A DNA stretch of 64,000 bases, taken from positions 431 to 64,430 of the forward strand of contig CAXAGT010000003.1 in the NCBI GenBank assembly GCA_963968885.1, written 5' to 3'. This DNA is from an uncultured Candidatus Poseidoniales archaeon. Lineage in GTDB: Archaea > Thermoplasmatota > Poseidoniia > Poseidoniales > Poseidoniaceae. The notes under the pieces were generated by a model that saw only the letters and a list, made by a program, of their open reading frames with translations, made no database searches and had not been told where the DNA came from. A program made the translations under genes and the position numbers. Below, piece by piece: positions 1-64,000 of this stretch. Positions within the stretch are counted from its first letter, which is position 1; every line of letters starts with the position of its first letter.

Positions 1-68
1 AGACTTAGATCTCTAGCAGTTTGCGAAGAAATAGTAGATTTCATTGGTGAATCTCAAACATTGAATTC

Positions 69-413
69 ATGAAGGTTGCCGATTTAGGCATGGATGGTGG
101 AAAGATGACGAACATGGAACAACTACAAGTGGTGGTCTCTGAGGTTCAAGCCGCTAGGGCACAGGTCGCAAATTTTAATGCTCAATTAAATGAACTTGAG
201 ATGACCATTGAAGCAGTAAAGCAGCAGCCAGATGGCTATTCACTACACAAGAACCTGGGCAACGTCCTAATTGAAGTTACAGATAAAGACAAACTGATTT
301 CAGAATTAGAAAATCAACTAGTAATTTTGAGAGATGCCGTTGTTAGGATAGGAGAAAAGGAGGCACAACTGATGCAAACCTATGAACTCCTAAAGAAAGA
401 AATCGAGGGTTAG
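69..413 (+). CDS. pfdB: prefoldin beta subunit (probable)
   Basis: 114-aa ORF with two long helical, heptad-like segments flanking a short central region. Size and pattern fit archaeal prefoldin beta. The true start may be an internal Met (MTNMEQ, about 105). Confidence 0.6.
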   Translation: MKVADLGMDGGKMTNMEQLQVVVSEVQAARAQVANFNAQLNELEMTIEAVKQQPDGYSLHKNLGNVLIEVTDKDKLISELENQLVILRDAVVRIGEKEAQLMQTYELLKKEIEG

Positions 414-415
414 AC

Positions 416-1423
416 TTGATCTTTTATTTGTCTGACCAGCAGCAAGAAGATCTTGCTATGATGGAGAAATGGATACTGAATAAAGATGGTCTTATTGCCG
501 TAATTTGTGGAAAGAACGGAGATATGGACACTATCGCTTCAGGTATATGCTTAGCATCTGCCTATGAGAACCTAATTGCTTGTGGAGTTCATCAAAATAA
601 ACTCGCAAAAAGGCTTGTTGCTGACTTAAACGCTCCCTTCAAAAAGATATCCGATGGTAATTCCTCTTGGCCACAAAATCTTGCAGGAATTATTTCTGTG
701 GATGCAGCTGGTCCTAGTCAACTTGGAGTAGTTATTCCTGAAGGAATACCAATTTTATCAATTGATCATCATTCTACTACCGAATGGGAAGAGAGTCAAG
801 GACATCTAAATGTGAATTGGGATGTTAGAGCAACTACACAAATAATTTATGCATACCTCAGAAAATTTCACCAAGATAGTTTGACTAAAGAAGTAAGAAA
901 GTTATTACTGGCAGGTTTAATCACAGATACTGCAAGATTCAAACATGCTGACTTGGGTGCTTTTCAGGTTGCTAATGATTTATTATCTGAATTTGATATC
1001 GATTATGCAGAATTCGTTTATGATGTCGAATCTGGAGACCAACTCTCTAATTCAGATAGAGGAGCTATTCTCAATGCTCTTAACAAAGCAAAGGAAACTA
1101 AGTGCGGTTCATGGAGCCTTGTTTATACCTCATCCGGGACTTTAGAAGGTAGAGTTGCATCTACCTTAATCAATACAGGTTGTGATGTTTCACTGGTTTC
1201 AAGACATCGAAATGGTACCACACGATTAACTGCAAGGGCAACAAGAAAATCAACAATTGCAGGCGTTCACCTAGGAGAAATTATGGAGTCTTTAGCCAAA
1301 AAGTTAGGAGGAAACGGAGGAGGTCATGATGGTGCAGCAGGGTATTCAAATGACTGTGATTTGGTAAGAGCTGAATCTGCTTTCATCGCAGAATTAGCAA
1401 AAGTAAAGCGAGGCGATGAGTAA
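416..1423 (+). CDS. DHH/DHHA1-family phosphoesterase (NrnA/RecJ-like)
   Basis: DHH motif SIDHHSTT and DHHA1 motif GGGHDGAAG near the C-terminus. The TTG start lies 2 nt after the upstream stop. Confidence 0.75.
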   Translation: MIFYLSDQQQEDLAMMEKWILNKDGLIAVICGKNGDMDTIASGICLASAYENLIACGVHQNKLAKRLVADLNAPFKKISDGNSSWPQNLAGIISVDAAGPSQLGVVIPEGIPILSIDHHSTTEWEESQGHLNVNWDVRATTQIIYAYLRKFHQDSLTKEVRKLLLAGLITDTARFKHADLGAFQVANDLLSEFDIDYAEFVYDVESGDQLSNSDRGAILNALNKAKETKCGSWSLVYTSSGTLEGRVASTLINTGCDVSLVSRHRNGTTRLTARATRKSTIAGVHLGEIMESLAKKLGGNGGGHDGAAGYSNDCDLVRAESAFIAELAKVKRGDE

Positions 1424-2481
1424 TGAATCCAGAGCAAGCAGTGGCTGAAATTCTAAATCTAGAATCTATAGATGAAGAGACAATAAGGAGTTTTTGCTCC
1501 AAGAATGATGTTAATCTGCTCTCAATTGCTGAAGCTTCGTTATATTTTCAGAAGGAAAATATTGTTGATGTTTGTAGAAAGATGTTAACTCCTGCTCAAA
1601 GTGTAGTGCTCTCCTTGGTTGTTGAGCGTAAAAATACTGGTACTGTTAGTATTGAAACAGTCAACAAAGCGATAGAAATATGTCAACATAAAGATACAAG
1701 AGACCTCGGTCTAGAAGGAAGGGTAAGAATGGAAAGAGGTTTGGTATTCTACACTCTAGGGGAGATTGAAAAAGCGAATGATGACTTGACCTGGGCAGAA
1801 ACTAGATTAAAATCAGTGGCAAAGGCAAGTAAAGATCACGATTTGTCATTGTTGAACAAAGCAGCCTTCCATCAAGCAATTGGTGAAGACTTAATGGCTT
1901 TACAAGTATATGGAGACATCTCAGTAAAAGCGGGTCATGCTAATGAAACAATTGCAATATCTAGGCTACATGCATCAAGAATAAACGCGAGAATTGGTCA
2001 CCAATTCGACGCCATAAGGCTTGCTTTCAATTCTCATCGTCATGCTATTATTGCAGGCATGAATGAATTAGCACTCGAGGCTGGAACGGCTTTTGTTGAC
2101 CTTTCGTTACCTTACAGAACAGAGGATTCTGCAAGAATGATTGAACAAATAGAGAATGCGAAACCTAGAGATATTGGTGATGATGTTCTTGTTCCACAAA
2201 TAAACTCAATTGACATTGATGGTGTATTTAGTTGGTGTTATGAAAACCTAAAAGAGGGCTACGGTGGAGAAAGCAGAGGTGATCTTCAAGCTGTATTTAC
2301 ACTAGCTCACAAAATGGGTAAAACTGAGTTATTCTCTGATATGTTGGCCAAACCTGAAGAGATTGAAGATGGATTATTGATAGCTTTAATAAAATCAACA
2401 ACAGAAGATGAAGATGGGGTTTGGGCTAAGAGAATTGCTGAAATAACAACTCAATCATTTGAATTTTTGAAGGATGTCTGA
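1423..2481 (+). CDS. hypothetical alpha-helical protein
   Basis: 352-aa ORF whose start overlaps the upstream stop by 1 nt (taATG). I recognised no motif. The composition looks like helical repeats. Confidence 0.35.
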   Translation: MNPEQAVAEILNLESIDEETIRSFCSKNDVNLLSIAEASLYFQKENIVDVCRKMLTPAQSVVLSLVVERKNTGTVSIETVNKAIEICQHKDTRDLGLEGRVRMERGLVFYTLGEIEKANDDLTWAETRLKSVAKASKDHDLSLLNKAAFHQAIGEDLMALQVYGDISVKAGHANETIAISRLHASRINARIGHQFDAIRLAFNSHRHAIIAGMNELALEAGTAFVDLSLPYRTEDSARMIEQIENAKPRDIGDDVLVPQINSIDIDGVFSWCYENLKEGYGGESRGDLQAVFTLAHKMGKTELFSDMLAKPEEIEDGLLIALIKSTTEDEDGVWAKRIAEITTQSFEFLKDV

Positions 2482-2853
2482 GATGTCTAGGAATTCTTGA
2501 GGATCCCACTCCTCCATTTCAGGAATCTCTTTTTTCCACTCCACTAAGTCAACATATTGATCATTAGTATTCCAAGCATCGACGTCTTTATTCTCAAGTG
2601 GTTCACAAAACGCTACCCATCCGTTTGGGTAAAAATCCTTAATCCATCGAATCAATTTTACCTTTATACCACATTCTTCCTGAACTTCTCTGTGTAAAGC
2701 ATCTACAGGGTCCTCGCCTTCTTCTACTCTGCCTCCAGGGAATTCCCAACCCCTTGTAGGATGTTTGACAAGTAAGTTCATTCCTCCATGAGGGAATAAA
2801 TCAATTCCGCCACGGTGAATCCAAGCAAGAACGAATTTTGGTTGATTGAGCAT
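2455..2853 (-). CDS. NUDIX hydrolase
   Basis: Nudix box GGRVEEGEDPVDALHREVQEECG. Confidence 0.85.
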   Translation of the reverse strand: MLNQPKFVLAWIHRGGIDLFPHGGMNLLVKHPTRGWEFPGGRVEEGEDPVDALHREVQEECGIKVKLIRWIKDFYPNGWVAFCEPLENKDVDAWNTNDQYVDLVEWKKEIPEMEEWDPQEFLDISDILQKFK

Positions 2854-2862
2854 ATTTTTTCC

Positions 2863-3870
2863 TCAAAGTGAATCTTTGGCCTTTTTCATCCACTCTTCAG
2901 CCCAACTTTCTCCTTGAGCAACAAGCCTTCGTGCGTAGAAAAAAGCCTCTTGGAAATTTCCGTTTTCCATCATAGTCTTCAATTTAGTGAGGTCTCTGTC
3001 CTCCAAAATCTCATCCTCTGGCTCTTGAATTGGTGAATCTTCGGCAACGGAAACAGAACTCGCAAGTTTTTGCATCTGTTGAAGGAAAGAAGTTCTGTCT
3101 TCAACACTGGGGGTCCCAGACCATGGTAGTTTTTCTCCATCATCCATTCTAGAATGCATCCTTTCAAGGAATAAATCTCTAGCTCCAGTCCTAGGTCTAA
3201 GTGTTTGCACTTGGTCATAGCAAAGCCAAGCATCTCCCATTTCTTGCCTAGTTTCATGCAATCTCCCTAAATCCATCCATAGTTCGTGGTTTTGTGGTCT
3301 ATGGGCTAGGAGATATTTGCTTAATTCAACAAATGATTCTACTAATCCATTTTCCCTTAGTGTTTGGAGCCTTCTTGCGAAAATGATGTTTGCTCTTTGA
3401 TCTCTAAAATCTAATTTCCTGCATCTTGAAGAAAAATCTTGGATGTTTTCGTTTAACGAATCACCGTCAATTATTTCCCACCAACTTTTCGAATCTAATG
3501 GATCTCTTTTGAAAACTGCATCGAGTAATTCTAGTCCGAATTCAAGATGGTCTATTCCTGTCAATTGATCGATATGCTCAGGATTTCTGCCCAGAACTGT
3601 AAATAGATCTCGTAGGGTTTGTTCAAGCCCTTCTCCATCTTGCAATAACTGCTTTATTTTTGCAAGACATCTCCAATTTTCTTCATCTGTAAAATCATGG
3701 AGAATTGCTTGTCTTGCGTTCTGCTCTGCCCAATCATAATTTGCGAGAGTCCTTTCTGGATCCTTTGTAGCCAATTTTACAAATCTATTAGCTTGTGCAC
3801 GATACCGATTGCCCAAATTCCTACGTGGATGTTCAATCAGAGATGATAAATCGTTCATGTTATCAGACAT
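2863..3870 (-). CDS. hypothetical helical-repeat (TPR-like) protein
   Basis: 335-aa ORF rich in W/L/E/R helical segments. No catalytic motif recognised. Confidence 0.35.
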   Translation of the reverse strand: MSDNMNDLSSLIEHPRRNLGNRYRAQANRFVKLATKDPERTLANYDWAEQNARQAILHDFTDEENWRCLAKIKQLLQDGEGLEQTLRDLFTVLGRNPEHIDQLTGIDHLEFGLELLDAVFKRDPLDSKSWWEIIDGDSLNENIQDFSSRCRKLDFRDQRANIIFARRLQTLRENGLVESFVELSKYLLAHRPQNHELWMDLGRLHETRQEMGDAWLCYDQVQTLRPRTGARDLFLERMHSRMDDGEKLPWSGTPSVEDRTSFLQQMQKLASSVSVAEDSPIQEPEDEILEDRDLTKLKTMMENGNFQEAFFYARRLVAQGESWAEEWMKKAKDSL

Positions 3871-3882
3871 AAGCGCCTCTCC

Positions 3883-5154
3883 TCATTGGACAGACATGAA
3901 TCCTTCCCTGTCTTTATCAAATGGTATTGTGGCATCATATCCTATTTTTGAGGTTGTACCATCATCTGCCCTCGAAGGGTCAAGGCTAGAGCCTTTTTGT
4001 TTGGATAGAATCACAGTGTCCTTATCTGGTTGCCAACGAGTCATCATAGCCCATTCCACTCTTACTGGGTCTGTGATGTCGATGTCTTCATCAACTACTG
4101 TTACCACTTTCATACTTTTATGACCGCTGAGTGCAGCCTCTATAGCTTTCAGTCCATCATCAGAGTTTTTCTTGTTTATTTTCACCACAGCTGCTAGCCA
4201 GCCACAGCCCCCTTCTGTCATGTGTACATCTATGCACTCCACAACTTCGTTAACGGCTTCCTTAATTGTCGGACTTCTAGGAAGACCCATCAATGTCTTA
4301 TGTTCTGCTTCACCTGGTATTAATGCATGGAAAATGGGGTTATTCCTGTGGCTCATTCCATCGATTTCAATTACTGGTTCTTGTCTAATGTCGTCAACTG
4401 TACCAGTAATGTCAACATATGGTCCCTCGTCATCGTCTTCGGTTGTAATTCTCCCCCAAAACACATACTCAGAGTTTGCTGGAACTGTTATTCCGTTTGG
4501 CAACTTACACAATTTCAATTCTTTTCCGTATAATTTCTCATGTAGTGCAGCTGCATACTGTAATTCGTCTCTAAATTCACTAAAAGACATAGCCGCTGCA
4601 AGTAAGACAACGGGGTCAGGGGCATTGACAATTGCAACATTAACTTCGCTTGAATCTGCTCTGGCTTTGTTTGTAATCGTTCTCAGATGTCTAGGAACAA
4701 ACCTTGAAACAACATGATTTTTATCTCTTAGAAATTGTCTGTGAAAAGAAACATTTCGTATGCCGTCATGTTCAGCAATAATAATCGATGCTGACATGTA
4801 TCTCCCTCGGTCCTCCGGCCAGTGGTGAGGAATCGGAGTTTTTGTCATGTCAACTTCTGTAGTTGGATTTTGAAAGCATGGAGCATCTTCAAGATCGATA
4901 TAAACACCCTGACTTGGGTTATTCATTGCCCAACCCAATGTGTCAATATACTCTTTTGGCTCGATTCCAATGGCTTGGCAAAGTTCTTTTTTAGTTAGGA
5001 TGTTAACCGCAGCTCTGTGCCCTGGTGCTTCAGAAATATTATCGAATATTGTCAAAGGGTGACCGTTTTCTCTGCTGTATTTCCACATGCCATGCTTAAC
5101 GCTGATTGGACCAGAGTAAGTCGTTGCTGAACCCAAGTGGTCCCGAAATGCCAT
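3883..5154 (-). CDS. UbiD-family (prenylated-FMN dependent) decarboxylase
   Basis: Length and motifs fit UbiD: the MAFRDHL N-terminus, SASIIIAEHDGIRNVSFHR, and an acidic metal-binding region. Start moved to the internal Met at 5154. Confidence 0.8.
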   Translation of the reverse strand: MAFRDHLGSATTYSGPISVKHGMWKYSRENGHPLTIFDNISEAPGHRAAVNILTKKELCQAIGIEPKEYIDTLGWAMNNPSQGVYIDLEDAPCFQNPTTEVDMTKTPIPHHWPEDRGRYMSASIIIAEHDGIRNVSFHRQFLRDKNHVVSRFVPRHLRTITNKARADSSEVNVAIVNAPDPVVLLAAAMSFSEFRDELQYAAALHEKLYGKELKLCKLPNGITVPANSEYVFWGRITTEDDDEGPYVDITGTVDDIRQEPVIEIDGMSHRNNPIFHALIPGEAEHKTLMGLPRSPTIKEAVNEVVECIDVHMTEGGCGWLAAVVKINKKNSDDGLKAIEAALSGHKSMKVVTVVDEDIDITDPVRVEWAMMTRWQPDKDTVILSKQKGSSLDPSRADDGTTSKIGYDATIPFDKDREGFMSVQ

Positions 5155-5299
5155 GTAACACCCACTAGAATGCACCGTTTAATATTGGTGTGTAAATCTA
5201 GCAAAATACCGTCATAGTCAGTTGGTTTGATTCAGAAATTCCTCCGTGGCTTTCATATAGGGGTTGAAAGTCGCCCACATGCTTCGATAAGGTGATAAT

Positions 5300-5728
5300 G
5301 TGGGTAGAGGACTATTTGCTGGTGCTAAAATGGCCAAGGACCGCCAAAAGTTTAGGTGGTCTGACAGAAGATACAAGAAGCGTATGCTGAAATCTAGAGC
5401 AAAGCACGATCCATTGGCTGGTTCAACTCAAGCAAAGGGTATCGTCATCGAAAAGGTTGGTATCGAAGCAAAACAACCTAACTCTGGAATCAGAAAGGCT
5501 GCAAAGATTTCGCTCATCAAAAATGGAAACAAACTTACTGCATTTGCGCCAGGAGATGGTGCAATCAACTTTATCGACGAACACGACGAAGTAATGGTCG
5601 AAGGTATCGGTGGGCGCATGGGACGTTCATACGGAGATATTCCTGGAGTCAGATACAAAGTAATTCAAGTCAATGGCGTTTCTCTAGACGAAATGGTCAG
5701 GGGACGAAAGGAGAAGCCAGTACGCTGA
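5300..5728 (+). CDS. rps12: 30S ribosomal protein uS12
   Basis: [41 protein letters not shown] and [13 protein letters not shown] are hallmark S12 strings. GTG start preceded by AGGTGAT. Confidence 0.95.
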
Positions 5729-5729
5729 G

Positions 5730-6347
5730 GTGAATATCATGTCTGAGGAAACAGTTCAAGAAGATGTTAGACCAATAGCAGGTATTGGCACACTCGTTTT
5801 CGGAAAATACGATGTTAGCGAAGTAACTTGTGAAGATCCAGGTCTAGCAAGATACATCGACCTAAAAACAGTAGGAATTCCGCACACCGGTGGAAGACAC
5901 GCTAATTCGTGGTTCGGTAAATCGAAGTTGTCTGTAGTTGAAAGATACACAAACAAGTTGATGAGAACCGGAAAATATACTGGAAAGAAAATGGGTGCAA
6001 TGAAAGCATTCGAAGACGCACTTGCTGAAATTGCTGACAAAACAGGCAAAAACCCAATGCAAATATTTGTTGATGCAATCTGTAGGGCAGCACCAATGGA
6101 AGAGATTACGAGAATTAAATTCGGAGCAGTTTCTCAACCTAAAGCTGTAGATTCATCTCCTGCTAGAAGGCTTGATATCGCTTTGAAGAATCTTGCCGCA
6201 GGTGCACAAGGTGGTACTTTCAAATCCAAGCGAACTCTAAAGCAGAATATCGTTAATGAACTTTTGAAGGCTAGCAAAGGTGATGTCACATCCTATGCAG
6301 TGGCAAAGAAGGATGAGCTGGAGAGAATCGCAGCATCCGCACGATGA
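5730..6347 (+). CDS. rps7: 30S ribosomal protein uS7
   Basis: Lies immediately after uS12. The string HANSWFGKSKLSVVERYTNKLMRTGKYTGKK is typical of archaeal S7. The start may be the ATG at 5739. Confidence 0.92.
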   Translation: MNIMSEETVQEDVRPIAGIGTLVFGKYDVSEVTCEDPGLARYIDLKTVGIPHTGGRHANSWFGKSKLSVVERYTNKLMRTGKYTGKKMGAMKAFEDALAEIADKTGKNPMQIFVDAICRAAPMEEITRIKFGAVSQPKAVDSSPARRLDIALKNLAAGAQGGTFKSKRTLKQNIVNELLKASKGDVTSYAVAKKDELERIAASAR

Positions 6348-6543
6348 TTGGTTCCATTTTGGAAACTAGTTCCACCGTTTCTAGGTTGAAACGACTCGTG
6401 AATTTAGTGACTCTAAAATCAGAGAATTATTGATAATTCGTTAGTGTCTTATGAACTTCACATACAACGATTTTATCCCTGCTAAACGCGTTTCTTAAGA
6501 ACCCCTCGCTGGTGGCTCAAGTTAAGCAGACCGAGGTTTTACC

Positions 6544-8751
6544 ATGGGCAGAAAAGAAGACAATATCAAGAAAGCAAGAGAAGTAATGCACGTCCTTCCA
6601 CAAATCAGGAACTTGTGTATCGCAGCTCACATCGACCACGGAAAGACAACACTATCAGACAACCTAATCGCAGGTGCTGGAATGATGTCCAGCGATCTTG
6701 CTGGTGCAGCACGTGTTTTGGACTTCGATGAACAAGAGTCAGCAAGAGGAATTACAATTAACGCAGCTTCTGCTTCGATGGTTCACCAACACGAAGAAAC
6801 AGATTATTTGATCAACCTGATCGATACTCCAGGTCACGTCGACTTTGGCGGTGACGTAACTCGTGCAATGAGAGCAGTTGACGGTTGTTTCATCCTTGCT
6901 TGTGCTGTTGAGGGTCCGATGCCTCAAACTGAGACTGTAGTTAGGCAAGCTCTGAAAGAGAAAGTAAAGCCTGTACTATTCATCAACAAAGTTGACAGAT
7001 TAATCAACGAGTTACAAGTAACTCCTGAGGATATGATGGAGAGATTCAAGGGAACAATTCAAAAGGTCAACAAACTAATCAGGCAATTCGCTCCTGAGCA
7101 ATACAAAAAAGAATGGCAAGTTGATGTTGGAAGCGGTACTGTAGCATTCGGTTCAGCATACCACAACTGGGGAATCACTGTTCCATACATGGCAAAGTCC
7201 GGAATTTCCTTCAAGCAGATTTTCGAATACTGTAACAACGAAGACCAAAAAACTCTAGCAGAAAAAGCTCCAGTCCATGAAGTACTTCTGGACATGGCTG
7301 TTACTAAACTACCAAGTCCAATCCAAGCTCAAGAATACAGAATTCCTAACATTTGGACTGGTGACCTAGAAAGTGTAACTGGACAAGCCATGCTAAAGTG
7401 CGACCCTGAGGGAGAATTAGCTATGATGATTACAAAGATTTGGATGGATCCTCACGCAGGAGAAGTTGCAGTAGGTAGACTATATTCAGGTGCAATCAAT
7501 CAAGGCGAAAGCGTCTACGCAATCGGTGCTGCAAAGCCAGAACGTGTTCAACAAGTTTCAATGATGGTCGGTCCAGACAGAATCACAGTACCTACAGTCG
7601 TTGCAGGTAACATTGCGGCGATAACAGGAATTCGTTCTGCTGCTGCTGGTGTTACTTTGTCAAGAGACAAGGACTTCACACCATTCGAAGCAATTAGGCA
7701 CTACTCTGACCCTGTTGTTACAGTTGCAGTCGAGCCTAAGAACATGAAAGACCTTCCTAAATTCATTGATGCTTTGAGATCATTAGCAAAGGCTGATGCA
7801 TCTCTACAAGTTACCACAAATCAAGAAACTGGTGAGGCTCTTCTAGCAGGAATGGGAGAATTGCACCTTGAGATTACTGTTTTCAGAATTGAAGAAGAAC
7901 AAAATATCCAAGTTAAGGTTTCTCCACCTATTGTCGTTTACAGAGAATCTATTGAAGGTAATAACCACGGTAGACCATTTGAAGGTAAATCGCCAAACAG
8001 ACACAACAGATTTTACATAGAAGTCGAACCACTAAGCCCAGAAGTTCTAAAGGGACTAAGAGAAGGTGTTTTCGGTGATGGTCCGGTTAGAGCAAAGGAA
8101 ACCAAAGAGATCGGTGACAGATTCGGAGAATACGGAATGGACAGAGACATGATGAGAAAAATCTATGCTATCAACGGTACCAATGTTCTAGTAAACGATA
8201 CCAAGGGTATCCAAGCACTTCACGAGACTCGTGAATTGATTATTGAAGCATTCAACGAAGTTTGCAAGAAGGGACCAGTTGCTGATGAGCCTATGATGGG
8301 TATGTTGGTTAGACTAGTTGATGCCAAACTCCACGAAGACGCTATCCACAGAGGACCTGCACAAACAATTCCAGCTGTAAGAAACGGTTTGAAAGGAGCT
8401 ATCCTCAGAGCAAGAGCAATTCTGAAAGAGCCTATGCAAAAAGCATTCATCTCTGTTCCTAATGACTGGCTAGGTCAAGTTACAAGAGAAGTAACAAACA
8501 GAAGAGGAATCATTGAGGATATGCCTAGTGAGGGTGATGTAACAACTGTAGTAGGAATTATTCCAGTTGGTGAAACATTCGGTTTCTCTAACGACATTAG
8601 AGCAGCATCTCAAGGACGTGCAGTCTGGAACACAGAAAACATGGGCTTCGAGAATTTACCTCCTCAATTATTCGACAAGGTCGTCGGAGATATCAGGACA
8701 AGAAAGGGTCTGAAGCCAGAACCAAATCCAGAATCTTACTATTCAGAGTGA
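6544..8751 (+). CDS. fusA: translation elongation factor 2 (aEF-2)
   Basis: GTPase motifs AHIDHGKTTLSD, DTPGHVDF and NKVDR, plus the diphthamide loop HEDAIHRGPAQ. 735 aa, downstream of S12-S7. Confidence 0.97.
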   Translation: MGRKEDNIKKAREVMHVLPQIRNLCIAAHIDHGKTTLSDNLIAGAGMMSSDLAGAARVLDFDEQESARGITINAASASMVHQHEETDYLINLIDTPGHVDFGGDVTRAMRAVDGCFILACAVEGPMPQTETVVRQALKEKVKPVLFINKVDRLINELQVTPEDMMERFKGTIQKVNKLIRQFAPEQYKKEWQVDVGSGTVAFGSAYHNWGITVPYMAKSGISFKQIFEYCNNEDQKTLAEKAPVHEVLLDMAVTKLPSPIQAQEYRIPNIWTGDLESVTGQAMLKCDPEGELAMMITKIWMDPHAGEVAVGRLYSGAINQGESVYAIGAAKPERVQQVSMMVGPDRITVPTVVAGNIAAITGIRSAAAGVTLSRDKDFTPFEAIRHYSDPVVTVAVEPKNMKDLPKFIDALRSLAKADASLQVTTNQETGEALLAGMGELHLEITVFRIEEEQNIQVKVSPPIVVYRESIEGNNHGRPFEGKSPNRHNRFYIEVEPLSPEVLKGLREGVFGDGPVRAKETKEIGDRFGEYGMDRDMMRKIYAINGTNVLVNDTKGIQALHETRELIIEAFNEVCKKGPVADEPMMGMLVRLVDAKLHEDAIHRGPAQTIPAVRNGLKGAILRARAILKEPMQKAFISVPNDWLGQVTREVTNRRGIIEDMPSEGDVTTVVGIIPVGETFGFSNDIRAASQGRAVWNTENMGFENLPPQLFDKVVGDIRTRKGLKPEPNPESYYSE

Positions 8752-8760
8752 GTTGATTAA

Positions 8761-9234
8761 TTGACGCTCCTGAGTAATCAGGTAGTAATCGGTTTATTCA
8801 GGTCTGAAAAAGGTGGTGCTCCAAAGCCATCAGTGGATTCTCTCCAAGTGAAATTTAATGGTTGCGTGGGAGATTATCAACGGGATAAGAAACACCATGG
8901 CGGTCCAAAGAGGGCCGTTTGCATTTTCTCTCAGGAGATAATTGCTAAACTACAGATCGAAGGGAACCCTATATCACCCGGAGATTGTGGCGAGAATATG
9001 GTTTTTTCAAATTTAGATTGGAATGTGATCTCTGAGGGTGTAGAGTTGCAAATTGGTGAAGTTCGATTGAGAATCGAATCGGATGCACCACCTTGCAAAA
9101 CCATTGCACATGCTTTCAAAGGAGGCAGATTCAAGCAAATTTCAGAAAAATATTCACCTGGGAATTCTAGATGGTATTGTAGTGTTTTACAGGAAGGAAC
9201 AATATCATTAAGTGATACTGTAAATATAATTTGA
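8761..9234 (+). CDS. MOSC-domain protein
   Basis: 157 aa with a YiiM-like pattern (GDYQRDKKHHGGPKRAVCIFS, GENMVFS, PCKTI). TTG start. Confidence 0.6.
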   Translation: MTLLSNQVVIGLFRSEKGGAPKPSVDSLQVKFNGCVGDYQRDKKHHGGPKRAVCIFSQEIIAKLQIEGNPISPGDCGENMVFSNLDWNVISEGVELQIGEVRLRIESDAPPCKTIAHAFKGGRFKQISEKYSPGNSRWYCSVLQEGTISLSDTVNII

Positions 9235-9313
9235 ACAGTTAACCATCCACCTTTCTTCAAAAATAGGGATATGGTCATAAGCCAGCGCAGTGACGGGATG
9301 TTAGGTGGAATAG

Positions 9314-9700
9314 ATGCCAGGTACAGACAGAGTTGAGATTCGAACATTAAAAGTTGGACGATACTGCGTTGTTGATGATGAAGCTTACAAGATTCTTAGC
9401 ATTTCAAAATCAAAACCAGGAAAACACGGATCTGCAAAAGCTAGGCTAGAACTTGTTTCACTATTTAGTAGTAAGAAAATCTCTCACGTCGGAACAGTTA
9501 CTGATTCGATCAACGTCCCTATGATTGAGAAAGGAACTGCTATGGTTACTCACTTAGAAGGAGCAGAAGTTCATGCTATGAACATGAGAGACCACTCCAT
9601 GATGATTCTGCCACTTGAAGATGGTTTGAGCATTGAGGCTGGTAAGGAGATCATGTGGATGGAAGCATTAGGCAGATACAAAATCATTAGAGACCACTGA
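9314..9700 (+). CDS. eif5a: translation initiation factor 5A (aIF5A)
   Basis: Hypusination loop SKSKPGKHGSAKA. 128 aa with an OB-fold C-terminal half. Confidence 0.9.
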   Translation: MPGTDRVEIRTLKVGRYCVVDDEAYKILSISKSKPGKHGSAKARLELVSLFSSKKISHVGTVTDSINVPMIEKGTAMVTHLEGAEVHAMNMRDHSMMILPLEDGLSIEAGKEIMWMEALGRYKIIRDH

Positions 9701-9706
9701 TTTTTT
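9701..9706 (+). terminator. oligo-T tract directly after the aIF5A stop (possible archaeal terminator)
   Basis: TGA is followed immediately by TTTTTT. Archaeal RNA polymerase terminates at oligo-T runs. Confidence 0.25.
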
Positions 9707-9782
9707 GAATCGGTTCTAAATATTCACATTTCCGATAAATATTCGGGGTTCATTTCATAAACTATCTTTATGATTAGATGTT

Positions 9783-11909
9783 ATGACTGAGAATGCTCAA
9801 GTCGATAACGACAGCATTGAACTAACTGCCAAACAACTCATTTCTTCAATGCCTGAGGAGGATCAAAAATCTCTACGCTCATGGTATTTCTTTGATTTTG
9901 CCAATCAAGCATTCGCACTAACTGTCCTTTCTGTAGTTGTGCCTGCACTTATTGCTAGTTTATTCGATTCTTCTACTGGAGGTGGAATGGATTTCCTTGG
10001 AGGGACATTGAAAGGTGACTCATTTTACTCGATAGTTCTTGCAATGTCTATGTTTATAGTTGCAATAACCTCTCCTGCGATTGGAGTAATAGCTGATAAA
10101 TCTCCAATCAAAAAGAAGTTGCTATACTGGTATACACTATTCGGTGTATTATTCACTGCAATGTTAGGATGCGCACCATTTTTTGGTAACTCAGCATACC
10201 AAATAATGGCTGTTTTCTTTGTAATTGCTAATATTGGATTTGCAGGAGGAAATACATTCTATTACGCATTTATGCCATACCTGGCTCCAAAGAAGGCGAT
10301 GGACCATGTATCTTCATGGGGATATGCTTACGGATTCCTCGGTGGATCGATTATGCTAATTGTCCACCTAGCGATTTTAGTTGGTCTCAGAGGTTTACTT
10401 GAGCCGAATCTAAGATATGCAATCGTATTTGTAACCGCAGCACTTTGGTGGTGGGGATGGTCACTACCATTGTTCAAGAACACTCCAGAACCAGAGGTTG
10501 AAGGTAAGTTAGAGGTCACAGGTTTCATGAATTTAGTCAAATTCTCCTACGGTCAGGTTTTCTCTACGTTCAAAGAAATAAAGAAATTCAAAGTTTTAGC
10601 TCTCTACTTGGTTGCCTACCTCTTATTCTATGATGGTGTAAATACGGTTAATGGAATAGCAAGTGCATTCGCTGAGACTGTTTTGCGGATTGATCCCGTC
10701 ATGAACATCGTCTTATTACTTACAGTTCAGATTGTTGCAGTTCCTATGTCTGTGGTGTTTGGTAAAATTGCCGATTCTAAAGGAACTAAATTCGCTTTGT
10801 TGCTTGCTCTAATTGGGTACAGTTTTGTAGCGGTTACCGCGGCTGGTTTTGCACCGCTTGAACTTGAACCAAACAACGAGGATGATCATAAGCGCTTTGA
10901 TTTCCATTATGAGTGGATAGAAAACGAACCTTTCACTGATTCAAACGATAACGGGGTTTGGGATTCTGGAGAAGATTATACAGATTACGATCAAGACGGT
11001 GCTTTCACCGATGAAGGACTTTATGTTTTGAATACATTATACGGGAGAGGCGTCGAAGGCTGGATTTCATTGGAAGGAGAAGGAGATGCTGAATTCAGGG
11101 ATGCCTTTGGAACATGGTTGATGCCGGAAGAGTCCGAAGAAGTTGGAGGTCTTGCAGGATCTGCGTTAAGCGGTTTCAAATCCTCATTTATTCTACTTGT
11201 TTGTTTTGGAGCTTTTGGTTTCATTATGCTAGCGATTTTTAGAATGAATCTGGGTAAGGTAGGAGTAGGACTTACTTTCCTAGTTGGAATACTAGCAATA
11301 GGTGCGTTCATTGGAGGCGGTATTGCAATGTTTGAAGATAATTCTACAGAGGATATGCCCAGAACAATGGATGCTGATGGAGCAGAAGAGATGGTTGCTG
11401 CATTTGAAGGGGTTGAGAATCACAGATTCTCTATCGTACTGACAGATGGTCCGCAAGCTAATGAATATGAGATTGGAAACGAGCATCCTACTATCCTCAA
11501 GCGAGGAGGTTTGCTAGATTGGTGGGCTGATGGATTACGAAATAACGTATGGGGTCCACTCGGACTTGGAATAAACATCCAGTGGATTTTCCTTGGTCTG
11601 GTTGTAGGCTGCGTAATGGGTGCTGCCGGTGCACAGGCTAGATCTATGTTTACAATGCTGATACCGAAAACCAGAACCACAGAATTCTTTGGCTTCTTTG
11701 GATTTATCGGCAAAGCCGCTGCAATGATAGGTCCACTATTGTACGCAGCCGCAGCGACATACTTTGATTCCCGTGTGGCTATTTTGACTATTGTGGTAGT
11801 CATCGTGTTAGGGACCTTCCTAACCGGAAAAGTAGACTTAGAGGAAGGTATACGAGTGGCAGAAGCGGAAGATGAGAAGAATCTAGCCGCCTCAGGGAAA
11901 GGTGATTGA
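9783..11909 (+). CDS. MFS transporter, UMF1/Atg22-like, with a large internal insertion
   Basis: N-terminal signature SWYFFDFANQAF and many TM helices. An acidic insertion of about 230 aa lies at roughly 10858-11560. Confidence 0.65.
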   Translation: MTENAQVDNDSIELTAKQLISSMPEEDQKSLRSWYFFDFANQAFALTVLSVVVPALIASLFDSSTGGGMDFLGGTLKGDSFYSIVLAMSMFIVAITSPAIGVIADKSPIKKKLLYWYTLFGVLFTAMLGCAPFFGNSAYQIMAVFFVIANIGFAGGNTFYYAFMPYLAPKKAMDHVSSWGYAYGFLGGSIMLIVHLAILVGLRGLLEPNLRYAIVFVTAALWWWGWSLPLFKNTPEPEVEGKLEVTGFMNLVKFSYGQVFSTFKEIKKFKVLALYLVAYLLFYDGVNTVNGIASAFAETVLRIDPVMNIVLLLTVQIVAVPMSVVFGKIADSKGTKFALLLALIGYSFVAVTAAGFAPLELEPNNEDDHKRFDFHYEWIENEPFTDSNDNGVWDSGEDYTDYDQDGAFTDEGLYVLNTLYGRGVEGWISLEGEGDAEFRDAFGTWLMPEESEEVGGLAGSALSGFKSSFILLVCFGAFGFIMLAIFRMNLGKVGVGLTFLVGILAIGAFIGGGIAMFEDNSTEDMPRTMDADGAEEMVAAFEGVENHRFSIVLTDGPQANEYEIGNEHPTILKRGGLLDWWADGLRNNVWGPLGLGINIQWIFLGLVVGCVMGAAGAQARSMFTMLIPKTRTTEFFGFFGFIGKAAAMIGPLLYAAAATYFDSRVAILTIVVVIVLGTFLTGKVDLEEGIRVAEAEDEKNLAASGKGD

Positions 11910-12634
11910 GAATGAAAGCATTCACGGCAATTCAGCATGTTCTATCTGTACTATTTATTGGAGTAATGGCATTAATCTGGGGAATTCCAGTTGCGCCTGC
12001 ATTATGGTTCATGAATGAAGTGAACCACGTTGCGGAAGGTCAATCATCTGAATGGATGGGTTACCTAATACAAGGAGTAGGCGGTGCTGGTGCATTTATG
12101 GTATGGGGATTGAGCATGCTAACTTTATCGGGTGTTCTCCAAGCTATAATCCACCCAAGAGTGCCAGACGAAGGGAAAGTAGTGAAATTGTTCTCAAGGA
12201 CCACTGTAGGCTGGGCTGCCTGTGCAGCAATGCACAGGGCAACTAAACCATTCTTGGTACATGTTTGCCCATCTATTTTTGCAAATACATATTACAGGCT
12301 TGCTGGAGTCAAGATGGGTTCTGATGTCAACATTACCTCTGAGGATATCAATGACCCATCTTTGACAAGAATTGGTTCTGGTACAGTAGTTGGTGGTAAA
12401 GCAGCTATCAATGGACACATAGTTGAGAAAGGACAATTAGTACTTGCTCCAATTGTTATTGGTGAATCTTGCCTAGTCGGTGGTGGATCTTTGATGATGC
12501 CAGGATCTAAGATGGAAGATAATTCCGTAATTGGAAATAGAACTTTAGTTCCTAAGTATAAATCAATTCCAGAAAACGAAGTGTGGGCTGGTGTTCCAGC
12601 AAAAATGGTCAGCCAAAAGTCAAAACGTGAGTGA
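11906..12634 (+). CDS. membrane-anchored hexapeptide-repeat (left-handed beta-helix) protein
   Basis: Two N-terminal TM helices, then imperfect hexapeptide repeats (GSDVNITSE, IGSGTVVGGKAAINGHIV, IGESCLVGGGS, SVIGNRT). ATGA overlap with the MFS gene. Confidence 0.5.
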   Translation: MRMKAFTAIQHVLSVLFIGVMALIWGIPVAPALWFMNEVNHVAEGQSSEWMGYLIQGVGGAGAFMVWGLSMLTLSGVLQAIIHPRVPDEGKVVKLFSRTTVGWAACAAMHRATKPFLVHVCPSIFANTYYRLAGVKMGSDVNITSEDINDPSLTRIGSGTVVGGKAAINGHIVEKGQLVLAPIVIGESCLVGGGSLMMPGSKMEDNSVIGNRTLVPKYKSIPENEVWAGVPAKMVSQKSKRE

Positions 12635-12743
12635 TTTAATTTCTCTTTAATTCACAGATTTTTGAACAAATCTAAGGGTAATGGTCTTGAAGTGTCTAAC
12701 ATTCCGGCATATAGTGCAGATGCTGCATTTCGGAGTTGAGTGA

Positions 12744-15230
12744 ATGGGAGTAAAGAAATCCGCATACCGTCAACCTGTCACACCTGAGGGTCTGAAAGCC
12801 ATTGAAGAAGGTTCATTGACGTGGTTAGACGATGAAATGTACAACAATCTCAACACTGGGGTTCTAGAGCAATATTTAGAGGAAAAAAACTTAGTTGATT
12901 CTTTTGAAATTTCACACTGGTCAACTCCAAAAGTTTTGATTGGTATTCTCATTGGAGCTGTCTTTTCAGGTGTTACTGCTTACATCGGTCTGAAACTAGG
13001 TCTTGCTATCTCTGCTGCTTGGTATATCGCTTATCTACTTGGAATGGCAAGTCAATGGTCACCAAGTGAGGTCAACATTGCTACTTCTGCAACCACTGGT
13101 GCGACCCACGCATCTACTGGATTCATTTTCACCTTCCCTGCAATTTTCTTACTTGCAAGTCAGGAGAAATATTTCCTTGCAGATGGTCCCCTGATTAATC
13201 TAACACCTGAATTGGAAGGTAAATTAGCATTCATTGGTATTGTAGCATCAATGTTTGCAGGTTTCCTTGGGGTAATGTACTTCATCATTTTTAGAAGGGT
13301 TTGGCTTGTTGAAGATCCCCTTCCATTGCCTGGTTTCGAAGCAACTTTGAAAATGCTTGACATTGCTTCGGATGTTAATACTGGTGCTGTTGACCAAGCA
13401 AGAGACTCTCTGAAGACAATCGGAGTTTGGACAGGTCTTACCATGGTCGCTTTATTCATCATAGAGTATCCAATCGTTTGGATGCAGAATTCTTGGGAAC
13501 AAAGAAGGATTTCTCTTGCTGATTGGGTTGCAGAGACAGTTCACTTTGGAGACGGCGGTTTTGGTCTAGCTTCCATATTTTCATCTTCAAAATTCCATCA
13601 ACCTTCGGGCATCTGGACAGAGGAACAATCCGAGCAACTCTACGGAAATTCAGAAGCGATTGCTGGTCAATCAAAGGGTTACACGTATTTTGTTGAGGGT
13701 GAATGGAATCCATTCGCTTACACATACATTGGATTAGCAATGTCACCGAGTATGTTTGCCATCGGTTGGTTCATGAAGTCTAGAGTCGCTTGGTTGGTGA
13801 ACATGGGTACAATAGTTGGTTGGTTCTTCTTGGTACCATTAGCAGTTGCATTCGATGTGCCAATATATGATGCAGTTGCACAAACAAAATTGCCTCTCTC
13901 AACTTACGCTCAGGGTGATATAGGGCAACCTCTTCAAATGCTAGCGTTTAGTAAAACTATCAGAACGATTGCGATTGGTGCAATTGTCGGTGGTGGTTTT
14001 TACGGACTTGCTGCTATGTACAAGACCTTCTTGACTATCTTCGCAGACATTGGTGCAGCTTTCAAGGGTGAAGGTAGTGCTGAATATTTCGAAGGTAAGG
14101 GTTGGTATGAATGGCCATTGAAGCATATTCCTATATTCATGACAGTTACCTTCTTTGCAATGATTGTTATTTTCGCTTTGGGTGGCTTCCCAATTCTTGC
14201 AAGTATGGTTTTCGCTACAATTCTAATTGCTACCACTTTCTTGCTAGGTGCTATCGCAGTTCGTGTAATGGGTGAAACTGGAATTGAACCTGTCTCTGGT
14301 ACTTCATTCATTGTTCTTCTAATGCTTCTTGGGGTATTCCTTTCATTCGATCAATTGCTTGGTCTTGACGTTCAAGAGGCTGTTTTGTTGGGTCTAGTCG
14401 GTACTACTGTATTTGGTTCTGCAATTTCAATGTCTGGAACTGTAGTTGGAGATTACAAGAACTCGCTGTATATTGGTAACAGACCATATCACATCTCAAA
14501 AGGTAACATCATGGGTGTGGTTCCTGGTGCTGTAATTGGAGCTGTTGTCGCTATCTTCCTGTCTAAGCAATTAGCTGCAGGAAACATTGACCTATTGGCT
14601 CCGCAAGCAAATGCTTTCGCAACTTTCTCAGTTATCTTTGCTGAAGGTCAAGGAGAATTGCTCCTTCTAGCACTCGGACTTCTGCTGGGTGCATTCGTTG
14701 AATGGGCAACAGGTATGGGTACCTCCTTCGGTCTAGGTATGTACCTAGACGTTCCTCACACTGCACCTATGTTAGTTGGTGGAATTGCAAGAGACTCCTG
14801 GGAGAAGAGAAGATTGACTCCAAGGGTTGAGAAGATCAGAGAAGAAGAAGGAGCAGTCGCTGCTGAAAAGCAAAGGGCATTGATTCTATTGGGTACATTC
14901 ATGGTTGCCGCAGGTCTTCTAACTGGTGAAGCGTTCTTTGGTACTGAGTCTAGCGTATTTGCTTTCTTAGATTCCCAAATCTCTGAGGCATACTTCAAGA
15001 TTGCAGCGGAGGAAGATGTGGGAGCATTCGGCACCATGATGGCTAACTTCGTTGACACTGTTACAGAATCAGGAGATGTTTCATTCAAGTCCTCATGGTA
15101 TTACGTTAGAATTGGAGCATTTGCAGCAATTAACTTGCTAATTGGTGGAGCATTATTCTTGATGTTCAAGGCTGCTGGTGTTTTCGGTGGTAAGGATGAT
15201 GACCAAATCATCGAAGCAAAGCTAGTCTGA
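12744..15230 (+). CDS. OPT-family oligopeptide transporter
   Basis: 828-aa polytopic protein. The region GDYKNSLYIGNRPYHISKGNIMGVVPGAVIG is analogous to the OPT DLKTG..G..P..Q motif. Paralog of 53089..55197. Confidence 0.75.
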   Translation: MGVKKSAYRQPVTPEGLKAIEEGSLTWLDDEMYNNLNTGVLEQYLEEKNLVDSFEISHWSTPKVLIGILIGAVFSGVTAYIGLKLGLAISAAWYIAYLLGMASQWSPSEVNIATSATTGATHASTGFIFTFPAIFLLASQEKYFLADGPLINLTPELEGKLAFIGIVASMFAGFLGVMYFIIFRRVWLVEDPLPLPGFEATLKMLDIASDVNTGAVDQARDSLKTIGVWTGLTMVALFIIEYPIVWMQNSWEQRRISLADWVAETVHFGDGGFGLASIFSSSKFHQPSGIWTEEQSEQLYGNSEAIAGQSKGYTYFVEGEWNPFAYTYIGLAMSPSMFAIGWFMKSRVAWLVNMGTIVGWFFLVPLAVAFDVPIYDAVAQTKLPLSTYAQGDIGQPLQMLAFSKTIRTIAIGAIVGGGFYGLAAMYKTFLTIFADIGAAFKGEGSAEYFEGKGWYEWPLKHIPIFMTVTFFAMIVIFALGGFPILASMVFATILIATTFLLGAIAVRVMGETGIEPVSGTSFIVLLMLLGVFLSFDQLLGLDVQEAVLLGLVGTTVFGSAISMSGTVVGDYKNSLYIGNRPYHISKGNIMGVVPGAVIGAVVAIFLSKQLAAGNIDLLAPQANAFATFSVIFAEGQGELLLLALGLLLGAFVEWATGMGTSFGLGMYLDVPHTAPMLVGGIARDSWEKRRLTPRVEKIREEEGAVAAEKQRALILLGTFMVAAGLLTGEAFFGTESSVFAFLDSQISEAYFKIAAEEDVGAFGTMMANFVDTVTESGDVSFKSSWYYVRIGAFAAINLLIGGALFLMFKAAGVFGGKDDDQIIEAKLV

Positions 15231-15240
15231 GCGTGTTATA

Positions 15241-16215
15241 ATGAGTAATAGCCGCATTCCGTGGCATGTTTATCTTGTATTGCTGATCGCATTAATCGGT
15301 GTTTCAAGTGCAGGTACTATTTTGCAACAAATCGATATGATACCACCTATTTTGAGAGGGGCTTGGAGACTGCAAGCAACTTCGTTACTTTTACTTCCAC
15401 TTGCTATTTACCAATTCACTCAGATGGAGGATAAAGCCGAAATCAAAAATCAACTCGGCTTAATGCTACTTTCAGGAGTATTCCTTGCACTTCATTTCTC
15501 AACATGGATAGCAAGTTTGGATTACACTTCCCTGACACATTCATTGCTTTTTGTAACTACTCATCCACTTGTAGTTTTAATTGGAATGGCAATCTTATCA
15601 AGATTTAAAGAAATGGAACCTGCTTCAAAGATGGAATGGATAGGCGGTATTATTGGAGTTACTGGAGCAATCATAACCCTTCAAGATGGTGGGACTGTGC
15701 AAGGTGATCATGAGGTTACTGTATTTGGTGACCTTCTAGCGTTTGCTGGCGGTGTCTTAGTGGTCGGATATATCGTATGTGGCAGGATAGTAAGAAAGAA
15801 GTTGCCAATTTTTGTTTACGCTTTCATTGTTACAGCATTTGGAGGTATAATTATGACGATAGGTTCAGCGATTTTGGAAAATCAATATTCTGAATTTGGT
15901 ACATTTGGCTGGATTAGTTCTGAATACTTAGCCTGGGTCTTGGGCTTAGCCCTAGTTGCTGGATTGTTCGGCCATACTGGATTGAATTATGCATTGAAGT
16001 ACGTTCAACCTCTAGTAATTTCTATTCTGGTGACATTAGAGCCAATTGTTGGTTCTCTTATTGGTTGGATGTTTTTCAATGCTGGAGTGCCAGGGATGTG
16101 GACATGGATCGGAGGTATTCCTTTAATCGCTGGAATGGTCTTAATCGTCTACGCTCAATCAGATTCGGAAAAGGATGCAAATAGTCAAACGCAATTGGCC
16201 TCAGGGGTACAATAA
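15241..16215 (+). CDS. EamA/DMT-family permease
   Basis: About 10 TM helices arranged in two similar halves. 324 aa. Confidence 0.6.
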   Translation: MSNSRIPWHVYLVLLIALIGVSSAGTILQQIDMIPPILRGAWRLQATSLLLLPLAIYQFTQMEDKAEIKNQLGLMLLSGVFLALHFSTWIASLDYTSLTHSLLFVTTHPLVVLIGMAILSRFKEMEPASKMEWIGGIIGVTGAIITLQDGGTVQGDHEVTVFGDLLAFAGGVLVVGYIVCGRIVRKKLPIFVYAFIVTAFGGIIMTIGSAILENQYSEFGTFGWISSEYLAWVLGLALVAGLFGHTGLNYALKYVQPLVISILVTLEPIVGSLIGWMFFNAGVPGMWTWIGGIPLIAGMVLIVYAQSDSEKDANSQTQLASGVQ

Positions 16216-16228
16216 GGCAGGTCTCTAT

Positions 16229-17215
16229 ATGGATTCAAATCAATCTGGTTGGCTATTGCTCACGAATGATGATGGAATAGAGGCTCCGGGTTTTGAGTTG
16301 TTAGTTAAGGCTCTAAACAAAGAAAAAATCCCAATAGTAATTTTTGCACCTAGTGATAATCATTCAGCTGCTGGAATGAGAATTCAGCTTGGAAAACCGA
16401 TGGGACTTAGGGAAAGGAAAGACTTGATAGAATCTTGGAATCTTGATGAATCCCATGGTTTGCACATGTTCGAGTTAGATGGAACTCCTTGTGATACAAT
16501 GATCGTTGCATTGGATGGAGGTCTAGAAAGAGTAGTTCCTGGACTAACTCCAAAGATGGTTCTCTCAGGAGTAAACCTTGGCCCAAATATGAGTCAAGAT
16601 TCATATCACTCAGGAACCATGGGTGCTGCTAGAGAAGCAGGATTGTATGGTATGCCAGCAATTGCGTCTTCATTTACTTCATTTGAGGTTGAAGGAATGG
16701 AGAAAGCGATTGATGCAACAGTAGAATTAACAAAACTAGCGCTGTCAATCCTTCCTGATGTTCCTGAAAATCTTAGGAGACCATTCGTTGACATCAGTGC
16801 TGCTCACCTGTCAAGATGGCCACATATTCCTGATGAACACGAATGGTCATCAGACCCTGAAGGGGCACTGATGCAGGCATTTAGACATGGAGAATTAATG
16901 CTGAATCTAAACGTTCCACCAACTTGGGATGGTGGAGTAATGACCACAAGATTAGGTATGCGTTGGTATAGGGATGCAGTGGTATTCGAAAAGGCAGGAG
17001 AAGGGGAAACCGCTGCATTTTCAATCGGTGCAGCTAGCATAGACCATGGTCATGTAAATCAAGGCGACTGGGACGCAGTTATTGCAAATAAAGCAAGCCT
17101 GTCTTGTCTTCCAGTTTGGCCACAATCCCATCCTTTAGCACTGGATGATGCTTTACTTACATACGCTTTGAAATCAGGTGAATCTGGTTATCCAAGTTGG
17201 TTATTGGAATCATAA
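16229..17215 (+). CDS. surE: 5'/3'-nucleotidase SurE
   Basis: N-terminal LLTNDDGIEAPG, plus GVNLGPN and YSGT-like HSGTMGAAREA. Start set at the Met immediately preceding this motif. Confidence 0.85.
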   Translation: MDSNQSGWLLLTNDDGIEAPGFELLVKALNKEKIPIVIFAPSDNHSAAGMRIQLGKPMGLRERKDLIESWNLDESHGLHMFELDGTPCDTMIVALDGGLERVVPGLTPKMVLSGVNLGPNMSQDSYHSGTMGAAREAGLYGMPAIASSFTSFEVEGMEKAIDATVELTKLALSILPDVPENLRRPFVDISAAHLSRWPHIPDEHEWSSDPEGALMQAFRHGELMLNLNVPPTWDGGVMTTRLGMRWYRDAVVFEKAGEGETAAFSIGAASIDHGHVNQGDWDAVIANKASLSCLPVWPQSHPLALDDALLTYALKSGESGYPSWLLES

Positions 17216-17821
17216 ATTCAATGGAACACATTGATCCATTAGGAAATGTACTACGGTGATTGCAGAATTACCTTGTAACCATGAATCACCTAACGACCTA
17301 TACAATATTCCATCAATTTCAATATCCTCTAATATTTTGTCATCACTCAAAATGAAGCAAACATCCGGATATTCTTTATTCGAATTTTCAATTTTTGATT
17401 GCTCTGTCCAAAGGGATGTTTCCGTGGCATCAAGAATAATTTTTGTTGCCCCATCCCATTCCGCTAGTGTATGTTTAACATCTCCACCCGAATCATAAAC
17501 GCCTGGCATTATCTCTTTCCAGATGCCTCTTGGTGAATTTGGTAAAGATATCACTTTGGCAATCATCCCAGCCACTGCACGTTCTTGGGCATGAAATCCT
17601 CTAAGTTCAGAGCCAACGAATTTTATTCTTCTCTTTGGACCTGGACCACCGTATAGGTGAATTACCATCTCAACATTTTCTCTAATGCCATGGCTTGTTA
17701 GGAATGCCGACATGAGGGCACGCACCAAAACATCCATTCTTCCTGCTGAGCCTGCTAGGTCATTGAGTGGTAGTTTTCCTTTTGCCATTGCTCTATGACC
17801 GATGATTGCAAATCTTCTCAT
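17210..17821 (-). CDS. trmY: tRNA (pseudouridine54-N1)-methyltransferase TrmY
   Basis: MRRFAIIGH..LNDLAGSAGRMDVLVRAL and IKFVGSEL match my memory of the SPOUT TrmY (DUF358) family. Confidence 0.8.
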   Translation of the reverse strand: MRRFAIIGHRAMAKGKLPLNDLAGSAGRMDVLVRALMSAFLTSHGIRENVEMVIHLYGGPGPKRRIKFVGSELRGFHAQERAVAGMIAKVISLPNSPRGIWKEIMPGVYDSGGDVKHTLAEWDGATKIILDATETSLWTEQSKIENSNKEYPDVCFILSDDKILEDIEIDGILYRSLGDSWLQGNSAITVVHFLMDQCVPLNL

Positions 17822-17822
17822 C

Positions 17823-19034
17823 TCAATGCCTCTCTATCAGAGTTTGAACAGCGATGCATAAATCTAGTTGAGTTTGTAGAGGGAAATGTGTTGCATTGCT
17901 GTCAACTAGATATGCACGTGGCATCTCTTTGTTTCCTCTGTCTTCTAATCTATTAGCAACAACTGCAGTCATTTTTGATTTCTCAATTTGCGCTACTGCT
18001 CTGTGAATTAGGTCTGCTCGCTTAATTCCAGATTCGAATTTAAATCCAATTCTACATGCACTTTTACACTTATCTGAAAGCTCTTGAATGTGCTTTTTTC
18101 CCTCTTGTAATTCAACAGCAAGGGGACCTTGCTGACTTGCTAATTTTCCTTCTGCTTGTTGTTCCACTAAATAATCGAGTACTGCTGCTGAGTGTACCCA
18201 TGCATCGATCTCATCATTTGCAAGTGCTAGTAATTCTTCCAACATTTCGTTTGGGTCTGTTGCTTTTATGATAAGTGGTATGAAATCAACATCTTGAACT
18301 TCTGTTGCGCCTTTGACAACTGTTATGTCATGACCGACTCTATAGAGGTGCTCGGCAACATCCCAACCAGTCTTTCCAGTGCTAAGATTCTGTACAAATC
18401 GGACGTCATCTATGGCTGATCTTGTTGCACCTAGGGTTATTACAACCGACTTCCGATTCTTTTTCCTTGAATTGATGAAATGTGCTAACCTTGCGACAAT
18501 TTCAACCTGTCCTGGAGTCTTCCTTTTCCCCTCTTCAAGAGGTCCCCAAAAGACTTCTATGCCTTGTTTTCTAACTTTCTCTACCACCTCATCAGTAACT
18601 GGGTCATTAGCTAGATCTTCATGCATACTCGGAACACAGAAAATAGGAGCATTCCTAGTTCTTGCAGCACTAACTGCCATAAGCAATGGGTTGTACATTA
18701 ATCCGTGATCTAATGAGGATAGAAAATTCCTTGTTGCAGGAGTGATTAAGATGGCATCTACATCATCTAACTGCTTCATATCAGATTTCCAATCACTAAT
18801 AACTTCTCCAGCACTTGCCCATTCTAGAGCCATAGGAGATATTACCTGTTGGGCTGAATAGGTCATGAGAACTTTGACTGTGGCTCCATGTCTTCTAAGT
18901 TCTCTTGAGACTCTAACTGAGTCAACTGCTGCTATCCCGCCTGTGATTCCAAGCAGAATTGTCATTCCATCAAGGGAATTGCCCTTGATTTCGACACCTC
19001 TGTCATCACTAGCCATGTCCAGCCCAGAAGGCAA
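17823..19034 (-). CDS. coaBC: bifunctional phosphopantothenoylcysteine decarboxylase / phosphopantothenate-cysteine ligase
   Basis: N-terminal flavoprotein motif ILLGITGGIAA. C-terminal CoaB-like region TLGATRSAIDDVRFVQNLSTGKTG. Confidence 0.85.
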   Translation of the reverse strand: MPSGLDMASDDRGVEIKGNSLDGMTILLGITGGIAAVDSVRVSRELRRHGATVKVLMTYSAQQVISPMALEWASAGEVISDWKSDMKQLDDVDAILITPATRNFLSSLDHGLMYNPLLMAVSAARTRNAPIFCVPSMHEDLANDPVTDEVVEKVRKQGIEVFWGPLEEGKRKTPGQVEIVARLAHFINSRKKNRKSVVITLGATRSAIDDVRFVQNLSTGKTGWDVAEHLYRVGHDITVVKGATEVQDVDFIPLIIKATDPNEMLEELLALANDEIDAWVHSAAVLDYLVEQQAEGKLASQQGPLAVELQEGKKHIQELSDKCKSACRIGFKFESGIKRADLIHRAVAQIEKSKMTAVVANRLEDRGNKEMPRAYLVDSNATHFPLQTQLDLCIAVQTLIERH

Positions 19035-19098
19035 TAAGTCATGAAATGTTGGTTTTTTCCGGGGATGGGTTCATTGGGGTGAGCACATTGGGGATGGC

Positions 19099-19740
19099 AT
19101 GGATGCACGCAATCCCGATGAAATCGTGGTTGCGGGTTTGGCTCCAAACAAAAGAAGAAATTCACCTTTTGATTCAAATCACAGAGGTAACTCATTGATT
19201 TTGTTAATCGACTTAGCAATATTGGGATATTTGGCTTATTTACTTGCAAACGCAGGTGTTCAGATGTTCAATTCTTATCTTGTTAATGGGCTCCTGTTCT
19301 GTGTAATTGCTGGATTTTACTCGATTTGGTTTGGCTACAGAACCAGAAAGAAATGGGCTTACTGGCCTGCAGTTGGAATATTAATTATAGTGACAATTTT
19401 ATTTCTAATGTTTGCAGCCGTTAACCTTTGGTATATTCTTAGAGGAGACCTTAGTGGATTTTTCGTTGTAATATTCGTTTCTTTTGCAGTCTTTTCCACT
19501 CTTAGAAGAATAATGCAACATTTCCATCCTATGTACATCGCTGCTTATCTTGATAGAGGAGTTAAGATCCAAGGTTTCGATTTAGAACAAGGTGAAATGT
19601 ATGCAGCCTGTCCTACGTGTTTCAGTATTCTTGCAATTATTCCAAGCCAGTTGTCCCCGGAAGACAATTGTCCTCATTGTGGAAATCCCTTAGTGGATGG
19701 AGGACTAGTAACAAGAGACTCATCAACTGAACAAGAATAG
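19099..19740 (+). CDS. hypothetical membrane protein with C-terminal zinc ribbon
   Basis: About 4 TM helices, then CPTC...CPHC. Confidence 0.4.
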   Translation: MDARNPDEIVVAGLAPNKRRNSPFDSNHRGNSLILLIDLAILGYLAYLLANAGVQMFNSYLVNGLLFCVIAGFYSIWFGYRTRKKWAYWPAVGILIIVTILFLMFAAVNLWYILRGDLSGFFVVIFVSFAVFSTLRRIMQHFHPMYIAAYLDRGVKIQGFDLEQGEMYAACPTCFSILAIIPSQLSPEDNCPHCGNPLVDGGLVTRDSSTEQE

Positions 19741-19753
19741 ATTAAAACAATAG

Positions 19754-21109
19754 GTGGATAGAATGCAACCAGGAGGTCTAGGTAATACTGGAACTCATTA
19801 TTGGGATGGTTATCAATGGGTCCCAAATAACCAGCAAATAGTAAGCAATGACGGTAGATTTGTTTGGAATGGTAGCCAGTGGATACCAATTCAAAACCAA
19901 CAAATTTCTCAAGATGGAATGTGGGTATGGAATGGAATGCAATGGATTCCAAATCAGAATGTTCAGATGTATCAACAACCTCAACAACAATACTTCCAAG
20001 CTCAAACAACCTTCATACATCAACCGGTCAAAAATAGTGGGAACCTGAGTTTGGTTGTAGGAATTATTGCAGCGGTTGTTATTGTTGGCATACTTCTCAT
20101 CGCAGGAGTGTCTATTGCTATCATTAATGCCTTTGGATATTCAAACGACAAAACTCCTGAATTTGGATTTCGTCATGATGTTGATTACAGATTATATGAG
20201 GACTTAGGTTCAAACAATGGCGTATATAGCGCTGGACCAGATTACCCTGATTTTTCTTCAACAGTTGCAATTATTGGTGAGGATTCCAGCGGTGATGCAA
20301 GTTATGGTAGCGGAGTTGTGATATCTGAATATTGGGTTTTAACGGCAGCACATGTGGTCGATCAAGTCATGACAAGTAGAACTTATGTCTATGATGGTAA
20401 TGATTACGAGGATTCGGATGCAAACAGATACTCTGTATCGAAAATCTTCATGCATCCTGGCTGGGAGGTAGATTCAGATTTAATGGAAGAGGGAATGGAT
20501 ATTGCATTACTTCGCCTTGACGATCCAATAGACCAATCTGCTGTTGAGATTGGTTCATGGCATAATCAAGAATCAAATCAATTATACATTGGTTCATTGG
20601 TTTTTACTGCAGGATTTGGAGCATACGATAGGGAGTATTCAGAATGCACAGATTTCTGTTTGACAGATGGTAGCGGAGATTATTCACAAAGGCGTGCATG
20701 GGCTAATACTCTTGATAGAGAAGTCGTAGGCATAAGGTCATCTGATTCATTCCAGAATGATGATTTTTGGCTAGGTGGATTCATTTCATATGATTTTGAT
20801 AGCCCTGATGGAAAAGACAACACACTTGCCTCAGGAAATACCTCAACATTTGCTCAGGGTGATTACTCATATGTTGGAAGCGGGGATAGTTCTCCTAACG
20901 CACTTGATTTGGAGGGCACCAGCGTAAGTGGAGATTCTGGTGGTCCAACTTATGCATACCTAGATGGGGAATGGAAGGTAATTGGTTTGACTTCACATGG
21001 TAGCTTGGCAGCCAATTACGGAGATGTTGCCGTAAATACACATGTAGGTGTACATACGTCATGGATATGCTCAAAGAGTAATGATTTGCAACCAATAACC
21101 GGTTGCTGA
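19754..21109 (+). CDS. membrane-anchored trypsin-like (S1) serine protease with N-terminal W-rich repeats
   Basis: Catalytic triad contexts LTAAHV, DIALLRL and GDSGGP. One TM helix (LSLVVGIIAAVVIVGILLIAGVSIAII) lies between the repeat region and the protease domain. Confidence 0.75.
   Translation: MDRMQPGGLGNTGTHYWDGYQWVPNNQQIVSNDGRFVWNGSQWIPIQNQQISQDGMWVWNGMQWIPNQNVQMYQQPQQQYFQAQTTFIHQPVKNSGNLSLVVGIIAAVVIVGILLIAGVSIAIINAFGYSNDKTPEFGFRHDVDYRLYEDLGSNNGVYSAGPDYPDFSSTVAIIGEDSSGDASYGSGVVISEYWVLTAAHVVDQVMTSRTYVYDGNDYEDSDANRYSVSKIFMHPGWEVDSDLMEEGMDIALLRLDDPIDQSAVEIGSWHNQESNQLYIGSLVFTAGFGAYDREYSECTDFCLTDGSGDYSQRRAWANTLDREVVGIRSSDSFQNDDFWLGGFISYDFDSPDGKDNTLASGNTSTFAQGDYSYVGSGDSSPNALDLEGTSVSGDSGGPTYAYLDGEWKVIGLTSHGSLAANYGDVAVNTHVGVHTSWICSKSNDLQPITGC
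19790..19960 (+). repeat. three tandem 63-nt (21-aa) coding repeats, consensus DG..W.WNG.QWIPNQNQQ
   Basis: THYWDGYQWVPNNQQ / DGRFVWNGSQWIPIQNQQ / DGMWVWNGMQWIPNQN. The Trp positions 17, 38 and 59 are spaced exactly 21 aa apart. Confidence 0.7.
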
Positions 21110-21125
21110 ATTAATCAAATTAGTA

Positions 21126-22151
21126 TCAGCGGTTAGCTAGTGTTAGGGAAGACCACATTTCTTCAGGTACTTCCATAGCCAATCTTAGACCGCCCATTGC
21201 ACCTAACCTTACAGGGTCATCTACAACGTGAACATTGACATCGCCCATGTCAGAAAGTTTCCTTTCTATCATTGCGCCTAGACCTCTTATTCCTGATCCA
21301 CCGCCAGCTAGAACCATGTTTCTTCTGAACTCATCGTGGAATTCTGGGTTAGATTCTGCAATTAATTTCTTGACGTTTTCAACAATTGGGTCAACGATTG
21401 ACTCGCAAGCATTTTGGATACAATCTGTAATGTCTAGATTCATTGACTTACCCTCGATGGAGAAGTCCACCATAATCGGCTCTTCTGGAGCAGCAGTTGA
21501 AACAAAGGAGTATTGTTCCTTCCATCTTCTAGCCATGTCCTTTGTGATTTGAGCACCATTGTATTTCTTTTGTACTTCTTCGATAATTTTTCTGTCAACA
21601 AAGTCTCCAGCATGCCCTGTGTGCATTTGATCGCCAGGTCCTGGAATTGTTCCGTAGACACGGCAAAGGTCAGCAGTTCCTGCACCGATATCGATAACCA
21701 GTGTGTGCTCAATCATATCCAAAGCGTATGCAACAGCAAACGGCTCTGAAATAATCATTGCAGCGTTAACTGATCCAGCCGCAGCATCAAAAATCGCAGT
21801 TTTGTCGACGTGACTTGCTTCTGCAGGTGCACCGATTACGGCAACAACACGGTCATATTCCTCAGGGTCGGATAATTCGATAAGATGTGTAATGAAGTGA
21901 GCAATAAATTGCCTGTCTTCTGGGGTGTCTTTTATCACACCAAGTTCCAAAGGTCTGAACAGGTTAAGTGCCAGTCTGTTTTTTAGTGCTTCATTTCCAA
22001 ACAAAACATCTCTCTTAAGGAAGTTTCTTGCTACAGGATCTTTTGGAGTTCCTATAACAGTTAGTTCTTCTTCTTCGTGTGAATCAGAAGATACCATTAC
22101 AGATCTAAAAGTTCCAAGGTCTATTCCAATGTATAATACATCATCAGCCAT
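21126..22151 (-). CDS. actin-fold ATPase, MamK/MreB-like
   Basis: Phosphate-1 motif IGIDLGT, phosphate-2 motif VIDIGAGTADL and adenosine motif LAGGGSGIRGL. Start set at MADDVLYIGIDLGT. Confidence 0.75.
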   Translation of the reverse strand: MADDVLYIGIDLGTFRSVMVSSDSHEEEELTVIGTPKDPVARNFLKRDVLFGNEALKNRLALNLFRPLELGVIKDTPEDRQFIAHFITHLIELSDPEEYDRVVAVIGAPAEASHVDKTAIFDAAAGSVNAAMIISEPFAVAYALDMIEHTLVIDIGAGTADLCRVYGTIPGPGDQMHTGHAGDFVDRKIIEEVQKKYNGAQITKDMARRWKEQYSFVSTAAPEEPIMVDFSIEGKSMNLDITDCIQNACESIVDPIVENVKKLIAESNPEFHDEFRRNMVLAGGGSGIRGLGAMIERKLSDMGDVNVHVVDDPVRLGAMGGLRLAMEVPEEMWSSLTLANR

Positions 22152-22278
22152 TTTCTCACCAGTCCTTGCACTTTGAACTCGTTTATGAACCATTACTATC
22201 AAAACTGTTGGAAAACCAAGTGTGAAAATAAAAGTAAATCATAAATTCATGGTTTTTATGAATTCTATAGAATATTGT

Positions 22279-23292
22279 CTACAGCCAGGATTCACACGGA
22301 TGACAGTACCAAGCAGAGTACTCAGGATACAGTTCTGCTAGACCTCCACAATTAGTACACTCTTTGGTGGCATTATCTCCAAATAATTCTTGGATTATTT
22401 GTACATGGTATTCATCAGAAATTCCTAGTTGTTGTCTCATCGCCCATAGCATTTGATCTTCAGAAGGTGAAATAATTCCATCCTCTAAGACTAATGCAAC
22501 CACATTTTGATAATCCTCAATTACGCTAACATCCCTAGCATCTAAACTTATTCCGCCTTTTGTGGCTACGAAGTTTTTACCTTCTGGATCGTCAATAAAC
22601 AGAACAAGAGACTCGGGTTTTAAGCTTGAATCTCTCATTTCGAAATTCACAGTATTGCCCTCTGAATTAGCAAAGACAAATCTTGAGGCGCGGTTTATCA
22701 CATTTGCAATAGAGCGAGCCGTCATTTCAGCCTTTGGTCCTCTCTTCCAACCTGTTGGAGACATTTCATTGAAAGTATAAAATTCGGTACCCAATCCAGG
22801 ATATTCGAGCCTTATTTCTTCTCCACCATCAAAGCCATTGTCTACAATTTGTAATTGAGCAATCACGGTAGAAACAAGTTCATCATCATCGCCAAAACTG
22901 ATCATCAACGGCTTTCGCTCCTCGGTGGCTGCGTTGAAGTGACCTTGCATACCCCGCATCCATTTGTCCTCTAATCTAGTAAGAGATGCTTCTTGTTCTT
23001 CGGTAAGTTGCTTGTCGATTCCCAAGACATTTGACATACTGCCCGATTTCATTTCTTGCTTAAATTCTTCAATCAATTCAGAATCTCTGCGGTAGTTCTC
23101 AGGCTTCATTTTATTTCCGTGTCCCTCGAATTCAGGATCAGGCCATTCATGAGAGCAACTCATACACTTTAGGTAACCTTGCATAGTAGAAGGAGACTTT
23201 TCACCCCCACATCTAGGGCAATCCCCGCCTTCGTTGTAAGCCAGGTTCTCTGCAGAGTCTTTTCGTCCCTGCCTGATGTTAAACCCAGCCAT
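22279..23292 (-). CDS. hypothetical protein with N- and C-terminal zinc ribbons
   Basis: CPRC..(x17)..CMSC at the N-terminus and CTNC..(x14)..CHPC at the C-terminus. Lies directly upstream of, and co-directional with, the actin-like gene. Confidence 0.45.
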   Translation of the reverse strand: MAGFNIRQGRKDSAENLAYNEGGDCPRCGGEKSPSTMQGYLKCMSCSHEWPDPEFEGHGNKMKPENYRRDSELIEEFKQEMKSGSMSNVLGIDKQLTEEQEASLTRLEDKWMRGMQGHFNAATEERKPLMISFGDDDELVSTVIAQLQIVDNGFDGGEEIRLEYPGLGTEFYTFNEMSPTGWKRGPKAEMTARSIANVINRASRFVFANSEGNTVNFEMRDSSLKPESLVLFIDDPEGKNFVATKGGISLDARDVSVIEDYQNVVALVLEDGIISPSEDQMLWAMRQQLGISDEYHVQIIQELFGDNATKECTNCGGLAELYPEYSAWYCHPCESWL

Positions 23293-23336
23293 GCTTACCG
23301 AGGAGCGGGTATAGTCTTTGAATGATTCGGACTTAT

Positions 23337-24167
23337 TTATTTGGAGCCAATTGCCTTTAGTGAGTACCTAATGATGCCTTCCTGAGCATATAACCTTCGA
23401 ACAGACAAATTGAATTTCATTCCAATTTCAATCTTCACATTTTCTAGTTCGTCACTTAGCATGAAAACACCCCTTGGTCCCTCTTCAAACTCAGCAAAAA
23501 TAGTGGTTAACCCTCCAAGAATTGGGGACCTAATACTAAATTCTGAAGGTGCTCCACCTGCAGATAATTTAGTCCAAGATAAGACCTTCACGCAATTCTT
23601 CAAATTAACAGTCTCGCTGGTTCTGGATCCATCATCTTGAAGTTCTCTAGGAGGCCATGTTAGACCATTTGTTCCTCTCTGGGCTTGTAATCTAAGTCTG
23701 GCTATGGATGCTTCTGTGTGCTGCTGGCTTGAAACGTAAGCTCCTTGAGAGACATGTTGTATGTTGCTCTCTGTTTTCCAAGCCTCACTTATTTGGTTGC
23801 TCAATTGTTCATTGATTTCAATTTCTGCTGCATAGAAGTCAGTATCAGAAAAATCTCCACCAGTGATTGATAAAGATATGCTTGAATCATGTGATTTCAT
23901 TATGACAGAGCACTCATCTTCATCACCAGGTGTCACAATTCCAAAACATTTTGAAATTAGTTCAGAGTTAATGTGTTGGTCCATCTTAATCATTTCAAAT
24001 TCTATCCTATTCTGCTCAAGATAATCAAGAAGGGCGAATGCAAGGGTTGTATGGTCGGAATCTGCTCCAAATACTCTTTGTCCGTTTGTATGAAAAAGAG
24101 AGGAAGCGGTGTAACCTGAGTCAGAAATTACCATGCCGTAACCTTGCCAAATTGTTCGGTCACTCAT
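23337..24167 (-). CDS. DUF35-like OB-fold protein with an unrecognised N-terminal domain
   Basis: The C-terminal 110 aa or so (VLSWTKL..GLTTIFAEFEEGPRGVFMLSDE..IEIGMKFNLSV) resemble the thiolase-associated DUF35 OB fold. ATGA overlap with the thiolase stop. Confidence 0.5.
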   Translation of the reverse strand: MSDRTIWQGYGMVISDSGYTASSLFHTNGQRVFGADSDHTTLAFALLDYLEQNRIEFEMIKMDQHINSELISKCFGIVTPGDEDECSVIMKSHDSSISLSITGGDFSDTDFYAAEIEINEQLSNQISEAWKTESNIQHVSQGAYVSSQQHTEASIARLRLQAQRGTNGLTWPPRELQDDGSRTSETVNLKNCVKVLSWTKLSAGGAPSEFSIRSPILGGLTTIFAEFEEGPRGVFMLSDELENVKIEIGMKFNLSVRRLYAQEGIIRYSLKAIGSK

Positions 24168-25333
24168 CAAATTGACCTCCCATAGACATGAACTGCACAA
24201 GTAGCACCGGATCCACCGACATTGTGTGTCAGTGCTGTTTCTGCATCTCTAACCTGTCTTGTTCCCGCCTCATGTCTCAATTGTTTGAAGACTTCAACAG
24301 ATTGTCCAACACCCGTAGCACCTAATGGATGTCCTTTTGATTTAAGCCCACCAGACCCGTTAATTGTCAGCATTCCATCGTTTCTTATTCCTCTCCCTTC
24401 TCTAGCAAATACTCCACCTTCGCCTTTCTCACAAAAGCCAAGGTCCTCATAAGCGAGCATTTCAGCTACAGTAAAACAATCATGTACTTCTGCTAAATCA
24501 ATATCATTAGAAGATAATCCGGATTGTTGATATGCTTTCCTAGATGCATCGATTGTTGCATTTAACGTCGTTATACTAGGCCTGTCATGTAATGCTAAAT
24601 TATCGCTACCTGCTCCACTTCCCGTAATCCAAACAGGAGTATCGGTCATTTTCTTGGCGATGTGGTCAGCGGCAAGAATTACGCACGATGCACCATCTGA
24701 AGTAGGGCAGCAGTCGTATAGTGTAAGTGGGTCTGCAACCATGAAACCATTTGCTGCTTTATCGAAATCTACCTTTTTTTGTAAATGTGCATCTGGATTG
24801 TCAAAGCCATGTGCGTGATTTTTCACTGAGATATGAACTAAATCATCATGCACAGAATTGTATTCATGAAAGTGTCTCCTCGCCATTAGAGCATATGTGC
24901 CTGGAAAAGTCAATCCAGCCAATCTTTCCCATTCAGTGTCCCCACTAACTCCCAGCCAATACCTCTTTCTTTCTGCCGAAAGGTCGTTCATTTTTTCAAT
25001 ACCACCTGCAATCACCACATCTGCTTGACCCGATTTGATTGCCATCCATGCATCTCTTAGTGCGAACCCAGATGAGGCACAGGCGTTTTCCACCCTTCTG
25101 ACAGGAACCCCTTTCAGACCTGAATGTTCGGTCAGTAATGCTGCTGTATTTCCTAGTTGACTTCCACCGAATGCGATACTTCCGATGTAAGCCTCATCAA
25201 CCATGCTTAAATCAAAATCACCATCGATCGAAGCATAAGCTTTCTCACTAGCCTCAGCCCACATTCCCTTCAATCCAAGAGGGTGATTTCCGAACTTGGT
25301 CTGACCTGCTCCCACCATAGCCACATTGGTCAT
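24167..25333 (-). CDS. acetyl-CoA acetyltransferase (archaeal SCP-x-type thiolase)
   Basis: VAMVGAGQTKFG N-terminus, active-site NACASSG, and C-terminal HPLGATG and NVGGSG. Start set at the internal Met. Confidence 0.85.
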   Translation of the reverse strand: MTNVAMVGAGQTKFGNHPLGLKGMWAEASEKAYASIDGDFDLSMVDEAYIGSIAFGGSQLGNTAALLTEHSGLKGVPVRRVENACASSGFALRDAWMAIKSGQADVVIAGGIEKMNDLSAERKRYWLGVSGDTEWERLAGLTFPGTYALMARRHFHEYNSVHDDLVHISVKNHAHGFDNPDAHLQKKVDFDKAANGFMVADPLTLYDCCPTSDGASCVILAADHIAKKMTDTPVWITGSGAGSDNLALHDRPSITTLNATIDASRKAYQQSGLSSNDIDLAEVHDCFTVAEMLAYEDLGFCEKGEGGVFAREGRGIRNDGMLTINGSGGLKSKGHPLGATGVGQSVEVFKQLRHEAGTRQVRDAETALTHNVGGSGATCAVHVYGRSI

Positions 25334-25463
25334 GTTGATGCCTAGAGTGGAGAAGTCTTTGATACTCACGGTTACTGGGATTAGAAATAATTCATTCATC
25401 TACTTATTTTGTATTCCAAATCTCCGATGAGTCTATGAATGGGATTCTTTCGCATGTAGATTT

Positions 25464-26204
25464 ATGTTGCGTAAGTGTCCCGAGCACGGAGATTTTCAAG
25501 GTACTAACTGTCCAGTTTGTAATAAAGAAGGCAAATTCATCATGTCAGACAGAGAAGCAGGCTCGCTAGGTAGAATGCTTGCACTAATTCTAAGACATGC
25601 TCCTGAGAAATTTAACCTAGAGATGGACATTAACGGATGGGTTAACCTCAGGGATTTGTCTGATGCAATTGCTAATCAAAGAAGAAATTTCCACTGGTTG
25701 AGATCATGGCACTTTGAATCAATTGCAAATGCTGATGAAAAAGGTAGATATCAAATTGAGGGAGGCTCCATTAGAGCAACTTATGGACATTCTATAGAAC
25801 TAGATCTTGATTTACCAACTGATGATATTCCAGAGGTCCTATATTGGCCATGTGAAGAAGGTCAAGTTGAAACTCTATTGGAGTATGGCATAACTAAGGG
25901 AGAAAGGCAACATATTCACCTTTCTAGAACTATTCTTAACGCCCTAGAAGCAGGTCATGTAAGGATAAGTAGACCGGCAATACTTGAGGTTGATACCACT
26001 AGAGCAATCGCAGATGGTTACCAGATTTACAGAGCAGGCACAACAGTTTTCATCACTGATGAGGTTCCTCCGGAGTACCTATACAGAATCGAAGCAGATG
26101 ATCCTATCATCGAAGAGACTTTCCTAAGATGGGAAGAAGAAGAGGCTGCGCAAGCTGCTGCTGAAGAGGAAGCTGCACAGGCTGCTGCTGCTGAAGAAGA
26201 GTGA
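25464..26204 (+). CDS. kptA: RNA 2'-phosphotransferase Tpt1/KptA with N-terminal zinc ribbon and acidic repeat tail
   Basis: LALILRHAPEKFNLEMDINGWV, RATYGHSI and HIHLS fit Tpt1. CPEH..CPVC at the N-terminus. Confidence 0.8.
   Translation: MLRKCPEHGDFQGTNCPVCNKEGKFIMSDREAGSLGRMLALILRHAPEKFNLEMDINGWVNLRDLSDAIANQRRNFHWLRSWHFESIANADEKGRYQIEGGSIRATYGHSIELDLDLPTDDIPEVLYWPCEEGQVETLLEYGITKGERQHIHLSRTILNALEAGHVRISRPAILEVDTTRAIADGYQIYRAGTTVFITDEVPPEYLYRIEADDPIIEETFLRWEEEEAAQAAAEEEAAQAAAAEEE
26133..26201 (+). repeat. imperfect tandem coding repeat (EEEAAQAAA x2) at the Tpt1 C-terminus
   Basis: gaagaagaggctgcgcaagctgctgct / gaagaggaagctgcacaggctgctgct. Confidence 0.5.
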
Positions 26205-26633
26205 TTATCTCTGATGTCCGCAATTCGGACAGAAGTCCAAATCTTGTTCCAATGGGGAACCGCATTTTGAACATGATAGGGTGTTGAAACTTTCCGCATC
26301 TACAGCAGTGGCTGTGACTCTACTCATTTTCAGTGGAGCGTCCTCCCCAGTAGTCACTTCCTTGAATGGATCGATTCCCATCCTCTTTAATTGGCTATAC
26401 TTCTTCCTAAATTTTAGTAATTCATTTAGTGTAACTTCAATCTGAGTTTGCCTTTTTCTCCTATCTTCCTTATCCGGAATTTGTTCGGTCTTGATTAACT
26501 CAGCTTGTATTGCGAGTTGGAACTCTTGTAGTGTAGGTTCATCAGACATATGCGAATCCAATCCCAACTTGTTCATCAAACCTGTCATAGGAATAGACTC
26601 AATTGCGATTACTTCCTCCCCCGAGCATGGCAA
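26205..26633 (-). CDS. hypothetical protein with C-terminal zinc ribbon
   Basis: CSKC...CPNC at the C-terminus. The start is uncertain (an internal Met at 26588 is possible). Confidence 0.4.
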   Translation of the reverse strand: MPCSGEEVIAIESIPMTGLMNKLGLDSHMSDEPTLQEFQLAIQAELIKTEQIPDKEDRRKRQTQIEVTLNELLKFRKKYSQLKRMGIDPFKEVTTGEDAPLKMSRVTATAVDAESFNTLSCSKCGSPLEQDLDFCPNCGHQR

Positions 26634-27436
26634 AGCGGGTCGTGGTAAAATGGGGGGGCGGTTTAATCACCGACAAAACTGTTTTACTGACACCTAATAT
26701 TGATGTGATACAAACTCTCTCAAAGCAAATGAAGAATGTTGTCGACTCCGGTTATCAGGTGATTTTGGTTCATGGTGCCGGTTCATTCGGTCACCTAAGG
26801 GCAAAGCATTGGAAATTACATCTTGGTAAGCAAAATCAGACATTTGTACCTGAGCCTGGAATATTCACACAAGAACAGGCTGTTGAAGAAGTAAGGAGAG
26901 ATATGGAATCTTTGAATTCATTTGTGATTTCCGAACTGGAAGAAATGAACTTGGATTGCGAAGTATTTCCTGCTCACAAATGGGCAACAGAAACAGGTTC
27001 AAATTTTGAAGGAGATTTGGCAATTTTCGAAAACTCAAGTGCTGATGTAATCATAACTTTTGGAGATGTTGTAGACTGTTCACCCCCTGCAATGTTTGGT
27101 ATACTATCGGGAGATGATCTAGTGAAAAGATTGTCAATTGAACTTGGCGGGGTTGAAAGGTTGGTATTTGCAATTGGAGGAGTGGATGGCGTACTTGAAA
27201 ACCCACCTGGTGATGGGAACGAAATTGTTATTCCAACCCTCACAAAAAATTCAGAATTTCTTGGCTCTCATGAATCTACAATTGATGTAACCGGAGGAAT
27301 TGGTCTTAAGATTTCCAGAGGGTTTGAAGTTTCAGATAAAGGCATAGAGGTTTTGTTAGTCAATGGTGAAAACAGTGATAGATTCGAAAAAGCATGTTTG
27401 GGTATAGATGTAATTGGAACAAAAATCCAGTCATAA
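26627..27436 (+). CDS. ipk: isopentenyl phosphate kinase
   Basis: Amino-acid-kinase fold with VVVKWGGGLITDK and LVHGAGSFGH. The size fits IPK. Confidence 0.85.
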   Translation: MAKRVVVKWGGGLITDKTVLLTPNIDVIQTLSKQMKNVVDSGYQVILVHGAGSFGHLRAKHWKLHLGKQNQTFVPEPGIFTQEQAVEEVRRDMESLNSFVISELEEMNLDCEVFPAHKWATETGSNFEGDLAIFENSSADVIITFGDVVDCSPPAMFGILSGDDLVKRLSIELGGVERLVFAIGGVDGVLENPPGDGNEIVIPTLTKNSEFLGSHESTIDVTGGIGLKISRGFEVSDKGIEVLLVNGENSDRFEKACLGIDVIGTKIQS

Positions 27437-27463
27437 ATTACAAAATTACGCAGCGAAGTTATC

Positions 27464-29251
27464 ATGAACGGCCTAGTGTTGGAAGAATTGGTGAGAACAG
27501 TGTCTGGGTATGGGATAGATGATGTTCCAAGCGTCACTTTAAGTGACGAGCAGTCCAGTTTACTCAAAGGACAAGATTTAGCACAAGCACAACTAATGGC
27601 TGAAAAGGTAATTCTAGTTGATGAGTATGATAACGTGATTGGTTCTGATTCAAAAATTGACACTCACTATGATGTGGGAAAATTGCATCGTGCCTTCTCC
27701 GTCCTTCTATTCAATTCAGAAGGTAAGTTATTACTTCAAAGAAGAGCACTAGACAAGGTAACCTTTCCTGGTGTTTGGGCTAATACATGTTGCTCTCATC
27801 CTTTGGCTAGCGAAGAAGAAATGAATCCTGATGGTTACATCGGAACTAAAGTTGCCGCAGTTAGGAAAATGGAGCAAGAATTAGGTATTAGTCCATCTCA
27901 AATATCAACCGGTGATTTGCAATTTGTTACAAAAATGCTATACCAAGCAAGAATGAATCGTGAATGGATTGAAAGAGAATTGGATCATATTCTAGTTATC
28001 AGAGCTGATGTTGATTTAAATCCAAATCCAAATGAAGTTTCTGAAGTAAAATGGGTAAATGCAGAAGAGTTACGAGACATGATAAGTCAACAAACTGAAG
28101 ATACTGGATATGTCGCTCCTTGGTTTAGATGCATTGCAGAAGATATCATGACTGCCGATTGGTGGGAGGCTGGTTCAACAGGTTCTGGGTTTGAAAAATT
28201 AGTTGATGGTAAAATCCATGACATGGGGGATGTGACTTTCCTTCTTCCAAATGCTGAACCTGCAAGTTACAAGACCTCATTGTTGGAAGTTATGCCGGCA
28301 GTAGAAAAAAGGATTGAAACCTCTCTCAGAAACACAAGTCACAAAAGATTGTCTGATGCTATGATGCATTTGATTGATGGCGGAGGTAAAAGAATGCGAG
28401 CAAGTCTTCCTTGGCTAGTTGCTAACGCGACTGGGAGATCACATTCCGGAATTATCGATGTGGGATCTGTAATCGAAATTATTCACAACTTTACTTTGGT
28501 TCATGACGATATAATGGATGATGATGACATAAGGAGAGGAAGAAATGCTGTTCACATAGAATATGATATGCCCACAGCAATCAATGCAGGAGATGCTATG
28601 CTAGCAATTGCCTTTGAGACTCTTTATGATGCAAAGAATATTTCAACAGAAGATACTGTTACAATTTTCAAGAAAATAGCATGGATGGTTCGCAGAGTAA
28701 GCGAAGGTCAACAATTAGATATAGAATTCGAGGATAGAGAAATTGTAGAAGAGGATGAGTATATCGAGATGATTCTAGGTAAAACCTCTGTCATGTTTAT
28801 CATCTGTGCGGAAATTGGTGCTTTCCTTTCTGGGTCAAATCAAGAGGTCGTTGATATGATGGCAAAATGGGGAGAAAATACAGGTATCTGTTTCCAACTT
28901 ATGGACGATATAATTGACATCATGTCATCGACTGAGGAATTAGGTAAGCCAGCAGGATCTGATATCGTACAAGGAAAAAAGACATTGATGGCTATCCACG
29001 CATTAAGACAACCAGACTCTCCAGCAAAACAAGCATTCTTGGCAGCATACAACAAAGGGGACGATTGTCCAAAAGAAATTAGAGATGCGGCTCATGATGC
29101 CTTACATGAATTAGGTTCAGTTGAATATGCAAAACAACGTGCAGTTGAATACCACTCTGCTGCACACGATATCTTGAATCAACTACCACATAGACCTGGT
29201 TTGGCTGTTCTGAGAGAATTAACCGATATTCAACTAAAAAGAATGGTTTGA
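27464..29251 (+). CDS. fusion of type-1 IPP isomerase (Nudix-type IDI) and geranylgeranyl diphosphate synthase
   Basis: N-terminal half has LHRAFSVLLFN..FPGVWANTCCSHPL. C-terminal half has the FARM motif LVHDDIMDDDDIRRGR and the SARM motif FQLMDDIID. Confidence 0.85.
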   Translation: MNGLVLEELVRTVSGYGIDDVPSVTLSDEQSSLLKGQDLAQAQLMAEKVILVDEYDNVIGSDSKIDTHYDVGKLHRAFSVLLFNSEGKLLLQRRALDKVTFPGVWANTCCSHPLASEEEMNPDGYIGTKVAAVRKMEQELGISPSQISTGDLQFVTKMLYQARMNREWIERELDHILVIRADVDLNPNPNEVSEVKWVNAEELRDMISQQTEDTGYVAPWFRCIAEDIMTADWWEAGSTGSGFEKLVDGKIHDMGDVTFLLPNAEPASYKTSLLEVMPAVEKRIETSLRNTSHKRLSDAMMHLIDGGGKRMRASLPWLVANATGRSHSGIIDVGSVIEIIHNFTLVHDDIMDDDDIRRGRNAVHIEYDMPTAINAGDAMLAIAFETLYDAKNISTEDTVTIFKKIAWMVRRVSEGQQLDIEFEDREIVEEDEYIEMILGKTSVMFIICAEIGAFLSGSNQEVVDMMAKWGENTGICFQLMDDIIDIMSSTEELGKPAGSDIVQGKKTLMAIHALRQPDSPAKQAFLAAYNKGDDCPKEIRDAAHDALHELGSVEYAKQRAVEYHSAAHDILNQLPHRPGLAVLRELTDIQLKRMV

Positions 29252-29998
29252 TTAGATATTCCTGATGTCAAACCTATCTCCTGACTGACTCATTGAATGA
29301 GTTGTAATTAATGGAATCATCTTGTTTGCAGTAGTTTTTGCATCTGTCAAATCTCCATTTCTGTGATAATCAACAAAATTCTGGTGTGCTGGGAAATCCT
29401 CAGGATTTGCTGAACGGATATCCTCTTGCATTCCTGTATCGACTATTCCGGGTGCAAATGCAATTGCTGAAATATTGTATTTTGCTCCTTCTTCAGCCAT
29501 ACATTTTGTCCACATATCCAAGCCTGCTTTTGAAACACAATACGCAGACCAGGCTTCTATGCTCCTAAGGCTGGCACCGGAAGATATTGTAGTAATCCTT
29601 GTTTGTTTTTCATGCTTCATTATCGGCATCAACTTATTTGTTAGAGATTGAACACTCGTCAAATTTACTTTGATTAGATTATCCCATTCATTTTGATCTA
29701 CATTCTCCATGCCCACAACAGGTCCAATTTGTCCTGCATTGTGGATTATTCCAGCAATAGATGACACGCTTTCAAGGATTTTAGAAGCGGCTGCAGTAAC
29801 CGATTCATCAATCCCCATGTCACATGCAATTACGCAACTAGAATCGGATAGTTTGGCAAGATTTTGTCCAGCCAATTTCAGCTCTTCTGATTCTCTAGCC
29901 AATCCGATTACGGTATTTCCATCTTTAGCGAGTCGGGTTGCGAATCCTAATCCTAGACCTTTGCTTGCCCCAGTTACCAACCACACATCTTCGAGCAT
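29252..29998 (-). CDS. short-chain dehydrogenase/reductase
   Basis: VTGASKGLG cofactor motif and YCVSKAG catalytic YxxxK. Confidence 0.8.
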   Translation of the reverse strand: MLEDVWLVTGASKGLGLGFATRLAKDGNTVIGLARESEELKLAGQNLAKLSDSSCVIACDMGIDESVTAAASKILESVSSIAGIIHNAGQIGPVVGMENVDQNEWDNLIKVNLTSVQSLTNKLMPIMKHEKQTRITTISSGASLRSIEAWSAYCVSKAGLDMWTKCMAEEGAKYNISAIAFAPGIVDTGMQEDIRSANPEDFPAHQNFVDYHRNGDLTDAKTTANKMIPLITTHSMSQSGDRFDIRNI

Positions 29999-30034
29999 GA
30001 ATGCCCTAGATGGGGCAAATTAATATGATGTTGC

Positions 30035-30898
30035 TCAAGAGTAATCGTAGAATCCTCTACCAGATTTTCTTCCAAGTAATCCTGCTGCTACCATTCTTCG
30101 CAAAAGAGGTGCTGCTCGGTATTTAGAATCACCAAGTCCCTCATAGAGAACATCCATGATGTGCAGGACAGTATCTAATCCAATAAAGTCAGCAAGAGTC
30201 AATGGACCCATAGGATGGTTCATTCCTAATTTCATAATTCCATCAATTGCTTCCTTTGTTGCAACTCCTTCCTGAAGACAAAAGATCGCTTCATTAAGCA
30301 TAGGGCATAATATTCTGTTTGAAATGAAACCTGGATAATCCTCACTGGTAAGTGGAACTTTACCCATTTTCTCGCTGGCTTCCACGACTGCTGCATTGGT
30401 CTCATCACTCGTCAATTCACCATTGATTATCTCAACTAATTTCATCAAAGGTACAGGATTCATGAAATGCATTCCAATTACTCTGTCAGGTCTGCTTGTA
30501 GATGCTGCAATTTCAGTAATTGAGATTGAGGATGTGTTGGATGCAAGGATTGTTTCAGGTTTGCATATTTGGTCTAGTTCTGAAAAAATCTCAGTTTTCA
30601 GTGAGAGAATTTCGGGAACCGCTTCGACAACCAAGTCCACATCTGCACAAACATCTCTTGATGTTGAAGTAGTGATTCTTGCTCTAGCAGCATCAGCATC
30701 ATCTTGAGTCATTCGCTCTTTTGAAACAAGTTTAGCCAGCGATTTCTCGATGGTTGCAATCCCTCTGTCTACAAATTCTTGTTTGATGTCGATCATGATA
30801 ACATCATAACCTGCACAGGCTGCTACTTGTGTTATACCATTTCCCATTTGACCTGCGCCCAAAACTGCCATCTTTTCTATGCTCATTGACATCCCCAA
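30035..30898 (-). CDS. hbd: 3-hydroxyacyl/3-hydroxybutyryl-CoA dehydrogenase
   Basis: [11 protein letters not shown] Rossmann motif, [15 protein letters not shown], and a C-terminal dimerisation domain. Confidence 0.88.
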
Positions 30899-30918
30899 AT
30901 GTCGGCAATTGATGAACC

Positions 30919-32076
30919 CTACGAATTCTCCATTCTCATGATAATAGGCTTAGCGATTTTGATACTTATGAATCTAAATATCGACCAGTTTAACCTTCTA
31001 AACCAGTTTAGATTCTTGGTGTAAACCATAGTATATTCGGGAACTGAGATGCCTCCACGTAACTTTTTGAATTCCATAGCACCAGAACTTGCGTGTCTTC
31101 GTAATTGATGCTCAGAGCAAAATGTTGCAATTCTAGCTGTTATTACCCTGTAAAGGTCATCAGAAAATTCCTGATTAAAATCATAGCCGAGAATTGGATT
31201 AGTTGACAATCCATCTATGGTAAACATCCCCAAGACTCCTACCATTTCATCATCTTTGTACAATAGGTGGTAAGTGTAGATCTCGTTTTGTATAGTTCCT
31301 AAGAAGTAGTCCAGAGTGAACTGTGGATTGTATTTTGAGTATTTATCCAAGTATAATTGGTCATACAGATTCTTTACCCTCAAAGCCTGTTCTTCAGTTA
31401 ACTCATCAACCATCTCCCAATGTAATCCATGCTCTTTTTGTAATTTCAAGTCTCTATTAATTTGCCTTCTATTGGCTCTCTTGTAGTCAGAGAGTTTTGT
31501 GTGGGGGAAAAGAATAATATTTCTCGAAAAAATCCTCTTGAATCCATAATCGACAAGATACTGCTCCAAATCTGAACATGTTGTCGAATTAATCGATCGG
31601 AATATGATTGCATCTTTCTTGTTATTTTTCAGTACATTATCTATGATTTGTCCGAACTCATCCAAATTAGGATTCTTAGGATATAGATTGGTTGATATTC
31701 CCCAATTATTGAGCATGATGGAATTATCTATTTTTGCCATTCGAAGGAATAAGGCAAGTGTCTCAAGCATAGGATAAACAATGAATCGGCTAAAGCCTAA
31801 ATTTTCTATCTCAATTTCTCTTTTTGCGTAGTGGTAATTATGGCTCATTTGAGATACAGTGTAGCAAGCTTTCTTATTTTTCATCGAGTTTTTAGTGTAA
31901 GGCAATATAGTAGAACCAGATGATAAAAAACCACTTTCACAGTTGAAATTGGACACAAAATCATTGAGATTTCTTTCCTTCAACATCTCTGCAAAGGAAT
32001 CAATTTTTTGGCTGAAGGTCTTGTTTTCCACTAATTTTATTGACGACATTCTATTTAACAAATTTTCTCCATTCAT
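30919..32076 (-). CDS. hypothetical protein, possible Fem/CelD-type GNAT-fold acyl- or aminoacyl-transferase
   Basis: The C-terminal third ([34 protein letters not shown]) recalls FemAB/CelD-like acetyltransferase domains, which is weak evidence. Start set at the Met preceded by GGAG. Confidence 0.35.
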
Positions 32077-32163
32077 TTTTCTCCTGGAATAGTAAATTCC
32101 ATCCATGTGATAACTGGGGAAATCCGGAACAAGATTGATTTGTTTAGTTTACTCTTACCAACT

Positions 32164-33303
32164 ATGGCAAGGGTGCTGGTGTCTTGTGGTAGGGCTCCAG
32201 CAGCGATACATCTTGCAAAACTATTCTCTCTTGCTGGGCATGAAGTAATCATTGCAGATTCCAATCGGTTCCATTTTGGCAGATATAGAAAATGGGCACA
32301 CAAGATAATGAAACATCCATCCCCAAGGCATAATCCCGATGAATTTGTTTCTTGGCTAAATGATGTGATTAAGACTGAAAAAATTGATTTAATTGTTCCA
32401 GTGTATGAAGAAACGTTTCATTTTTCTTATCACAAAGATTCAATTCCATGCAAAATATTTACTTCAGATATAGATATCCTTGATACACTACACGATAAGT
32501 TTAGATTCATAGAATTCTGTAAATCAATTGGCTTAGATGTGCCTGAGACGGTAAAAATAACCGATGTTAATGAATTAGAAAATTCACCAATTGATGATTT
32601 CATTGCCAAACCAGTATACTCAAGATTTGGTCATAATGTACAATTCAATCCCACAGCCAAAAACTTTCGAGGAAAGATCAGCAATGATAGACCTTGGATA
32701 TTGCAAGAACGGGTTCATGGAGTACAATATTGCTTGCAAGGTATTTGCTTTGAAGGAAAAGTCCTGTCAGTCTCTTGTTATGGTAGTGAATTTACCGTAT
32801 CAAAGTCTTCAGTTCTTTTCAAGAATAATGAGCGAGGAGACATTGGCGGAATTATAGCAAAGGTCGCAAAAGAGCTGAACTATACTGGCTTCATTTGTTT
32901 TGATGTATTCGAATCTGAAGATGGGCGAATATTACCTATAGAATGTAATCCACGGGCTACAAGTGCACTTCATCTTTATTCCGATAATGATAACTTAGCA
33001 GGTTGTATATTGGAGAATCAACAAATTGAGGCTACTGGAATTGCTCGTAGAATCACTGCTCCTATGTACATCAACCTATCAAGGAATCTGTTCAAGAAAG
33101 GACATTTCAAGAAATGGCGAAGGGCAATGAGAGAATCAAAAAGTACTGAATTAGACCGGTTTTCAATTAGAATTTCTTTACTAAAATATCTGGTTTTATT
33201 GAATTTCATAACCGTTGCACTAAGAAATAGAATTTCCATAATTTCGGCTACGAGTTTTGAGTATGAATGGAATGAAGACGAAAAAAAACGGGTGAATCTT
33301 TAA
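32164..33303 (+). CDS. ATP-grasp family ligase
   Basis: Pre-ATP-grasp region RVLVSCGRAPAAIHLAKLFSLAGHEVIIADS, central WILQERVHGVQYCLQG, and ILPIECNPRATSALHLY. Confidence 0.7.
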   Translation: MARVLVSCGRAPAAIHLAKLFSLAGHEVIIADSNRFHFGRYRKWAHKIMKHPSPRHNPDEFVSWLNDVIKTEKIDLIVPVYEETFHFSYHKDSIPCKIFTSDIDILDTLHDKFRFIEFCKSIGLDVPETVKITDVNELENSPIDDFIAKPVYSRFGHNVQFNPTAKNFRGKISNDRPWILQERVHGVQYCLQGICFEGKVLSVSCYGSEFTVSKSSVLFKNNERGDIGGIIAKVAKELNYTGFICFDVFESEDGRILPIECNPRATSALHLYSDNDNLAGCILENQQIEATGIARRITAPMYINLSRNLFKKGHFKKWRRAMRESKSTELDRFSIRISLLKYLVLLNFITVALRNRISIISATSFEYEWNEDEKKRVNL

Positions 33304-33340
33304 TTGTGTAATTTTCACAAAGCGAGGTAGGTGAGATAAT

Positions 33341-34351
33341 TTGTTTACACAGATTAGTGGTTTTGCCTCTTATCTACCAAGCAAAGTTGTCAATACAGAA
33401 GACTTCGCTCCCCAAGGACGCCTGCCTCAGAAAATCGATTTGAAGAGGCTTACCAAAATCAAGACTCATCACGAAGCTGATGAATCTGAGAGTTCGATTT
33501 CAATGGCTATCGAAGCGGCAAAAAAAGCAATTGGGAGATCTAAAATTGATTTATCTGAAATAGATCTCGTCATCTATTGTGCAGTCTCTAAAATGAATGA
33601 TAAATTAGAGCAATTAATTTCGCCTTCAATGGCTTCTGTAATTTGTGATGAATTAGGAATTAATGTGCGCTCCTTTGATGTCTCAAACGCATGTTCGGGA
33701 ATGGTTACAGGTCTTATGATTGCTAACTCTCAAGTTCAATCTGGTGCCTGTAAAAACGCATTGGTATTGTCGGGAGAATACCTCTCGCCTGCTCTATATG
33801 AAGCACTATCCCGAAATTTATATCTCAACAAGAAAGCAATTCCAAGCCTAACTATTGGTGATGCTGGTTGTGCCTATGTTATATCACAATCCAAAGAGCA
33901 ACGAATAAATTTTTACGAGCCGGTTACTTTGTCAAAATATGATGATATGTGCATCGCTGAGGCTGCTAAAGGTATGAAAGGGCCAGCGATGAGAACAGAT
34001 GGTAGGGGATTGCAGAATGCAGGACTGACTAATCTTGGTCCATACCTTAGAAGAAATATTACATCGGATGCATGGGATGAATATGCACACGTTATTTCCC
34101 ACCAAACCTCTCCTCGTGCGGTTGGCAAAGGAGCGGATATTGCAGGGAGTATTTTTGGAACACCAGAAAAGGTTAGATCTACTGATCACGCAGGAAATAC
34201 TGCCTCCACAACTCATGGTGTTGTCCTAGAGAATTTGCTATCCAATAATTCAATTCAAGGAGATCAAAGGATATTATTGGTGGCTTTTGGTAGTGGATTG
34301 AGCATGATTGGTGTAGACTTCATGACTCCAAAGGAGGCAGGTTCTTGGTAA
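33341..34351 (+). CDS. KASIII (FabH)-like condensing enzyme with intact Cys-His-Asn triad
   Basis: SNACSGM (Cys), VISHQTS (His) and HAGNTAS (Asn). TTG start preceded by AGGTGAG. Confidence 0.75.
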   Translation: MFTQISGFASYLPSKVVNTEDFAPQGRLPQKIDLKRLTKIKTHHEADESESSISMAIEAAKKAIGRSKIDLSEIDLVIYCAVSKMNDKLEQLISPSMASVICDELGINVRSFDVSNACSGMVTGLMIANSQVQSGACKNALVLSGEYLSPALYEALSRNLYLNKKAIPSLTIGDAGCAYVISQSKEQRINFYEPVTLSKYDDMCIAEAAKGMKGPAMRTDGRGLQNAGLTNLGPYLRRNITSDAWDEYAHVISHQTSPRAVGKGADIAGSIFGTPEKVRSTDHAGNTASTTHGVVLENLLSNNSIQGDQRILLVAFGSGLSMIGVDFMTPKEAGSW

Positions 34352-35055
34352 GCCTAGTTGCTTGGAGTAAGATTAGCATCGGGTCAAGGAACCCTGCTAA
34401 GAATATTGCAAAAATGGCAACTGCGTTTTTACAGGAAAATAGTATCAATAAATCAGATATTGGACTTTTGATTCATTCTGGAGTGTACAGAATAAATTTC
34501 AGAGCAGAGCCTGCTTTTGCTCCTAATATACAGAAATATATGGGGTTAGGCGACGATGAAATATCATACCAAAGCAATCACGTTTTTTCATTTGATGTCT
34601 TAGATGGGACCTGTGGTCCTCATCATGCAATTCAGACTATTTCTGACATGTTTCAATATGTTAATTGCAAATATGCTATTTTGGTTGTCTCTGACGAGAA
34701 ACCAAATTCTCTGCATAAGTCTGGAGATTTTTCTTCATGCATTATTTGCGTATTCGCCAAAGACGGGAATTTCAAATTACAAGAATCCAAATTCTGGAAT
34801 ATAGATGGAGAATTGCCTACTACATACGCCTCATTCAACGGGAAACAACATTACCTAAACCCTCCGAACAACCTTGTTAATGAACAAGGTGTCCAAGATA
34901 ACAACTCTTTTTCCTCCGATTCAAATTTGTCAAGCGCAAACAAAATGATCGATTTTTTCAATTGGGCAAATGGGAAAATAGGTACTGTTGAACACATAAT
35001 CAATGATGTTAATGGTAAAAATAGTTCCTTGGTTTGGAGGATAGATGATGCATAG
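34345..35055 (+). CDS. truncated thiolase-fold protein (N-terminal half only), probable non-catalytic partner
   Basis: Resembles the FabH N-terminal half (IGLLIHSGVYR..EPAFAPNIQKYMGL..FDVLDGTCGP) but has no HQ or GNT motif. TTG start 7 nt after AAGGAGG, overlapping the upstream stop. Confidence 0.45.
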   Translation: MVSLVAWSKISIGSRNPAKNIAKMATAFLQENSINKSDIGLLIHSGVYRINFRAEPAFAPNIQKYMGLGDDEISYQSNHVFSFDVLDGTCGPHHAIQTISDMFQYVNCKYAILVVSDEKPNSLHKSGDFSSCIICVFAKDGNFKLQESKFWNIDGELPTTYASFNGKQHYLNPPNNLVNEQGVQDNNSFSSDSNLSSANKMIDFFNWANGKIGTVEHIINDVNGKNSSLVWRIDDA

Positions 35056-36640
35056 GGAGAAATTCCTCTATTGGTTCTGTGCATTTTCTGCTCTCTATCA
35101 TTTTACTTCAAGAGTTGGAATGTCAATCGACATTCAATGGCACACCGACGTGGGAAGAGATGAATTCCTTACTCCACCTCATGTGATGGTACTAGCTGGC
35201 TTACCAGTATGTATTATTCTGTGCTTATACTATATCCTCTCAAGTAAAAAAATTAGACAAGAATTAATTGTTGAAAATGATACAGAGTACAATTTCTTTG
35301 GTTTTTTTGCACCAATTGAGATTTGGTTTACTCTTGTCGGCATGTTAACGATAATTGTCGGAGCATTTTACGATAATTATTGGCATGCACAATTTGGTGT
35401 TGATACTACGATAGTAACGCCTCCACACATGCTTACCTTATCTGGGGGTATGATTGCGGAATTTTCTGCTATTCTTCTCATACATAGATATTTGAAAGAG
35501 TCTGGCAAGAAAATTGATGCGATAATGACGATTTCGCTTCTTCTGCTACTCTGGACTTTGTTATTCCACCTTTCATTTGCATCACTGAATTTCATGGATT
35601 CAAGATATGTCTTTACCGAAGTATTTGGGTTCAACCTTATGCTTCACTTTTTTGTTGCTCCAGTAATTCTTTTCTTTATGATCAAACTTTGCAAAGATTT
35701 CTTTGGAGAACTGAAACTAATACAATTCGGATTGGTAACGCTGGCAATTCAAGCCTTCTTGTTGGTGATGAATCCGATTTTCGTTGATTTACTCATGAAC
35801 GAAGGTCATGTGTACAGACCTGGAGCGCCTACTCCTGTTTGGAGTGCGCATTCAGTTACATGGCTATTCTTGCCACTGTGTCTGTTGAATGTTAAATTCA
35901 ATCTAACTGAAAAACCATTAATTTTCATCCCAATACTCTTAGCCAGTGATGTATTATTTTCTCCATTCTCTCCTCAGTTCTTTGCTTTCGAAAAAGGAAT
36001 ACCAACATTATTTGCAAATATCATTCTTGCATGGATCTTTACCCACTTGATGGTAAGAGTTGTGACAATCTATCTCGAGGACCTGTCAGGCAGTGAAACA
36101 AAATCAAGAGGATTATCTCCTAACCTAACTCCAGTGATTGCTGTTTTGATGATATTATTAGTATCTCCAGTTTCTGCTCATCATCCAACCTTCATTCCAG
36201 GTAATGGTCTTGATGCTCCTATGAGAGTTCAAACCCACTTAGATGATACAATCGTCGAGGTTGAATTCATGCTTTGGCCTCCAAAAGCACCTCAACATTG
36301 TGAAATAATGCTACTTGCAACAGAATCTGAACAAGATGTTGAATCACTGTGGATAGAGATTTTATTCGAAGATGAATTAGATGATGTAATAATGCCTCAA
36401 GATTTTGAGAAGTTTACTGACCAGGATATTTGGTTAGGGGACGTTAGATTTACATTTAGTGGAAATCAAACCATCATAGTAAAAGGAATGATCGACGGAG
36501 AGTTGCGAGAGGATAGTTTCCAAATTGACGTAGAAGAGCCTACTACGGTTCCAGTTTGGCTTGGTTGGCTTATTTCTACTCTATGGGCATCGGGTTTGAT
36601 TTACTTGCCTTGGAGATTTGCTAAGAGGCCACTATCATGA
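35045..36640 (+). CDS. polytopic membrane protein with duplicated WH...TPPH motif and a C-terminal extracytoplasmic domain
   Basis: At least 10 predicted TM helices. A soluble stretch of about 140 aa sits between the last two TM helices. GGAGG lies 4 nt upstream, and the start overlaps the upstream stop. Confidence 0.5.
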   Translation: MMHREKFLYWFCAFSALYHFTSRVGMSIDIQWHTDVGRDEFLTPPHVMVLAGLPVCIILCLYYILSSKKIRQELIVENDTEYNFFGFFAPIEIWFTLVGMLTIIVGAFYDNYWHAQFGVDTTIVTPPHMLTLSGGMIAEFSAILLIHRYLKESGKKIDAIMTISLLLLLWTLLFHLSFASLNFMDSRYVFTEVFGFNLMLHFFVAPVILFFMIKLCKDFFGELKLIQFGLVTLAIQAFLLVMNPIFVDLLMNEGHVYRPGAPTPVWSAHSVTWLFLPLCLLNVKFNLTEKPLIFIPILLASDVLFSPFSPQFFAFEKGIPTLFANIILAWIFTHLMVRVVTIYLEDLSGSETKSRGLSPNLTPVIAVLMILLVSPVSAHHPTFIPGNGLDAPMRVQTHLDDTIVEVEFMLWPPKAPQHCEIMLLATESEQDVESLWIEILFEDELDDVIMPQDFEKFTDQDIWLGDVRFTFSGNQTIIVKGMIDGELREDSFQIDVEEPTTVPVWLGWLISTLWASGLIYLPWRFAKRPLS

Positions 36641-37539
36641 GAGTACTAGTAAGCGGTGCTACTGGCTCTCTTGGTAGTCAAATATTGAATAGGCTTGCTG
36701 GTAAGTATGAATTAGGTGGTATCTCAAGAAACTCAGACAAAATCGAGAATCTTGGATTAGATTGCAAGGGCTTCTCTCTTGATTTAGTTAAAGACGATAT
36801 TAGCGATGCATTGCAAGGTTTTGATGTCTTCATTCATTGCGCTGCATTTGCCTCTGCTCACGGTGACAAAACTCAATTTGATGCAAATGTCTTGATGATC
36901 GAAAATATCCTCCCTGCTTTAGAAGAAGCTGGAATATTCACCATATTCATTTCATCTGCATCAATATTCGATGATATGCCACGAAATGAATTACAAACAA
37001 ATCCTAATATTCGTCCAAAATCTTTCTATTCAAAGTCAAAGTATGATTGTGAAAAAGTAATTCTCGAAACATCATACAAGAACTGGACAGGACTTCGTCC
37101 CAGAGCAGTTATTGGAAAAGGTGATCAAACCCTTGCTCCAAAATTAAACAATTTGATCAAAAAGAAAAGAGTAATAATTCCTGGTAATGGTGACTCATTG
37201 CTTGATTATACAACTATGAGTGATTTTCTCGATTCTGTTGAATGCTCTATAGAAGCGCAAGCAAAAGGGAGATTTTACAATATTTCCAGCGGAAAGCCGT
37301 TAACATTCAAGTCCATGATCATGGAATATGCCAGCAAAGTTCACGGTGTTGAAAAAAGTCGTAGTGTTCCTTTACTCCCTTTGCGAATCCTATCCTCTAT
37401 TGCTCCAAACCAAAGAATAAATCATTATTCACTAGACCAGATTACTAAACCAATGAGATTAGATATCTCAGAGAGTGTAAGGGATTTAGGTTGGTCTCCA
37501 AAACAGACTTTTTCTGAATGCTTGGAGGAGTTAATATGA
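36637..37539 (+). CDS. NAD-dependent epimerase/dehydratase-family (extended SDR) protein
   Basis: VSGATGSLGS (GxxGxxG) and YSKSKYDCE (YxxxK). ATGA overlap with the upstream gene. Confidence 0.8.
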   Translation: MRVLVSGATGSLGSQILNRLAGKYELGGISRNSDKIENLGLDCKGFSLDLVKDDISDALQGFDVFIHCAAFASAHGDKTQFDANVLMIENILPALEEAGIFTIFISSASIFDDMPRNELQTNPNIRPKSFYSKSKYDCEKVILETSYKNWTGLRPRAVIGKGDQTLAPKLNNLIKKKRVIIPGNGDSLLDYTTMSDFLDSVECSIEAQAKGRFYNISSGKPLTFKSMIMEYASKVHGVEKSRSVPLLPLRILSSIAPNQRINHYSLDQITKPMRLDISESVRDLGWSPKQTFSECLEELI

Positions 37540-38804
37540 GTAAGTTATTGACTCTATGGACTTATTTCAAGACCCCTAAGAAGATAAAATCTAGAGATAA
37601 GCTGCTCAAAAAACAAGAGAAGTCAATGCTCAAGCATGTAAAAAAAATAAGAAGAAATTCAAAATTCTTCCAAGAACACTGGAAAGACTATTCAGATGAT
37701 GATTGGAGAGAATTTCCTATCCTAGATAAGGCAACAATGATGTCAAATCTTCAAGATTATTTGACAGTTGATCTCGATGTTGAATACGCAAAGAATCTGG
37801 CTCTGTCTGCGGAAAAGTCGAGGGATTTCACCGAAAAAATCGATGGTTATTCAGTTGGTTTTTCATCAGGTACAAGCGGAGCAAGAGGAATGCATATCGT
37901 TTCAAAGGCTGAACAGGATAGATGGTCTGGATATATGATGGCAAGGGGTTTAGGGGGTTCTATTTTCTCTAAACATAACATTGGTCTATTTTTGAGAGCT
38001 AATTCGAATACATACGAAAATGTCGGTTCTAGGAATATCAAATTCCACTTTTTTGATCTGATGAAACCTATGGATGAGTTGGTTGAGAAGTTGCGTGAAA
38101 CTAATTTAGACATCTTAATTGCTCCACCTAGCGTGCTTAGATATCTTGCTGACAATAATGTCAATTTGAAATTACGTAGGATCGTATCCTCTGCAGAAGT
38201 TCTTACTCAAGTTGATAAAAAAGTAATAGAGGAGCATTTCAAACAAATTGTTCATCAATTCTATTCATCGACTGAGGGTGAAATTGCTGCTACTTGTGAA
38301 TTGGGTAATTTACATCTAAATGAAGAGATAATGGTCATCCAGAAAGAGTGGGTGGATGAAGACAGAGGGATATTCCGTCCAATAATCAGTGATTTTGTCA
38401 GAATTACTCAGCCAATTATACGTTACAGACAAAATGATTTGCTGGTCCTTGGAAAAGGTCTTTGCCCATGCGGTGATGCTAGGGAGTACATCACTGAGGT
38501 AATTGGTAGACAAGACGACATATTCCTTTTGCAGAATAAGACTGGAGAAATTGAGCATGTAGTTCCTGATTTAATTCGTAGAGCAACTCTGCAAATGTCA
38601 AACAAGATTGAATCATATTTTGTCGAACAAATTAGTGAGAATGAAATTAATGTAATGATTCAGCCAAAAATTGAGGATCTTGACATGTCCGGATTCAATC
38701 AACTATGGGCTTCGAAGAGTTTGATTCCGCCAAAACTGAATTTCCTTGAGTATGAATATCAGCCATCAGCAACAAAGATGCGCAGGATAAGAAGGAGGTT
38801 CTAG
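37536..38804 (+). CDS. adenylate-forming enzyme, PaaK / coenzyme F390 synthetase-like
   Basis: GFSSGTSGARG (SSGTTG-type motif), YSSTEGEIA and YRQNDLL. ATGA overlap with the SDR stop, with GGAGG 7 nt upstream. Confidence 0.65.
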   Translation: MSKLLTLWTYFKTPKKIKSRDKLLKKQEKSMLKHVKKIRRNSKFFQEHWKDYSDDDWREFPILDKATMMSNLQDYLTVDLDVEYAKNLALSAEKSRDFTEKIDGYSVGFSSGTSGARGMHIVSKAEQDRWSGYMMARGLGGSIFSKHNIGLFLRANSNTYENVGSRNIKFHFFDLMKPMDELVEKLRETNLDILIAPPSVLRYLADNNVNLKLRRIVSSAEVLTQVDKKVIEEHFKQIVHQFYSSTEGEIAATCELGNLHLNEEIMVIQKEWVDEDRGIFRPIISDFVRITQPIIRYRQNDLLVLGKGLCPCGDAREYITEVIGRQDDIFLLQNKTGEIEHVVPDLIRRATLQMSNKIESYFVEQISENEINVMIQPKIEDLDMSGFNQLWASKSLIPPKLNFLEYEYQPSATKMRRIRRRF

Positions 38805-38806
38805 AC

Positions 38807-39577
38807 TTGGAATTGCCTCTATTCATTGTTCTTTTTTCAGCGATAGTCATAATTTTTGTTTGGTTGATGCAAATATTTAGGAAGACAGCATTTACCTTTG
38901 TTTCAGTATTTTCAGTACTTATTTTTGTACTTGCAGATACAGATTCATTAAATCTATTTTTTATTGCTAAGGTTTTAAGTGTAATTTTTCCAATAATACT
39001 TTTTTCATACCTGCAAGGATTCAAGCAAAAGGCTGATGGAAACCTGTTAATGATTGGAATTATGGAATTAGTGATCATTGTAAATATATTTGAAGCAGCA
39101 ATTTATTCTTTGTCTTACTCAGATATCCCAGTTTTCCTCATGGGCTTGTGTCTGATTATTTCTATGCCAAATTTTGAGATGAATGAAAATAATCTGCTTG
39201 GATTTAACGACCCGATTTGGTCTTTTGCTTACACAATTACATTGATTCTAGGTTTCATTAGATTTGATGGGCACACCGAGTATATCGTCCCAGGGATTCT
39301 TATCCTATCACTTGGAATTATTCTACCTGCTATTACCAAAAAATGGTTTCAATGGCTTAACTTCAGAGTGTACAGCCTTTACCTAATTCTTACGTTAGAC
39401 TTGATTTTCAGAGATGGAGATATTGGTTTGTATGAGTTCCTTATGCCTGGCTTAATCCAAAATACTGAATTAGACAACACAATCAATTTTATTGCCACCT
39501 CTTTGTGTACGGTGACTTGTATCGCATTATTATTTAGAAGAGCAAAGGTTAGTCAACCAATAGTATTGGATGATTAA
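38807..39577 (+). CDS. hypothetical polytopic membrane protein
   Basis: About 8 hydrophobic helices. TTG start 2 nt after the upstream stop, with AAGGAGG 8 nt upstream. Confidence 0.45.
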   Translation: MELPLFIVLFSAIVIIFVWLMQIFRKTAFTFVSVFSVLIFVLADTDSLNLFFIAKVLSVIFPIILFSYLQGFKQKADGNLLMIGIMELVIIVNIFEAAIYSLSYSDIPVFLMGLCLIISMPNFEMNENNLLGFNDPIWSFAYTITLILGFIRFDGHTEYIVPGILILSLGIILPAITKKWFQWLNFRVYSLYLILTLDLIFRDGDIGLYEFLMPGLIQNTELDNTINFIATSLCTVTCIALLFRRAKVSQPIVLDD

Positions 39578-39579
39578 TT

Positions 39580-39655
39580 TGGTAGCCCGACTCGGATTCG
39601 AACCGAGGTCGGCGGGACCAAAACCCACCATGATGGACCCCTACACTATCGGGCT
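39580..39655 (-). tRNA. tRNA-Gln (anticodon UUG), CCA encoded
   Basis: The reverse complement folds by hand as a cloverleaf. Acceptor stem AGCCCGA/TCGGGCT, anticodon stem GTGGG/CCCGC with loop TTTTGGT, T arm CTCGG-TTCGAAT-CCGAG, discriminator A, then CCA. Confidence 0.9.
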
Positions 39656-39700
39656 GTGTATCCTCGGGGTAGTCCAGCCCTTTTTGAGGTATTCTATTTC

Positions 39701-40201
39701 TTAGTTAGCAAATTTTAGAATAAGGTCTAAGTCTTCTTCTTCTAAGTACTTCTTCGCAGATTGAATAAATGTTTCACTATCCATTGATAGTTGCTTTTTG
39801 TAAATCATTGCTTGAACTGACATGTCCAATTTATCCATCCTCTTGACAAACTTTGCTTCATCTGAGGTTTGGTTTTCGTACTCCTCCCACAAATCTAGAA
39901 ATTCAGGTGCAATTTTTGCCATAGCTTCAGATTCCATCTTTTTCTTATCTGCTTTTGATACTCCATCATAAGGAGTTATGTCACCAACAATGGACTCTGG
40001 TAAATCGTGAACTATACAAATCTGTAATACCCTAGATAAATCTAAATTTTCAGGACATAATTTCATCGCAAGCAAAGACATTCCCCAAGAGTGCGATGCA
40101 ACAGTCTCAGGATTCATTACTCCGTTTTGAATCCAACCAGTTCTTGGAAGATTTTTAAGCTCGAACCAAGAAAAGTACTGTTCAAGATTGTTATGACCCA
40201 T
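39701..40201 (-). CDS. HD-domain phosphohydrolase (YfbR-like 5'-deoxynucleotidase)
   Basis: HSWGMSLLA and VHDLPESIVGDITPYD. Start set at the internal Met. Confidence 0.75.
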   Translation of the reverse strand: MGHNNLEQYFSWFELKNLPRTGWIQNGVMNPETVASHSWGMSLLAMKLCPENLDLSRVLQICIVHDLPESIVGDITPYDGVSKADKKKMESEAMAKIAPEFLDLWEEYENQTSDEAKFVKRMDKLDMSVQAMIYKKQLSMDSETFIQSAKKYLEEEDLDLILKFAN

Positions 40202-40253
40202 GTTAGTTGGCAGCAAAACAATCTTATTGAAGCAATCGCTTCTTGTGACAACC

Positions 40254-40871
40254 ATGGCCTTTGAATCATCAAGAGAACCAGAGTGGTGGGATGAAGCCTG
40301 CTTACACCTGTCAAAGGACGAATATCTGGGTCAAAAGGTTGCTATTTTTGATGATGTGAAAATGACTAGCAATGGAAGGGTTTTCGAAACTATAATCCGC
40401 TCGATTATCGGACAACAAATTAGTGTTGTAGCAGCCGATAGCATATGGAATAGATTTACAAAATTAGTAGGTAATGTGGAACCAGAGGATATTCTGGGAC
40501 AATCATTTGAGAGTATTGCGGGATGCGGTATAACACGTTCTAAAACTAGTTACATTATCGGTTTAGCAGAGAATTCAGAAGAATTATTGTCCTTTGATTG
40601 GTCTGTTGATTCTGAACTTGTGATGAAACACTTGGTTAAGTTTAGAGGAATTGGACCCTGGACTGCCGAAATGGTGATGATGTTCTCACTACTCAAACCT
40701 GATTTGTTTAGTATTGGGGATATTGCATTGATTAGAAGTTGCAAAGAATTGAATCCAGCACTTGAAACCAAAGACGAGATTGTGGAATTTGCTAAGCGTT
40801 GGTCACCATACAGAACGGCTGCCTGTTGGTTTCTATGGCGCATGTGTGACCCTGAACCAGTTCAGTACTGA
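40254..40871 (+). CDS. HhH-GPD DNA glycosylase (AlkA-like 3-methyladenine glycosylase II)
   Basis: IIGQQISVVAA, the helix-hairpin-helix FRGIGPWTAEMVMMF, and the catalytic-Asp context SIGDIAL. Confidence 0.75.
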   Translation: MAFESSREPEWWDEACLHLSKDEYLGQKVAIFDDVKMTSNGRVFETIIRSIIGQQISVVAADSIWNRFTKLVGNVEPEDILGQSFESIAGCGITRSKTSYIIGLAENSEELLSFDWSVDSELVMKHLVKFRGIGPWTAEMVMMFSLLKPDLFSIGDIALIRSCKELNPALETKDEIVEFAKRWSPYRTAACWFLWRMCDPEPVQY

Positions 40872-40872
40872 T

Positions 40873-41646
40873 CTAATTTGAAGCACTTTTTTGATTTTTA
40901 ATTTTGATGAAAGCAACCTTTGGACTTATCAAAGTACCTTTATTTCTCCTGTCCGCATGCATTACTCGAACTGGAACTTGATGCTTTTGAGCATATTTTA
41001 CTGCCTTATGATCGAAAACTCTTGCTCCTGAAAGAGACCATTCTAGCATAGTTTTGTAATCTATTTGTTCTAATCTACTGGCACCTTGAACAGCCTTTGG
41101 GTCGGCAGTGTAAACACCATCTACGTCACCACATATTTCACAGATATCTGCGCTTAATGCAGATGCAATGGCAACTGCAGTTACATCTGAACCTCCTCTG
41201 CCTAATGTGGTTAATTCTCCACCTTTTGTTACTCCTTGAAATCCAGCAACTATTGGGATTTTATTTTCACCAAGAACTCTACTGATTTCTTTAGAGTGGA
41301 TGTCAATAATATTGGCGTTTCCGAATTTTTTATCTGTAATTATTCCTGCTTGCTTACCTGACATCGTTTGGCATGGTATACCTAGTGCTTCTAAAGCAAT
41401 CGCTAACCATGCACAAGATACATCTTCTCCGATTGAAATTAGCCTATCCATCGCTGATTTAGATGGGTTGTCACTTACCATCTTAGCCATCTCGATTAGG
41501 TGGTCTGTTCTGCCTTGCCTAGCCGAAACAACCAATACGAGTTTATCCCCTCGTTCTATGGTCTGTTTTGCTTGATTAGCAATGGAAATTATCTGGTCAC
41601 TTCGGGTCACTGAGGACCCACCATACTTTCTGACAATAAGAGCCAT
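40873..41646 (-). CDS. aspartate kinase catalytic domain without ACT regulatory domains
   Basis: IVRKYGGSSV N-terminus, TTLGRGGSDVTA, and DVDGVYTADP. The protein ends about 258 aa in, right after the kinase fold. Confidence 0.7.
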   Translation of the reverse strand: MALIVRKYGGSSVTRSDQIISIANQAKQTIERGDKLVLVVSARQGRTDHLIEMAKMVSDNPSKSAMDRLISIGEDVSCAWLAIALEALGIPCQTMSGKQAGIITDKKFGNANIIDIHSKEISRVLGENKIPIVAGFQGVTKGGELTTLGRGGSDVTAVAIASALSADICEICGDVDGVYTADPKAVQGASRLEQIDYKTMLEWSLSGARVFDHKAVKYAQKHQVPVRVMHADRRNKGTLISPKVAFIKIKNQKSASN

Positions 41647-41723
41647 AGAACGCACCAACGGATGTCGACAATACAATGGCGAGAACACATCAATTTTAAC
41701 ATTGTCAAATTTAGAAATACAAT

Positions 41724-42689
41724 GTGGAAGTCGGAATTGTAGGGGCAACCGGTCTTGTCGGGCGAACTTTATTGTCAATTATTGAATCCAAAGGATATAA
41801 TTTTCACAACTATCATTTGTTTGCTTCAGCAGCAAAATCCAAACCTATATCCTGCTTTAATCAAAACCTTTCAGTTTCAGAATATAGTTTTGATAAAGCA
41901 AAAAATATGGATGTGTTGTTCGCATGCGCAGGTTCTAGCTTTTCGGAACTTGAACTTCCAAAGCTTGCTCAATCTGGAGTTATTTGTATAGACAACAGCA
42001 GTTTCTGGCGCATGCATGATGAAGTACCTTTGATTGTACCCGAAATTAATGGATCACTGGCAAGAACATCAAATTTAATTTCAAATCCAAACTGTAGTAC
42101 TATTCAATTGGTTTTGGCTCTGAAACCTTTGATTGACCTCGATATCAATGAAGTCGTAGTTTCAACCTATCAAAGTGTATCTGGGGCAGGAAATGATGGT
42201 ATTAACTCATTGAAAGCGGAAATTAATGGCACGAATAAAGAATCTATATTTGAACGAAGAATTCATGCTAATCTGATTCCAAAAATAGATGTCTGGATGG
42301 ACTTAGATGAGACCAGAGAAGAGTGGAAAGTGAGAAATGAAAGCAAAAAAATTCTTTCTCAAGAAATACCGATATCATGCCATGCAGTTAGAGTCCCGGT
42401 TGAAACCTCTCACAGTGAAGCAGTTCGAATCCTATTTGATAACGATATAGACCTCGAAGAAATTAAATTACGTCTAAACGGGGCAGATGGTATCATTCTA
42501 ACAGATTCAAGAAATTGGGCTGATTGTTTAGATGCGGCTGGAAAAGAATCTGTATATGTAGGTCGTTTGAGAAAAGACCCCAGTAACAAAAAAGCAGTTT
42601 GGCTGTGGGTTGTAAGTGATAATCTTTACAAGGGTGCTGCACTAAATGCAGTCCAAATTGCAGAGCAACTTGATGGTTTTACTCAATAA
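41724..42689 (+). CDS. asd: aspartate-semialdehyde dehydrogenase
   Basis: VGIVGATGLVGR, active-site NPNCSTIQ, and SVSGAG. GTG start. Confidence 0.88.
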   Translation: MEVGIVGATGLVGRTLLSIIESKGYNFHNYHLFASAAKSKPISCFNQNLSVSEYSFDKAKNMDVLFACAGSSFSELELPKLAQSGVICIDNSSFWRMHDEVPLIVPEINGSLARTSNLISNPNCSTIQLVLALKPLIDLDINEVVVSTYQSVSGAGNDGINSLKAEINGTNKESIFERRIHANLIPKIDVWMDLDETREEWKVRNESKKILSQEIPISCHAVRVPVETSHSEAVRILFDNDIDLEEIKLRLNGADGIILTDSRNWADCLDAAGKESVYVGRLRKDPSNKKAVWLWVVSDNLYKGAALNAVQIAEQLDGFTQ

Positions 42690-43878
42690 TTGCGTTTTGA
42701 TTTTTAGCTAGATCTTTTGTGATGTTCTTTTCATGACTCTCGTTTGTCCCACCACCAATCTCTAGAAGTTTAGCATCTCTCCAAAGTCGCTCTACATTGT
42801 ATTCTCCAACGTAACCATATCCTCCTAATACCTGAATCGCAGAATCTGCGATTTCTTTTGCAGCGTTAGCAGCATACAACTTCACTCCATCAGAATCTAA
42901 TCTCTGTCCTGCTTTTCCAAGTTGCATATTATTTGCAGTATCATAGATGTATGCTCTCATAGATCTGTACTTAGCATATGATTGCCCAATGTGCCTTTGG
43001 ATTTGACCAAAATCTCTAATCATTTTTCCGAATGCCTCTCTTTCAGAAGCATATTTATTCATCTCAAATAAGCATCTTTTTCCAATTCCTAAAGCCATTG
43101 CAGCTAGCACTAACCTTTCAAATTCGAGATTGCTCATCATGTGAATAAGGGATTCTCCCTCGGATCCAACGAGGTTTTTTGCGGGTACGATGCAATCCTC
43201 AAATACTAATTCAGCAGTATTTGATGCACGCATTCCAGTTTTATCCTCTATTTTTTGACCTACAGAGTAGCCTTCTGTTCCTGCTTCAACAAGGAAAGTC
43301 GACATTCTAGTTCTACCCTTTTGGTCAGTACCTGTTTTTGCATAAACCCAAACTATGTCGGCAGGAGTTCCCGACTCGTCAAGGACGCCATTTGTGATCC
43401 ACATTTTTCTACCATTGATTTTCCATGTTCCATCATCTTGTTGAACCGCAGTAGTTGAAAGTCCTAATACATCTGTTCCTGCATCTGGCTCTGACATGGC
43501 CATGGCTCCAATCCATTCTCCAGAGCACACCTTTGGCAGTATTCTTGCTTTTTGCTCCTCGTTACCATTGAATGCAAGATTGTTTACGAAAAGCGCTGAA
43601 TGTGCTAGATAAGCTAGTGCAAATCCAGCATCTGAGAAGGCTAATTCTTCATGTACTATTGTAGAGGATGTAGCATCTAAACCAGCTCCTCCATATTCTT
43701 CTGGTGCAGTTAACCCAAGCAGACCCATTTCGCCCATTGATTTTAGCAATTCTAGATTAAAAATTTCCTTTTTATCATGCTCTAGGGCTTGAGGTTCTAC
43801 TTCCTCTTGGACCCATTGTCGAACCATTTCCCGTAGCATTAAGTGCTCTTCGCTTGGATTCGCAATGTCCATATTCAT
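42679..43878 (-). CDS. acyl-CoA dehydrogenase (isovaleryl/short-branched type)
   Basis: GMRASNTAELVFEDC and GGYGYVGEYNVERLWRDAKLLEIGGGTNE. Confidence 0.88.
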   Translation of the reverse strand: MNMDIANPSEEHLMLREMVRQWVQEEVEPQALEHDKKEIFNLELLKSMGEMGLLGLTAPEEYGGAGLDATSSTIVHEELAFSDAGFALAYLAHSALFVNNLAFNGNEEQKARILPKVCSGEWIGAMAMSEPDAGTDVLGLSTTAVQQDDGTWKINGRKMWITNGVLDESGTPADIVWVYAKTGTDQKGRTRMSTFLVEAGTEGYSVGQKIEDKTGMRASNTAELVFEDCIVPAKNLVGSEGESLIHMMSNLEFERLVLAAMALGIGKRCLFEMNKYASEREAFGKMIRDFGQIQRHIGQSYAKYRSMRAYIYDTANNMQLGKAGQRLDSDGVKLYAANAAKEIADSAIQVLGGYGYVGEYNVERLWRDAKLLEIGGGTNESHEKNITKDLAKNQNAIIE

Positions 43879-43945
43879 GGTTCTGCCTCATGTTATGGGG
43901 AGAACACCTTACTTTTGAATGAAACGAATGAAGTCTTATGCAGAA

Positions 43946-44362
43946 CTAGATGGTAAACAGTATATCTGTATCATTTTTCGCCTGGCTTCTATTAGAGACT
44001 TGCCTTTTGTTACCAGTTTTGGTAATAATTTTCTTTTTACCTCGAGGTGAAATTGGTATTTTTTTAGCCTTGACCTTCTTGACTTTCCTAGTTCTAATTT
44101 TGGGTTTTGATGTAAAATCAATTGATTTTACTTGCTCGGGTTTTCTTATTCCAGCGTTTTGGAGAACCTTCCTCACTGGGTCATTTACTGAACCGGAGAC
44201 TCTTACATCTTCTACGATTCTTTGGGCTAGATTGTTGAATGAATTATCACTAATATTCCTTGGAGGTTTTCTAACCTCTAGTAACAACTCTTCATTGAGT
44301 TGTTCTTGCATTATCGATCTCAAAATAGCAGTAGTCATTGCATCTTGCTTACGCTGAACCAT
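43946..44362 (-). CDS. hypothetical protein with a strongly basic C-terminal half
   Basis: 138 aa with a K/R-rich tail (KPKIRTRKVKKVKAKKIPISPRGKKKIITKTGNKRQ). Preferred over the F/L-rich antisense ORF. Confidence 0.35.
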   Translation of the reverse strand: MVQRKQDAMTTAILRSIMQEQLNEELLLEVRKPPRNISDNSFNNLAQRIVEDVRVSGSVNDPVRKVLQNAGIRKPEQVKSIDFTSKPKIRTRKVKKVKAKKIPISPRGKKKIITKTGNKRQVSNRSQAKNDTDILFTI

Positions 44363-44461
44363 CCCATCCCATCCAGTAAGAAATTTGTCTCAGATGATAT
44401 GAAGTTAATCCTAACTGAACCGGAATTTCTGCTTAAATTAAGGGTATTAGTTAGCAACCGT

Positions 44462-45514
44462 TCACAACTTTAAATCGGGAATATCAGGTGCTCTAAAAGG
44501 AGTCACTCCTCTTTTTCTTGTTGCGGTTTTGTACATGTCAGGAATAAATCTCTTGAATATAAAATTGAAAACTACTTTCACTGATTTTATTGGTTTTCTT
44601 ATCCCTTTAAATGGGTTTCCAAGTCCCTTAATGGGCATCAAAAATTGCTGAACTATGTTATCTGGAACTTCTTGATCAATGCCGTATGTATGAGGTCTCT
44701 CTTTAGGCATGTAATATGTCCCAAAGATGATGTCCCAAATCGGCAAGAAAGTAGAATAATTAGTCCAGATTGCTTCTCTGTGATTTGAATGATGCCAGTG
44801 GTGGAAATCTGGAGTCATAATTATTGGATGTAATATTCTCAATCGGATGTTGACATTTGCGTGCAGGAATAATCCTAGAATAACTTGAACCACCACTATT
44901 GCTCCAGTCAAAGTTGGGTCAAAACCAGCTGCAACTAGGAAGAAAAAGGCTGGAGCAATCAGTGAACCATCAAAGGGATGGGCTCTGAATCCGCTAACCC
45001 AATCAAGATGCTCTGTTGAATGGTGAATTGCATGAAATGGCCACAAATATTCAATTTCATGATAAAATCTGTGAGTCCAATAAACTAGGAAATCAAATAG
45101 AAGGACACTAGTCCACAACATCTGAGTTGGATATTTTTCAATTAACTGAGTGATATATGGGTTGATTAGTAATCCTGGTATCCATGCTAAACTCAAAATT
45201 CCTATTGCGATTGTGAATGCACCACCAATGGCTGCCATTGCTGGAGCAGCTAATGCGTAATTTATGTCTAAACGCCAGTGTTTTCTCCTAACAGGTTGTC
45301 CTTTGTGCCTAGGAAATATTTTTTCCAAAGGTACTACTAGGATAAATAGAACAATCAAACTGGTTAGAGGACCAAATGACTCCATCATAAAGGATAAACC
45401 AATCAGTGATACAGCGATGATTCTAACAAACCACTTCAGCAACCAATGCATTGATTTAGTTTCAATATCATCCTTTTCCCTCAAAGGAGATACAGTGCCA
45501 ATTAGTTCTTCCAT
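44462..45514 (-). CDS. fatty acid hydroxylase / sterol desaturase superfamily membrane di-iron enzyme
   Basis: Histidine boxes HRFYHE, HAIHHS and HHWHH, with 4-5 TM helices. Confidence 0.75.
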   Translation of the reverse strand: MEELIGTVSPLREKDDIETKSMHWLLKWFVRIIAVSLIGLSFMMESFGPLTSLIVLFILVVPLEKIFPRHKGQPVRRKHWRLDINYALAAPAMAAIGGAFTIAIGILSLAWIPGLLINPYITQLIEKYPTQMLWTSVLLFDFLVYWTHRFYHEIEYLWPFHAIHHSTEHLDWVSGFRAHPFDGSLIAPAFFFLVAAGFDPTLTGAIVVVQVILGLFLHANVNIRLRILHPIIMTPDFHHWHHSNHREAIWTNYSTFLPIWDIIFGTYYMPKERPHTYGIDQEVPDNIVQQFLMPIKGLGNPFKGIRKPIKSVKVVFNFIFKRFIPDMYKTATRKRGVTPFRAPDIPDLKL

Positions 45515-45515
45515 T

Positions 45516-46016
45516 CTAAATTCCTACCAAATCATCCCACATTTTTGAAATAAGTTCCTGATCTGTTTGCTGGCCAACAGTTTCGTTCTGTATGATGCCG
45601 TTTGAATCTACGAAGAATACCCTAGGTATTCCTGTGACTTCGAGCTCTTCTGCAAGTTCAGGTGCATGAATAAAGTCAACATTTAGTTCTCGACCTATAT
45701 TTTCCTCTGATTTTTCCTTCCACTCTGACATATTGGAATATTGTTCCCTAGCATCTTTATTGAAGGCAAATAGAGAGCCTTCAGGTATTGTTCCCTCAAA
45801 GGCATCAAGAGTTGTTTCGCAATGAGTGCACCAAGAGGTTGAAACATACAAAATCCAAGGCTCTCCAATCTTTTGTTCAAGATTATGCTCTTCTCCATCT
45901 TGATCATATGCTGAAAATTGCGGTACAGCATTTTCATCTAGTTCTTCAAAACTCCCTTCGAAGGTACAGCCGGAAAGGAGAATAAATGGAATCAGAAGAC
46001 AAAGGATCCTTTGCAT
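45516..46016 (-). CDS. thioredoxin-fold (TlpA/ResA-like) lipoprotein
   Basis: Lipobox-like LLSGC after a signal peptide. Redox motif WCTHC. Confidence 0.65.
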   Translation of the reverse strand: MQRILCLLIPFILLSGCTFEGSFEELDENAVPQFSAYDQDGEEHNLEQKIGEPWILYVSTSWCTHCETTLDAFEGTIPEGSLFAFNKDAREQYSNMSEWKEKSEENIGRELNVDFIHAPELAEELEVTGIPRVFFVDSNGIIQNETVGQQTDQELISKMWDDLVGI

Positions 46017-46070
46017 AGTATGATGGATGCATTTTGAATTATATCTTTTTCTTACAGATGTCTAAATTAA

Positions 46071-46838
46071 TCATTCTTGTTCCTGAATCATTTTTGCCTG
46101 TTTTTCTTTTAATGCCTCTTCCTTGAGGTTTTTACGATAGACTCTCTTCTCCTCATTAGTCATCATTTCCCACATCCAAGAATCTGCTTTTTGCGAGAAA
46201 TAGAACACTGTCGGTACAATAAATACCCAAGCTAGAAGGTCAAAGAAAGCATAGTAAATAACTGTCAGATTCAAAATTCTCCATATCCCTGCTCTGAAAA
46301 TTGCACCCCACTTTCTACCGTTTAGCATTAAATAGCCTTGGTAGCAGGTGATTATTGCCTCGGCTCTAGGTATTACCAAAACATATCCTAAAATGGACAA
46401 AATTAATTTTAGATTAAGCCAAGATTGGTAATAACCTAATGACATGAATATCATTACCATCGTAAACATTGCACCAACGGCTAAACCGAATGCCCAACCT
46501 GCAGTCATGTGCGCATGTTCATCTCTGACCCTTTCTCTTCTGAGAATAAAATGGGCGCACAATCCCATTCCAATTACAACAAAAAATAAGTCAAGAATGC
46601 TTACTCCTCTAGTTGGATTTCCTCCCTCGATTACCATGAGATAATAAGGTTCGAATAATGATATATGCCCAAATGAAGCGGTCAAAGCTCCCAAGACCAT
46701 TCCCCAGAAAATCTGAGCCCAAGCAGTTGATTGATCGTATACAGCATGGTACTTGGTCATCAACCCACGCCAACCGACATAGATTCCAATTAGGGCTAGT
46801 CCTGCAGATAGTTGGAAAACCACTGCTTCACTTGCCAT
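46071..46838 (-). CDS. hypothetical polytopic membrane protein
   Basis: About 7 TM helices and a charged C-terminal tail. No motif recognised. Confidence 0.4.
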   Translation of the reverse strand: MASEAVVFQLSAGLALIGIYVGWRGLMTKYHAVYDQSTAWAQIFWGMVLGALTASFGHISLFEPYYLMVIEGGNPTRGVSILDLFFVVIGMGLCAHFILRRERVRDEHAHMTAGWAFGLAVGAMFTMVMIFMSLGYYQSWLNLKLILSILGYVLVIPRAEAIITCYQGYLMLNGRKWGAIFRAGIWRILNLTVIYYAFFDLLAWVFIVPTVFYFSQKADSWMWEMMTNEEKRVYRKNLKEEALKEKQAKMIQEQE

Positions 46839-46928
46839 GTCGTGTCCATAATCTTTCCATTCATGAATTAAGAGGTCTATTTAGTGGGAATTCAATAGAT
46901 TCAAAACAAACACCAACAACGGCGAGAC

Positions 46929-48311
46929 ATGGCACTGGAAGGTCTGTCAAAGGGAATCTTCAGGTCACTTGGTGTTCTAAAATCCAGGAGAAGAATTGAC
47001 GAGGATGAACTAAGAGAGATGACTCGTTCTTTGCGAAGGGCACTCCAAGAAGCTGATTTTAACGTACGTCAGACAAAAGAAATAGTTGAAAAATTAGAAT
47101 CCAGAATGAGGGAAGAGGAGCCTAGACCAGGAATAAACCTACAGACTCATGCAATCAACATTCTTTACACAGAAATGGTAAGGTTATTGGGCCCTGCTCA
47201 CGATTTTAGACCCTACGGGGCAACTATCCTTCTGGTTGGTTTGTATGGTCAAGGTAAGACAACCACAACTGCAAAATTGGCAGAATGGTACAGAAAAAGG
47301 TTTGGAATAAAAGTAGCAGTTATTGAAGCTGACGTTCACAGACCGGGTGCTTATGCTCAACTTTCACAACTTTTAGAGGACACAAGCGTAACAGTTTATG
47401 GAGAGCCAGAAACAAAAGATGCTCCTACGATTGTGAAAAATGGTCTAAAGGAATGTGCAGCAGCAGATTTAGTTATTGTTGACACAGCAGGTCGTCACCA
47501 ATTGGATGAAGAGTTAGTTGACGAGTTAGAAGAAATTGCTGAAATTACACAAGCTGACCAAAGATGGTTGGTTATTGATGCACAAGTTGGACAGGCTGCA
47601 GGACCAGTAGCAGCATCTTTCCACGATCTAGCAGGCGTTAACGGGATTGTAATCACGAAGTTGGATGGTACCGCAAGGGGTGGTGGTGCGCTTTCTGCAG
47701 TAGCCGCAACAGGTGCTCCAATTGTTCACATTGGTGTGGGGGAGCAGGTGAAAGATTTGGAGAAATTCGAATCTGATAGGTTCATTTCAAGGTTACTGGG
47801 AATGGGAGATATTCAAGGTTTAATCGATCTTGCACCCGAAGATTTAGACCATGAAGAAGCAATGAGAATTACACAGAGAATGATGTCGGGAAGATTCACT
47901 CTCAACGACATGTACAAACAAATGGAAATGATGTCAAAAGTAGGAACAATAGACAAATTGATGTCCTTTTTGCCAGGAAATCTTCTAGGAGGAATGGGCA
48001 ATATGTCTAAGGCTCAAAAAGAACTGATGCAATCAAATCTTGACAAGTACCAAGTCATAATGGATTCAATGACTGTGTGGGAGAAGAATGAACCTGCAAA
48101 ACTCAAGGCGGATAGAGTTCGAAGAATCGCTAGAGGAGCTGGGGTCAACGAAAAAGAAGTTCGTGAGTTAATCGGTCAATGGCGCAGGTCAAGAAAAATG
48201 ATGAAGGGTATGGGCGGAAACAGAAGGCTCAACAAACAAATGCGCAAGATGATGAAGGATGGAGATATGGGCGATATGGCAGATTTTGACCCAAATCAAC
48301 TCAGTCTCTAA
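46929..48311 (+). CDS. srp54: signal recognition particle protein SRP54
   Basis: GLYGQGKTTT, DTAGR and TKLDGTARGG, plus a Met-rich M domain. Confidence 0.93.
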   Translation: MALEGLSKGIFRSLGVLKSRRRIDEDELREMTRSLRRALQEADFNVRQTKEIVEKLESRMREEEPRPGINLQTHAINILYTEMVRLLGPAHDFRPYGATILLVGLYGQGKTTTTAKLAEWYRKRFGIKVAVIEADVHRPGAYAQLSQLLEDTSVTVYGEPETKDAPTIVKNGLKECAAADLVIVDTAGRHQLDEELVDELEEIAEITQADQRWLVIDAQVGQAAGPVAASFHDLAGVNGIVITKLDGTARGGGALSAVAATGAPIVHIGVGEQVKDLEKFESDRFISRLLGMGDIQGLIDLAPEDLDHEEAMRITQRMMSGRFTLNDMYKQMEMMSKVGTIDKLMSFLPGNLLGGMGNMSKAQKELMQSNLDKYQVIMDSMTVWEKNEPAKLKADRVRRIARGAGVNEKEVRELIGQWRRSRKMMKGMGGNRRLNKQMRKMMKDGDMGDMADFDPNQLSL

Positions 48312-48312
48312 A

Positions 48313-49857
48313 TCAATATGATTTTGCTAACAAGACTCTTCTTTTCGTTTGTTTGCCAGTCATGTGGCAAGGTAATGAATTCTCATATTCAGTGGTTGCA
48401 TCACCTAGGAAAGACAATCCAGTTGCTCTTTCTATAATTTCAGCATGGGCATCAGTTCCATCAAATGCCATTTCATATATGTGACCCTCAGAAATCTCAC
48501 CTTGCATTGACCATTCACCATCAGTTTCAACAAATTGAGGCAAAGGTTGGATTACATTATCCATGTGTGCCATAGATCTTCTTCTCAGTTCATCAGATAC
48601 TTCCCCTAGGACTCTGCCAACTTCATCTTCAATTTTATCAATTGATAGTGGTTCTTTGCCACCGGTTCTCTTAGCTGCAAACGCAGTGCCTTGGGCAATA
48701 TCTCTCGGACCTACATCCAATCTTAACGGGACTCCTTTTATTTCCCAATCATAATATTTCTGACCAGGTCTGATATCTCTTGAATCAACTTTGACTCTGT
48801 AACCAGAGTCCCGTAATCTTTCAGCAATTTCATTACTTACGGAAATTGTATCAACTTCAGAATTTTTCCTAATCATTGGACAAATTACAACCTGGAATGG
48901 AGCGATTGCTGGGGGCATGATTAGACCATTGTTATCTCCGTGCATCCCTACAACTGCGCCTAGTAGTCGTTCTGACATACCATATGTTGTTTGATGGACA
49001 TGTTGCTGTTTCGCCTCTAAGTTTTCGTATGTAATGTCAAATGCTTTTGCCCACTGGTCCCTGTAATGATGACAAGATGCAACCTGTAATACTTTGCCAT
49101 TTGGCATGATAGCGTCTATTGCAATAGTATACCATGCTCCGGGGAAAGTATCCCAGACAGGCCTCTTTGCTTTTATCACGGGCAAGCATAATTTCTCCAT
49201 TAACCTGTCAACAATTTCTAAATCTTGCTTTATTTGTCTTGATGCACATTCCTCATCTGCATGTGCCGTGTGTGCTTCAAAAAAGTGAATTTCTCTAACT
49301 CTAATGAAAGATCTTGTTTGTTTTGTTTCATACCTGAACGTGTTTACCATTTGATATATCTTCAAAGGTAAATCCTTGTGGCTTCTAATCCACAAAGGGA
49401 ACATTGTGTACATTGCAGTTTCGCTTGTTGGCCTTAGGAACATTGGAATATCTAGCTCATCCTCGCCAGCATGCTTCACCCAGTAAACTTCTTTCTTGAA
49501 ACCTGCTTCTTCCTCATCATCTCTTAATTCGTCTGGGTTGACACCTTCTTCTCTTGCCCTCTTTAGCCTAGCGACCAGAGCATTTTCTTTCTCTAGAAGA
49601 TTTTCCGGAATCAACAGGGGAAAATTAACTTCTTCATGTTCAGTTCTTTCCATTTCTTTGTGGGTAAGAGAATCAATTAATTTCATTGTTTTCCAACCAT
49701 ATGGTCTCCAGACATCCATTCCCTTAATCGGGTATCTCTTGTCTACTAATTCTGAGGCTTCAACTATGAAAGGGTACCATTCTGTAAATGCGTCATCCTT
49801 TGATGGAATACCACGCTTGGCTTTACCATGGCCTTGGCTCATGGTTAATTCTCGCAA
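48313..49857 (-). CDS. proS: prolyl-tRNA synthetase (archaeal/eukaryal type)
   Basis: Class II motifs (FRYETKQTRSFIRVREIHFFEAHTAH). The anticodon-binding and C-terminal domains are typical of the archaeal type. Confidence 0.9.
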   Translation of the reverse strand: MRELTMSQGHGKAKRGIPSKDDAFTEWYPFIVEASELVDKRYPIKGMDVWRPYGWKTMKLIDSLTHKEMERTEHEEVNFPLLIPENLLEKENALVARLKRAREEGVNPDELRDDEEEAGFKKEVYWVKHAGEDELDIPMFLRPTSETAMYTMFPLWIRSHKDLPLKIYQMVNTFRYETKQTRSFIRVREIHFFEAHTAHADEECASRQIKQDLEIVDRLMEKLCLPVIKAKRPVWDTFPGAWYTIAIDAIMPNGKVLQVASCHHYRDQWAKAFDITYENLEAKQQHVHQTTYGMSERLLGAVVGMHGDNNGLIMPPAIAPFQVVICPMIRKNSEVDTISVSNEIAERLRDSGYRVKVDSRDIRPGQKYYDWEIKGVPLRLDVGPRDIAQGTAFAAKRTGGKEPLSIDKIEDEVGRVLGEVSDELRRRSMAHMDNVIQPLPQFVETDGEWSMQGEISEGHIYEMAFDGTDAHAEIIERATGLSFLGDATTEYENSLPCHMTGKQTKRRVLLAKSY

Positions 49858-49891
49858 CTCGGTGTGTTATGTAAATGTCGGAAAGACTGAA

Positions 49892-50488
49892 TCACTTCTT
49901 GCGAATCGTGAATAATAGCATGATAATCAAAACCACGCCAGCAACAACATCAGGAATTCCGTAAACACCGTTAGTTATCGGCTCTGACCACGCGTAACCA
50001 GTTTCTATTTTCCAAAAATCAAGTAGATTTAGTCTGGTATAGCCATCCACTGGACAGATGTCTCCCTCTATGCAATTTCCACCAAGGAAAGAAAACGCCC
50101 CGAATAGGTTTGCAATAACTACGCCTAGACCGAGTAGGGATGGTATGAATAGTATACTTCTCTTCTTTGTTTTTAGAACAGGCTCACTTGGAATTGGTGC
50201 ATTAAGAGCAGGGGTAGGAAGTTGTGCGGATAATCCAATGTTTGGTTCTTCTCCTTCAACAACTTCGATCATCAAATCCATTGGATTTGATGTATTTTCG
50301 ATTTGGGTTGCGTTTACCGTTGTCTCTCCTTCAATAAGGTCTCTAGCTTTCTTCGGCTTGACATTTGGATCAATTTTCACACCGTATACTCTATCTGCAA
50401 TGCTGGCTAGAGTTGGATTTCTTGCTAATTCAGCAGCATCAATTTTGCCGTCTAAAAGTCTGATTAACTCATCTGGTGAACCCGACAT
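49892..50488 (-). CDS. hypothetical membrane protein
   Basis: 198 aa with two hydrophobic segments. No recognised motif. Confidence 0.35.
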   Translation of the reverse strand: MSGSPDELIRLLDGKIDAAELARNPTLASIADRVYGVKIDPNVKPKKARDLIEGETTVNATQIENTSNPMDLMIEVVEGEEPNIGLSAQLPTPALNAPIPSEPVLKTKKRSILFIPSLLGLGVVIANLFGAFSFLGGNCIEGDICPVDGYTRLNLLDFWKIETGYAWSEPITNGVYGIPDVVAGVVLIIMLLFTIRKK

Positions 50489-50556
50489 TTACGCTCCTCC
50501 CTTTGATGGCCAAATAACCATCATTCATCAAGACTCCTTTTTTTGAAGAAGTTATT

Positions 50557-51219
50557 TCAAGCGTTTCCAGCGGCTTCAACTTCAGCCCAGTCCTTCATAA
50601 ATTGGTCAAGACCCTTGTCTGTTAAGGGATGTTTCATAAGTTGCTTGAAAATTTTAGCTGGCATTGTTGCCGTATGTGCTCCCAATTGGATGCACTGTAA
50701 AACGTGTGTTGGATGTCGAATAGAAGCCGCTAGAACCTTTGTTTTGATCTCTGGATAACTTGCCCAAGTATTCATTATCTCTGCGATTAGATTTACTCCA
50801 TCATGTCCAGTGTCATCTATCCTTCCCAAAAATGGAGAAACGTAAGTTGCTCCTGCTTTGGCAGCCATCAATGCTTGGGAAGCAGAAAATATCAGTGTTA
50901 CATTTGTATCGATTCCTTTGTCAGTCAAGATTTTTGTTGCGGCTAATCCTTCCGGTGTGCACGGGATTTTGATGATTACATTTTCAGGTAATTCAGATTT
51001 CAATTCAAGTGCTTGGGAAATCATTCCATCAGTGTCTAATGCGGTTACTTCTGCAGATATTGGTCCATTGCAGATTTCAGCAATCTCGGTAACAACCTTT
51101 TTGAAATCTCTACCACTTTTCTTAATCAAGGAAGGGTTTGTTGTTACACCATCAAGTATTCCCCAAGCAGCAATTTCTCTTATTTCATCAACATCAGCAG
51201 TATCTAAAAAGAACTCCAT
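50557..51219 (-). CDS. transaldolase / fructose-6-phosphate aldolase (TalC/Fsa type)
   Basis: [15 protein letters not shown] and the Schiff-base Lys context VIIKIP. 220 aa. Confidence 0.88.
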
Positions 51220-51267
51220 GCTATTTCGAATAAGAGGGGATTATTCATCTTATTGCATTGTGAATAA

Positions 51268-52209
51268 TCAAGAATCTCTACGAGAGATTGCGTTTTTCGC
51301 TGCTTTTGCGATATATTTAGAGTTCAAACCAAGCATTTCTAACATTTCATCAGCTTGACCAGATTCTCCAAACCTATCCTGAACTCCTACCATCTCCAAA
51401 ACACATGGTTTGTTCTTTGCAAGATATTCAGCAACAGCACCACCAAGTCCTCCTATGACCGAATGATCTTCTGCTGTAACAAGAGCACCAGTTTCCGAAA
51501 CTAGTCTATCGATTAGTTCGCTGTCAAGGGGTTTTATTGTGTGCATATCGACTACAGTCGCATCAATTCCTTCGCTTGCTAAATGTTCTGCAGCTTTTAG
51601 AGCTTCTGAAACTAGCACCCCACAGGCTATTATTGCGACATCAGAACCTTGCCTGTTGATGATACCTTTTCCAATTTCTATTTCGTTTTCCCTGCCATCA
51701 TACAAAACTGGCGTTTTATTTCTAGCAGTTCTTGTGTAAGATGGTGACTTTTTGTTAACTAGTTGCTTTGTCAAAATTCTTGTGGAAACATCATCCGCTG
51801 GGTGCATGACAACGACATTTGGCAATGTTCTGTAGATTGCTAAATCTTCTATAGATTGAGCGCTAGAACCGTCTGTTCCAGTGTGGGTTCCACCGTGAGA
51901 ACCACAAACGTGAACTGGGAGATTCGGTCTTGCTACCCCATTTCTCATTTGTTCAAATGCCCTCTCCGTGAATATTGCAAATGTGCTTGCAAACGGTATA
52001 TATCCACTAGATGCTAAACCTGCGCCCACAAGTAACATATTTTGTTCACCTATGCCACAGGATATGGTTCTGTTTGGATACTCCTTTCTAAAATGCAAAG
52101 ATTTGGTTGATTTACCTAGGTCAGCCTCTAACACAACCACTTTCTCATTGTCTGCGAGTTCAAGCAATGCTTGTCCATAACCGTCTCTTGTTGCAGCCAT
52201 TCTTGTCAT
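51268..52209 (-). CDS. transketolase, C-terminal subunit
   Basis: GIGEQNM, THTGTDGSSAQSIEDL. 4-nt overlap with the N-terminal subunit gene. Confidence 0.9.
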   Translation of the reverse strand: MTRMAATRDGYGQALLELADNEKVVVLEADLGKSTKSLHFRKEYPNRTISCGIGEQNMLLVGAGLASSGYIPFASTFAIFTERAFEQMRNGVARPNLPVHVCGSHGGTHTGTDGSSAQSIEDLAIYRTLPNVVVMHPADDVSTRILTKQLVNKKSPSYTRTARNKTPVLYDGRENEIEIGKGIINRQGSDVAIIACGVLVSEALKAAEHLASEGIDATVVDMHTIKPLDSELIDRLVSETGALVTAEDHSVIGGLGGAVAEYLAKNKPCVLEMVGVQDRFGESGQADEMLEMLGLNSKYIAKAAKNAISRRDS

Positions 52210-53027
52210 GCACTCACCCCCAGTTCTTGCATTGCTTGCTCAAATTGTTCATCATTTGGTGCTGCTCCGTGGAAAGATGGATTATCTTCCATATATGATA
52301 CACCTTTTCCTTTGATGGTTTGAGCAACCAATATGCTAGGCTTATCATTGGTATTAGCTAAAAAATCAAGCCCTTCTAGTATTTCTGACATATTGTGTCC
52401 ATCTATTTCCTTAACTGCCCAACCAAATGATTTCCATTTCCCAACTATGTCGAACATACGCATTTGCTCTTCACAAAAGTCATCATTTTGTATTCTGTTT
52501 CTATCGAGTATGACTTTCAGATTTCCTACCTCATGATGAGCTGCAGCCATTGCCGCTTCCCAAACGCTTCCTTCTTGTATTTCGCCATCTCCAAGCATTA
52601 CCCAAGATCTTCTTTCAGATCCAGATAATCTACCAGCCATTGCACATCCGAGGCCAAAGGATAATCCCATTCCGAGTGAACCAGCTGAAAAGTCTACACC
52701 TGGACACCATTTCATGTCCACGTGACCTTGGCATTTTCCACCCTTTACCCTGTAACTGTGCAAGTCTTCATGAGATATGAATCCCATATCCGCAAGTAAC
52801 GCATACATTCCTGGAGAGGCATGCCCCTTTGAAAGAATAAATCTGTCCCTATCCTCCCAATCAGGTTCATCGGTTTTTACACGCATGTGATTAGCGTATA
52901 ATGCAACCATTAAGTCAATCTCAGACAGTGATCCTCCGGGATGTCCTGCTTGGGCTCTGTGAACCATCTTGACAATTTCAACTCGGCATCTTCTTGCCAT
53001 TTCTTCAAGTTCGTCCACGGACATCAT
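52206..53027 (-). CDS. transketolase, N-terminal subunit
   Basis: AGHPGGSLS, GDGEIQEGSVWEA (TPP-binding). Confidence 0.9.
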   Translation of the reverse strand: MMSVDELEEMARRCRVEIVKMVHRAQAGHPGGSLSEIDLMVALYANHMRVKTDEPDWEDRDRFILSKGHASPGMYALLADMGFISHEDLHSYRVKGGKCQGHVDMKWCPGVDFSAGSLGMGLSFGLGCAMAGRLSGSERRSWVMLGDGEIQEGSVWEAAMAAAHHEVGNLKVILDRNRIQNDDFCEEQMRMFDIVGKWKSFGWAVKEIDGHNMSEILEGLDFLANTNDKPSILVAQTIKGKGVSYMEDNPSFHGAAPNDEQFEQAMQELGVSA

Positions 53028-53088
53028 AACAGGGTCTCCTGTTGTTGTGTTGAAGAATTGGGTCTTTGAGGATTTCAGTCAATAATTA

Positions 53089-55197
53089 TCAAAGGAAGTA
53101 TCGTAAAATCGGTGAAAATATTGTACCTAACCTCTTTGCTGCATTAATCAATATCATTTTTACATCTTTCATTAAATTGCCAGAATTTGGTAATTGACTC
53201 CAAACAAACATCATGAATACTCCTACAAACCAAGCAAAGAATACAAGAGACAAGAAATTTCCAAGAGTGTTTATCCCTAATATTTCATAGAGTTTAATGT
53301 CTAGAACTTCCATTGCAGCGATAACGACTCCTAGAAGAGATTCCCCAGCTATAAATCCAGCACCAATTAAGACACCTCTAGCCTCCACTTTTGACATTGC
53401 TTCCTTGGCTGCATCTGATGGTTCGGAATCGAGATTTCCATCGATTCTAATGATGGCTGATTGCATTGCAATTGCGCTTATCACGCCACCGATCATTATT
53501 GGAACGCTTAATCCTAATGGAAGATAAATACCGATTGCTACAGACATAACTGGCATTTTTCTCCAAATTAAAACGGCTGCAATTAATGCTCCAAGCAATA
53601 CCATCTGGAAATTAATATCCCCAGTAAATGCACCTTGTGTTATTGCTCCAATAAGTTCCGCTTGTGGAGCGAGTAAGGCTGATGAGCAATCTGCGACACC
53701 GTTGTTGACAATTATAGGATCCATTTCGCATGCGGTTACAGTAATTCTGTATGCATCATGCAATAATGTCAAAGTCGGTCCGATAATTATCGCTCCGGTC
53801 ACGACACCAATCACTTCTGCAATTTGTTGTTTCCAAGGAGTTGCTCCAAGCATATGACCAGTCTTCAGATCTTGCATTACATCTCCGGCAATCGCTGCAG
53901 AAGTAGCGACGATAGAAGCAATAAGCAAGGTAGCAAGCATCAATTCCTGAGTTGACAAATCTAGGATTAAATCTCCAATGACCCAAACGAGTAGAACAGT
54001 GAATAGTAATGTTGCTATTGTCATACCAGATACAGGTGAGTTCGATGAGCCGACAACACCAGCGATGTAACCTGCTACTGCTGCAAAGAAAAATGCAACA
54101 CAAGCTAGGAAGAGTGCACCGGCTAGAGCAAGAAGAAATGAGTTAGTGCTTGTCCAATAGAATATGAAAGTGCAGACAACTATAACAGCACAAATAAAAA
54201 TCACATTTGTCAATGGTAGATCCTTCTCAGTTCTCAATGAATCATCATTGGATGAAAATGATTGTTTGAAAGATTTTGATAAACCCGTGATTATTGTTTT
54301 TCGCATGGACCATAGAGTGTAAATTCCTCCAACTACCATTGCTCCAACTCCGGCGTACCTAATCTGAGTTTTCCAGAGGTAACTAAAACCCTCTACACCG
54401 GTCCCAGTTGCAGGCCAGCCGTTTATGAATCCGTAAAGTGGAACTAAAATCCCGAATCCAATTATTCCACCAAAGAAAATGAATGATGCTATACGGATGC
54501 CAACGATATACCCAACTGAAAATAAGGCTATGGACAGGTCTATGCCACCGTAAAATTTGGTTCCTAGGAAATTCACAGTTCCTTCTACTGAGTGGTGAAC
54601 AGCTTTTGTTCCTTTGACTATTAAGCCGTATAGTGCGCCAATTCCCAAAGCGTATAGAATTGCAATAAGTCCGTCACCACCAGTTTCTCCAGCAATGAGA
54701 ACTTCCTTGCAAGCTACTCCTTCTGGATAAGGAAGTGCTTCTTCAACTATGAACAGGCGCCTCAAAGCGATTGTGAACATAGTCCCCAATAGTCCACCCA
54801 AGAGAGAAATAATGAGTGTTGGTAACCATTCAATTTCTATCCACAATCCGGCAACTAGGAGTGCAGGGATGGTGAATATTACTCCTGCTGCGAGAGATTC
54901 TCCCGCACTTGCCATTGTCTGCACAGAATTGTTTTCTAGGATACTAACGTCGTCGAAAAGTAATCTGAGAATAATCATCGACATTACAGCAGCAGGTATC
55001 GATGCAGATACGGTCATACCTGCATACAGTCCGAGGTAAGCATTGGCTGCGGTCATAACTAAACCGATTATAACTCCAACAATCACAACTCTTGCAGTAA
55101 GTTCTCTGGGAGACTCAAGTGGAGAAATGTATGGTACACTTGCATCCGCCATACTATACGCTACGCTATTCGGGTTGTGAATTAATCGGTTGGACAA
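53089..55197 (-). CDS. OPT-family oligopeptide transporter
   Basis: QDLKTGHMLGATPWKQQIAEVIG motif. About 16 TM helices. Confidence 0.8.
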   Translation of the reverse strand: MSNRLIHNPNSVAYSMADASVPYISPLESPRELTARVVIVGVIIGLVMTAANAYLGLYAGMTVSASIPAAVMSMIILRLLFDDVSILENNSVQTMASAGESLAAGVIFTIPALLVAGLWIEIEWLPTLIISLLGGLLGTMFTIALRRLFIVEEALPYPEGVACKEVLIAGETGGDGLIAILYALGIGALYGLIVKGTKAVHHSVEGTVNFLGTKFYGGIDLSIALFSVGYIVGIRIASFIFFGGIIGFGILVPLYGFINGWPATGTGVEGFSYLWKTQIRYAGVGAMVVGGIYTLWSMRKTIITGLSKSFKQSFSSNDDSLRTEKDLPLTNVIFICAVIVVCTFIFYWTSTNSFLLALAGALFLACVAFFFAAVAGYIAGVVGSSNSPVSGMTIATLLFTVLLVWVIGDLILDLSTQELMLATLLIASIVATSAAIAGDVMQDLKTGHMLGATPWKQQIAEVIGVVTGAIIIGPTLTLLHDAYRITVTACEMDPIIVNNGVADCSSALLAPQAELIGAITQGAFTGDINFQMVLLGALIAAVLIWRKMPVMSVAIGIYLPLGLSVPIMIGGVISAIAMQSAIIRIDGNLDSEPSDAAKEAMSKVEARGVLIGAGFIAGESLLGVVIAAMEVLDIKLYEILGINTLGNFLSLVFFAWFVGVFMMFVWSQLPNSGNLMKDVKMILINAAKRLGTIFSPILRYFL

Positions 55198-55260
55198 AAT
55201 AAAATAACCATCATCATCATATATCGCATTAGGTTAGGATATTTTGTCCAAACTTGGGCG

Positions 55261-58173
55261 GTGATTCATCCTATGAGTTCCCAATGGTTTTCTGATGATT
55301 CAAATGTTGTACTATCCAATTTAGAGGTATCAGATAGGGGTTTGACAGAATCCCAAGTTATTGAAAGAAGGCAGAAGTTTGGAGAAAATAAGTTAGCAGA
55401 ACAAGCAAAGACCCCTGCTTTTCTTAGGTTCCTGTCTCAGTACAATGATCCTTTGAATTTTTTACTGATTGCAGCAGCACTCGTTGCTTTAGCCATTCAT
55501 CCTGAGGAACCTGGTGACGCAATTTTCATTTTCATTGTTCTGACAGCGAACGCTGTTTTTGGATTTTGGCAAGAAGGACAAGCAGAACAAGCCATGGAAT
55601 CACTAAAGAAAATGTCAATTTCAAATTGCATCGTTGTTAGAGATGGAATCGACCGAGAGGTTCCGGCAACCGAACTTGTTCCTGGTGATTTAGTAAGGTT
55701 GGAAGAGGGTCTTAATGTTCCTGCTGACATTAGATTGTTAGAAGTTAACCAGTGTAAAATTGATGAATCAGCATTAACCGGAGAATCAATTCCAATTAAC
55801 AAACATGTTGATTCTCTGCCAAAAGATACTCTGCTTGCAGAAAGAAAAAATATGGCTTACATGGGCACAACAATCTCTTCTGGTAGGGGATTAGGTATTG
55901 TGGTTGAAACTGCTATGAGTACCGAACTTGGAAAAATAGCAGGAGATATAGCAGACGCAGAATCTCCAAAAACCCCACTAGAACTAAAATTAGAGAGTTT
56001 AGGTCGATTCCTTGGTTTTATTGCGCTGATTGTAGCTGTTTTATTGGTATCCCTGGTTCTACTTTCTTCCTATGGTAAACCGGGTGTAGACCTTCGAGAT
56101 GAGGTGATAGCATCGTTCATTCTGGCTATATCGATTTTCGTTGCCATCGTGCCTGAAGGATTACCTATTATTTTGGTAATCACACTCTCTCTAGGAATGC
56201 GAAATATGGCACGTCACAAGGCCATAATCCGCCGTATGAAGGCTGTTGAGACATTGGGTTCAACTACCGTAATTTGCTCAGATAAAACGGGAACTCTTAC
56301 CAAGAACCAAATGACAGTGAAAGTCCTTGCAATCGCTGACGACACCTTCGAGGTTAGTGGTGAGGGTTTCAAACCCAAGGGTAGTTTGATGAAAAATGGC
56401 TTAGAATTGGAAGATAAAGAAATGGGAGACTTACAATCAAACCTTGGGTTTAGACTAGCATCTGCCTGTTTATCATTATGTCATAATTCAACTGTATCCA
56501 AAGGAGAAGATGGCTATTGGCAAGCAATTGGTGATCCAACAGATTCTGCTTGTGCTGTATTGGGATGGAAAATTAATGGAGAGAATGCAAAATTTGAACG
56601 ATTGCATCCACGAGTTCATGAACACTTTTTTGATACTGAAAGAAAAAGAATGTCAGTCATTCATAATTATGAAGGAGACCAGTGGTTGTTTTTGAAAGGA
56701 GCTGCAGGTGGGTTAAGGAAACTCGTAACTCATGTTTTTAGAGATGGTGAACTAAGAGAGATTCAAAAACAAGATTTCCTGGATGCGGAAAAAATCAATG
56801 GGGAGATGGCTGGAAATGCTATGAGAGTTTTAGGGCTTGCAGCTAGAAAACTAGAACCAGACGAGGATTATACAAACCTAGAATCGATTGAAAAAGATTT
56901 GATATTCTTGGGATTAGTTGGAATAATAGATCCACCTAGGCCAGAGGTCAAAGATGCTATTTCGATTTGTCAAAAAGCAGGAATTCAAGTAAAGATGATT
57001 ACTGGTGACCAAGCATTAACAGCTGAAGCAATTGGCAAAGATTTGAACATAGTTGAAGGTGGATCCCGCTCTTGGAGTGGTAGAGAAATATCTGGTATGG
57101 ATGATGTTGCGATTGGAGAAGCAGTAATGACTTCCTCAATTTTCTCCAGAGTTGCTCCTGACCAGAAGATGAATCTAGTCACTGCTCTTCAGAAAAAAGG
57201 TCATATTGTGGCTATGACCGGTGATGGTGTCAACGACGCCCCAGCATTGAGCGCAGCAAATATTGGAATTGCTATGGGAGTTGCTGGAACAGATGTTGCT
57301 AAAGATGCTGCGGATATGGTTCTCCAAGATGACAACTTTGCAAATATTGTCCATGCAGTTGAGGAAGGTCGTAAAATCTATCAAAATATCCGGAACTTTG
57401 TACGGTATCAAGTCTCGACAAACATTGCTGCCGTTGCGCTATTGGTCTTTGCCACTGTCCTGTTTGGTCCCAAGGCATTACCACTTACTGCGACGCAAAT
57501 ATTGGTGATCAACATACTAATGGACGGTCCTCCTGCTGTTGCACTTGGAACTGAAAAGAAGCATGGAGACGTTATGAAGCGCCCTCCTAGACCAGTTGAT
57601 GAAGGATTGCCGAATGGAAGGGACCTTGGAATGATGTTCTTCCTTGGTGCTGTGATGGTGGTTGGGACACTAGCAGTGTTTGCGCTCTCTGGAGGTGGTT
57701 TAGAAACCTGTGAGACTTTACAGGGGACTGCTACTGATGTCTTTGATCAAGTTGCTTGTAATGATGTAAATCACGTAAACCACGAAGCTGAATTATTGGC
57801 TGCTGAAGAATACAGAGAAGAAAGATTTGAACACGCTCGAACGATGTCTTTCTCCGTATTTATCGTATTTCAATTGTTTAATGTTTTAAATTGTAGATCT
57901 GATACTGAAAGCGTCGTAAATGGACTTGGATTATTTTCGAATAAAGCGATCAATTATGCGCTACTATTCTCCATTGGTTTGTTACTATTCTTCGTACATT
58001 TCTCAGAAGCAACAATACCAATATTCAACACCCTAGTCGGAGATTTACTGAAAACTACAAAACTCGATTCATTTGATTGGGTGATAGTGTTTGGTGTAGC
58101 CTCTTCTGTCTTCATAATCGAAGAATTTAGAAAATTCATGGTCAAGACTAATTTCTTCGGAGTTAGGAGATAA
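55261..58173 (+). CDS. P-type ATPase, P2 (Ca2+-transporting) type
   Basis: CSDKTGTLT, TGDGVNDAPAL, VPEGLP in TM4, and TGES. Confidence 0.9.
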   Translation: MIHPMSSQWFSDDSNVVLSNLEVSDRGLTESQVIERRQKFGENKLAEQAKTPAFLRFLSQYNDPLNFLLIAAALVALAIHPEEPGDAIFIFIVLTANAVFGFWQEGQAEQAMESLKKMSISNCIVVRDGIDREVPATELVPGDLVRLEEGLNVPADIRLLEVNQCKIDESALTGESIPINKHVDSLPKDTLLAERKNMAYMGTTISSGRGLGIVVETAMSTELGKIAGDIADAESPKTPLELKLESLGRFLGFIALIVAVLLVSLVLLSSYGKPGVDLRDEVIASFILAISIFVAIVPEGLPIILVITLSLGMRNMARHKAIIRRMKAVETLGSTTVICSDKTGTLTKNQMTVKVLAIADDTFEVSGEGFKPKGSLMKNGLELEDKEMGDLQSNLGFRLASACLSLCHNSTVSKGEDGYWQAIGDPTDSACAVLGWKINGENAKFERLHPRVHEHFFDTERKRMSVIHNYEGDQWLFLKGAAGGLRKLVTHVFRDGELREIQKQDFLDAEKINGEMAGNAMRVLGLAARKLEPDEDYTNLESIEKDLIFLGLVGIIDPPRPEVKDAISICQKAGIQVKMITGDQALTAEAIGKDLNIVEGGSRSWSGREISGMDDVAIGEAVMTSSIFSRVAPDQKMNLVTALQKKGHIVAMTGDGVNDAPALSAANIGIAMGVAGTDVAKDAADMVLQDDNFANIVHAVEEGRKIYQNIRNFVRYQVSTNIAAVALLVFATVLFGPKALPLTATQILVINILMDGPPAVALGTEKKHGDVMKRPPRPVDEGLPNGRDLGMMFFLGAVMVVGTLAVFALSGGGLETCETLQGTATDVFDQVACNDVNHVNHEAELLAAEEYREERFEHARTMSFSVFIVFQLFNVLNCRSDTESVVNGLGLFSNKAINYALLFSIGLLLFFVHFSEATIPIFNTLVGDLLKTTKLDSFDWVIVFGVASSVFIIEEFRKFMVKTNFFGVRR

Positions 58174-58227
58174 TTCGTTTCGATAATTATTGCACAAATT
58201 GAATAACATGTTCTGTGCGGCATTATC

Positions 58228-59436
58228 ATGCAAGAGTGGTCTAGCGAGTTGAAATCCGCTGGTATTAACCCCGACTGGAGAAATATTCTTGCTGCTAGTG
58301 TCAATTCTCAGACCTGGTCAGCAGAAATATCTCCTATCGCTAGAAAAGTTGCCGAATCGATACCATTGAGTATGGAAGACGGCATTACCCTTTACTCTCA
58401 TCACAACCTAAACGAGGTAGGAAAGTTAGCAGGTTTAGCTAAATCAAGCAGGTATGGAGATTTTGCCTTTTTCAATTCTAACGTTCACATCAATCCAACA
58501 AATATTTGTGTGCTTGCGTGCAGGTTTTGTGCTTTCAGAAGAGGAAAAAAGGCAGAAGATGCATATGAATTTGGACCAGATGTATACGCAGAAGAGCTCT
58601 CTAAATTTGCAGATCATGTTGATGAGGTGCATACCGTAGGTGGTTTGCACCCAGAATGGAAAATCGAGGATTACGAAAAAATGTTCTCCTCTGCAAAGGA
58701 AAGATTCCCACATGTTATGATTAAAGCTCTTACAGCAGTCGAAATCAAGCACATTTCTAAAAAATCTGATTTATCTGTAAGGGAGACACTTCTGAGGCTT
58801 TCAAAAGCAGGACTCGATTCTCTACCTGGTGGAGGTGCTGAGATATTAGACGATGAGGTAAGAGATAAGATTTGTAGAGGAAAAGAAACCTCAAAAGAGT
58901 ACTTGGATATCCACAAAACAGCCCATGAGTTAGGAATACCAACAAATTGCACAATGCTTTTTGGAACCGTAGAAACTTTAGAGCAAAGAATTCAGCATAT
59001 GATTGACTTAAGAGAACTCGCAAGAGAAACGAATGGTTTCCAATGCTTCGTACCTTATCCGTTCCTGCCAGATGATTCTAGATTGCCCGAAGCACAATTG
59101 GCAACTGGTTCTGAAATAATTAGAACTATAGCCATATCTAGGTTGATGATTGACACAATCCCTCACATCAAGGCATATAGAATGAACATTGGAGATAACC
59201 TGGCTGAACTTGCTTTGCAATACGGTGCAGATGATATCGATGGAACGGTTCAACAGGAATTGATTATGCACTTGGCAGGCTCGAGTACGCCTTTAGACCT
59301 CGACAGGAATAGACTTTCAAGACTAATAGAAGACGCTGGATGTAAGCCAGTAATTAGGAATACAACCTACACAAAATTTAGAGAATTTGTGCCCAAGAAA
59401 ATTATTCCACCCCGCAGGCTGAAAATGTCGAGTTGA
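58228..59436 (+). CDS. radical SAM enzyme of the MqnE/MqnC (CofH-like) family, probably aminofutalosine synthase
   Basis: CVLACRFCAF (Cx3Cx2C). About 400 aa, directly upstream of the MqnA-like gene. Confidence 0.7.
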   Translation: MQEWSSELKSAGINPDWRNILAASVNSQTWSAEISPIARKVAESIPLSMEDGITLYSHHNLNEVGKLAGLAKSSRYGDFAFFNSNVHINPTNICVLACRFCAFRRGKKAEDAYEFGPDVYAEELSKFADHVDEVHTVGGLHPEWKIEDYEKMFSSAKERFPHVMIKALTAVEIKHISKKSDLSVRETLLRLSKAGLDSLPGGGAEILDDEVRDKICRGKETSKEYLDIHKTAHELGIPTNCTMLFGTVETLEQRIQHMIDLRELARETNGFQCFVPYPFLPDDSRLPEAQLATGSEIIRTIAISRLMIDTIPHIKAYRMNIGDNLAELALQYGADDIDGTVQQELIMHLAGSSTPLDLDRNRLSRLIEDAGCKPVIRNTTYTKFREFVPKKIIPPRRLKMSS

Positions 59437-59440
59437 TTTA

Positions 59441-60229
59441 ATGGCTATTTGGAAAAAGACCATTGGAAGAGTTGCTTTCATAAATTGTGATCCTCTTTTC
59501 TTTGGCTTAGATGAGTCGTGGAACGTTCTTTCCTCTCCCCCTTCCTGGCTTACAAAGCATGTCCTCAACAAGGATTGCGTTATTGCGCCTATTCCTACAG
59601 CCGGTTACGCTATGAATCACGAAGAACTTGTACTGATCCCTGACATAGGAATCTGCTCTAATGGTGAAGTTGGCTCCGTCATTGTATTTGGTGAGAAAGA
59701 AATTAATGATATGAGTTCAATTGCCATGCCTTCAGATTCTTCATCAAGCGTCAATTTATTGCGATGGTGGCTTAAAGAAAACGGACTGAGCCCTGCGGAA
59801 GTAACAATGGGGCCGCATCTAGAGAATATGCTTGATAGATGTGATGGTGCATTATTGATTGGAGATAGAGCATTACAATCCGCTAGGGATAATGCTGAGT
59901 TAGTCAAACTAGATCTCGGAAAAGCTTGGCAAGATTCCACAGGTAAACCTATGGTGTTCGGTGTTTTTGTAGCCCGGAAAGATACACCATTGAGTGATTT
60001 AAAACGTGCCCATAAGGCATTACTCAAACAGTTACAACTCTTTGAATCAAATAATGATGTTAAACAAGATGTTGTCCAAAATGCTAGTGCTCATTCCAAC
60101 CTAAGTAATCAGAGGCTAAGCGATTATTTCAACGAAGTTTTCAACAGATTAGACGATGCCCATGTTGAAGGGTTAGAGCATTATTTGAGATTGGTATTTG
60201 GAATAGAAAGTATTGAATTCGCTTGGTAG
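59441..60229 (+). CDS. mqnA: chorismate dehydratase MqnA-like (VitK2 biosynthesis PBP-fold)
   Basis: VAFINCDPLFFGL N-terminus, PSWLTKHVLNKDCVIAPIP, and GEVGSVIVFG. Confidence 0.7.
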   Translation: MAIWKKTIGRVAFINCDPLFFGLDESWNVLSSPPSWLTKHVLNKDCVIAPIPTAGYAMNHEELVLIPDIGICSNGEVGSVIVFGEKEINDMSSIAMPSDSSSSVNLLRWWLKENGLSPAEVTMGPHLENMLDRCDGALLIGDRALQSARDNAELVKLDLGKAWQDSTGKPMVFGVFVARKDTPLSDLKRAHKALLKQLQLFESNNDVKQDVVQNASAHSNLSNQRLSDYFNEVFNRLDDAHVEGLEHYLRLVFGIESIEFAW

Positions 60230-62641
60230 TCATTCTTCTTCATCTATTTTTGAAGTTAATTTTTCCAAAGCTTGGTCCATTTCATCTTCTTGCTTTGATA
60301 CTTTTCTAACACGCCTAGTTTTTGGTTTAACCTCTAGATTTTCTGTTTTGACAGTTCTTTTCCTTATCTTTGTCTGTTCAAGGTTCTCGGCTGATCTATG
60401 CTCTGATTTTAGTTTGCGCTTTTTTGTTTTTGTAGTAGTTCCTACACTACTCTCTTCCGAAATATTTGTAGTCACCTTCTTGCGTCTTGTTCTTACTGTT
60501 GGTTGTTGGGAATTAGAGTCTAAACTTGTTGACGGTTTGGTAAATTCTTTCTTTCTAACAACTCTTTTTCTCCTTTCATTAGGTTCGGTACTTTCCGATT
60601 TATTTTCTTGAATTTTTTCATCTGCATAGTCTGTCTGTGGATCTGAGGCATTGTCGATATCATAATCCTCCATGTCATCATCATAATCTTCGATGTTGGA
60701 ATCAAGTAAAATTTCGTCTTCAATATCTTCTTCATCAAATATTGAATCTAGATTTAAATTAGTCTCGTTATACTTTCTCATTGAAAAAATTGCTAAAATG
60801 ACAAGGATTGCATTTGGGATCAAAAAAAGGATTGGATACTCCATGAAAGAGTTAAACATTTTTTCAATGAATGTTTTTTCTTCGATTACTTCTGCATTAA
60901 GAGTGAAATCTGCCATTAAATCGGATATCCAAAACGGACTAAGAGAATCCTGAACAACTAAATCTCCATCAATTTGGATTGCCATTGGAGAGATTGCTAA
61001 CACGTGAATTATAGATCCATCTTGAGCAGGAGGGTGCCCTGTAATTGTGAATTCTGCTGGAAATTGTGGAACTGAAGTGTAATTAAAACTGGACTTGAAA
61101 TTTATTACTATACTAGTTTGATAGTCATCAACTGCTATTAGTTTCATTCCATCGGTTACGCTACAATCCGTGTTGTTTGAAACCAAATCAGTACTGCTCA
61201 ATTCCATCATTTCTATCCAGGTTTCTGCATATCCCTGAGCATCTAAGTTAGAGCAAATCGAGTTCTCAAACAAAGTAAATTCGCTTTGTTCGATAATTTT
61301 GTTTGAGACTACTGCTTTTCTTGAAATATTTCTAATATCAGATGAAAGTCTAGAATCGACGGTAAATGTCTCTACTAATACTAACTCAGTTTTGTTGAAG
61401 AAAAATTGAACATTACGAATCGTATCTTCATTTGGAATTTTTGCACATGTTTCATCTTGTGCTGGGCAATTAAAGTCCCACTGATCTATAATTCCATCTC
61501 CATCGTCATCTTCATCATGGGAATCAGGAATTCCGTCTCCATCTAAATCTGCTCCAGGTAATCCATAATTTTCGTCTTGCATTGGGACGCTCCAATAACC
61601 TACTTCTTGAGAATCAGTTGCTATGAAAATTTGACTGATTTTTCCTGATTGATCTTCAATCACCACAAAATCACGCATATTCGAGAAAGTTGAGGTACTA
61701 GTGATTATTGAAAAATCATCGGCTCTTAATTCTAAGATTTTCTTTTCATTCTGCCCATTAACAAGCATTCGTATATTCTCTCCATTTTCCGACCAATCAA
61801 ATTTCTCAGCAGAATCTAATTGCAAAGACCTAGAATTAGATCCGTCTTTTTCTAAAACGTATAGTTTGCCGGTTGATGTTAAAATTCCAATCTCATCAGA
61901 TTGAGGATTAAATTCACAATGGATTACACCAGATTCTAGGTCAAAAAAGTAATTTGTCGCTGTAAATGAATCGTCCCAAAATCTGACGACGCCCAAATCG
62001 TCTCCGGTGACTACATATTCTGAGTTAGCACATATTGTGGTAACGGGTGACTCATGAACATCTGACAATGTGAAACGGTCATCTAAAGCAACGCTTTCCA
62101 TTGCTTTAGCACCTTGATTTCCATCTGCAATTATCACGTATTGGCTATTATTAAACCATGATATTGATCGAGGGTTACTACTTACATTGAATGTATTAAT
62201 TAACTGAATTTCACTTGATTTATAATCCCAAATATACAAACCTATACTCGCATTTCCTATGTTATTTACAGAAAAAGCTATTCTTTCATCATCATCAGAG
62301 AATTTTATGTCAAGAATTGGTGCATTAACCTCGATAATGGAGTGAGTGGAATGGTTTGATTGATAGATTACAGATGCGTAATTTCTGTAACCAATTGCTA
62401 TTAATTCTCCATCCTTACTCACATCCAGACTTTCTGACCTTATCACATCCTCTGATGAGGATATTCCACCAGTGAATATGAGATTTGTTGACTCAGAACT
62501 AACTCCTGATGAACAAATAATTAAGGTGGTAAATAATGCTAGAAATAATCGATTTCCAGTAACAAATTTGGTACCGCTACAATCCATGAAAGGATGATGC
62601 AGTCGCCGCATTAACTCGCCCCCATAATGCCATAAACACAT
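60230..62641 (-). CDS. large surface protein with a beta-propeller-like ectodomain, a Ca-binding D-rich motif, one TM helix and a charged cytoplasmic tail
   Basis: Signal/anchor LFLALFTTLIICSSG. Repeated beta-strand blades. DLDGDGIPDSHDEDDDGDGIIDQWD. TM helix ILFLIPNAILVILAIF. The tail is acidic and then K/R-rich. The start may be an internal Met (62611 or 62587). Confidence 0.55.
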   Translation of the reverse strand: MCLWHYGGELMRRLHHPFMDCSGTKFVTGNRLFLALFTTLIICSSGVSSESTNLIFTGGISSSEDVIRSESLDVSKDGELIAIGYRNYASVIYQSNHSTHSIIEVNAPILDIKFSDDDERIAFSVNNIGNASIGLYIWDYKSSEIQLINTFNVSSNPRSISWFNNSQYVIIADGNQGAKAMESVALDDRFTLSDVHESPVTTICANSEYVVTGDDLGVVRFWDDSFTATNYFFDLESGVIHCEFNPQSDEIGILTSTGKLYVLEKDGSNSRSLQLDSAEKFDWSENGENIRMLVNGQNEKKILELRADDFSIITSTSTFSNMRDFVVIEDQSGKISQIFIATDSQEVGYWSVPMQDENYGLPGADLDGDGIPDSHDEDDDGDGIIDQWDFNCPAQDETCAKIPNEDTIRNVQFFFNKTELVLVETFTVDSRLSSDIRNISRKAVVSNKIIEQSEFTLFENSICSNLDAQGYAETWIEMMELSSTDLVSNNTDCSVTDGMKLIAVDDYQTSIVINFKSSFNYTSVPQFPAEFTITGHPPAQDGSIIHVLAISPMAIQIDGDLVVQDSLSPFWISDLMADFTLNAEVIEEKTFIEKMFNSFMEYPILFLIPNAILVILAIFSMRKYNETNLNLDSIFDEEDIEDEILLDSNIEDYDDDMEDYDIDNASDPQTDYADEKIQENKSESTEPNERRKRVVRKKEFTKPSTSLDSNSQQPTVRTRRKKVTTNISEESSVGTTTKTKKRKLKSEHRSAENLEQTKIRKRTVKTENLEVKPKTRRVRKVSKQEDEMDQALEKLTSKIDEEE

Positions 62642-62734
62642 CGAGTTTGAATAGTTGTCTGAGGTCTTTTCATGATTGATGAGATTTAATTTGTTAATGA
62701 CATAGTTCTTGAACGGGTCATTTTTGGGATAACC

Positions 62735-63619
62735 ATGGCAGAGCCACTACCAGTTAACGAAAACGGAGATAAGATTGTCAGAATTGGTCATTCTCCGGAT
62801 CCAGATGACGCATTTATGTTCCACGCAATGACTACTGGCGCCTTTCCAACTCCAGGATACCACTTCGTTCATGAGTTGCAAGACATTGAAACTTTGAATC
62901 ACAGGGCAATGAATTGTGAGCTAGAAGTATCCGCAGTATCTATCCACGCATACCCTGAAATAATGAAGGATTATTCTTTGATGAATTGTGGAGCCTCGAT
63001 GGGTGAAGGGTATGGACCAATGATTGTAACAAAATCAGGAGTAACAGAAGAAGAAGCAAAAAACAACGTTATTGCTGTTCCTGGATTAAAAACCAGTGCC
63101 TACCTTGGTCTAAGGCTTGCTTGGGGCGATGTAGATGTAGAAGTCGTGCCTTTTGATGAAATTATACCAAGGATTTTGGATGGTTCATACCTTTCTGGAC
63201 TCATTATTCACGAGGGGCAATTAACTTACGTTGATCATAACTTGGATGTAATAATAGATTTAGGTGTATGGTGGAACGAAAGAACCGGTGGTTGGCCAAT
63301 GCCACTTGGAGGTAACGTCGTCAGGAGAGATTTAGGTGATGATGATATGCTTGCTATAACTAAATACACAAAAATGTCAATCGAACATGCTATTAAAAAT
63401 CCAGACGATGCATTAGAATTTGCAAAAGCGTGGGGTAGAGGAATAGATGACGATACAAACAAAAAATTTGTTGGAATGTATGTAAACGACAGAACCATAG
63501 ATTACAGACAAGACGGTAGGGATTCTATTAGAAGGTTCTTAAGAGAAGGACAGGATATTGGATTAGTACCAGAAACTTTTGATGTTAAATCTATACAGTT
63601 CATCGGTTCGGATGAGTAA
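62735..63619 (+). CDS. mqnD: 1,4-dihydroxy-6-naphthoate synthase MqnD-like
   Basis: RIGHSPDPDDAFMFHAM, DIETLN, VSAVSIHAY and GASMGEGYGPMIV parallel remembered MqnD motifs (SPCPNDTF, DIE.LN). Confidence 0.7.
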   Translation: MAEPLPVNENGDKIVRIGHSPDPDDAFMFHAMTTGAFPTPGYHFVHELQDIETLNHRAMNCELEVSAVSIHAYPEIMKDYSLMNCGASMGEGYGPMIVTKSGVTEEEAKNNVIAVPGLKTSAYLGLRLAWGDVDVEVVPFDEIIPRILDGSYLSGLIIHEGQLTYVDHNLDVIIDLGVWWNERTGGWPMPLGGNVVRRDLGDDDMLAITKYTKMSIEHAIKNPDDALEFAKAWGRGIDDDTNKKFVGMYVNDRTIDYRQDGRDSIRRFLREGQDIGLVPETFDVKSIQFIGSDE

Positions 63620-63620
63620 C

Positions 63621-64000
63621 ATGAATTCCAATCGAGCTCCAGTCCCTAGTCAGTATGGCTCAGTTGATCCTGCACCACCGACTATGGATGGTAAAATAGC
63701 TACATGGAGAGATACTTTATTGGATGAAGATCAAAAAATGTTTCAGAGAATGCGTGTGGTTTTTTCTTTAAGAAATGAGCGCTCTGACCAAGCAGTATTG
63801 ACTTTGTGTGAAGGTTTTTCGGCAAGCAGTGCATTACTTCGTCACGAACTCGCATATGTCTTGGGTCAAATGCAAAACCCGGCTGCTTTACCCTCATTGA
63901 TTGATAGATTGCAAGACGAAGACGAACATGTCATGGTCAGGCATGAGGCAGCAGAAGCAATGGGGGCAATAGGGGATTTGAGCGTAATTCCTATTTTGAG
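63621..64000 (+). CDS. deoxyhypusine hydroxylase-like HEAT-repeat protein (5' partial, runs off the window)
   Basis: I translated 126 codons from the ATG at 63621 to the window edge and found no stop. The ORF is absent from the ORF track because it is unterminated. HE motifs: SALLRHELAYVLGQMQ and VMVRHEAAEAMGAIGD. Confidence 0.7.
   Translation, partial: MNSNRAPVPSQYGSVDPAPPTMDGKIATWRDTLLDEDQKMFQRMRVVFSLRNERSDQAVLTLCEGFSASSALLRHELAYVLGQMQNPAALPSLIDRLQDEDEHVMVRHEAAEAMGAIGDLSVIPIL

Follow-up and report, generated by a model that had tools for sequence, protein, structure and literature searches.

A MamK-related actin homologue and an adjacent double zinc-ribbon protein in Poseidoniales archaea: a candidate filament and adaptor pair

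Magnetotactic bacteria possess a magnetosome actin, MamK (PDB 5JYG, 5LJV and 5LJW; NCBIfam NF040964). BeeR, a three-stranded tubular actin of the Verrucomicrobiota (PDB 8R2N; NF053558), is a MamK relative of unknown function from a non-magnetotactic organism, and a disordered N-terminal domain is regarded by its authors as the hallmark of the family (PMC11929497). Salactin of Halobacterium (PF25229; NF053533) has, according to its authors, MamK as its closest subfamily (PMC10746226). The pairs MamK-MamJ, crenactin-arcadin-2 and ParM-ParR have in common that an actin gene lies beside a small lineage-specific gene. The same arrangement, as regards the genes alone, is found in the 64,000-nucleotide stretch of DNA analysed here (the window), which comes from an uncultured Candidatus Poseidoniales archaeon (assembly GCA_963968885.1, contig CAXAGT010000003.1). 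An earlier note, made from the sequence alone, had spoken of planktonic archaea, and the host does belong to the Poseidoniales (Marine Group II). Marine Group II organisms rank with the most abundant archaea in surface ocean waters; to our knowledge none has been cultured, and their cell biology is essentially unknown.

The actin gene, hereafter actin A (21126..22151, minus strand, stop codon included), encodes a MamK-related actin-fold ATPase of 341 residues. The gene directly upstream of it (22279..23292), placed on the same minus strand by the earlier note and found there, encodes an acidic protein (pI 4.56) that has, again as noted, 337 residues. Two figures had to be revised. The ATPase had been given 342 residues and the spacer 76 nt; the latter distance reaches a TTG at 22202, where the longest open reading frame (358 aa) begins, whereas the conserved start is an ATG at 22151, used in 96 of 97 distinct orthologous upstream sequences, which yields 341 residues and a spacer of 127 nt from the stop codon of the zinc-ribbon gene. 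Among 120 loci this spacer measures 54-160 nt (median 115). Both reading frames are real genes, since the actin has thousands of homologues and the zinc-ribbon protein about 300. The surrounding genes (CoaBC, a trypsin-like protease, thiolase/DUF35, KptA, IPK and IDI-GGPP synthase) make this an isoprenoid and CoA neighbourhood free of mam genes, unlike a MamK context.

The closest PDB relatives of actin A are the three MamK entries 5ljw, 5jyg and 5ljv (E about 1e-73, best 8e-74; 38% identity to MamK), as against E values of 9e-42 for BeeR and 1e-14 for MreB. The NCBIfam MamK model NF040964 matches it over positions 1-330 of 335 with 361.8 bits (E 3e-108), below the curated cut-off of 400 bits; four other Thermoplasmatota proteins exceed that cut-off (424-436 bits). 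The other NCBIfam scores are 212.3 bits for BeeR (NF053558, cut-off 530), 85.9 and 95.8 for MreB (TIGR00904, cut-off 365.75, and NF010539, cut-off 293), 67 for salactin (equivalog cut-off 400), 29.6 for EutJ (cut-off 182), 27 for HscA, 18.5 for DnaK (cut-off 648) and 15.8 for ParM (cut-off 417), all of them below their cut-offs. Public records nevertheless label the homologues "rod shape-determining protein MreB", that is, a shape determinant guiding envelope synthesis, and the broad Pfam model MreB_Mbl is indeed passed (96 bits, cut-off 27), the sole MreB model of which this is true. We consider such a role highly improbable: the equivalog and subfamily models of MreB fall far short, the MamK score is four times that of MreB, the protein lies far from MreB in the tree, and no mreC, mreD or rodA-like genes occur nearby. 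Nor is there an N-terminal amphipathic helix; actin A begins MADDVLYIG. The proposal that the ATPase resembles MamK more than MreB is therefore upheld.

The earlier note had itself raised the possibility that the ATPase is of the Hsp70 or EutJ type and does not polymerise. Such a reading would have to draw on the partial matches to EutJ, HscA and DnaK. These are fragments far below the cut-offs, Pfam HSP70 also stays below its own (18.2 bits, cut-off 20.6), and the full-length match is to the filament-forming MamK and BeeR. An ORF of Hsp70 size (627 aa) is moreover present separately in the genome, and this reading is extremely unlikely. By its profile scores, actin A is not an MreB, ParM, Hsp70 or EutJ; it belongs to the MamK/BeeR superfamily of actin homologues and would form filaments, polymerisation being predicted from family membership only.

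The actin-fold motifs that the earlier note had quoted (VIDIGAGTADL, PGPGDQ, KEQYSFV, LAGGGSGIRGL and LRLAMEVPEEMW) are all found, and their MamK counterparts in the alignment read TVPGPEDQ, KEQFSFV, FAGGGSRIRGL and LRLAEELPPQYW. On the minus strand, the phosphate-1 motif DLGT (residues 11-14; 22110..22121) is invariant at D11, G13 and T14 in our alignment A3, and the phosphate-2 motif DIGAGT (residues 154-159; 21675..21692) at D154, G156, A157, G158 and T159, D154 being aligned with MamK D161. Glu136, within the SEPF motif (codon 21744..21746, minus strand), shows a conservation of 90% or more in A3 and pairs in an ungapped HMMER alignment with E143, the catalytic residue of MamK. In the adenosine-binding motif GGGS (residues 283-286; 21294..21305, minus strand) G283 is invariant, and conservation at G284 and S286 is 90% or higher. 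Actin A thus keeps the counterparts of both MamK residues together with all four motifs. Its sequence is 73-92% identical across the Poseidoniales. Of six neighbouring genes it evolves most slowly, with a Kimura distance of 0.275 versus 0.58-0.93 for the others, which fits a protein with many polymer contacts.

In a maximum-likelihood tree with an ingroup of 73 rows, actin A forms a Poseidoniales clade of its own (support 100/100) inside the MamK/BeeR radiation and far from MreB. Canonical MamK is a separate clade (97/99), as is BeeR (100% SH-aLRT in quick trees), and the smallest clade that holds both MamK and actin A is the whole ingroup. The label "MamK-type" is therefore right in so far as the protein belongs to the MamK/BeeR radiation, and too narrow in so far as it lies outside the canonical magnetosome clade and below the family cut-off. 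The sister of actin A is a second Poseidoniales paralogue, B, unlinked to the A locus (B clade 100/100; A+B clade 100/98). The actin B gene sits between a gene for a membrane-anchored subtilase and a gene for a coiled-coil protein, an order kept in 15-16 of 16 genomes, and it is missing from the same genomes as actin A. The sister of the A+B clade (99/95) consists of long bacterial proteins that start with a coiled coil, continue with a disordered linker and end in a MamK-like domain; one of them, MBN1348044.1, is labelled candidate division KSB1. Neither the zinc-ribbon protein nor the coiled-coil protein encoded next to actin B is homologous to their N-terminal parts. A phage origin was considered and set aside after a search of GenBank phages gave no match; two IMG/VR contigs bear genes that are 40-42% identical.

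The zinc-ribbon protein matches no Pfam or NCBIfam family above cut-off. The Cys4 ribbons that had been read at both of its ends are there, and all eight cysteines are invariant in 16 orthologues. The N-terminal ribbon (C25, C28, C43, C46; 23155..23220, minus strand, as for the other segments of this gene) has a weak match to Zn_ribbon_IS1595 in 14 of these 16 orthologues (best E 9.4e-7) and is modelled with a pLDDT of about 83; the C-terminal one (C312, C315, C330, C333; 22282..22368) reaches about 90. Between them, residues 71-135 (22888..23082) are given low confidence in the AlphaFold2 model (pLDDT 36-55) and are yet as conserved as the folded domains (mean column identity 0.72, 14 invariant residues), which makes them a candidate region for folding upon binding. 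They are followed by an alpha/beta core (residues 136-256; 22525..22887) with the motifs NxFDGGEE, EYPGxGTEF, GWxxG and DDPG, for which modelling in isolation gave a pLDDT of 89.8 and a pTM of 0.84. A PDB fold search with this core returned no informative match (best TM 0.50-0.55, E at least 2e-3). The marginal matches were to insertion domains of phage tail-sheath and nozzle proteins and to the outer domain of flagellin; a gelsolin- or ADF-like fold was not supported at these values, and gelsolin is absent among the 50 Foldseek matches listed.

The helical segment that had been reported near the C-terminus (residues 257-308, DGIISPSEDQ...LGIS; 22369..22524) comprises two predicted helices, 276-289 and 293-307, and is weakly TerB-like. 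PF05099 scores 12.5 bits on the protein of the window (gathering cut-off 24.4) and matches 9 of the 16 orthologues, below cut-off and over model positions 82-111 of 118 only (best E 6.6e-5). Full-length homologues of the zinc-ribbon protein were found in the Poseidoniales only, and none in the rest of the Thermoplasmatota. All named homologues among the approximately 300 are labelled as MGII/Poseidoniales or as a broader archaeal taxon; bacterial MAG labels on 3 of 80 genome-derived loci are read as mis-binning.

The zinc-ribbon gene adjoins actin A on its upstream side in 123 of 126 loci, and in the three exceptions the contig ends within 4-216 nt. Neither of the results that the earlier note had named as fatal to its idea, a grouping of the ATPase with Hsp70/EutJ or a neighbour gene out of synteny, was thus obtained. 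Adjacency is weak evidence when taken alone, because the whole neighbourhood with IDI-GGPP synthase, IPK, KptA and CoaBC is syntenic across the order. Co-occurrence had been proposed as a check, and in a set of 121 Poseidoniales genomes both genes are found in the same ones, the few mismatches being loci that are cut or unassembled. Thalassarchaeaceae genera with small genomes lack both, and there the flanking genes are intact and abut at the site where the two genes would be expected. A seemingly independent loss in one further genus (g18, genomes G029 and G119) was discounted as an assembly gap, since the essential neighbour CoaBC is missing there too.

It is somewhat unlikely, on these grounds, that the two are neighbours and nothing else, with actin A as a filament protein and the zinc-ribbon protein serving an unrelated process, held in place by frozen gene order. 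That exactly these two genes are gone while both flanks are retained speaks against it, and so does the confinement of the full-length zinc-ribbon protein to the order that has actin A. Another zinc-ribbon neighbour, a convergent gene for a 213-aa membrane protein, persists in actin-less genera; present in 105 of 121 genomes and often located elsewhere in the genome, it was rejected as a third component. In favour of independence, the surrounding housekeeping genes are equally syntenic, the co-loss may represent a single deletion and hence one evolutionary event, and the residual rate covariation of the two proteins is unremarkable (r = 0.30, rank 6 of 15 gene pairs). The TerB-like module also recurs in a protein of 142 aa encoded beside the archaellum genes and in many other, unrelated Thermoplasmatota proteins. 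MamK-like actins elsewhere in the Thermoplasmatota have no zinc-ribbon neighbour of this kind. A link to motility was considered as well and dismissed, as archaellin (PF01917) does not follow the distribution of the actins: the genera g10, g11 and g19 have actins and no archaellin, and g17 and g22 have archaellin and no actins.

Independence of the two genes is also favoured by their upstream regions, for each has its own conserved promoter-like box, and co-transcription as an operon is for this reason not established. A TATA-like box, TTCATAAA (22182..22189, minus strand), lies 31-38 nt upstream of the actin ATG; TTCATAA, at a constant distance of 38-40 nt from that ATG, is shared by 105 of 120 intergenic spacers, and the other two families have TTGATATACCG or TATATATACGG at this position. 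Upstream of the zinc-ribbon gene, the consensus box of 94 distinct upstream sequences is TTCATAGAAAG, of which the window holds a degenerate copy, TTCAAAGACTA (23312..23322, minus strand), 20-30 nt before the ATG. By standard archaeal promoter geometry, this spacing would fit a leaderless or near-leaderless transcript.

The spacer also bears on a chromosomal DNA-segregation pair like ParMRC or AlfAB, a reading that casts the zinc-ribbon protein as DNA-binding adaptor and has the filament push or pull DNA. An actin gene adjoining a small adaptor gene recalls parMR and alfAB, zinc ribbons may bind nucleic acid, and an archaeal MamK relative, salactin, has been examined in H. salinarum (PMC10746226). 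Moreover, the spacer contains a conserved perfect 10-bp palindrome, TTCTATAGAA (22263..22272), 7 nt after the zinc-ribbon stop codon; 97 of 120 spacers contain TCTATAG, in most cases 7 nt past the stop, and the palindrome occurs twice in the window against 0.11 copies expected. The H. salinarum study is said to link salactin to chromosome partitioning under low phosphate. Segregation is nonetheless an improbable function for the pair. The palindrome is seen only in spacers of the family to which the window belongs (those shown for the two other families have no TCTATAG), its thirteen copies are scattered over the genome, and no iterated centromere-like repeats surround the two genes. The ParM score is negligible beside its cut-off, the candidate adaptor is acidic in every domain (pI 4.05-5.19), and whole genera dispense with the pair.

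On balance we favour, with somewhat better than even confidence, a cytoskeletal role in which actin A is a filament of the MamK/BeeR superfamily and the zinc-ribbon protein is its dedicated adaptor or regulator. That the two form a filament and adaptor pair we infer from strict adjacency, identical presence and absence, and the clean two-gene gap. Actin A would bind and hydrolyse ATP and assemble into filaments, on which the zinc-ribbon partner would dock, probably through residues 71-135, leaving its folded core, TerB-like helices and two zinc ribbons to hold another component or to bundle filaments. It would thus act as MamJ does for MamK or arcadin-2 for crenactin, while being unrelated to either. 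Together with the unlinked paralogue B, actin A may form an actin cytoskeleton that organises cell shape or envelope in the larger-genome Poseidoniales, and that the streamlined Thalassarchaeaceae genera may have discarded. One might speculate further, and here we are frankly tentative, about a two-filament cytoskeleton not previously described, built from sister MamK-related paralogues with lineage-invented partners (A with its double zinc-ribbon adaptor, B with a coiled-coil protein and an S8 protease anchored in the membrane). Such a system would serve the cell shape or the protein-degrading surface of larger-genome, particle-associated forms, and would have been lost as a set upon Thalassarchaeaceae streamlining. 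A full-text literature search found no paper that deals with these two genes together or with actins of the MamK kind in MGII.

Two very strongly conserved actin paralogues that databases mislabel as "MreB" offer a concrete handle on cell organisation in MGII, the more so as expressing and studying these genes does not require a culture of the organism. The Poseidoniales genera with and without them provide a natural comparison for filaments and differences in shape, and the zinc-ribbon protein, if it does bind, would add a new type to the known partners of actins.

Among the known systems, MamK shares with actin A the full-length actin fold, the nucleotide-binding motifs, PGPxDQ, KEQxSFV and the C-terminal LRLAxxxPxxxW; it differs in its separate, well-supported clade and in its bacterial hosts, that of actin A being archaeal. 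BeeR belongs to the same MamK-related radiation, is 30% identical to actin A, and differs by the disordered N-terminal domain, which actin A lacks, the protein starting 6 residues ahead of its first strand. Salactin is archaeal as well, yet actin A reaches only 58-67 bits with its models and has no long charged N-terminal tail. Nearer are the bacterial coiled-coil MamK-like proteins (43-48% identity to the Poseidoniales actins), in which, unlike in Poseidoniales A, the filament domain is fused to a coiled-coil region in a chain of 520-1230 aa. The zinc-ribbon protein has no sequence or fold relation to MamJ, arcadin-2 or ParR, and is likewise unrelated to LimJ and McaA/B. MamJ is acidic, and in this the candidate zinc-ribbon partner resembles it. 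These results support seeing the MamK lineage as a broad family of bacterial and archaeal filaments, with magnetosome positioning as one of its uses.

The zinc-ribbon protein gene (22279-23292, minus strand; 337 aa) is followed directly downstream, on the same strand, by the gene of a 341-aa protein with the actin fold, actin A (21126-22151). We thus confirm the actin/zinc-ribbon pair seen in the earlier note, with both ORFs on one strand and every cited motif present, but not its gap of 76 nt or its length of 342 aa. The former arose because the longest actin A ORF starts with a TTG at 22202; the start is the ATG at 22151, used in 96 of 97 distinct orthologous upstream sequences, which leaves a spacer of 127 nt.

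Among the NCBIfam models, actin A scores 361.8 bits with MamK (cut-off 400 bits), 212 with BeeR, 86-96 with MreB, 67 with salactin and 16 with ParM. EutJ (30 bits) and DnaK (18 bits) lie far below MamK, which speaks against a grouping with Hsp70/EutJ, the outcome on which the idea of a filament-adaptor pair would have foundered. The sole model offered by Pfam is the broad MreB_Mbl (96 bits). Against solved structures, three MamK entries come top (E about 1e-73), ahead of BeeR (9e-42) and MreB (about 1e-14), with BLAST identities of 38%, 30% and 28%, respectively. The phosphate-1, phosphate-2 and adenosine motifs are all conserved, as are E136 and D154, which align with MamK E143 and D161. The family is small: among 1.84 billion representative proteins, all scanned with HMMER, only 147 clusters reached E below 1e-30. 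Actin A evolves the slowest among six neighbouring genes (Kimura distance 0.275 versus 0.58-0.93). In one single-contig genome (G003), a 1-nt frameshift splits actin A in the phosphate-2 motif region, near codon 153 (L051:6891-7457 and about 6435-6998), the cause being a sequencing error or recent pseudogenisation.

A maximum-likelihood tree of 74 rows (LG+C20; supports given as ultrafast bootstrap/SH-aLRT) places actin A in a Poseidoniales clade A (100/100). It is joined as sister (100/98) by another clade from the order, B (100/100). Long bacterial proteins (P0248-P0262, 520-1230 aa; one labelled candidate division KSB1) are in turn sister to A+B (99/95); in these, an N-terminal coiled coil and a long disordered linker are fused to a C-terminal MamK-like domain. 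Canonical MamK forms its own clade (97/99), separate from A+B, as does BeeR (100% SH-aLRT in quick trees), with MreB as a distant outgroup. The term "MamK-like" is therefore supported by scores and tree at the superfamily level, but actin A belongs to a new clade and is not a magnetosome MamK. Some other Thermoplasmatota with large genomes also carry MamK-like genes (379-436 bits), whereas a search of Marine Group III found none. At loci L148-L153, from genomes of 2.8-5.5 Mb, the MamK-family genes score 398-436 bits, four of them above the NCBIfam cut-off, and none has a zinc-ribbon neighbour; the one at L153 adjoins what we take, from reading ORF translations, to be cheD- and cheC-like genes. 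Two IMG/VR contigs classed as viral (L161 and L162, 50 and 114 kb) bear MamK-like genes with 40-42% identity to actin A.

The zinc-ribbon protein has about 300 homologues, each named one labelled as Marine Group II/Poseidoniales (Candidatus Poseidoniales, Poseidoniaceae, Thalassarchaeaceae) or more broadly archaeal, and when 251 Thermoplasmatota genomes were searched with a profile, the full-length protein appeared only in Poseidoniales. Three of 80 genome-derived loci lie in MAGs labelled bacterial (L057, Salipiger bermudensis; L064, Rhodobiaceae; L099, Verrucomicrobiales); their pair is typical of Poseidoniales (about 65-68% identity), and they are most likely mis-binned contigs. The ribbon at each end and the helical segment near the C-terminus, both noted earlier, stood up: the eight cysteines are all invariant, as are the motifs NxFDGGEE, EYPGxGTEF, GWxxG, DDPG and DGIIxPSED, and AlphaFold2 gives a confident C-terminal two-thirds made of an alpha/beta core (143-250), helices (258-307) and a ribbon (309-337), together with a reasonably confident N-terminal ribbon. 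Conservation in residues 71-135 equals that of the folded regions (mean column identity 0.72), yet their pLDDT is 36-55, a pattern typical of segments folding on a partner, for which they are thus a candidate. Modelled alone, the core reaches a pLDDT of 89.8; its only fold matches, with decoration domains of flagellin and of phage tail sheaths and nozzles, are marginal (TM 0.50-0.55). The protein is acidic in all domains (pI 4.56 overall). The helical module, with a weak resemblance to TerB, turns up in many other proteins. Among them is a 142-aa protein of the same genome (C1:972-1400, L034), which shares the module (residues 255-305 of the zinc-ribbon protein) and is encoded about 6 kb from archaellin genes (C1:7443-8715); many genomes have an equivalent ORF of 145-170 aa equally far from theirs.

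Do the two genes form one unit? Actin A is directly downstream on the same strand in 123 of 126 loci with the zinc-ribbon gene, the other three reaching a contig end within 4-216 nt. Across 121 genomes of the order, the genes occur together, as the earlier note had proposed to check: both are present in all sampled genomes of the window's family, a second family and six genera of a third, and absent from genera with 1.2-1.6 Mb genomes. Five actin-less genomes retain every flanking gene, with the thiolase-like gene abutting that of the convergent, zinc-ribbon-bearing 213-aa membrane protein exactly at the pair's site; this survivor is also gone in two further actin-less genera. Against a tight functional unit, however, the entire region is syntenic across the order, the loss may have been one event, an apparent loss of the pair within one genus was an assembly gap, the residual rate covariation of the two proteins is unremarkable, and separate conserved TATA-like boxes precede the two genes: TTCATAGAAAG at -30 to -20 for the zinc-ribbon gene, a position suggesting a leaderless transcript, and TTCATAAAGTG or TTGATATACCG at about -40 to -30 for actin A. 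The best reading remains a candidate filament with a putative adaptor.

Resembling boxes TTCATAGAAAG and TTCATAAAGTG is a perfect palindrome, TTCTATAGAA (22263-22272 and 25790-25799; 13 copies in the genome), commoner than shuffles predict and conserved 7 nt past the zinc-ribbon gene stop in the window's family. None of 16 other Poseidoniales loci has, at this place, a counterpart of the trypsin-like membrane protease gene convergent to actin A (19754-21109, plus strand), which looks like a lineage-specific insertion separating actin A from the gene of the 213-aa membrane protein. A further zinc-ribbon gene (26205-26633, minus strand), whose 142-aa product has its ribbon at the C-terminus, sits between those of IPK and KptA and is kept in place in 14 of 16 genomes, actin-less ones included.

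Elsewhere in the same genome (C23:3451-9008; L002, L035) lies the gene of an unlinked paralogue, actin B, which has 337 aa and 49% identity to actin A. It is flanked by the genes of an S8 subtilase (1034 aa), which has Ca-binding-type repeats and a membrane anchor at its C-terminus, and of a coiled-coil protein (435 aa). This order (subtilase 800-1400 aa, coiled-coil protein 385-445 aa) is kept in 15-16 of 16 Poseidoniales genomes, and the genomes without actin A are those without actin B. As both actins are dispensable in whole genera, they more likely serve cell shape, cell size or the organisation of the surface than an essential function such as chromosome segregation. No centromere-like iterated repeats were found around the pair, and the actins do not track archaellum genes across genomes.

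In a full-text literature search, no paper treating either the zinc-ribbon protein or MamK-like actins of Marine Group II came up. Some archaeal proteins have already been placed in the MamK branch (Yutin et al. 2009), and MamK is the closest subfamily to salactin according to its authors (PMC10746226). The closest characterised relatives of actin A are MamK, then BeeR and salactin. In sequence, it has the catalytic features of the curated MamK family, from which it differs by score (361.8 against 400 bits), clade and genomic context.

Follow-up and report, generated by a model that had tools for sequence, protein, structure and literature searches.

The eight genes found at positions 30919–39577 of the window, i.e., the whole 64,000-nt stretch of DNA that we analysed, are together best explained as a modular biosynthetic cassette of bacterial type, in the form that it takes in Poseidoniaceae (Marine Group IIa), a reading that we favour by a little over even chances. 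The core of this cassette is best explained as three enzymes, i.e., a KASIII, an extended SDR, and an adenylate-forming enzyme of the TIGR02304 family, and the cassette probably makes a modified fatty-acyl compound.

The ORF list and ARAGORN place all eight genes and a tRNA-Gln where an earlier note on this DNA had seen them. The tandem-GNAT gene g1 (30919–32076, minus strand) diverges from the ATP-grasp ligase gene g2 (32164–33303, plus strand), which opens a plus-strand operon. An ATG at 32076 gives g1 385 aa (its ORF extends to 32106), while an ATG at 32164 gives g2 379 aa (its ORF has a GTG start at 32107). The operon continues, all on the plus strand, with g3 (33341–34351, 336 aa, KASIII/FabH-like condensing enzyme), g4 (34345–35055, 236 aa, half-thiolase), g5 (35045–36640, 531 aa, polytopic membrane protein), g6 (36637–37539, 300 aa, extended SDR), g7 (37536–38804, 422 aa, F390-synthetase-related adenylate-forming enzyme), and g8 (38807–39577, 256 aa, polytopic membrane protein of unassigned family). 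tRNA-Gln(ttg) (39580–39655, minus strand) is a neighbour, outside the cluster unit. The tight junctions that had been described are present (overlaps of 7 and 11 nt, two more of the ATGA type, and one 2-nt gap), as are the SD-like motifs upstream of g3–g8 (GGAGG, AGGAG, AAGAGG, or GGTGA). Using one pattern, an SD-like motif is found for 7/8 cluster genes versus 11/45 other genes in the window.

Besides these overlapping junctions and SD-like motifs, conservation in relatives supports that the cluster genes are one co-inherited unit. The earlier note had made its idea depend on co-localisation in relatives, and g3-g4-g5-g6-g7 are colinear in ~27 loci (~27 Poseidoniales (MGII) species), with 29–69% identity and differing flanks. 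All 38 related genome loci are from Poseidoniales MAGs, and the EF-2 encoded in the window falls into a 90% cluster with the name Candidatus Poseidoniaceae archaeon; these two findings establish the organism assignment. The five genes are not always kept together, as two MGII species retain g6-g7 but lack g3–g5. A gene of the FA_hydroxylase family lies immediately upstream of g3 in six other MGII loci. The description of the cluster as "orphan" was wrong because g7 has more than 1,000 homologs and many Poseidoniales genomes preserve the core in synteny.

The bacterial cassette is widespread and consists of a KASIII, an SDR, an MBL hydrolase, and a TIGR02304 (F390-synthetase-related) protein, with either ATP-grasp/GNAT or PAP2/desaturase as optional genes. 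On Bacillus mycoides p237, the order is KASIII, ATP-grasp, SDR, MBL, F390-related, and a 381-aa protein. The same gene set is found in Pontibacillus, Paenibacillus, Ketogulonicigenium, Ralstonia, Escherichia coli, and a metagenomic contig (L043) with bacterial-looking flanking genes. Its locations include Bacillus plasmids and a Ralstonia megaplasmid, and 674 of 5,426 E. coli genomes carry it, uropathogenic E. coli included. By tblastn, g1, g2, g3, g6, and g7 each match bacterial cassettes, matches that at the sequence level show homology for these five genes. In addition, the E. coli cassette has a "sterol desaturase family" gene; the MGII FA_hydroxylase protein aligns with its product along most of the length at 35–40% identity (E 1e-74 to 1e-79). 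The bacterial counterpart did not feature in the earlier reading. Our literature search found no paper describing the function of the cassette, nor one on the pathway, in line with the earlier statement that no characterised archaeal pathway has this gene set.

Expected catalytic motifs or residues are found in g3, g6, and g7. g3 matches Pfam ACP_syn_III and ACP_syn_III_C, and residue-level alignments with FabH structures align its Cys118/His254/Asn286 to the FabH triad, bearing out the intact C-H-N triad proposed before. Against the PDB, it scores 72 bits with FabH, 50 with PqsD, 44 with OleA, and 39 with PqsC. It falls under the FabH equivalog cutoffs of NCBIfam, and both g3 and g6 are far under every curated equivalog cutoff. 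With the KASIII of bacterial cassettes, g3 scores no more than 59 bits, and the copies in E. coli and L043 give no match; since its resemblance to housekeeping FabH is thus at least as strong, the MGII KASIII may be a non-orthologous replacement. g4, previously read as a truncated thiolase-fold partner, is indeed the N-terminal thiolase-fold half alone, lacking the His/Asn half. It matches NCBIfam PRK09258 over residues 20–124 (31 bits), and its conserved Cys90 sits at the nucleophile position. When g4 orthologs were compared to g3 orthologs using hhalign (probability 96.3%, E 1.7e-9), the Cys of the g4 DGxCxP motif aligned with the active-site Cys of g3. g4 is MGII-specific and overlaps the end of g3 in ~27 loci.

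The assignments of g6 as an extended SDR and of g7 as a PaaK/F390-synthetase-like adenylating enzyme hold as well. g6 carries the motifs GATGSLG (residue 7) and YSKSK (residue 131), matches Pfam Epimerase (75 bits), RmlD_sub_bind, and 3Beta_HSD, and shares 23–29% identity with the oxidoreductases that the E. coli, Pontibacillus, and Bacillus cassettes encode. With 388 bits versus a cutoff of 251.9, g7 belongs to the TIGR02304 family "F390 synthetase-related" and has distant PaaK relatives in the PDB. Its motifs (SSGTSG at 110, YSSTEG at 243, CPCG at 310, and Lys414) are invariant in 20 MGII sequences, and its identity to the cassette gene is 38–39% in Bacillus and Pontibacillus, 37.6% in E. 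coli, and 33.5% in L043. g8 is peripheral: it lies beside g7 in only five loci, in either orientation, its homologs are found only in L032 (58%) and, on the opposite strand, in L002, L020, and L023 (~27%), and it has no Pfam match even at E ≤ 1.

g1 is an accessory module gene, confined to the nearest MGII clade and to Firmicutes/Bacteroidota cassettes. It has neither a Pfam nor an NCBIfam match. Its AF2 model (pLDDT 88) predicts a tandem GNAT protein, with best Foldseek matches to C-domains of MprF/aminoacyl-PG synthases (5vrv, E 1.9e-10; 6lv0, 4v36, and 4v35), FemX, and Sbb17, which agrees with its earlier description as Fem/GNAT-like. The gene that closes the cassette on B. mycoides p237 encodes a protein with 31% identity to g1 (E 1e-48); in Paenibacillus, the final cassette gene (384 aa, annotated as GNAT family) is the counterpart of g1 by position alone. 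g2, without a sequence relative in the PDB, is an ATP-grasp protein as had been noted, matching Pfam ATP-grasp_3 (27 bits, cutoff 23.2) and NCBIfam PRK06849 (281 bits, under the cutoff of 406). Its identity to the ATP-grasp protein encoded in the cassette is 33–37% for B. mycoides and Pontibacillus and 29% for L043.

g5 is a His-motif membrane protein, as first described, but it is not exporter-like, and the export role once suggested for it gives way to a duplicated metal-ligand motif, the first copy of which appears to match the AmoC/PmoC CuC site. Its 106 homologs are all "hypothetical" Poseidoniales proteins without a Pfam family; remote members of the g5 family lie in unrelated gene contexts. 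g5, with an AF2 model of pLDDT 77 and pTM 0.80, comprises an N-terminal helical AmoC/PmoC-like domain, a predicted TM helix, a β-sandwich from His379, and a C-terminal TM anchor. Searched against the PDB, the family profile finds AmoC/PmoC (13 of the 15 best matches; 9cl6_C, E 1.4e-6), with the similarity limited to ~60 residues. Pfam AmoC matches 8 of 33 family members at sub-threshold level and g5 itself not at all, and PmoC is not among the top 50 listed Foldseek matches of g5. Motif 1 (D29-x2-W-H33-x4-R38-D39-x6-H46; residues 29–46, positions 35129–35182), whose residues are invariant or near-invariant in MGII proteins and remote homologs, aligns in this profile search to AmoC "DASWHQVIIRDTSFTPSH". 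In PmoC, the CuC ligands are Asp156/His160/His173, plus Arg165 (PMC12576850). The D-x3-H-x12-H spacing and the conserved Arg suggest that motif 1 corresponds to these ligands, with a putative residue-number mapping. Motif 2 (D110-x2-W-H114-x3-G-x-D120-x7-H128; residues 110–128, positions 35372–35428) is an internal repeat of motif 1, invariant in alignment A4. Alone, it has no significant PDB match; equal spacing makes it a putative equivalent of PmoC CuD (Asn227/His231/His245). The C-terminal extracytoplasmic β-sandwich (residues ~379–497, positions 36179–36535), with DSSP strands at 393–497 in the AF2 model, follows a conserved small-x-small motif (VSA|H). In its predicted structure, it resembles copper-binding β-sandwich proteins, i.e., the copper-resistance protein CrdA (9ll2, E 1.5e-3, TM 0.77 on target) and the copper proteins FetP/P19, and His379 and an EFMxWPPKA motif are invariant in the family.

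Could the cluster instead be a recently acquired AT-rich island? Its GC is 36.8% versus 40.6% in the remaining window (36.9% versus 40.6% as means of 60-nt lines, SD 5.9 in each), it is the lowest-GC 8.66-kb stretch within the window, and per-gene GC differs from that of other genes (Mann–Whitney p = 1.4e-4). The contrast first reported (27/32% versus 52/55%) was overstated, having been drawn from hand-picked 60-nt lines. While GC differs from the flanks, GC3 does not (32.6% inside versus 31.7% outside, p = 0.69), so amino-acid composition, not foreign codon usage, accounts for the dip. The proteins are, as had been noted, N/K/I/F-rich (N+K+I+F 27.1% in the cluster versus 20.5% outside). No att-like repeat was found, tRNA-Gln having no direct repeat at the opposite cluster border, and relatives' cassettes lie near other tRNAs or near none. 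Flank-like GC3, no att-like repeat, and a core present in ~27 species rule out a recent island.

The proposed OleA/OleD/OleC analogy fared no better. OleD is the top NCBIfam model for g6, at 86 bits versus a cutoff of 580; OleC belongs to Pfam AMP-binding (PF00501), which g7 does not match; and there is no OleB in the cluster. We count the cluster as neither an ole nor a pqs locus.

From family or superfamily membership, on which all the chemical steps rest, a route can be proposed for a cluster that contains no ACP, thioesterase, or CoA ligase. g3 (Cys-His-Asn), probably with g4, would condense acyl-CoA units to a β-keto-acyl product, which g6 would reduce to the β-hydroxy form. g7 would then use ATP either to adenylate a carboxylate or to AMP-ylate a hydroxyl as in F390 synthetase, which would ready the product to be ligated or lactonised or to undergo elimination. 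The divergently oriented genes g2 (ATP-grasp) and g1 (MprF/FemX-like) may, in this lineage, add an aminoacyl or amide decoration. g5, whose outward-facing His/Asp cluster would mirror the CuC ligand set of PmoC/AmoC and is joined to the copper-protein-like β-sandwich, may bind copper and oxidise or otherwise process the hydrophobic product in the membrane. As our best guess, the cluster makes an acyl lipid that is oxidised, associated with the membrane, and possibly aminoacylated. The MGII version departs from the bacterial cassette, where the final step would fall to the MBL-fold hydrolase: it has no MBL, g5 occupies the same position, and the half-thiolase and the 531-aa membrane protein together replace that hydrolase.

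The eight genes of the cluster (g1 to g8) were all found with the strands and junctions that an earlier note on this DNA had given them. On the minus strand, g1 encodes a tandem GNAT protein (30919–32076, with its ORF extending to 32106). The plus strand carries g2 for an ATP-grasp enzyme (32164–33303, with a GTG ORF start at 32107), g3 for a KASIII-like enzyme (33341–34351), g4 for a half-thiolase (34345–35055), g5 for a 531-residue membrane protein (35045–36640), g6 for an extended SDR (36637–37539), g7 for an F390 synthetase-related protein (37536–38804) and g8 for a 256-residue membrane protein (38807–39577), which adjoins a minus-strand tRNA-Gln(ttg) gene (39580–39655). From g3 to g8, successive genes overlap by 7 nt, by 11 nt and twice by ATGA, and the last two are 2 nt apart; each of these six genes has a GGTGA, GGAGG or AAGAGG motif on its 5′ side. 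When one pattern was applied to all 53 long ORFs of the window, an SD-like motif preceded 7 of the 8 cluster genes and 11 of the 45 others. The tight coupling of the cluster genes is real, as are the SD-like motifs described with it.

The claim that the cluster is AT-rich stood in part. The cluster has a GC content of 36.8%, compared with 40.6% in the remainder of the window; no other stretch of 8.66 kb in the window is as low, and per-gene GC differs between cluster and other genes (Mann–Whitney, p = 1.4e-4), but the originally reported contrast of 27–32% with 52–55% did not survive these values. Nor is the codon usage foreign, as had been suspected, with GC3 at 32.6% in the cluster and 31.7% outside (p = 0.69). 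Since GC3 is equal and the proportion of N, K, I and F residues is raised (27.1% in the cluster vs. 20.5% outside), the GC dip reflects protein composition rather than foreign codon usage. Outside the cluster, the lowest GC (35.2%) is that of a gene for an 803-residue WD40/β-propeller-like protein (60230–62641, minus strand). The window also encodes a 595-residue fusion of a NUDIX (type-1 IPP isomerase-like) domain and a polyprenyl synthase (27464–29251, plus strand), whose Pfam families were taken from the identical gene in the related Poseidoniales locus L001, and two OPT-family oligopeptide transporters (12744–15230, plus strand; 53089–55197, minus strand).

The reading of g3 as a KASIII with an intact catalytic triad was upheld, with Cys118, His254 and Asn286 each falling on its counterpart in the FabH motifs C(A/S)G, HQAN and GNT(S/A). 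In the PDB and in NCBIfam, g3 is most similar to bona fide FabH enzymes, with PDB scores of 72 bits for FabH, 50 for PqsD, 44 for OleA from Xanthomonas and 39 for PqsC. By curated thresholds, g3 is nevertheless not a housekeeping FabH (115.2 vs. 292.1 bits for TIGR00747 and 125.4 vs. 249 bits for NF006829). As for g4, it has no Pfam match, but a profile of its orthologs matches the g3 profile with 96.3% probability (E 1.7e-9) over g3 residues 57–201, which places the conserved cysteine of its DGxCxP motif (Cys90) on the position of the g3 nucleophile. The C-terminal half bearing His and Asn is missing, in keeping with its description as a truncated thiolase-fold partner.

The assignments of g6 as an extended SDR and of g7 as a PaaK/F390 synthetase-like enzyme were likewise confirmed. 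Motifs GATGSLG and YSKSK are present in g6, which matches the sugar-nucleotide epimerase/dehydratase families Epimerase, RmlD_sub_bind and GDP_Man_Dehyd in Pfam, and whose best curated model is OleD (NF042422, 2-alkyl-3-oxoalkanoate reductase), at 86.2 bits vs. a cutoff of 580. In contrast, g7 scores above the TIGR02304 cutoff (388.3 vs. 251.9 bits, covering positions 9–427 of the 428-residue ORF) and is, on sequence grounds, a true member of this "F390 synthetase-related protein" family. A Ser/Thr/Gly-rich P-loop, YxxTEG and a C-terminal Lys are the established motifs of the ANL family, and the corresponding SSGTSG (position 110), YSSTEG (position 243) and K414 of g7 are invariant in 20 MGII (Marine Group II, or Poseidoniales) sequences. 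The relatives of g7 in the PDB are distant PaaK proteins, and no PF00501 match was found at E ≤ 0.01. A CPCG sequence at residues 310–313 (Cys310, Cys312) is invariant in 20/20 aligned MGII g7 proteins.

Of the remaining proteins, g2 matches Pfam ATP-grasp_3, as the earlier note would have it; its closest NCBIfam model is the 'hypothetical protein' PRK06849 (281 bits, under the cutoff of 406), and it has no match among PDB sequences. No family match was found for g1, nor any sequence-level match to DUF2156 or FemAB. Its AF2 model, built on an 18-sequence alignment, predicts a tandem GNAT fold (pLDDT 88), and the best Foldseek matches are the aminoacyl-phosphatidylglycerol synthase domains of MprF, FemX and the aminoacyl-tRNA-dependent peptide synthase Sbb17 (5vrv at E 1.9e-10; also 6lv0, 4v36, 6snr and 7z6a), which is consistent with the proposed Fem/GNAT-like character. 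Polytopic and membrane-bound, g8 has no Pfam match even at E ≤ 1.

How widespread is this gene set? The EF-2 of the window falls in a 90%-identity cluster named Candidatus Poseidoniaceae archaeon, and the ENA scaffold L001 is near-identical to the window. In that scaffold g5 is split by a 100-N gap at ~8160–8259, from which the source gene caller derived a 251-residue fragment; the gap rules out a frameshift, and the split is an artefact. We detected 1016 homologs of g7, mostly in marine metagenomes and at ~58–60% identity. A scan with the g7 alignment of one genome per GTDB species returned 38 loci, all in Poseidoniales MAGs and including the original MG-II assembly CM001443.1; since it relied on two strict peptide patterns, the scan returned Poseidoniales alone and is no gauge of cassette presence in MGIIb or other archaea. 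By tblastn and ORF clustering, g3-g4-g5-g6-g7 are colinear on one strand in ~27 loci, with identities to the window proteins of 40–55% (g3), 29–38% (g4), 32–44% (g5), 37–56% (g6) and 54–69% (g7). The other loci are truncated at contig ends, rearranged (L002) or contain g6-g7 alone (L024 and L028, ~9036–11269, where the pair lies directly 3′ of a TauE-like permease gene and g3-g5 are missing). In L002 (1054–10142), g2-g5-g6-g7 are on one strand and g4-g3, a glycosyltransferase gene and a g8-like gene are inverted downstream, which could be a genuine inversion or a MAG assembly chimera.

Outside this core, conservation is patchier. The g1-g2 pair is confined to the clade that is closest to the window (complete in L003, L006, L007, L009 and L032; cut or partial in L002 and L008), g8 was found in five loci, and the window flanks (hbd, IDI-GGPPS fusion, HD hydrolase and tRNA) are not conserved beside the cassette in relatives. 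Since the core is conserved and the flanks are not, the unit is best described as a long-resident MGIIa cassette that is mobile within the genome. The genes are thus co-localised in relatives, and the label "orphan" that the cluster had been given no longer applies. A gene for a Cupin_8/JmjC-like protein of ~303 residues, missing from the window, lies directly 3′ of g7 on the opposite strand in L003 (11315–12226, minus strand) and is also present in L005, L006, L007, L009 and L032 (after g8 in the last); these loci belong to the nearest clade and most of them also have g1-g2. In the same clade the cassette lies ~0.1–1.3 kb from tRNA genes of varied identity (Cys, Ala, Arg and Gln-ctg), at 11480–11551 in L002, 12488–12561 and 13307–13381 in L003, 4564–4637 in L004, and likewise in L006 and L007. 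This proximity may be a trace of past mobility; in the larger MGII clade no tRNA was found near the cassette.

The cassette also has bacterial counterparts. A tblastn search of plasmid records with g7 returned 46 records, the annotated neighbourhoods of which are strikingly uniform. In B. mycoides p237 and in Paenibacillus, the genes encode KASIII, ATP-grasp, NAD(P) oxidoreductase, MBL-fold hydrolase, F390 synthetase-related and ~380-residue GNAT-like proteins, in that order; Pontibacillus has the same order without the final GNAT-like gene, and Ketogulonicigenium has a four-gene core. E. coli and a Ralstonia wenshanensis megaplasmid add to the core a PAP2 phosphatase, a sterol-desaturase-family protein and an acyl-CoA desaturase, the seven genes running KASIII, SDR, MBL, F390-related, PAP2, sterol-desaturase and acyl-CoA desaturase at 6200–13081 of the E. 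coli locus (L041, NZ_CP141085.1), and the same seven being found at 4203–11112 of the Ralstonia locus (L050, megaplasmid p56D2). Among 5426 complete E. coli genomes, 674 carry this seven-gene set as an island flanked by narI and purU (the E. coli B2 island), strains ABU 83972 and NRG 857C being two of them. A metagenomic contig with bacterial-looking flanks (L043) carries ATP-grasp, g1-like, SDR, MBL, F390-related and KASIII genes, the ATP-grasp and g1-like genes being adjacent and overlapping. All the bacterial cassette genes are annotated in generic terms alone.

The window proteins g1, g2, g3, g6 and g7 each match genes of these bacterial cassettes, with 31–39% identity for g7, and 33–37% for g2 and 31% for g1 relative to the B. 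mycoides/Pontibacillus genes. Three of them, g3, g6 and g7, each have homologs in L040–L042 and are in one overlapping operon in the window. Lactamase_B was matched by none of the eight window proteins, g6 is the sole gene between g5 and g7, and no MBL-family gene cluster was found beside the MGII cassettes among the loci examined. In six other MGII loci, the gene directly 5′ of g3 belongs to the FA_hydroxylase family and is 35–40% identical, over most of its length, to the sterol-desaturase-family protein of the E. coli cassette (E 1e-74 to 1e-79). The window has an FA_hydroxylase-family gene 5 kb from the cluster (44462–45514, minus strand), with 29% identity to the E. coli gene over 200 residues. 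Since five genes and the FA_hydroxylase are homologous, the clusters of archaea and bacteria represent a single modular system in different versions, and the broad bacterial spread compared with a single archaeal order suggests an old transfer from bacteria to MGII. Our search of the full-text literature (F390-related, TIGR02304/PRK06849/PRK09258, Poseidoniales ketoacyl/FabH) found no functional study of the cassette. Three candidates that it brought up were set aside: a paper on the Pbo cluster is unrelated to the cassette, a ladderane paper concerns a different PaaK/F390-like clade, and Ralstonia RSp0194 is a PA3286 homolog unrelated to the cassette.

The most unusual member of the archaeal version is g5. 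A word-indexed search retrieved only Poseidoniales 'hypothetical proteins' and no Pfam family. Alignment of its homologs reveals two copies of a motif, D29-x2-W32-H33-x-D-x-G-R38-D39-x3-TPP-H46 and D110-x2-W113-H114-x3-G-x-D120-x4-TPP-H128, in addition to invariant His175, His201, His255 and His379. The AlphaFold model (pLDDT 77, pTM 0.80) has ~ten TM helices, a β-sandwich at residues 393–497 and a final TM anchor, and the positive-inside rule predicts that both motifs and the β-sandwich face outward. Foldseek matched the β-sandwich only, to CrdA (E 1.5e-3, TM 0.77 on target) and to the FetP/P19 copper proteins; the TM domain had no PDB match among the best 50 Foldseek matches listed, PmoC not being among these, and nothing informative came from a Foldseek search of the BFVD viral library. 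In all g5 homologs, His379 is directly preceded by a small-x-small motif (VSA|H, VSG|H or ASG|H; window 36170–36181, residues 376–379). As a speculation from the sequence, this would fit signal-peptidase cleavage exposing an N-terminal histidine within a polytopic protein.

An exhaustive profile search uncovered a wide g5 family of 1289 representatives of 50%-identity clusters. While ~four of these are full length, the others are ~400-residue membrane proteins that match the N-terminal 290 positions, belong to no Pfam family, are called 'hypothetical' and are mostly bacterial-looking, as in a Chloroflexota MAG. The residues that are invariant across the wide family are exactly the two motifs. 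When the family profile was compared with all PDB sequences, AmoC/PmoC accounted for 13 of the top 15 matches (best E 1.4e-6), with the profile segment D-x2-WH-x4-RD-x3-TP-x-H aligned to AmoC 'DASWHQVIIRDTSFTPSH'. In PmoC, the ligands of CuC are Asp156, His160 and His173, with Arg165 nearby, and those of CuD are Asn227, His231 and His245 (PMC12576850). At the same profile E value, D29, H33, R38 and H46 of g5, all invariant or nearly so, align with the corresponding AmoC residues. The first motif copy has the exact CuC spacing (Asp-x3-His-x12-His) and the second has the CuD spacing (x3, x13), although the second motif alone showed no significant PmoC similarity in the PDB, where it returned GPCR noise only. 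The double motif D-x2-WH...G-x-D...PPH, common to the ~1289 representatives, is related to the PmoC CuC site. Against Pfam AmoC (PF04896) g5 itself has no match, while 8 of 33 family members match below threshold (best E 0.0029; cutoff 26.7 bits), AmoC being the sole family matched by more than one of the 33. These findings replace the earlier picture of g5 as a His-motif exporter or assembly protein with that of a protein with a duplicated metal-ligand motif, the first copy of which matches the AmoC/PmoC CuC site. Since a remote family member lies in an unrelated gene context, the MGII g5 looks like a lineage-specific recruitment and fusion.

Taken together, our analysis establishes, at the level of sequence, the gene families and the intact predicted catalytic residues of g3, g6 and g7, and the operon structure, MGII conservation and bacterial homology of the cluster. 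The general picture that we favor, with moderate confidence, is that of an acyl-metabolite cassette, in which g3, perhaps as a heterodimer with g4, would make a β-keto-acyl product from acyl-CoA substrates, no ACP being encoded in the cluster. The product would be reduced by g6, after which g7 might activate a carboxylate or, much as F390 synthetase AMP-ylates a hydroxyl on F420, AMP-ylate a hydroxyl, priming ligation, lactonisation or elimination. At the position of the bacterial MBL hydrolase, g5 would work on the hydrophobic product at the membrane, with copper-dependent oxidation as a plausible reaction, and g2 and g1 would add an aminoacyl or amide group. An oxidised lipid-like product is favored because oxygenases recur in sister cassettes (FA_hydroxylase family and acyl-CoA desaturase, with Cupin_8/JmjC beside the g1-g2 clade), as does PAP2. 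That g5 is a genuine copper oxygenase is a tentative proposal that we consider rather unlikely, and we are equally doubtful that it founds a new group of single-chain relatives of copper membrane monooxygenases, recruited in MGII to oxidise the hydrophobic cassette product. Such a protein could combine a PmoC-like TM domain bearing CuC-like and CuD-like sites with a CopC/PmoB-like β-sandwich whose beginning is marked by a conserved His.

Several other explanations deserve to be weighed against this acyl-metabolite picture. The operon could be one for cell-envelope or glycan modification. A nucleotide sugar would then be the substrate of the SDR, a short hydroxyacyl group would be made or attached by the KASIII-like protein and g7, a surface polymer or lipid head group would receive amino acids from g1 and g2, and g5 and g8 would work on the outer side of the membrane. 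The Pfam families matched by g6 would suit this, as would the nearest folds of g1 (MprF and FemX modify envelope molecules), the outward-facing metal sites predicted for g5 by its model and the positive-inside rule, and a Glyco_trans_1_3 glycosyltransferase gene directly 5′ of g3 in L020 and L004 and beside it in L002. However, we think it improbable, as a glycosyltransferase is found in 3 of 38 loci, nucleotidyltransferase, flippase and polymerase are all missing, the bacterial cassettes are on plasmids without polysaccharide genes, and the PAP2, sterol-desaturase-family and acyl-CoA desaturase genes of the E. coli and Ralstonia versions point to lipid. Somewhat less probable again is the Ole-type route of the earlier note, with the KASIII as OleA (head-to-head), the SDR as OleD and the adenylating enzyme as OleC, leading to a β-lactone or long-chain olefin. 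OleC is a PF00501 ANL enzyme, yet g7 is without PF00501 and in the PaaK/F390 branch; OleD, although it is the best curated model of g6, scores 86 bits vs. a cutoff of 580; and the 44-bit match of g3 to Xanthomonas OleA structures is exceeded by those to FabH (72) and PqsD (50). In the nocardiolactone pathway two OleA homologues act together, which the g3-g4 thiolase pair recalls, and the order of thiolase, reductase, ATP-using enzyme and (in bacteria) hydrolase parallels OleA/D/C/B. The OleB α/β-hydrolase is missing, with no α/β-hydrolase family among the eight cluster proteins, and the OleA/OleD/OleC assignment is not supported. It is very unlikely that g3 is the FabH with which MGII initiate bacterial-type synthesis of fatty acids for their membrane lipids, the other genes being auxiliaries. 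Its best matches and intact triad, and the hbd, SDR and acyl-CoA dehydrogenase genes nearby in the window, speak for this, but apart from the failed FabH cutoffs, ACP, FabD, FabG, FabZ, FabI and FabF are all missing from the cluster, conservation beside the cassette does not extend to the flanking acyl-CoA genes, and cassette-bearing E. coli have their own separate FabH, the cassette being an accessory island of 12% of genomes.

Two further alternatives concern g5 alone and the origin of the whole unit. Unlikely, though less so than any of the three above, is that g5 is a copper-handling protein (CopC/CopD-like uptake or resistance) or an unrelated membrane protein, carried along as a passenger with no action on the product of the pathway. 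The resemblance of its C-terminal domain to the copper-handling CrdA and FetP/P19, and remote TM-domain homologs in unrelated gene contexts, argue for a passenger; its place between g4 and g6 in ~27 species, overlapping both in the window and abutting them in relatives, argues against it, as does the full-length architecture, which was seen in Poseidoniales sequences only and, in the 38 loci examined, always inside the cassette. The least credible reading, already largely refuted, is that of a strain-specific, recently acquired AT-rich island at tRNA-Gln. It could draw on the low GC, the abutting tRNA-Gln, the variable flanking genes, the tRNAs within ~1.3 kb of the cassette in five relatives and the frequent location of the bacterial homologs on plasmids or islands. 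Against it stand the unchanged GC3 and the lack of any direct tRNA repeat or att-like repeat at the cluster; nor is any integrase family recorded among the gene calls of the surrounding 21-kb region in L001. The core is colinear in ~27 Poseidoniales species at 29–69% identity, which implies that the cassette has long been resident in them. An ancient transfer from bacteria to the lineage is a separate claim, and a plausible one.

The Poseidoniales (Marine Group II), an uncultured group, rank with the most abundant archaea in surface seawater, and the lipids and metabolites that they make are still debated. A five-gene cassette kept across ~27 of their species is likely a trait under selection, and the interest of the cassette lies in a conserved pathway, which includes a PmoC-like metal-site protein, in archaea that are abundant and uncultured. 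The E. coli island and the six-gene plasmid versions of Bacillus and Paenibacillus make it testable now, and solving one version would name TIGR02304, PRK06849 and the GNAT-like family together. The PmoC/AmoC-type motif of g5 and its large unannotated family bear on the role of the PmoC copper sites and, if confirmed, would widen the known range of PmoC-site chemistry. Were the oxygenase reading true, copper oxygen chemistry of the PmoC type would be at work in lipid or secondary metabolism, beyond methane, ammonia and alkane oxidation, and the ~1300 unannotated clusters of ~400-residue bacterial proteins would be the wider family.

The cluster was compared with known systems, and it is not placed in an already characterised locus, with ole and pqs membership both failing; the original observation was largely correct and its enzyme-level interpretation good. 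The C-terminal domain of MprF and FemX share with g1 a predicted fold (Foldseek E 2e-10 to 1e-7, TM 0.5–0.6), but g1 lacks the MprF flippase domain as well as their sequence signatures, and its donor could be acyl-CoA instead of aminoacyl-tRNA. The likeness of g5 to AmoC/PmoC is confined to ~60 residues and misses the Pfam threshold, and g5 differs from them as a single chain set in a context of acyl biosynthesis rather than methane or ammonia oxidation, with no PmoA/AmoA or PmoB/AmoB gene in the window cluster or the 38 loci. What they have in common is a D-x3-H-x4-R-x7-H motif running from the end of one TM helix into the start of the following one, with the second g5 motif and its CuD spacing one helical hairpin later. 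Moreover, the predicted extracytoplasmic β-sandwich of g5 begins at a conserved His after a signal-peptidase-like motif, which is reminiscent of PmoB with its N-terminal His.

Among biosynthetic clusters, the dapdiamide enzymes DdaG and DdaF are a PaaK-like AMP-forming amide ligase and an ATP-grasp ligase that form successive amide bonds, and the pairing of a PaaK-branch adenylating enzyme with an ATP-grasp enzyme is found here too. The DdaG model matches g7 faintly (E 0.009, 15 bits; cutoff 700), and the dapdiamide cluster is not known to have a KASIII, SDR or membrane protein. In the pqs system, an active FabH-like PqsC works with a catalytically reduced FabH-like PqsB, which compares with g3 and g4; both systems have an adenylating enzyme, and the MBL-fold thioesterase PqsE parallels the MBL protein of the bacterial cassette. 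A pqs cluster was nevertheless ruled out, as neither a PF00501-type anthranilate-CoA ligase (PqsA) nor an MBL protein is among the eight proteins; g3 matches PqsD and PqsC weakly, and the pqs pathway is not known to have an SDR. OleABCD also pairs a thiolase-fold condensing enzyme with an SDR and then an ATP-using enzyme, but the membership scores fail, g7 is of PaaK/F390 rather than OleC type, and the window cluster has in addition ATP-grasp, GNAT and predicted membrane metalloprotein genes, none of which Ole clusters are known to carry.

The closest known system is the bacterial cassette. Both forms are tight, overlapping operons, the ATP-grasp and tandem-GNAT module is optional in both domains, and orthologous genes of the FA_hydroxylase family are found both with other MGII copies and in the E. 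coli/Ralstonia version. They differ in that MGII has no MBL hydrolase and has in its place g4 and g5, neither of which was found in the bacterial cassettes examined, and in that g1 and g2 are divergent and upstream in MGII, whereas their bacterial counterparts lie within the operon or close it. The core of the modular system is KASIII, SDR and TIGR02304 enzyme, onto which alternative add-ons are placed: the MBL hydrolase in bacteria, g4 and g5 in MGII, ATP-grasp with tandem GNAT, or membrane di-iron oxygenases with PAP2. The window cluster is a member of this TIGR02304 cassette family by its g7, and a variant by its gene content.

What the first reader, a model, noticed from the sequence alone, without database searches (positions are those of the whole stretch)
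63621..64000. Eukaryote-like deoxyhypusine hydroxylase (DOHH) homolog in an archaeon
An unterminated ORF at the window edge encodes ...SALLRHELAYVLGQMQNPAALPSLIDRLQDEDEHVMVRHEAAEAMGAIGD... From memory this is nearly collinear with human DOHH (SALLKHELAYCLGQMQD..AIP.L..VLQD....PMVRHEAGEALGAIGD), including the His-Glu pairs that bind the di-iron centre.

As I recall the literature, DOHH homologs are generally reported as absent from archaea, and the archaeal hydroxylating enzyme is unidentified. The substrate aIF5A, with its KPGKHG loop, is encoded in this same window (9314..9700).
Basis: partly seen in the sequence, partly recalled or inferred. Interest (0 to 1): 0.65.

Follow-up and report, generated by a model that had tools for sequence, protein, structure and literature searches.

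The report
Half-size deoxyhypusine hydroxylase in marine archaea
The open reading frame at the window edge is a genuine, strongly conserved relative of the eukaryotic enzyme that completes the hypusine modification of translation factor 5A, but in these Marine Group II archaea it is only half the eukaryotic protein and probably has to pair with itself to work, which matters because no such enzyme has been reported in any archaeon.

Summary
An ORF starts at 63612 (or 63621) and runs off the window end. It matches human deoxyhypusine hydroxylase (DOHH, PDB 4d4z) at E=6e-54, and it matches both halves of that protein.

The interpretation needs one large correction. Full-length relatives are only about 160 aa (89% and 80% identical, on syntenic contigs). 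They have one four-HEAT domain and two His-Glu motifs, not eight HEAT repeats and four motifs.

- **Distribution:** 388 species-level genomes encode a relative, and the best 80 loci listed are Poseidoniales-type. Named protein hits place the gene in both families, Poseidoniaceae and Thalassarchaeaceae.
- **Context:** it always lies directly after an MqnD-like gene.
- **Selection:** dN/dS is 0.04.
- **Conserved residues:** the metal-ligand and substrate-contact residues of DOHH are invariant.
- **Not a generic HEAT protein:** generic HEAT or PBS-lyase segments score 20-35 bits against the core, and lyase models score 18-25 bits against the whole protein; DOHH half-profiles score about 155 bits.

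The best reading is a homodimeric DOHH that rebuilds the di-iron site at the subunit interface and hydroxylates deoxyhypusine on aIF5A, which is encoded at 9314..9700. Dimerisation, iron binding and activity are inferred, not shown.

The archaeal protein is equidistant from the N- and C-halves of eukaryotic DOHH. That argues against a recent transfer of a C-half and fits a form close to the duplication. I found no paper describing it; only JGI's automatic annotation names it. I rate it a new variant of a known kind.

The parts
63612..64000 (+). 5' part (129 of about 160 codons) of the half-size DOHH-family gene. The alternative start is ATG 63621. The gene is cut by the window end.
   Evidence: Translation. 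Human DOHH 4d4z at E=6e-54. Full-length relatives of 159-174 aa, 80-89% identical. dN/dS 0.04.
63660..63680 (+). N-terminal arm motif SVDPAPP. It is invariant in the archaeal family and equivalent to the inter-domain linker motif of two-domain DOHH.
   Evidence: Invariant in 40 relatives. Aligns to human 'SVDPAPP' at residues 148-154. [VIL]DP[AS]P is in the linker of 73 of 102 two-domain DOHHs. The arm has low confidence in the monomer model.
63843..63848 (+). First His-Glu motif (H78-E79, within RHELAYVLGQ), followed by G85. These correspond to human H56/E57/G63 and H207/E208/G214.
   Evidence: Residue roles are from PMC9117371.
63942..63947 (+). Second His-Glu motif (H111-E112, within MVRHEAAEA), 33 residues after the first. 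It corresponds to human H89/E90 and H240/E241.
   Evidence: The 33-residue spacing matches both halves of 102 two-domain DOHHs.
62735..63619 (+). MqnD-like gene (VitK2_biosynth, futalosine pathway). Its stop overlaps the DOHH-like start, and it is a conserved operon partner.
   Evidence: Pfam PF02621 on the syntenic product. Adjacent in 81 of 81 loci, and also in the rearranged L085/L086 loci whose protein cluster includes Thalassarchaeaceae-named members.
9314..9700 (+). aIF5A, the presumed protein substrate. The hypusine-site lysine is K37 in the KPGKHG loop (9413..9430).
   Evidence: Translation. Best PDB match is M. jannaschii aIF5A 1eif at E=1e-23. Coordinates.

Best explanation
The ORF encodes a single-domain, four-HEAT-repeat member of the deoxyhypusine hydroxylase family, about 160 aa when complete. 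It is vertically conserved in Marine Group II archaea (Poseidoniales).

Each chain carries one set of the residues that either half of eukaryotic DOHH contributes to the active site. These are two His-Glu motifs 33 residues apart, plus the conserved Gly.

The most likely mechanism has three steps:
1. Two identical chains pack face to face. They reproduce the two-layer sandwich of the eukaryotic enzyme with a true two-fold axis.
2. H78, H111 and E112 of each chain hold one iron of a di-iron centre. E79 and G85 of both chains line the pocket for the deoxyhypusine side chain.
3. The O2-activated di-iron centre hydroxylates deoxyhypusine on Lys37 of aIF5A to give hypusine.

Shown here: family membership by sequence and fold, the half-size architecture, conservation of the catalytic and substrate-contact residues, single-locus conservation across the order, purifying selection, and presence of the substrate gene.

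Inferred: homodimerisation, iron binding, O2 chemistry and the aIF5A substrate.
For: - **Sequence:** human DOHH is the top PDB hit at E=6e-54 and matches on both halves. The best non-repetitive hits among 1.84 billion representatives are about 300-aa two-domain DOHHs at 42-51% identity. Wherever a source name exists they are eukaryotic: Cucumis, Phytophthora, Chrysophaeum, a crustacean, EukProt, MMETSP.
- **Fold:** the AF2 monomer has pLDDT 88.7 and eight helices, which is four HEAT repeats. The Foldseek top hit is 4d4z at E=4e-10 and 48% identity. Designed alphaRep HEAT proteins follow at 1e-5 or weaker.
- **Catalytic residues:** H78, E79, G85, H111 and E112 are invariant in 40 relatives. They correspond to the human residues shown by mutagenesis to bind iron or substrate (PMC9117371).
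- **Architecture:** all close relatives are 157-177 aa. The flanking genes are an MqnD-like gene upstream and a 67-aa ORF plus primase downstream, so no second HEAT half is adjacent.
- **Symmetry-compatible sequence:** the archaeal core scores 154 bits on a profile of eukaryotic N-halves and 156 bits on a profile of C-halves. C-halves score 126 on the N profile and N-halves score 115 on the C profile. One chain can therefore plausibly play both roles.
- **Selection and breadth:** dN/dS is 0.04. 388 species-level genomes encode a relative, and the listed loci are Poseidoniales-type. Named protein hits place it in both families of the order.
- **Substrate and pathway:** aIF5A is in the window. 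A deoxyhypusine-synthase homologue (SpeY) is reported in MGII MAGs (PMC10407285). DHS is reported in all archaeal genomes (PMC5178350).
Against: - No dimer could be modelled.
- No experimental data exist on metal content or activity.
- The only conserved gene linkage is to a menaquinone-pathway gene, not to aIF5A or DHS. aIF5A lies 54 kb away, and DHS was not found among the 40 window ORFs scanned.
- The C-terminal 30-35 residues of this particular copy were not seen.
- A divergent second HEAT partner elsewhere in the genome was not excluded.
- Whether MGII aIF5A carries hypusine rather than deoxyhypusine is unknown.
Confidence: 0.6

Rival explanations
1. It is a DOHH-derived iron oxygenase that has been recruited to another substrate, for example a step connected with menaquinone (futalosine-pathway) biosynthesis. 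This is suggested because it is translationally coupled to an MqnD-like gene.
For: The MqnD-like gene followed by the half-DOHH gene is adjacent in 81 of 81 loci. The pair stays together in L085/L086, where the rest of the neighbourhood is rearranged. The stop and start overlap in ATGAGTAA. MqnE-like, MqnA-like and UbiD-family genes are nearby.
Against: To my knowledge, the known futalosine pathway needs no O2-dependent hydroxylation. The protein keeps about 47% identity to eukaryotic DOHH halves, and 55 of 118 core consensus positions are identical in N-halves, C-halves and the archaeal protein. These include the residues that bind the deoxyhypusine chain. That is hard to reconcile with a change of substrate. 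Operon neighbours in compact archaeal genomes are often functionally unrelated; here a DNA primase gene lies a few hundred bases downstream.
Confidence: 0.12
2. It works only as a heterodimer with a second, more divergent four-HEAT protein encoded elsewhere. That would mimic the N/C asymmetry of the eukaryotic enzyme.
For: Eukaryotic DOHH is asymmetric, with N- and C-halves only about 39% identical. Only about 10 kb around the gene was inspected in relatives. The genome scan used two peptide patterns that a divergent paralogue could escape.
Against: Among the top 150 representatives the only half-size clusters are the two Poseidoniales ones. The 2.06-Mb MG-II chromosome CM001443 appears once among the listed loci. 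The protein fits N- and C-half profiles equally well, as expected of a self-pairing subunit.
Confidence: 0.1
3. It is an ordinary non-catalytic HEAT or PBS-lyase-type repeat protein, or a decaying fragment of a gene acquired from a eukaryote, with no hydroxylase function.
For: Pfam sees only HEAT_2 and HEAT_PBS. NCBI names relatives 'HEAT repeat domain-containing protein', 'PBS lyase' or 'hypothetical protein'. The protein is half the length of a functional DOHH.
Against: - Generic HEAT_PBS segments score 20-35 bits against the core and lack HE motifs.
- NblB, CpcE and CpeY models score 18-25 bits against cut-offs of 300-600.
- DOHH half-profiles score about 155 bits.
- dN/dS is 0.04.
- There are invariant catalytic residues and fixed synteny across an order.
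- NCBIfam gave no DOHH match, only weak lyase-family hits, which probably explains the bland NCBI names.
Confidence: 0.04

Closest known systems
Eukaryotic deoxyhypusine hydroxylase (DOHH / Lia1 / nero; EC 1.14.99.29; human structure PDB 4d4z)
   Same: It has the same HEAT-repeat fold. It has the same HE-x31-HE pair with Gly seven residues after the first His. The SVDPAPP motif, the FxLRN motif and the C-terminal ESCxVALD helix are also shared. Identity to either half is 44-47%. The presumed substrate, (a/e)IF5A, is conserved and encoded in the window.
   Different: It is one four-HEAT domain of about 160 aa, not two domains of about 300 aa. It has two HE motifs per chain, not four. The active site must therefore form between two chains, not within one. 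It is found in an archaeal order, whereas the literature reports DOHH as absent from archaea. It sits in an operon with a menaquinone-pathway gene.
Phycobilisome lyase / NblB-type HEAT_PBS proteins and generic bacterial or archaeal HEAT-repeat proteins (COG1413)
   Same: They share the PBS-type HEAT repeat unit (Pfam PF03130, PF13646).
   Different: They have no His-Glu motifs, and similarity is only 18-35 bits. The window protein is far closer to DOHH.
The unidentified hydroxylase that makes hypusine in Crenarchaeota such as Sulfolobus
   Same: It would catalyse the same reaction on aIF5A in an archaeon.
   Different: No DOHH-like protein has been found in those organisms (PMC6105217). In the searches done here the family was seen only in Poseidoniales. 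This gene therefore does not identify that enzyme.

Membership tests
Deoxyhypusine hydroxylase (DOHH) family | Specific sequence similarity to DOHH, well above generic HEAT-repeat proteins | tested here: met
   4d4z at E=6e-54. About 155 bits on N-half and C-half profiles, against 20-35 bits for generic HEAT segments on the core and 18-25 bits for lyase models on the whole protein.
Deoxyhypusine hydroxylase (DOHH) family | All-helical HEAT-repeat fold matching the solved DOHH structure | tested here: met
   The AF2 model has pLDDT 88.7 and eight helices. The Foldseek top hit is 4d4z at E=4e-10, TM (query-normalised) 0.78.
Deoxyhypusine hydroxylase (DOHH) family | Eight HEAT repeats in one polypeptide, arranged as two four-repeat domains | tested here: not met
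   Full-length relatives are 157-177 aa with four repeats. No second half is adjacent.
Deoxyhypusine hydroxylase (DOHH) family | [quoted passage not shown] | tested here: not met
   There are two per chain (H78-E79, H111-E112), with the canonical 33-residue spacing, and they are invariant. Four would exist only in a dimer.
Deoxyhypusine hydroxylase (DOHH) family | Residues implicated in binding the deoxyhypusine side chain (Glu of each HE motif; Gly63/Gly214 equivalents) | tested here: met
   E79, E112 and G85 are invariant in 40 relatives. Roles are from PMC9117371.
Deoxyhypusine hydroxylase (DOHH) family | Two Fe per holoenzyme and a peroxo-diiron(III) intermediate | not testable with these tools
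   This needs purified protein (ICP-MS, UV-vis, Moessbauer).
Deoxyhypusine hydroxylase (DOHH) family | Hydroxylation of deoxyhypusine on (a/e)IF5A | not testable with these tools
   The substrate gene is present. Activity was not assayed.
Phycobilin lyase / NblB HEAT_PBS proteins | Score above the curated cut-off of the CpcE, CpeY or NblB models | tested here: not met
   18-25 bits against cut-offs of 300-600.

The most novel reading that the evidence does not exclude
The Poseidoniales protein preserves the pre-duplication form of DOHH, a four-HEAT subunit that builds the di-iron site as a homodimer. The eight-HEAT eukaryotic enzyme would have arisen by tandem duplication and fusion of such a gene. 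The gene would have passed between an archaeal lineage and the eukaryotic stem before LECA. Marine Group II archaea would then make true hypusine with a canonical DOHH-type enzyme, contrary to the textbook statement that archaea lack DOHH.
Probability: 0.35. Interest if true: 0.8.

Novelty: new variant of a known kind. Interest (0 to 1): 0.62.

Why it matters
- **A gap in the literature.** Hypusine is an essential modification found on only one protein. The field has repeated for about 20 years that archaea have deoxyhypusine synthase but no DOHH. Here one of the most abundant archaeal groups of the surface ocean carries a clear DOHH-family gene.
- **A natural split version of a pseudo-symmetric enzyme.** The half-size form offers a direct test of how a catalytic di-iron site emerged at the interface of a protein-binding repeat module, and of whether the eukaryotic enzyme arose by duplication and fusion.
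- **A minimal system.** It gives a 160-aa protein for studying the unusually stable peroxo-diiron intermediate.
- **An annotation fix.** NCBI records name these proteins 'HEAT repeat protein', 'PBS lyase' or 'hypothetical protein'.

Tried and rejected
- **Recovering the rest of this copy.** Exact 50-mer searches from the window end in genome contigs and metagenome contigs found nothing. The full length is therefore inferred from syntenic relatives at 89% and 80% identity.
- **Modelling the dimer.** Model coordinates are not exposed, so no manual docking onto 4d4z was possible.
- **NJ tree of N-halves, C-halves and archaeal sequences.** The archaeal clade sits near the base of the C-half clade, but the N | C+archaeal split has only 10% bootstrap support. 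The few C-halves grouped with it are a plant, a stramenopile alga and an MMETSP protist. I treat this as unresolved and not as evidence for a donor.
- **Outgroup rooting.** Generic HEAT_PBS segments are too distant (20-35 bits, no HE motifs), so I abandoned it.
- **A remnant of the SVDPAPP arm at the N-terminus of eukaryotic DOHH.** It was found in only 1 of 102, so it gives no support either way.
- **DHS in the window.** None was found among the 40 ORFs scanned with Pfam.
- **Viral carriers.** None were found in IMG/VR.
- **tRNA and Rfam scans.** Only tRNA-Gln was found, which is unrelated.
- **Literature.** No paper links DOHH with Marine Group II, Poseidoniales or Asgard archaea.

Full report
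**Observation.** The + strand from 63612 to the window end is one open frame of 129 codons.

- The first ATG (63612) overlaps the TAA stop of the upstream gene within ATGAGTAA. This overlap is conserved in two related contigs.
- phmmer against all PDB sequences gives human DOHH (4d4z) at E=6.3e-54. Designed alphaRep HEAT proteins follow many orders of magnitude behind.
- The match is double. Query 9-122 aligns to the C-terminal half of the human enzyme, including its 'SVDPAPP' linker (102 bits). Query 33-129 aligns to the N-terminal half (81 bits).
- Pfam sees only HEAT_2 and HEAT_PBS.
- The aIF5A gene at 9314..9700 is real. It has the loop SKSKPGKHGSAKA, and its best PDB match is Methanocaldococcus aIF5A at E=1e-23.

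**What the complete protein looks like.** Exact-match searches did not recover the missing 3' end. A search of 5.8 billion proteins did return over 1,100 relatives.

- The best 120 relatives are all 125-177 aa. The closest are 89% (P0001) and 80% (P0003) identical.
- Their contigs are syntenic with the window: OPT transporter, P-type ATPase, MqnE-like radical SAM, MqnA-like, a WD40 protein, MqnD-like, then this gene. A 67-aa ORF and the small primase subunit follow.
- The gene ends about 33 codons beyond the window edge. There is no second HEAT half nearby.
- An alignment of 40 relatives shows these invariant elements: S-V-D-P-A-P, MF.RMR, RN, SALLRHE.AYVLGQMQ, EH.MVRHEAAEA.GAIG and E..ESC.VA.DLL.
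- AlphaFold2 on this alignment gives a confident model (pLDDT 88.7) of eight helices, which is four HEAT repeats. The N-terminal arm of about 27 residues is poorly ordered.
- The best structural match in the PDB is 4d4z (E=4e-10, 48% identity).

The protein is therefore one half of a eukaryotic DOHH. It has four HEAT repeats and two His-Glu motifs (H78-E79, H111-E112) spaced 33 residues apart. That is the same spacing as in each half of 102 two-domain DOHHs examined.

**Who has it.**
- A scan of one genome per GTDB species found 388 genomes encoding a relative. The best 80 loci carry the conserved Poseidoniales gene order. Their records are titled Poseidoniales, Poseidoniaceae, Poseidonia, or older 'Euryarchaeota' / 'Methanobacteriota' MAG names. 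They include the 2012 MG-II chromosome CM001443.
- A more divergent cluster (P0209, 58% identical) includes proteins named Candidatus Thalassarchaeaceae. Both families of the order therefore carry the gene.
- The order MqnD-like, half-DOHH, 67-aa ORF, primase holds in 81 of 81 loci (80 of 81 for the two downstream genes). In L085/L086, whose protein belongs to the cluster that contains Thalassarchaeaceae-named members, the neighbourhood is rearranged but the MqnD-like/half-DOHH pair stays together.
- dN/dS between the window and its closest relative is 0.04.
- No copy was found on viral contigs.
- An exhaustive HMMER search of 1.84 billion cluster representatives gives 428 hits below 1e-30. 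Apart from giant multi-repeat proteins, the best are about 300-aa proteins with four HE motifs at 42-51% identity. Every one that carries a source name is eukaryotic: cucumber, Phytophthora, Chrysophaeum, an amphipod, EukProt and MMETSP entries. The only half-size clusters in the top 150 are the two Poseidoniales ones.

**Is it DOHH or just HEAT?**
- Profiles built from eukaryotic N-halves and C-halves score the archaeal core at 154 and 156 bits.
- The best four-repeat segments of generic HEAT_PBS proteins reach 20-35 bits against the archaeal core and have no HE motifs.
- NCBIfam models for NblB, CpcE and CpeY reach 18-25 bits against cut-offs of 300-600. No DOHH model matched there. That probably explains why NCBI names these proteins 'HEAT repeat domain-containing protein', 'PBS lyase' or 'hypothetical', while JGI's pipeline calls them 'deoxyhypusine monooxygenase'.
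- In the human enzyme, H56, H89, E90, H207, H240 and E241 anchor the two irons. E57, E90, E208, E241 and two glycines bind the deoxyhypusine chain (PMC9117371).
- The archaeal protein keeps the full half-set (H78, E79, G85, H111, E112), and it is invariant.

**Mechanism proposed.** In eukaryotic DOHH the active site is sandwiched between the two four-repeat layers (PMC9040561). A four-repeat chain that has every ligand one layer contributes, and that fits N-half and C-half profiles equally well, most simply works as a homodimer. In that dimer, two chains would supply four His and two Glu to a di-iron centre on a true two-fold axis. The O2-activated centre would hydroxylate deoxyhypusine on K37 of aIF5A.

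The invariant SVDPAPP arm is the covalent linker in eukaryotes. It is disordered in the monomer model and probably packs against the partner subunit.

MGII are, to my knowledge, aerobic surface-ocean organisms, which suits an O2-dependent enzyme. A DHS-family gene (SpeY, clustered with an arginine decarboxylase and agmatinase) has been described in MGII MAGs (PMC10407285). DHS is reported in all archaeal genomes (PMC5178350).

Dimerisation, iron binding and activity are inferences.

**Rivals.**
- *Another substrate.* The one conserved linkage is to an MqnD-like menaquinone-pathway gene, so recruitment to another substrate cannot be dismissed. To my knowledge, that pathway has no known O2-dependent hydroxylation. 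Retention of the substrate-contact residues and of 55 of 118 core consensus positions shared with both eukaryotic halves argues for the same substrate.
- *A heterodimer with a divergent partner.* This is not excluded, but no candidate appeared.
- *A non-catalytic HEAT scaffold or a decaying fragment.* The scores, the invariant ligands and the dN/dS value contradict this.

**Origin.**
- On 118 core columns, the archaeal sequences average 43.8% identity to N-halves and 47.3% to C-halves. N- and C-halves are 39.3% identical to each other.
- Using group consensus sequences, the archaeal consensus agrees with N against C at 16 columns and with C against N at 15. N and C agree against it at 13.
- The three-way branch lengths are N 0.30, C 0.32 and archaeal 0.26. 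The C branch is above zero in all 1,000 bootstraps.
- A post-LECA transfer of a C-terminal half would predict a C branch near zero and few N-like states, so that scenario is disfavoured.
- The lineage separated close to the N/C duplication itself. This fits a pre-duplication, homodimeric form. It also fits a transfer from a stem eukaryote at about that time.
- A neighbour-joining tree places the archaeal clade near the base of the C-halves with negligible support, next to a taxonomically scattered set of eukaryotes. Generic HEAT outgroups are too distant to root the tree. The direction of transfer therefore remains open.
- The shared arm and C-terminal helix are C-half-like. Only 1 of 102 eukaryotic proteins has a DPAP motif in its N-terminal leader.
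- The aIF5A is ordinary archaeal, at about 37 bits to eukaryotic eIF5A. The DOHH-like gene is thus much closer to eukaryotes than its substrate is, which points to an inter-domain transfer and not strict vertical descent.

**Comparison with what is known, and novelty.** Two experimental papers on archaeal aIF5A state that no DOHH orthologue has been found in any archaeal genome (PMC5178350, PMC6105217). Full-text searches found no paper linking DOHH with Marine Group II, Poseidoniales or Asgard archaea. Only an automatic JGI label anticipates the assignment.

By sequence, fold and catalytic residues the protein belongs with DOHH. It fails two defining features of the described enzyme, eight repeats and four HE motifs in one chain. 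I therefore file it as a new variant of a known kind: a half-size, presumably homodimeric DOHH. It does not identify the hydroxylase of hypusine-containing Crenarchaeota, which lack this family.

**Verdict.** My confidence that it is a DOHH-family four-HEAT protein is about 0.95. My confidence that it acts as a homodimeric deoxyhypusine hydroxylase on aIF5A is about 0.6. Interest is 0.62.

Noticed in passing
L004:10556-10759 (just beyond the window end; equivalent positions in L005-L084): A 67-aa ORF (MPHDHIQLAQSPSGEIGPRCHTCGIRLTFGNAMVLDKYYLCWEHY...) with a CxxC...CWEH pattern follows the half-DOHH gene in 80 of 81 loci, at 61-78% identity to the L004 copy in the other loci. It has no Pfam or NCBIfam match and looks like a small zinc-ribbon-like protein of unknown function.
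   Followed up: partly
window 60230..62641 (-): An 803-aa protein sits on the opposite strand between the MqnA-like and MqnD-like genes, splitting the futalosine gene set. It has weak WD40/beta-propeller matches, a predicted membrane segment and a long acidic then lysine-rich C-terminal tail. It is conserved at only 24-48% identity in relatives.
   Followed up: partly
window 58228..60229 (+), 62735..63619 (+), 3883..5175 (-): Futalosine-route menaquinone genes are present: MqnE-like radical SAM (406 bits, just under the 434.55-bit equivalog cut-off), two VitK2_biosynth paralogues (MqnA-like and MqnD-like) and a UbiD-family decarboxylase. NCBIfam has no hit for either VitK2_biosynth paralogue.
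   Followed up: partly
window 21126..22202 (-): An MreB/Mbl-family actin-like protein is encoded in this archaeal window. It also matches the Salactin family.
   Followed up: no
window 44462..45514 (-): A membrane fatty-acid-hydroxylase-family protein resembles the ornithine-lipid hydroxylase OlsE (102 bits, below cut-off). It is a second putative iron-dependent hydroxylase in the window.
   Followed up: no
window 6544..11909 (+): aIF5A sits in a run of aEF-2 (6544..8751), a MOSC-domain protein (8761..9234), aIF5A (9314..9700) and an ATG22-like MFS transporter (9783..11909). No deoxyhypusine synthase is adjacent.
   Followed up: partly
L081 (CAXQWT010000082.1) and L036/L084 (NYZH01000044.1, NYZH01000071.1): A MAG titled Salipiger bermudensis (a bacterium) carries a typical Poseidoniales MqnD-like/half-DOHH/ORF67/primase locus, so the bin is probably contaminated or mislabelled. 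Isolate ARS60 has two different copies of the locus on two contigs, which suggests a mixed-strain bin and not paralogy.
   Followed up: no
window 27464..29251 (+): A 595-aa ORF fuses a NUDIX domain to a polyprenyl synthetase domain.
   Followed up: no
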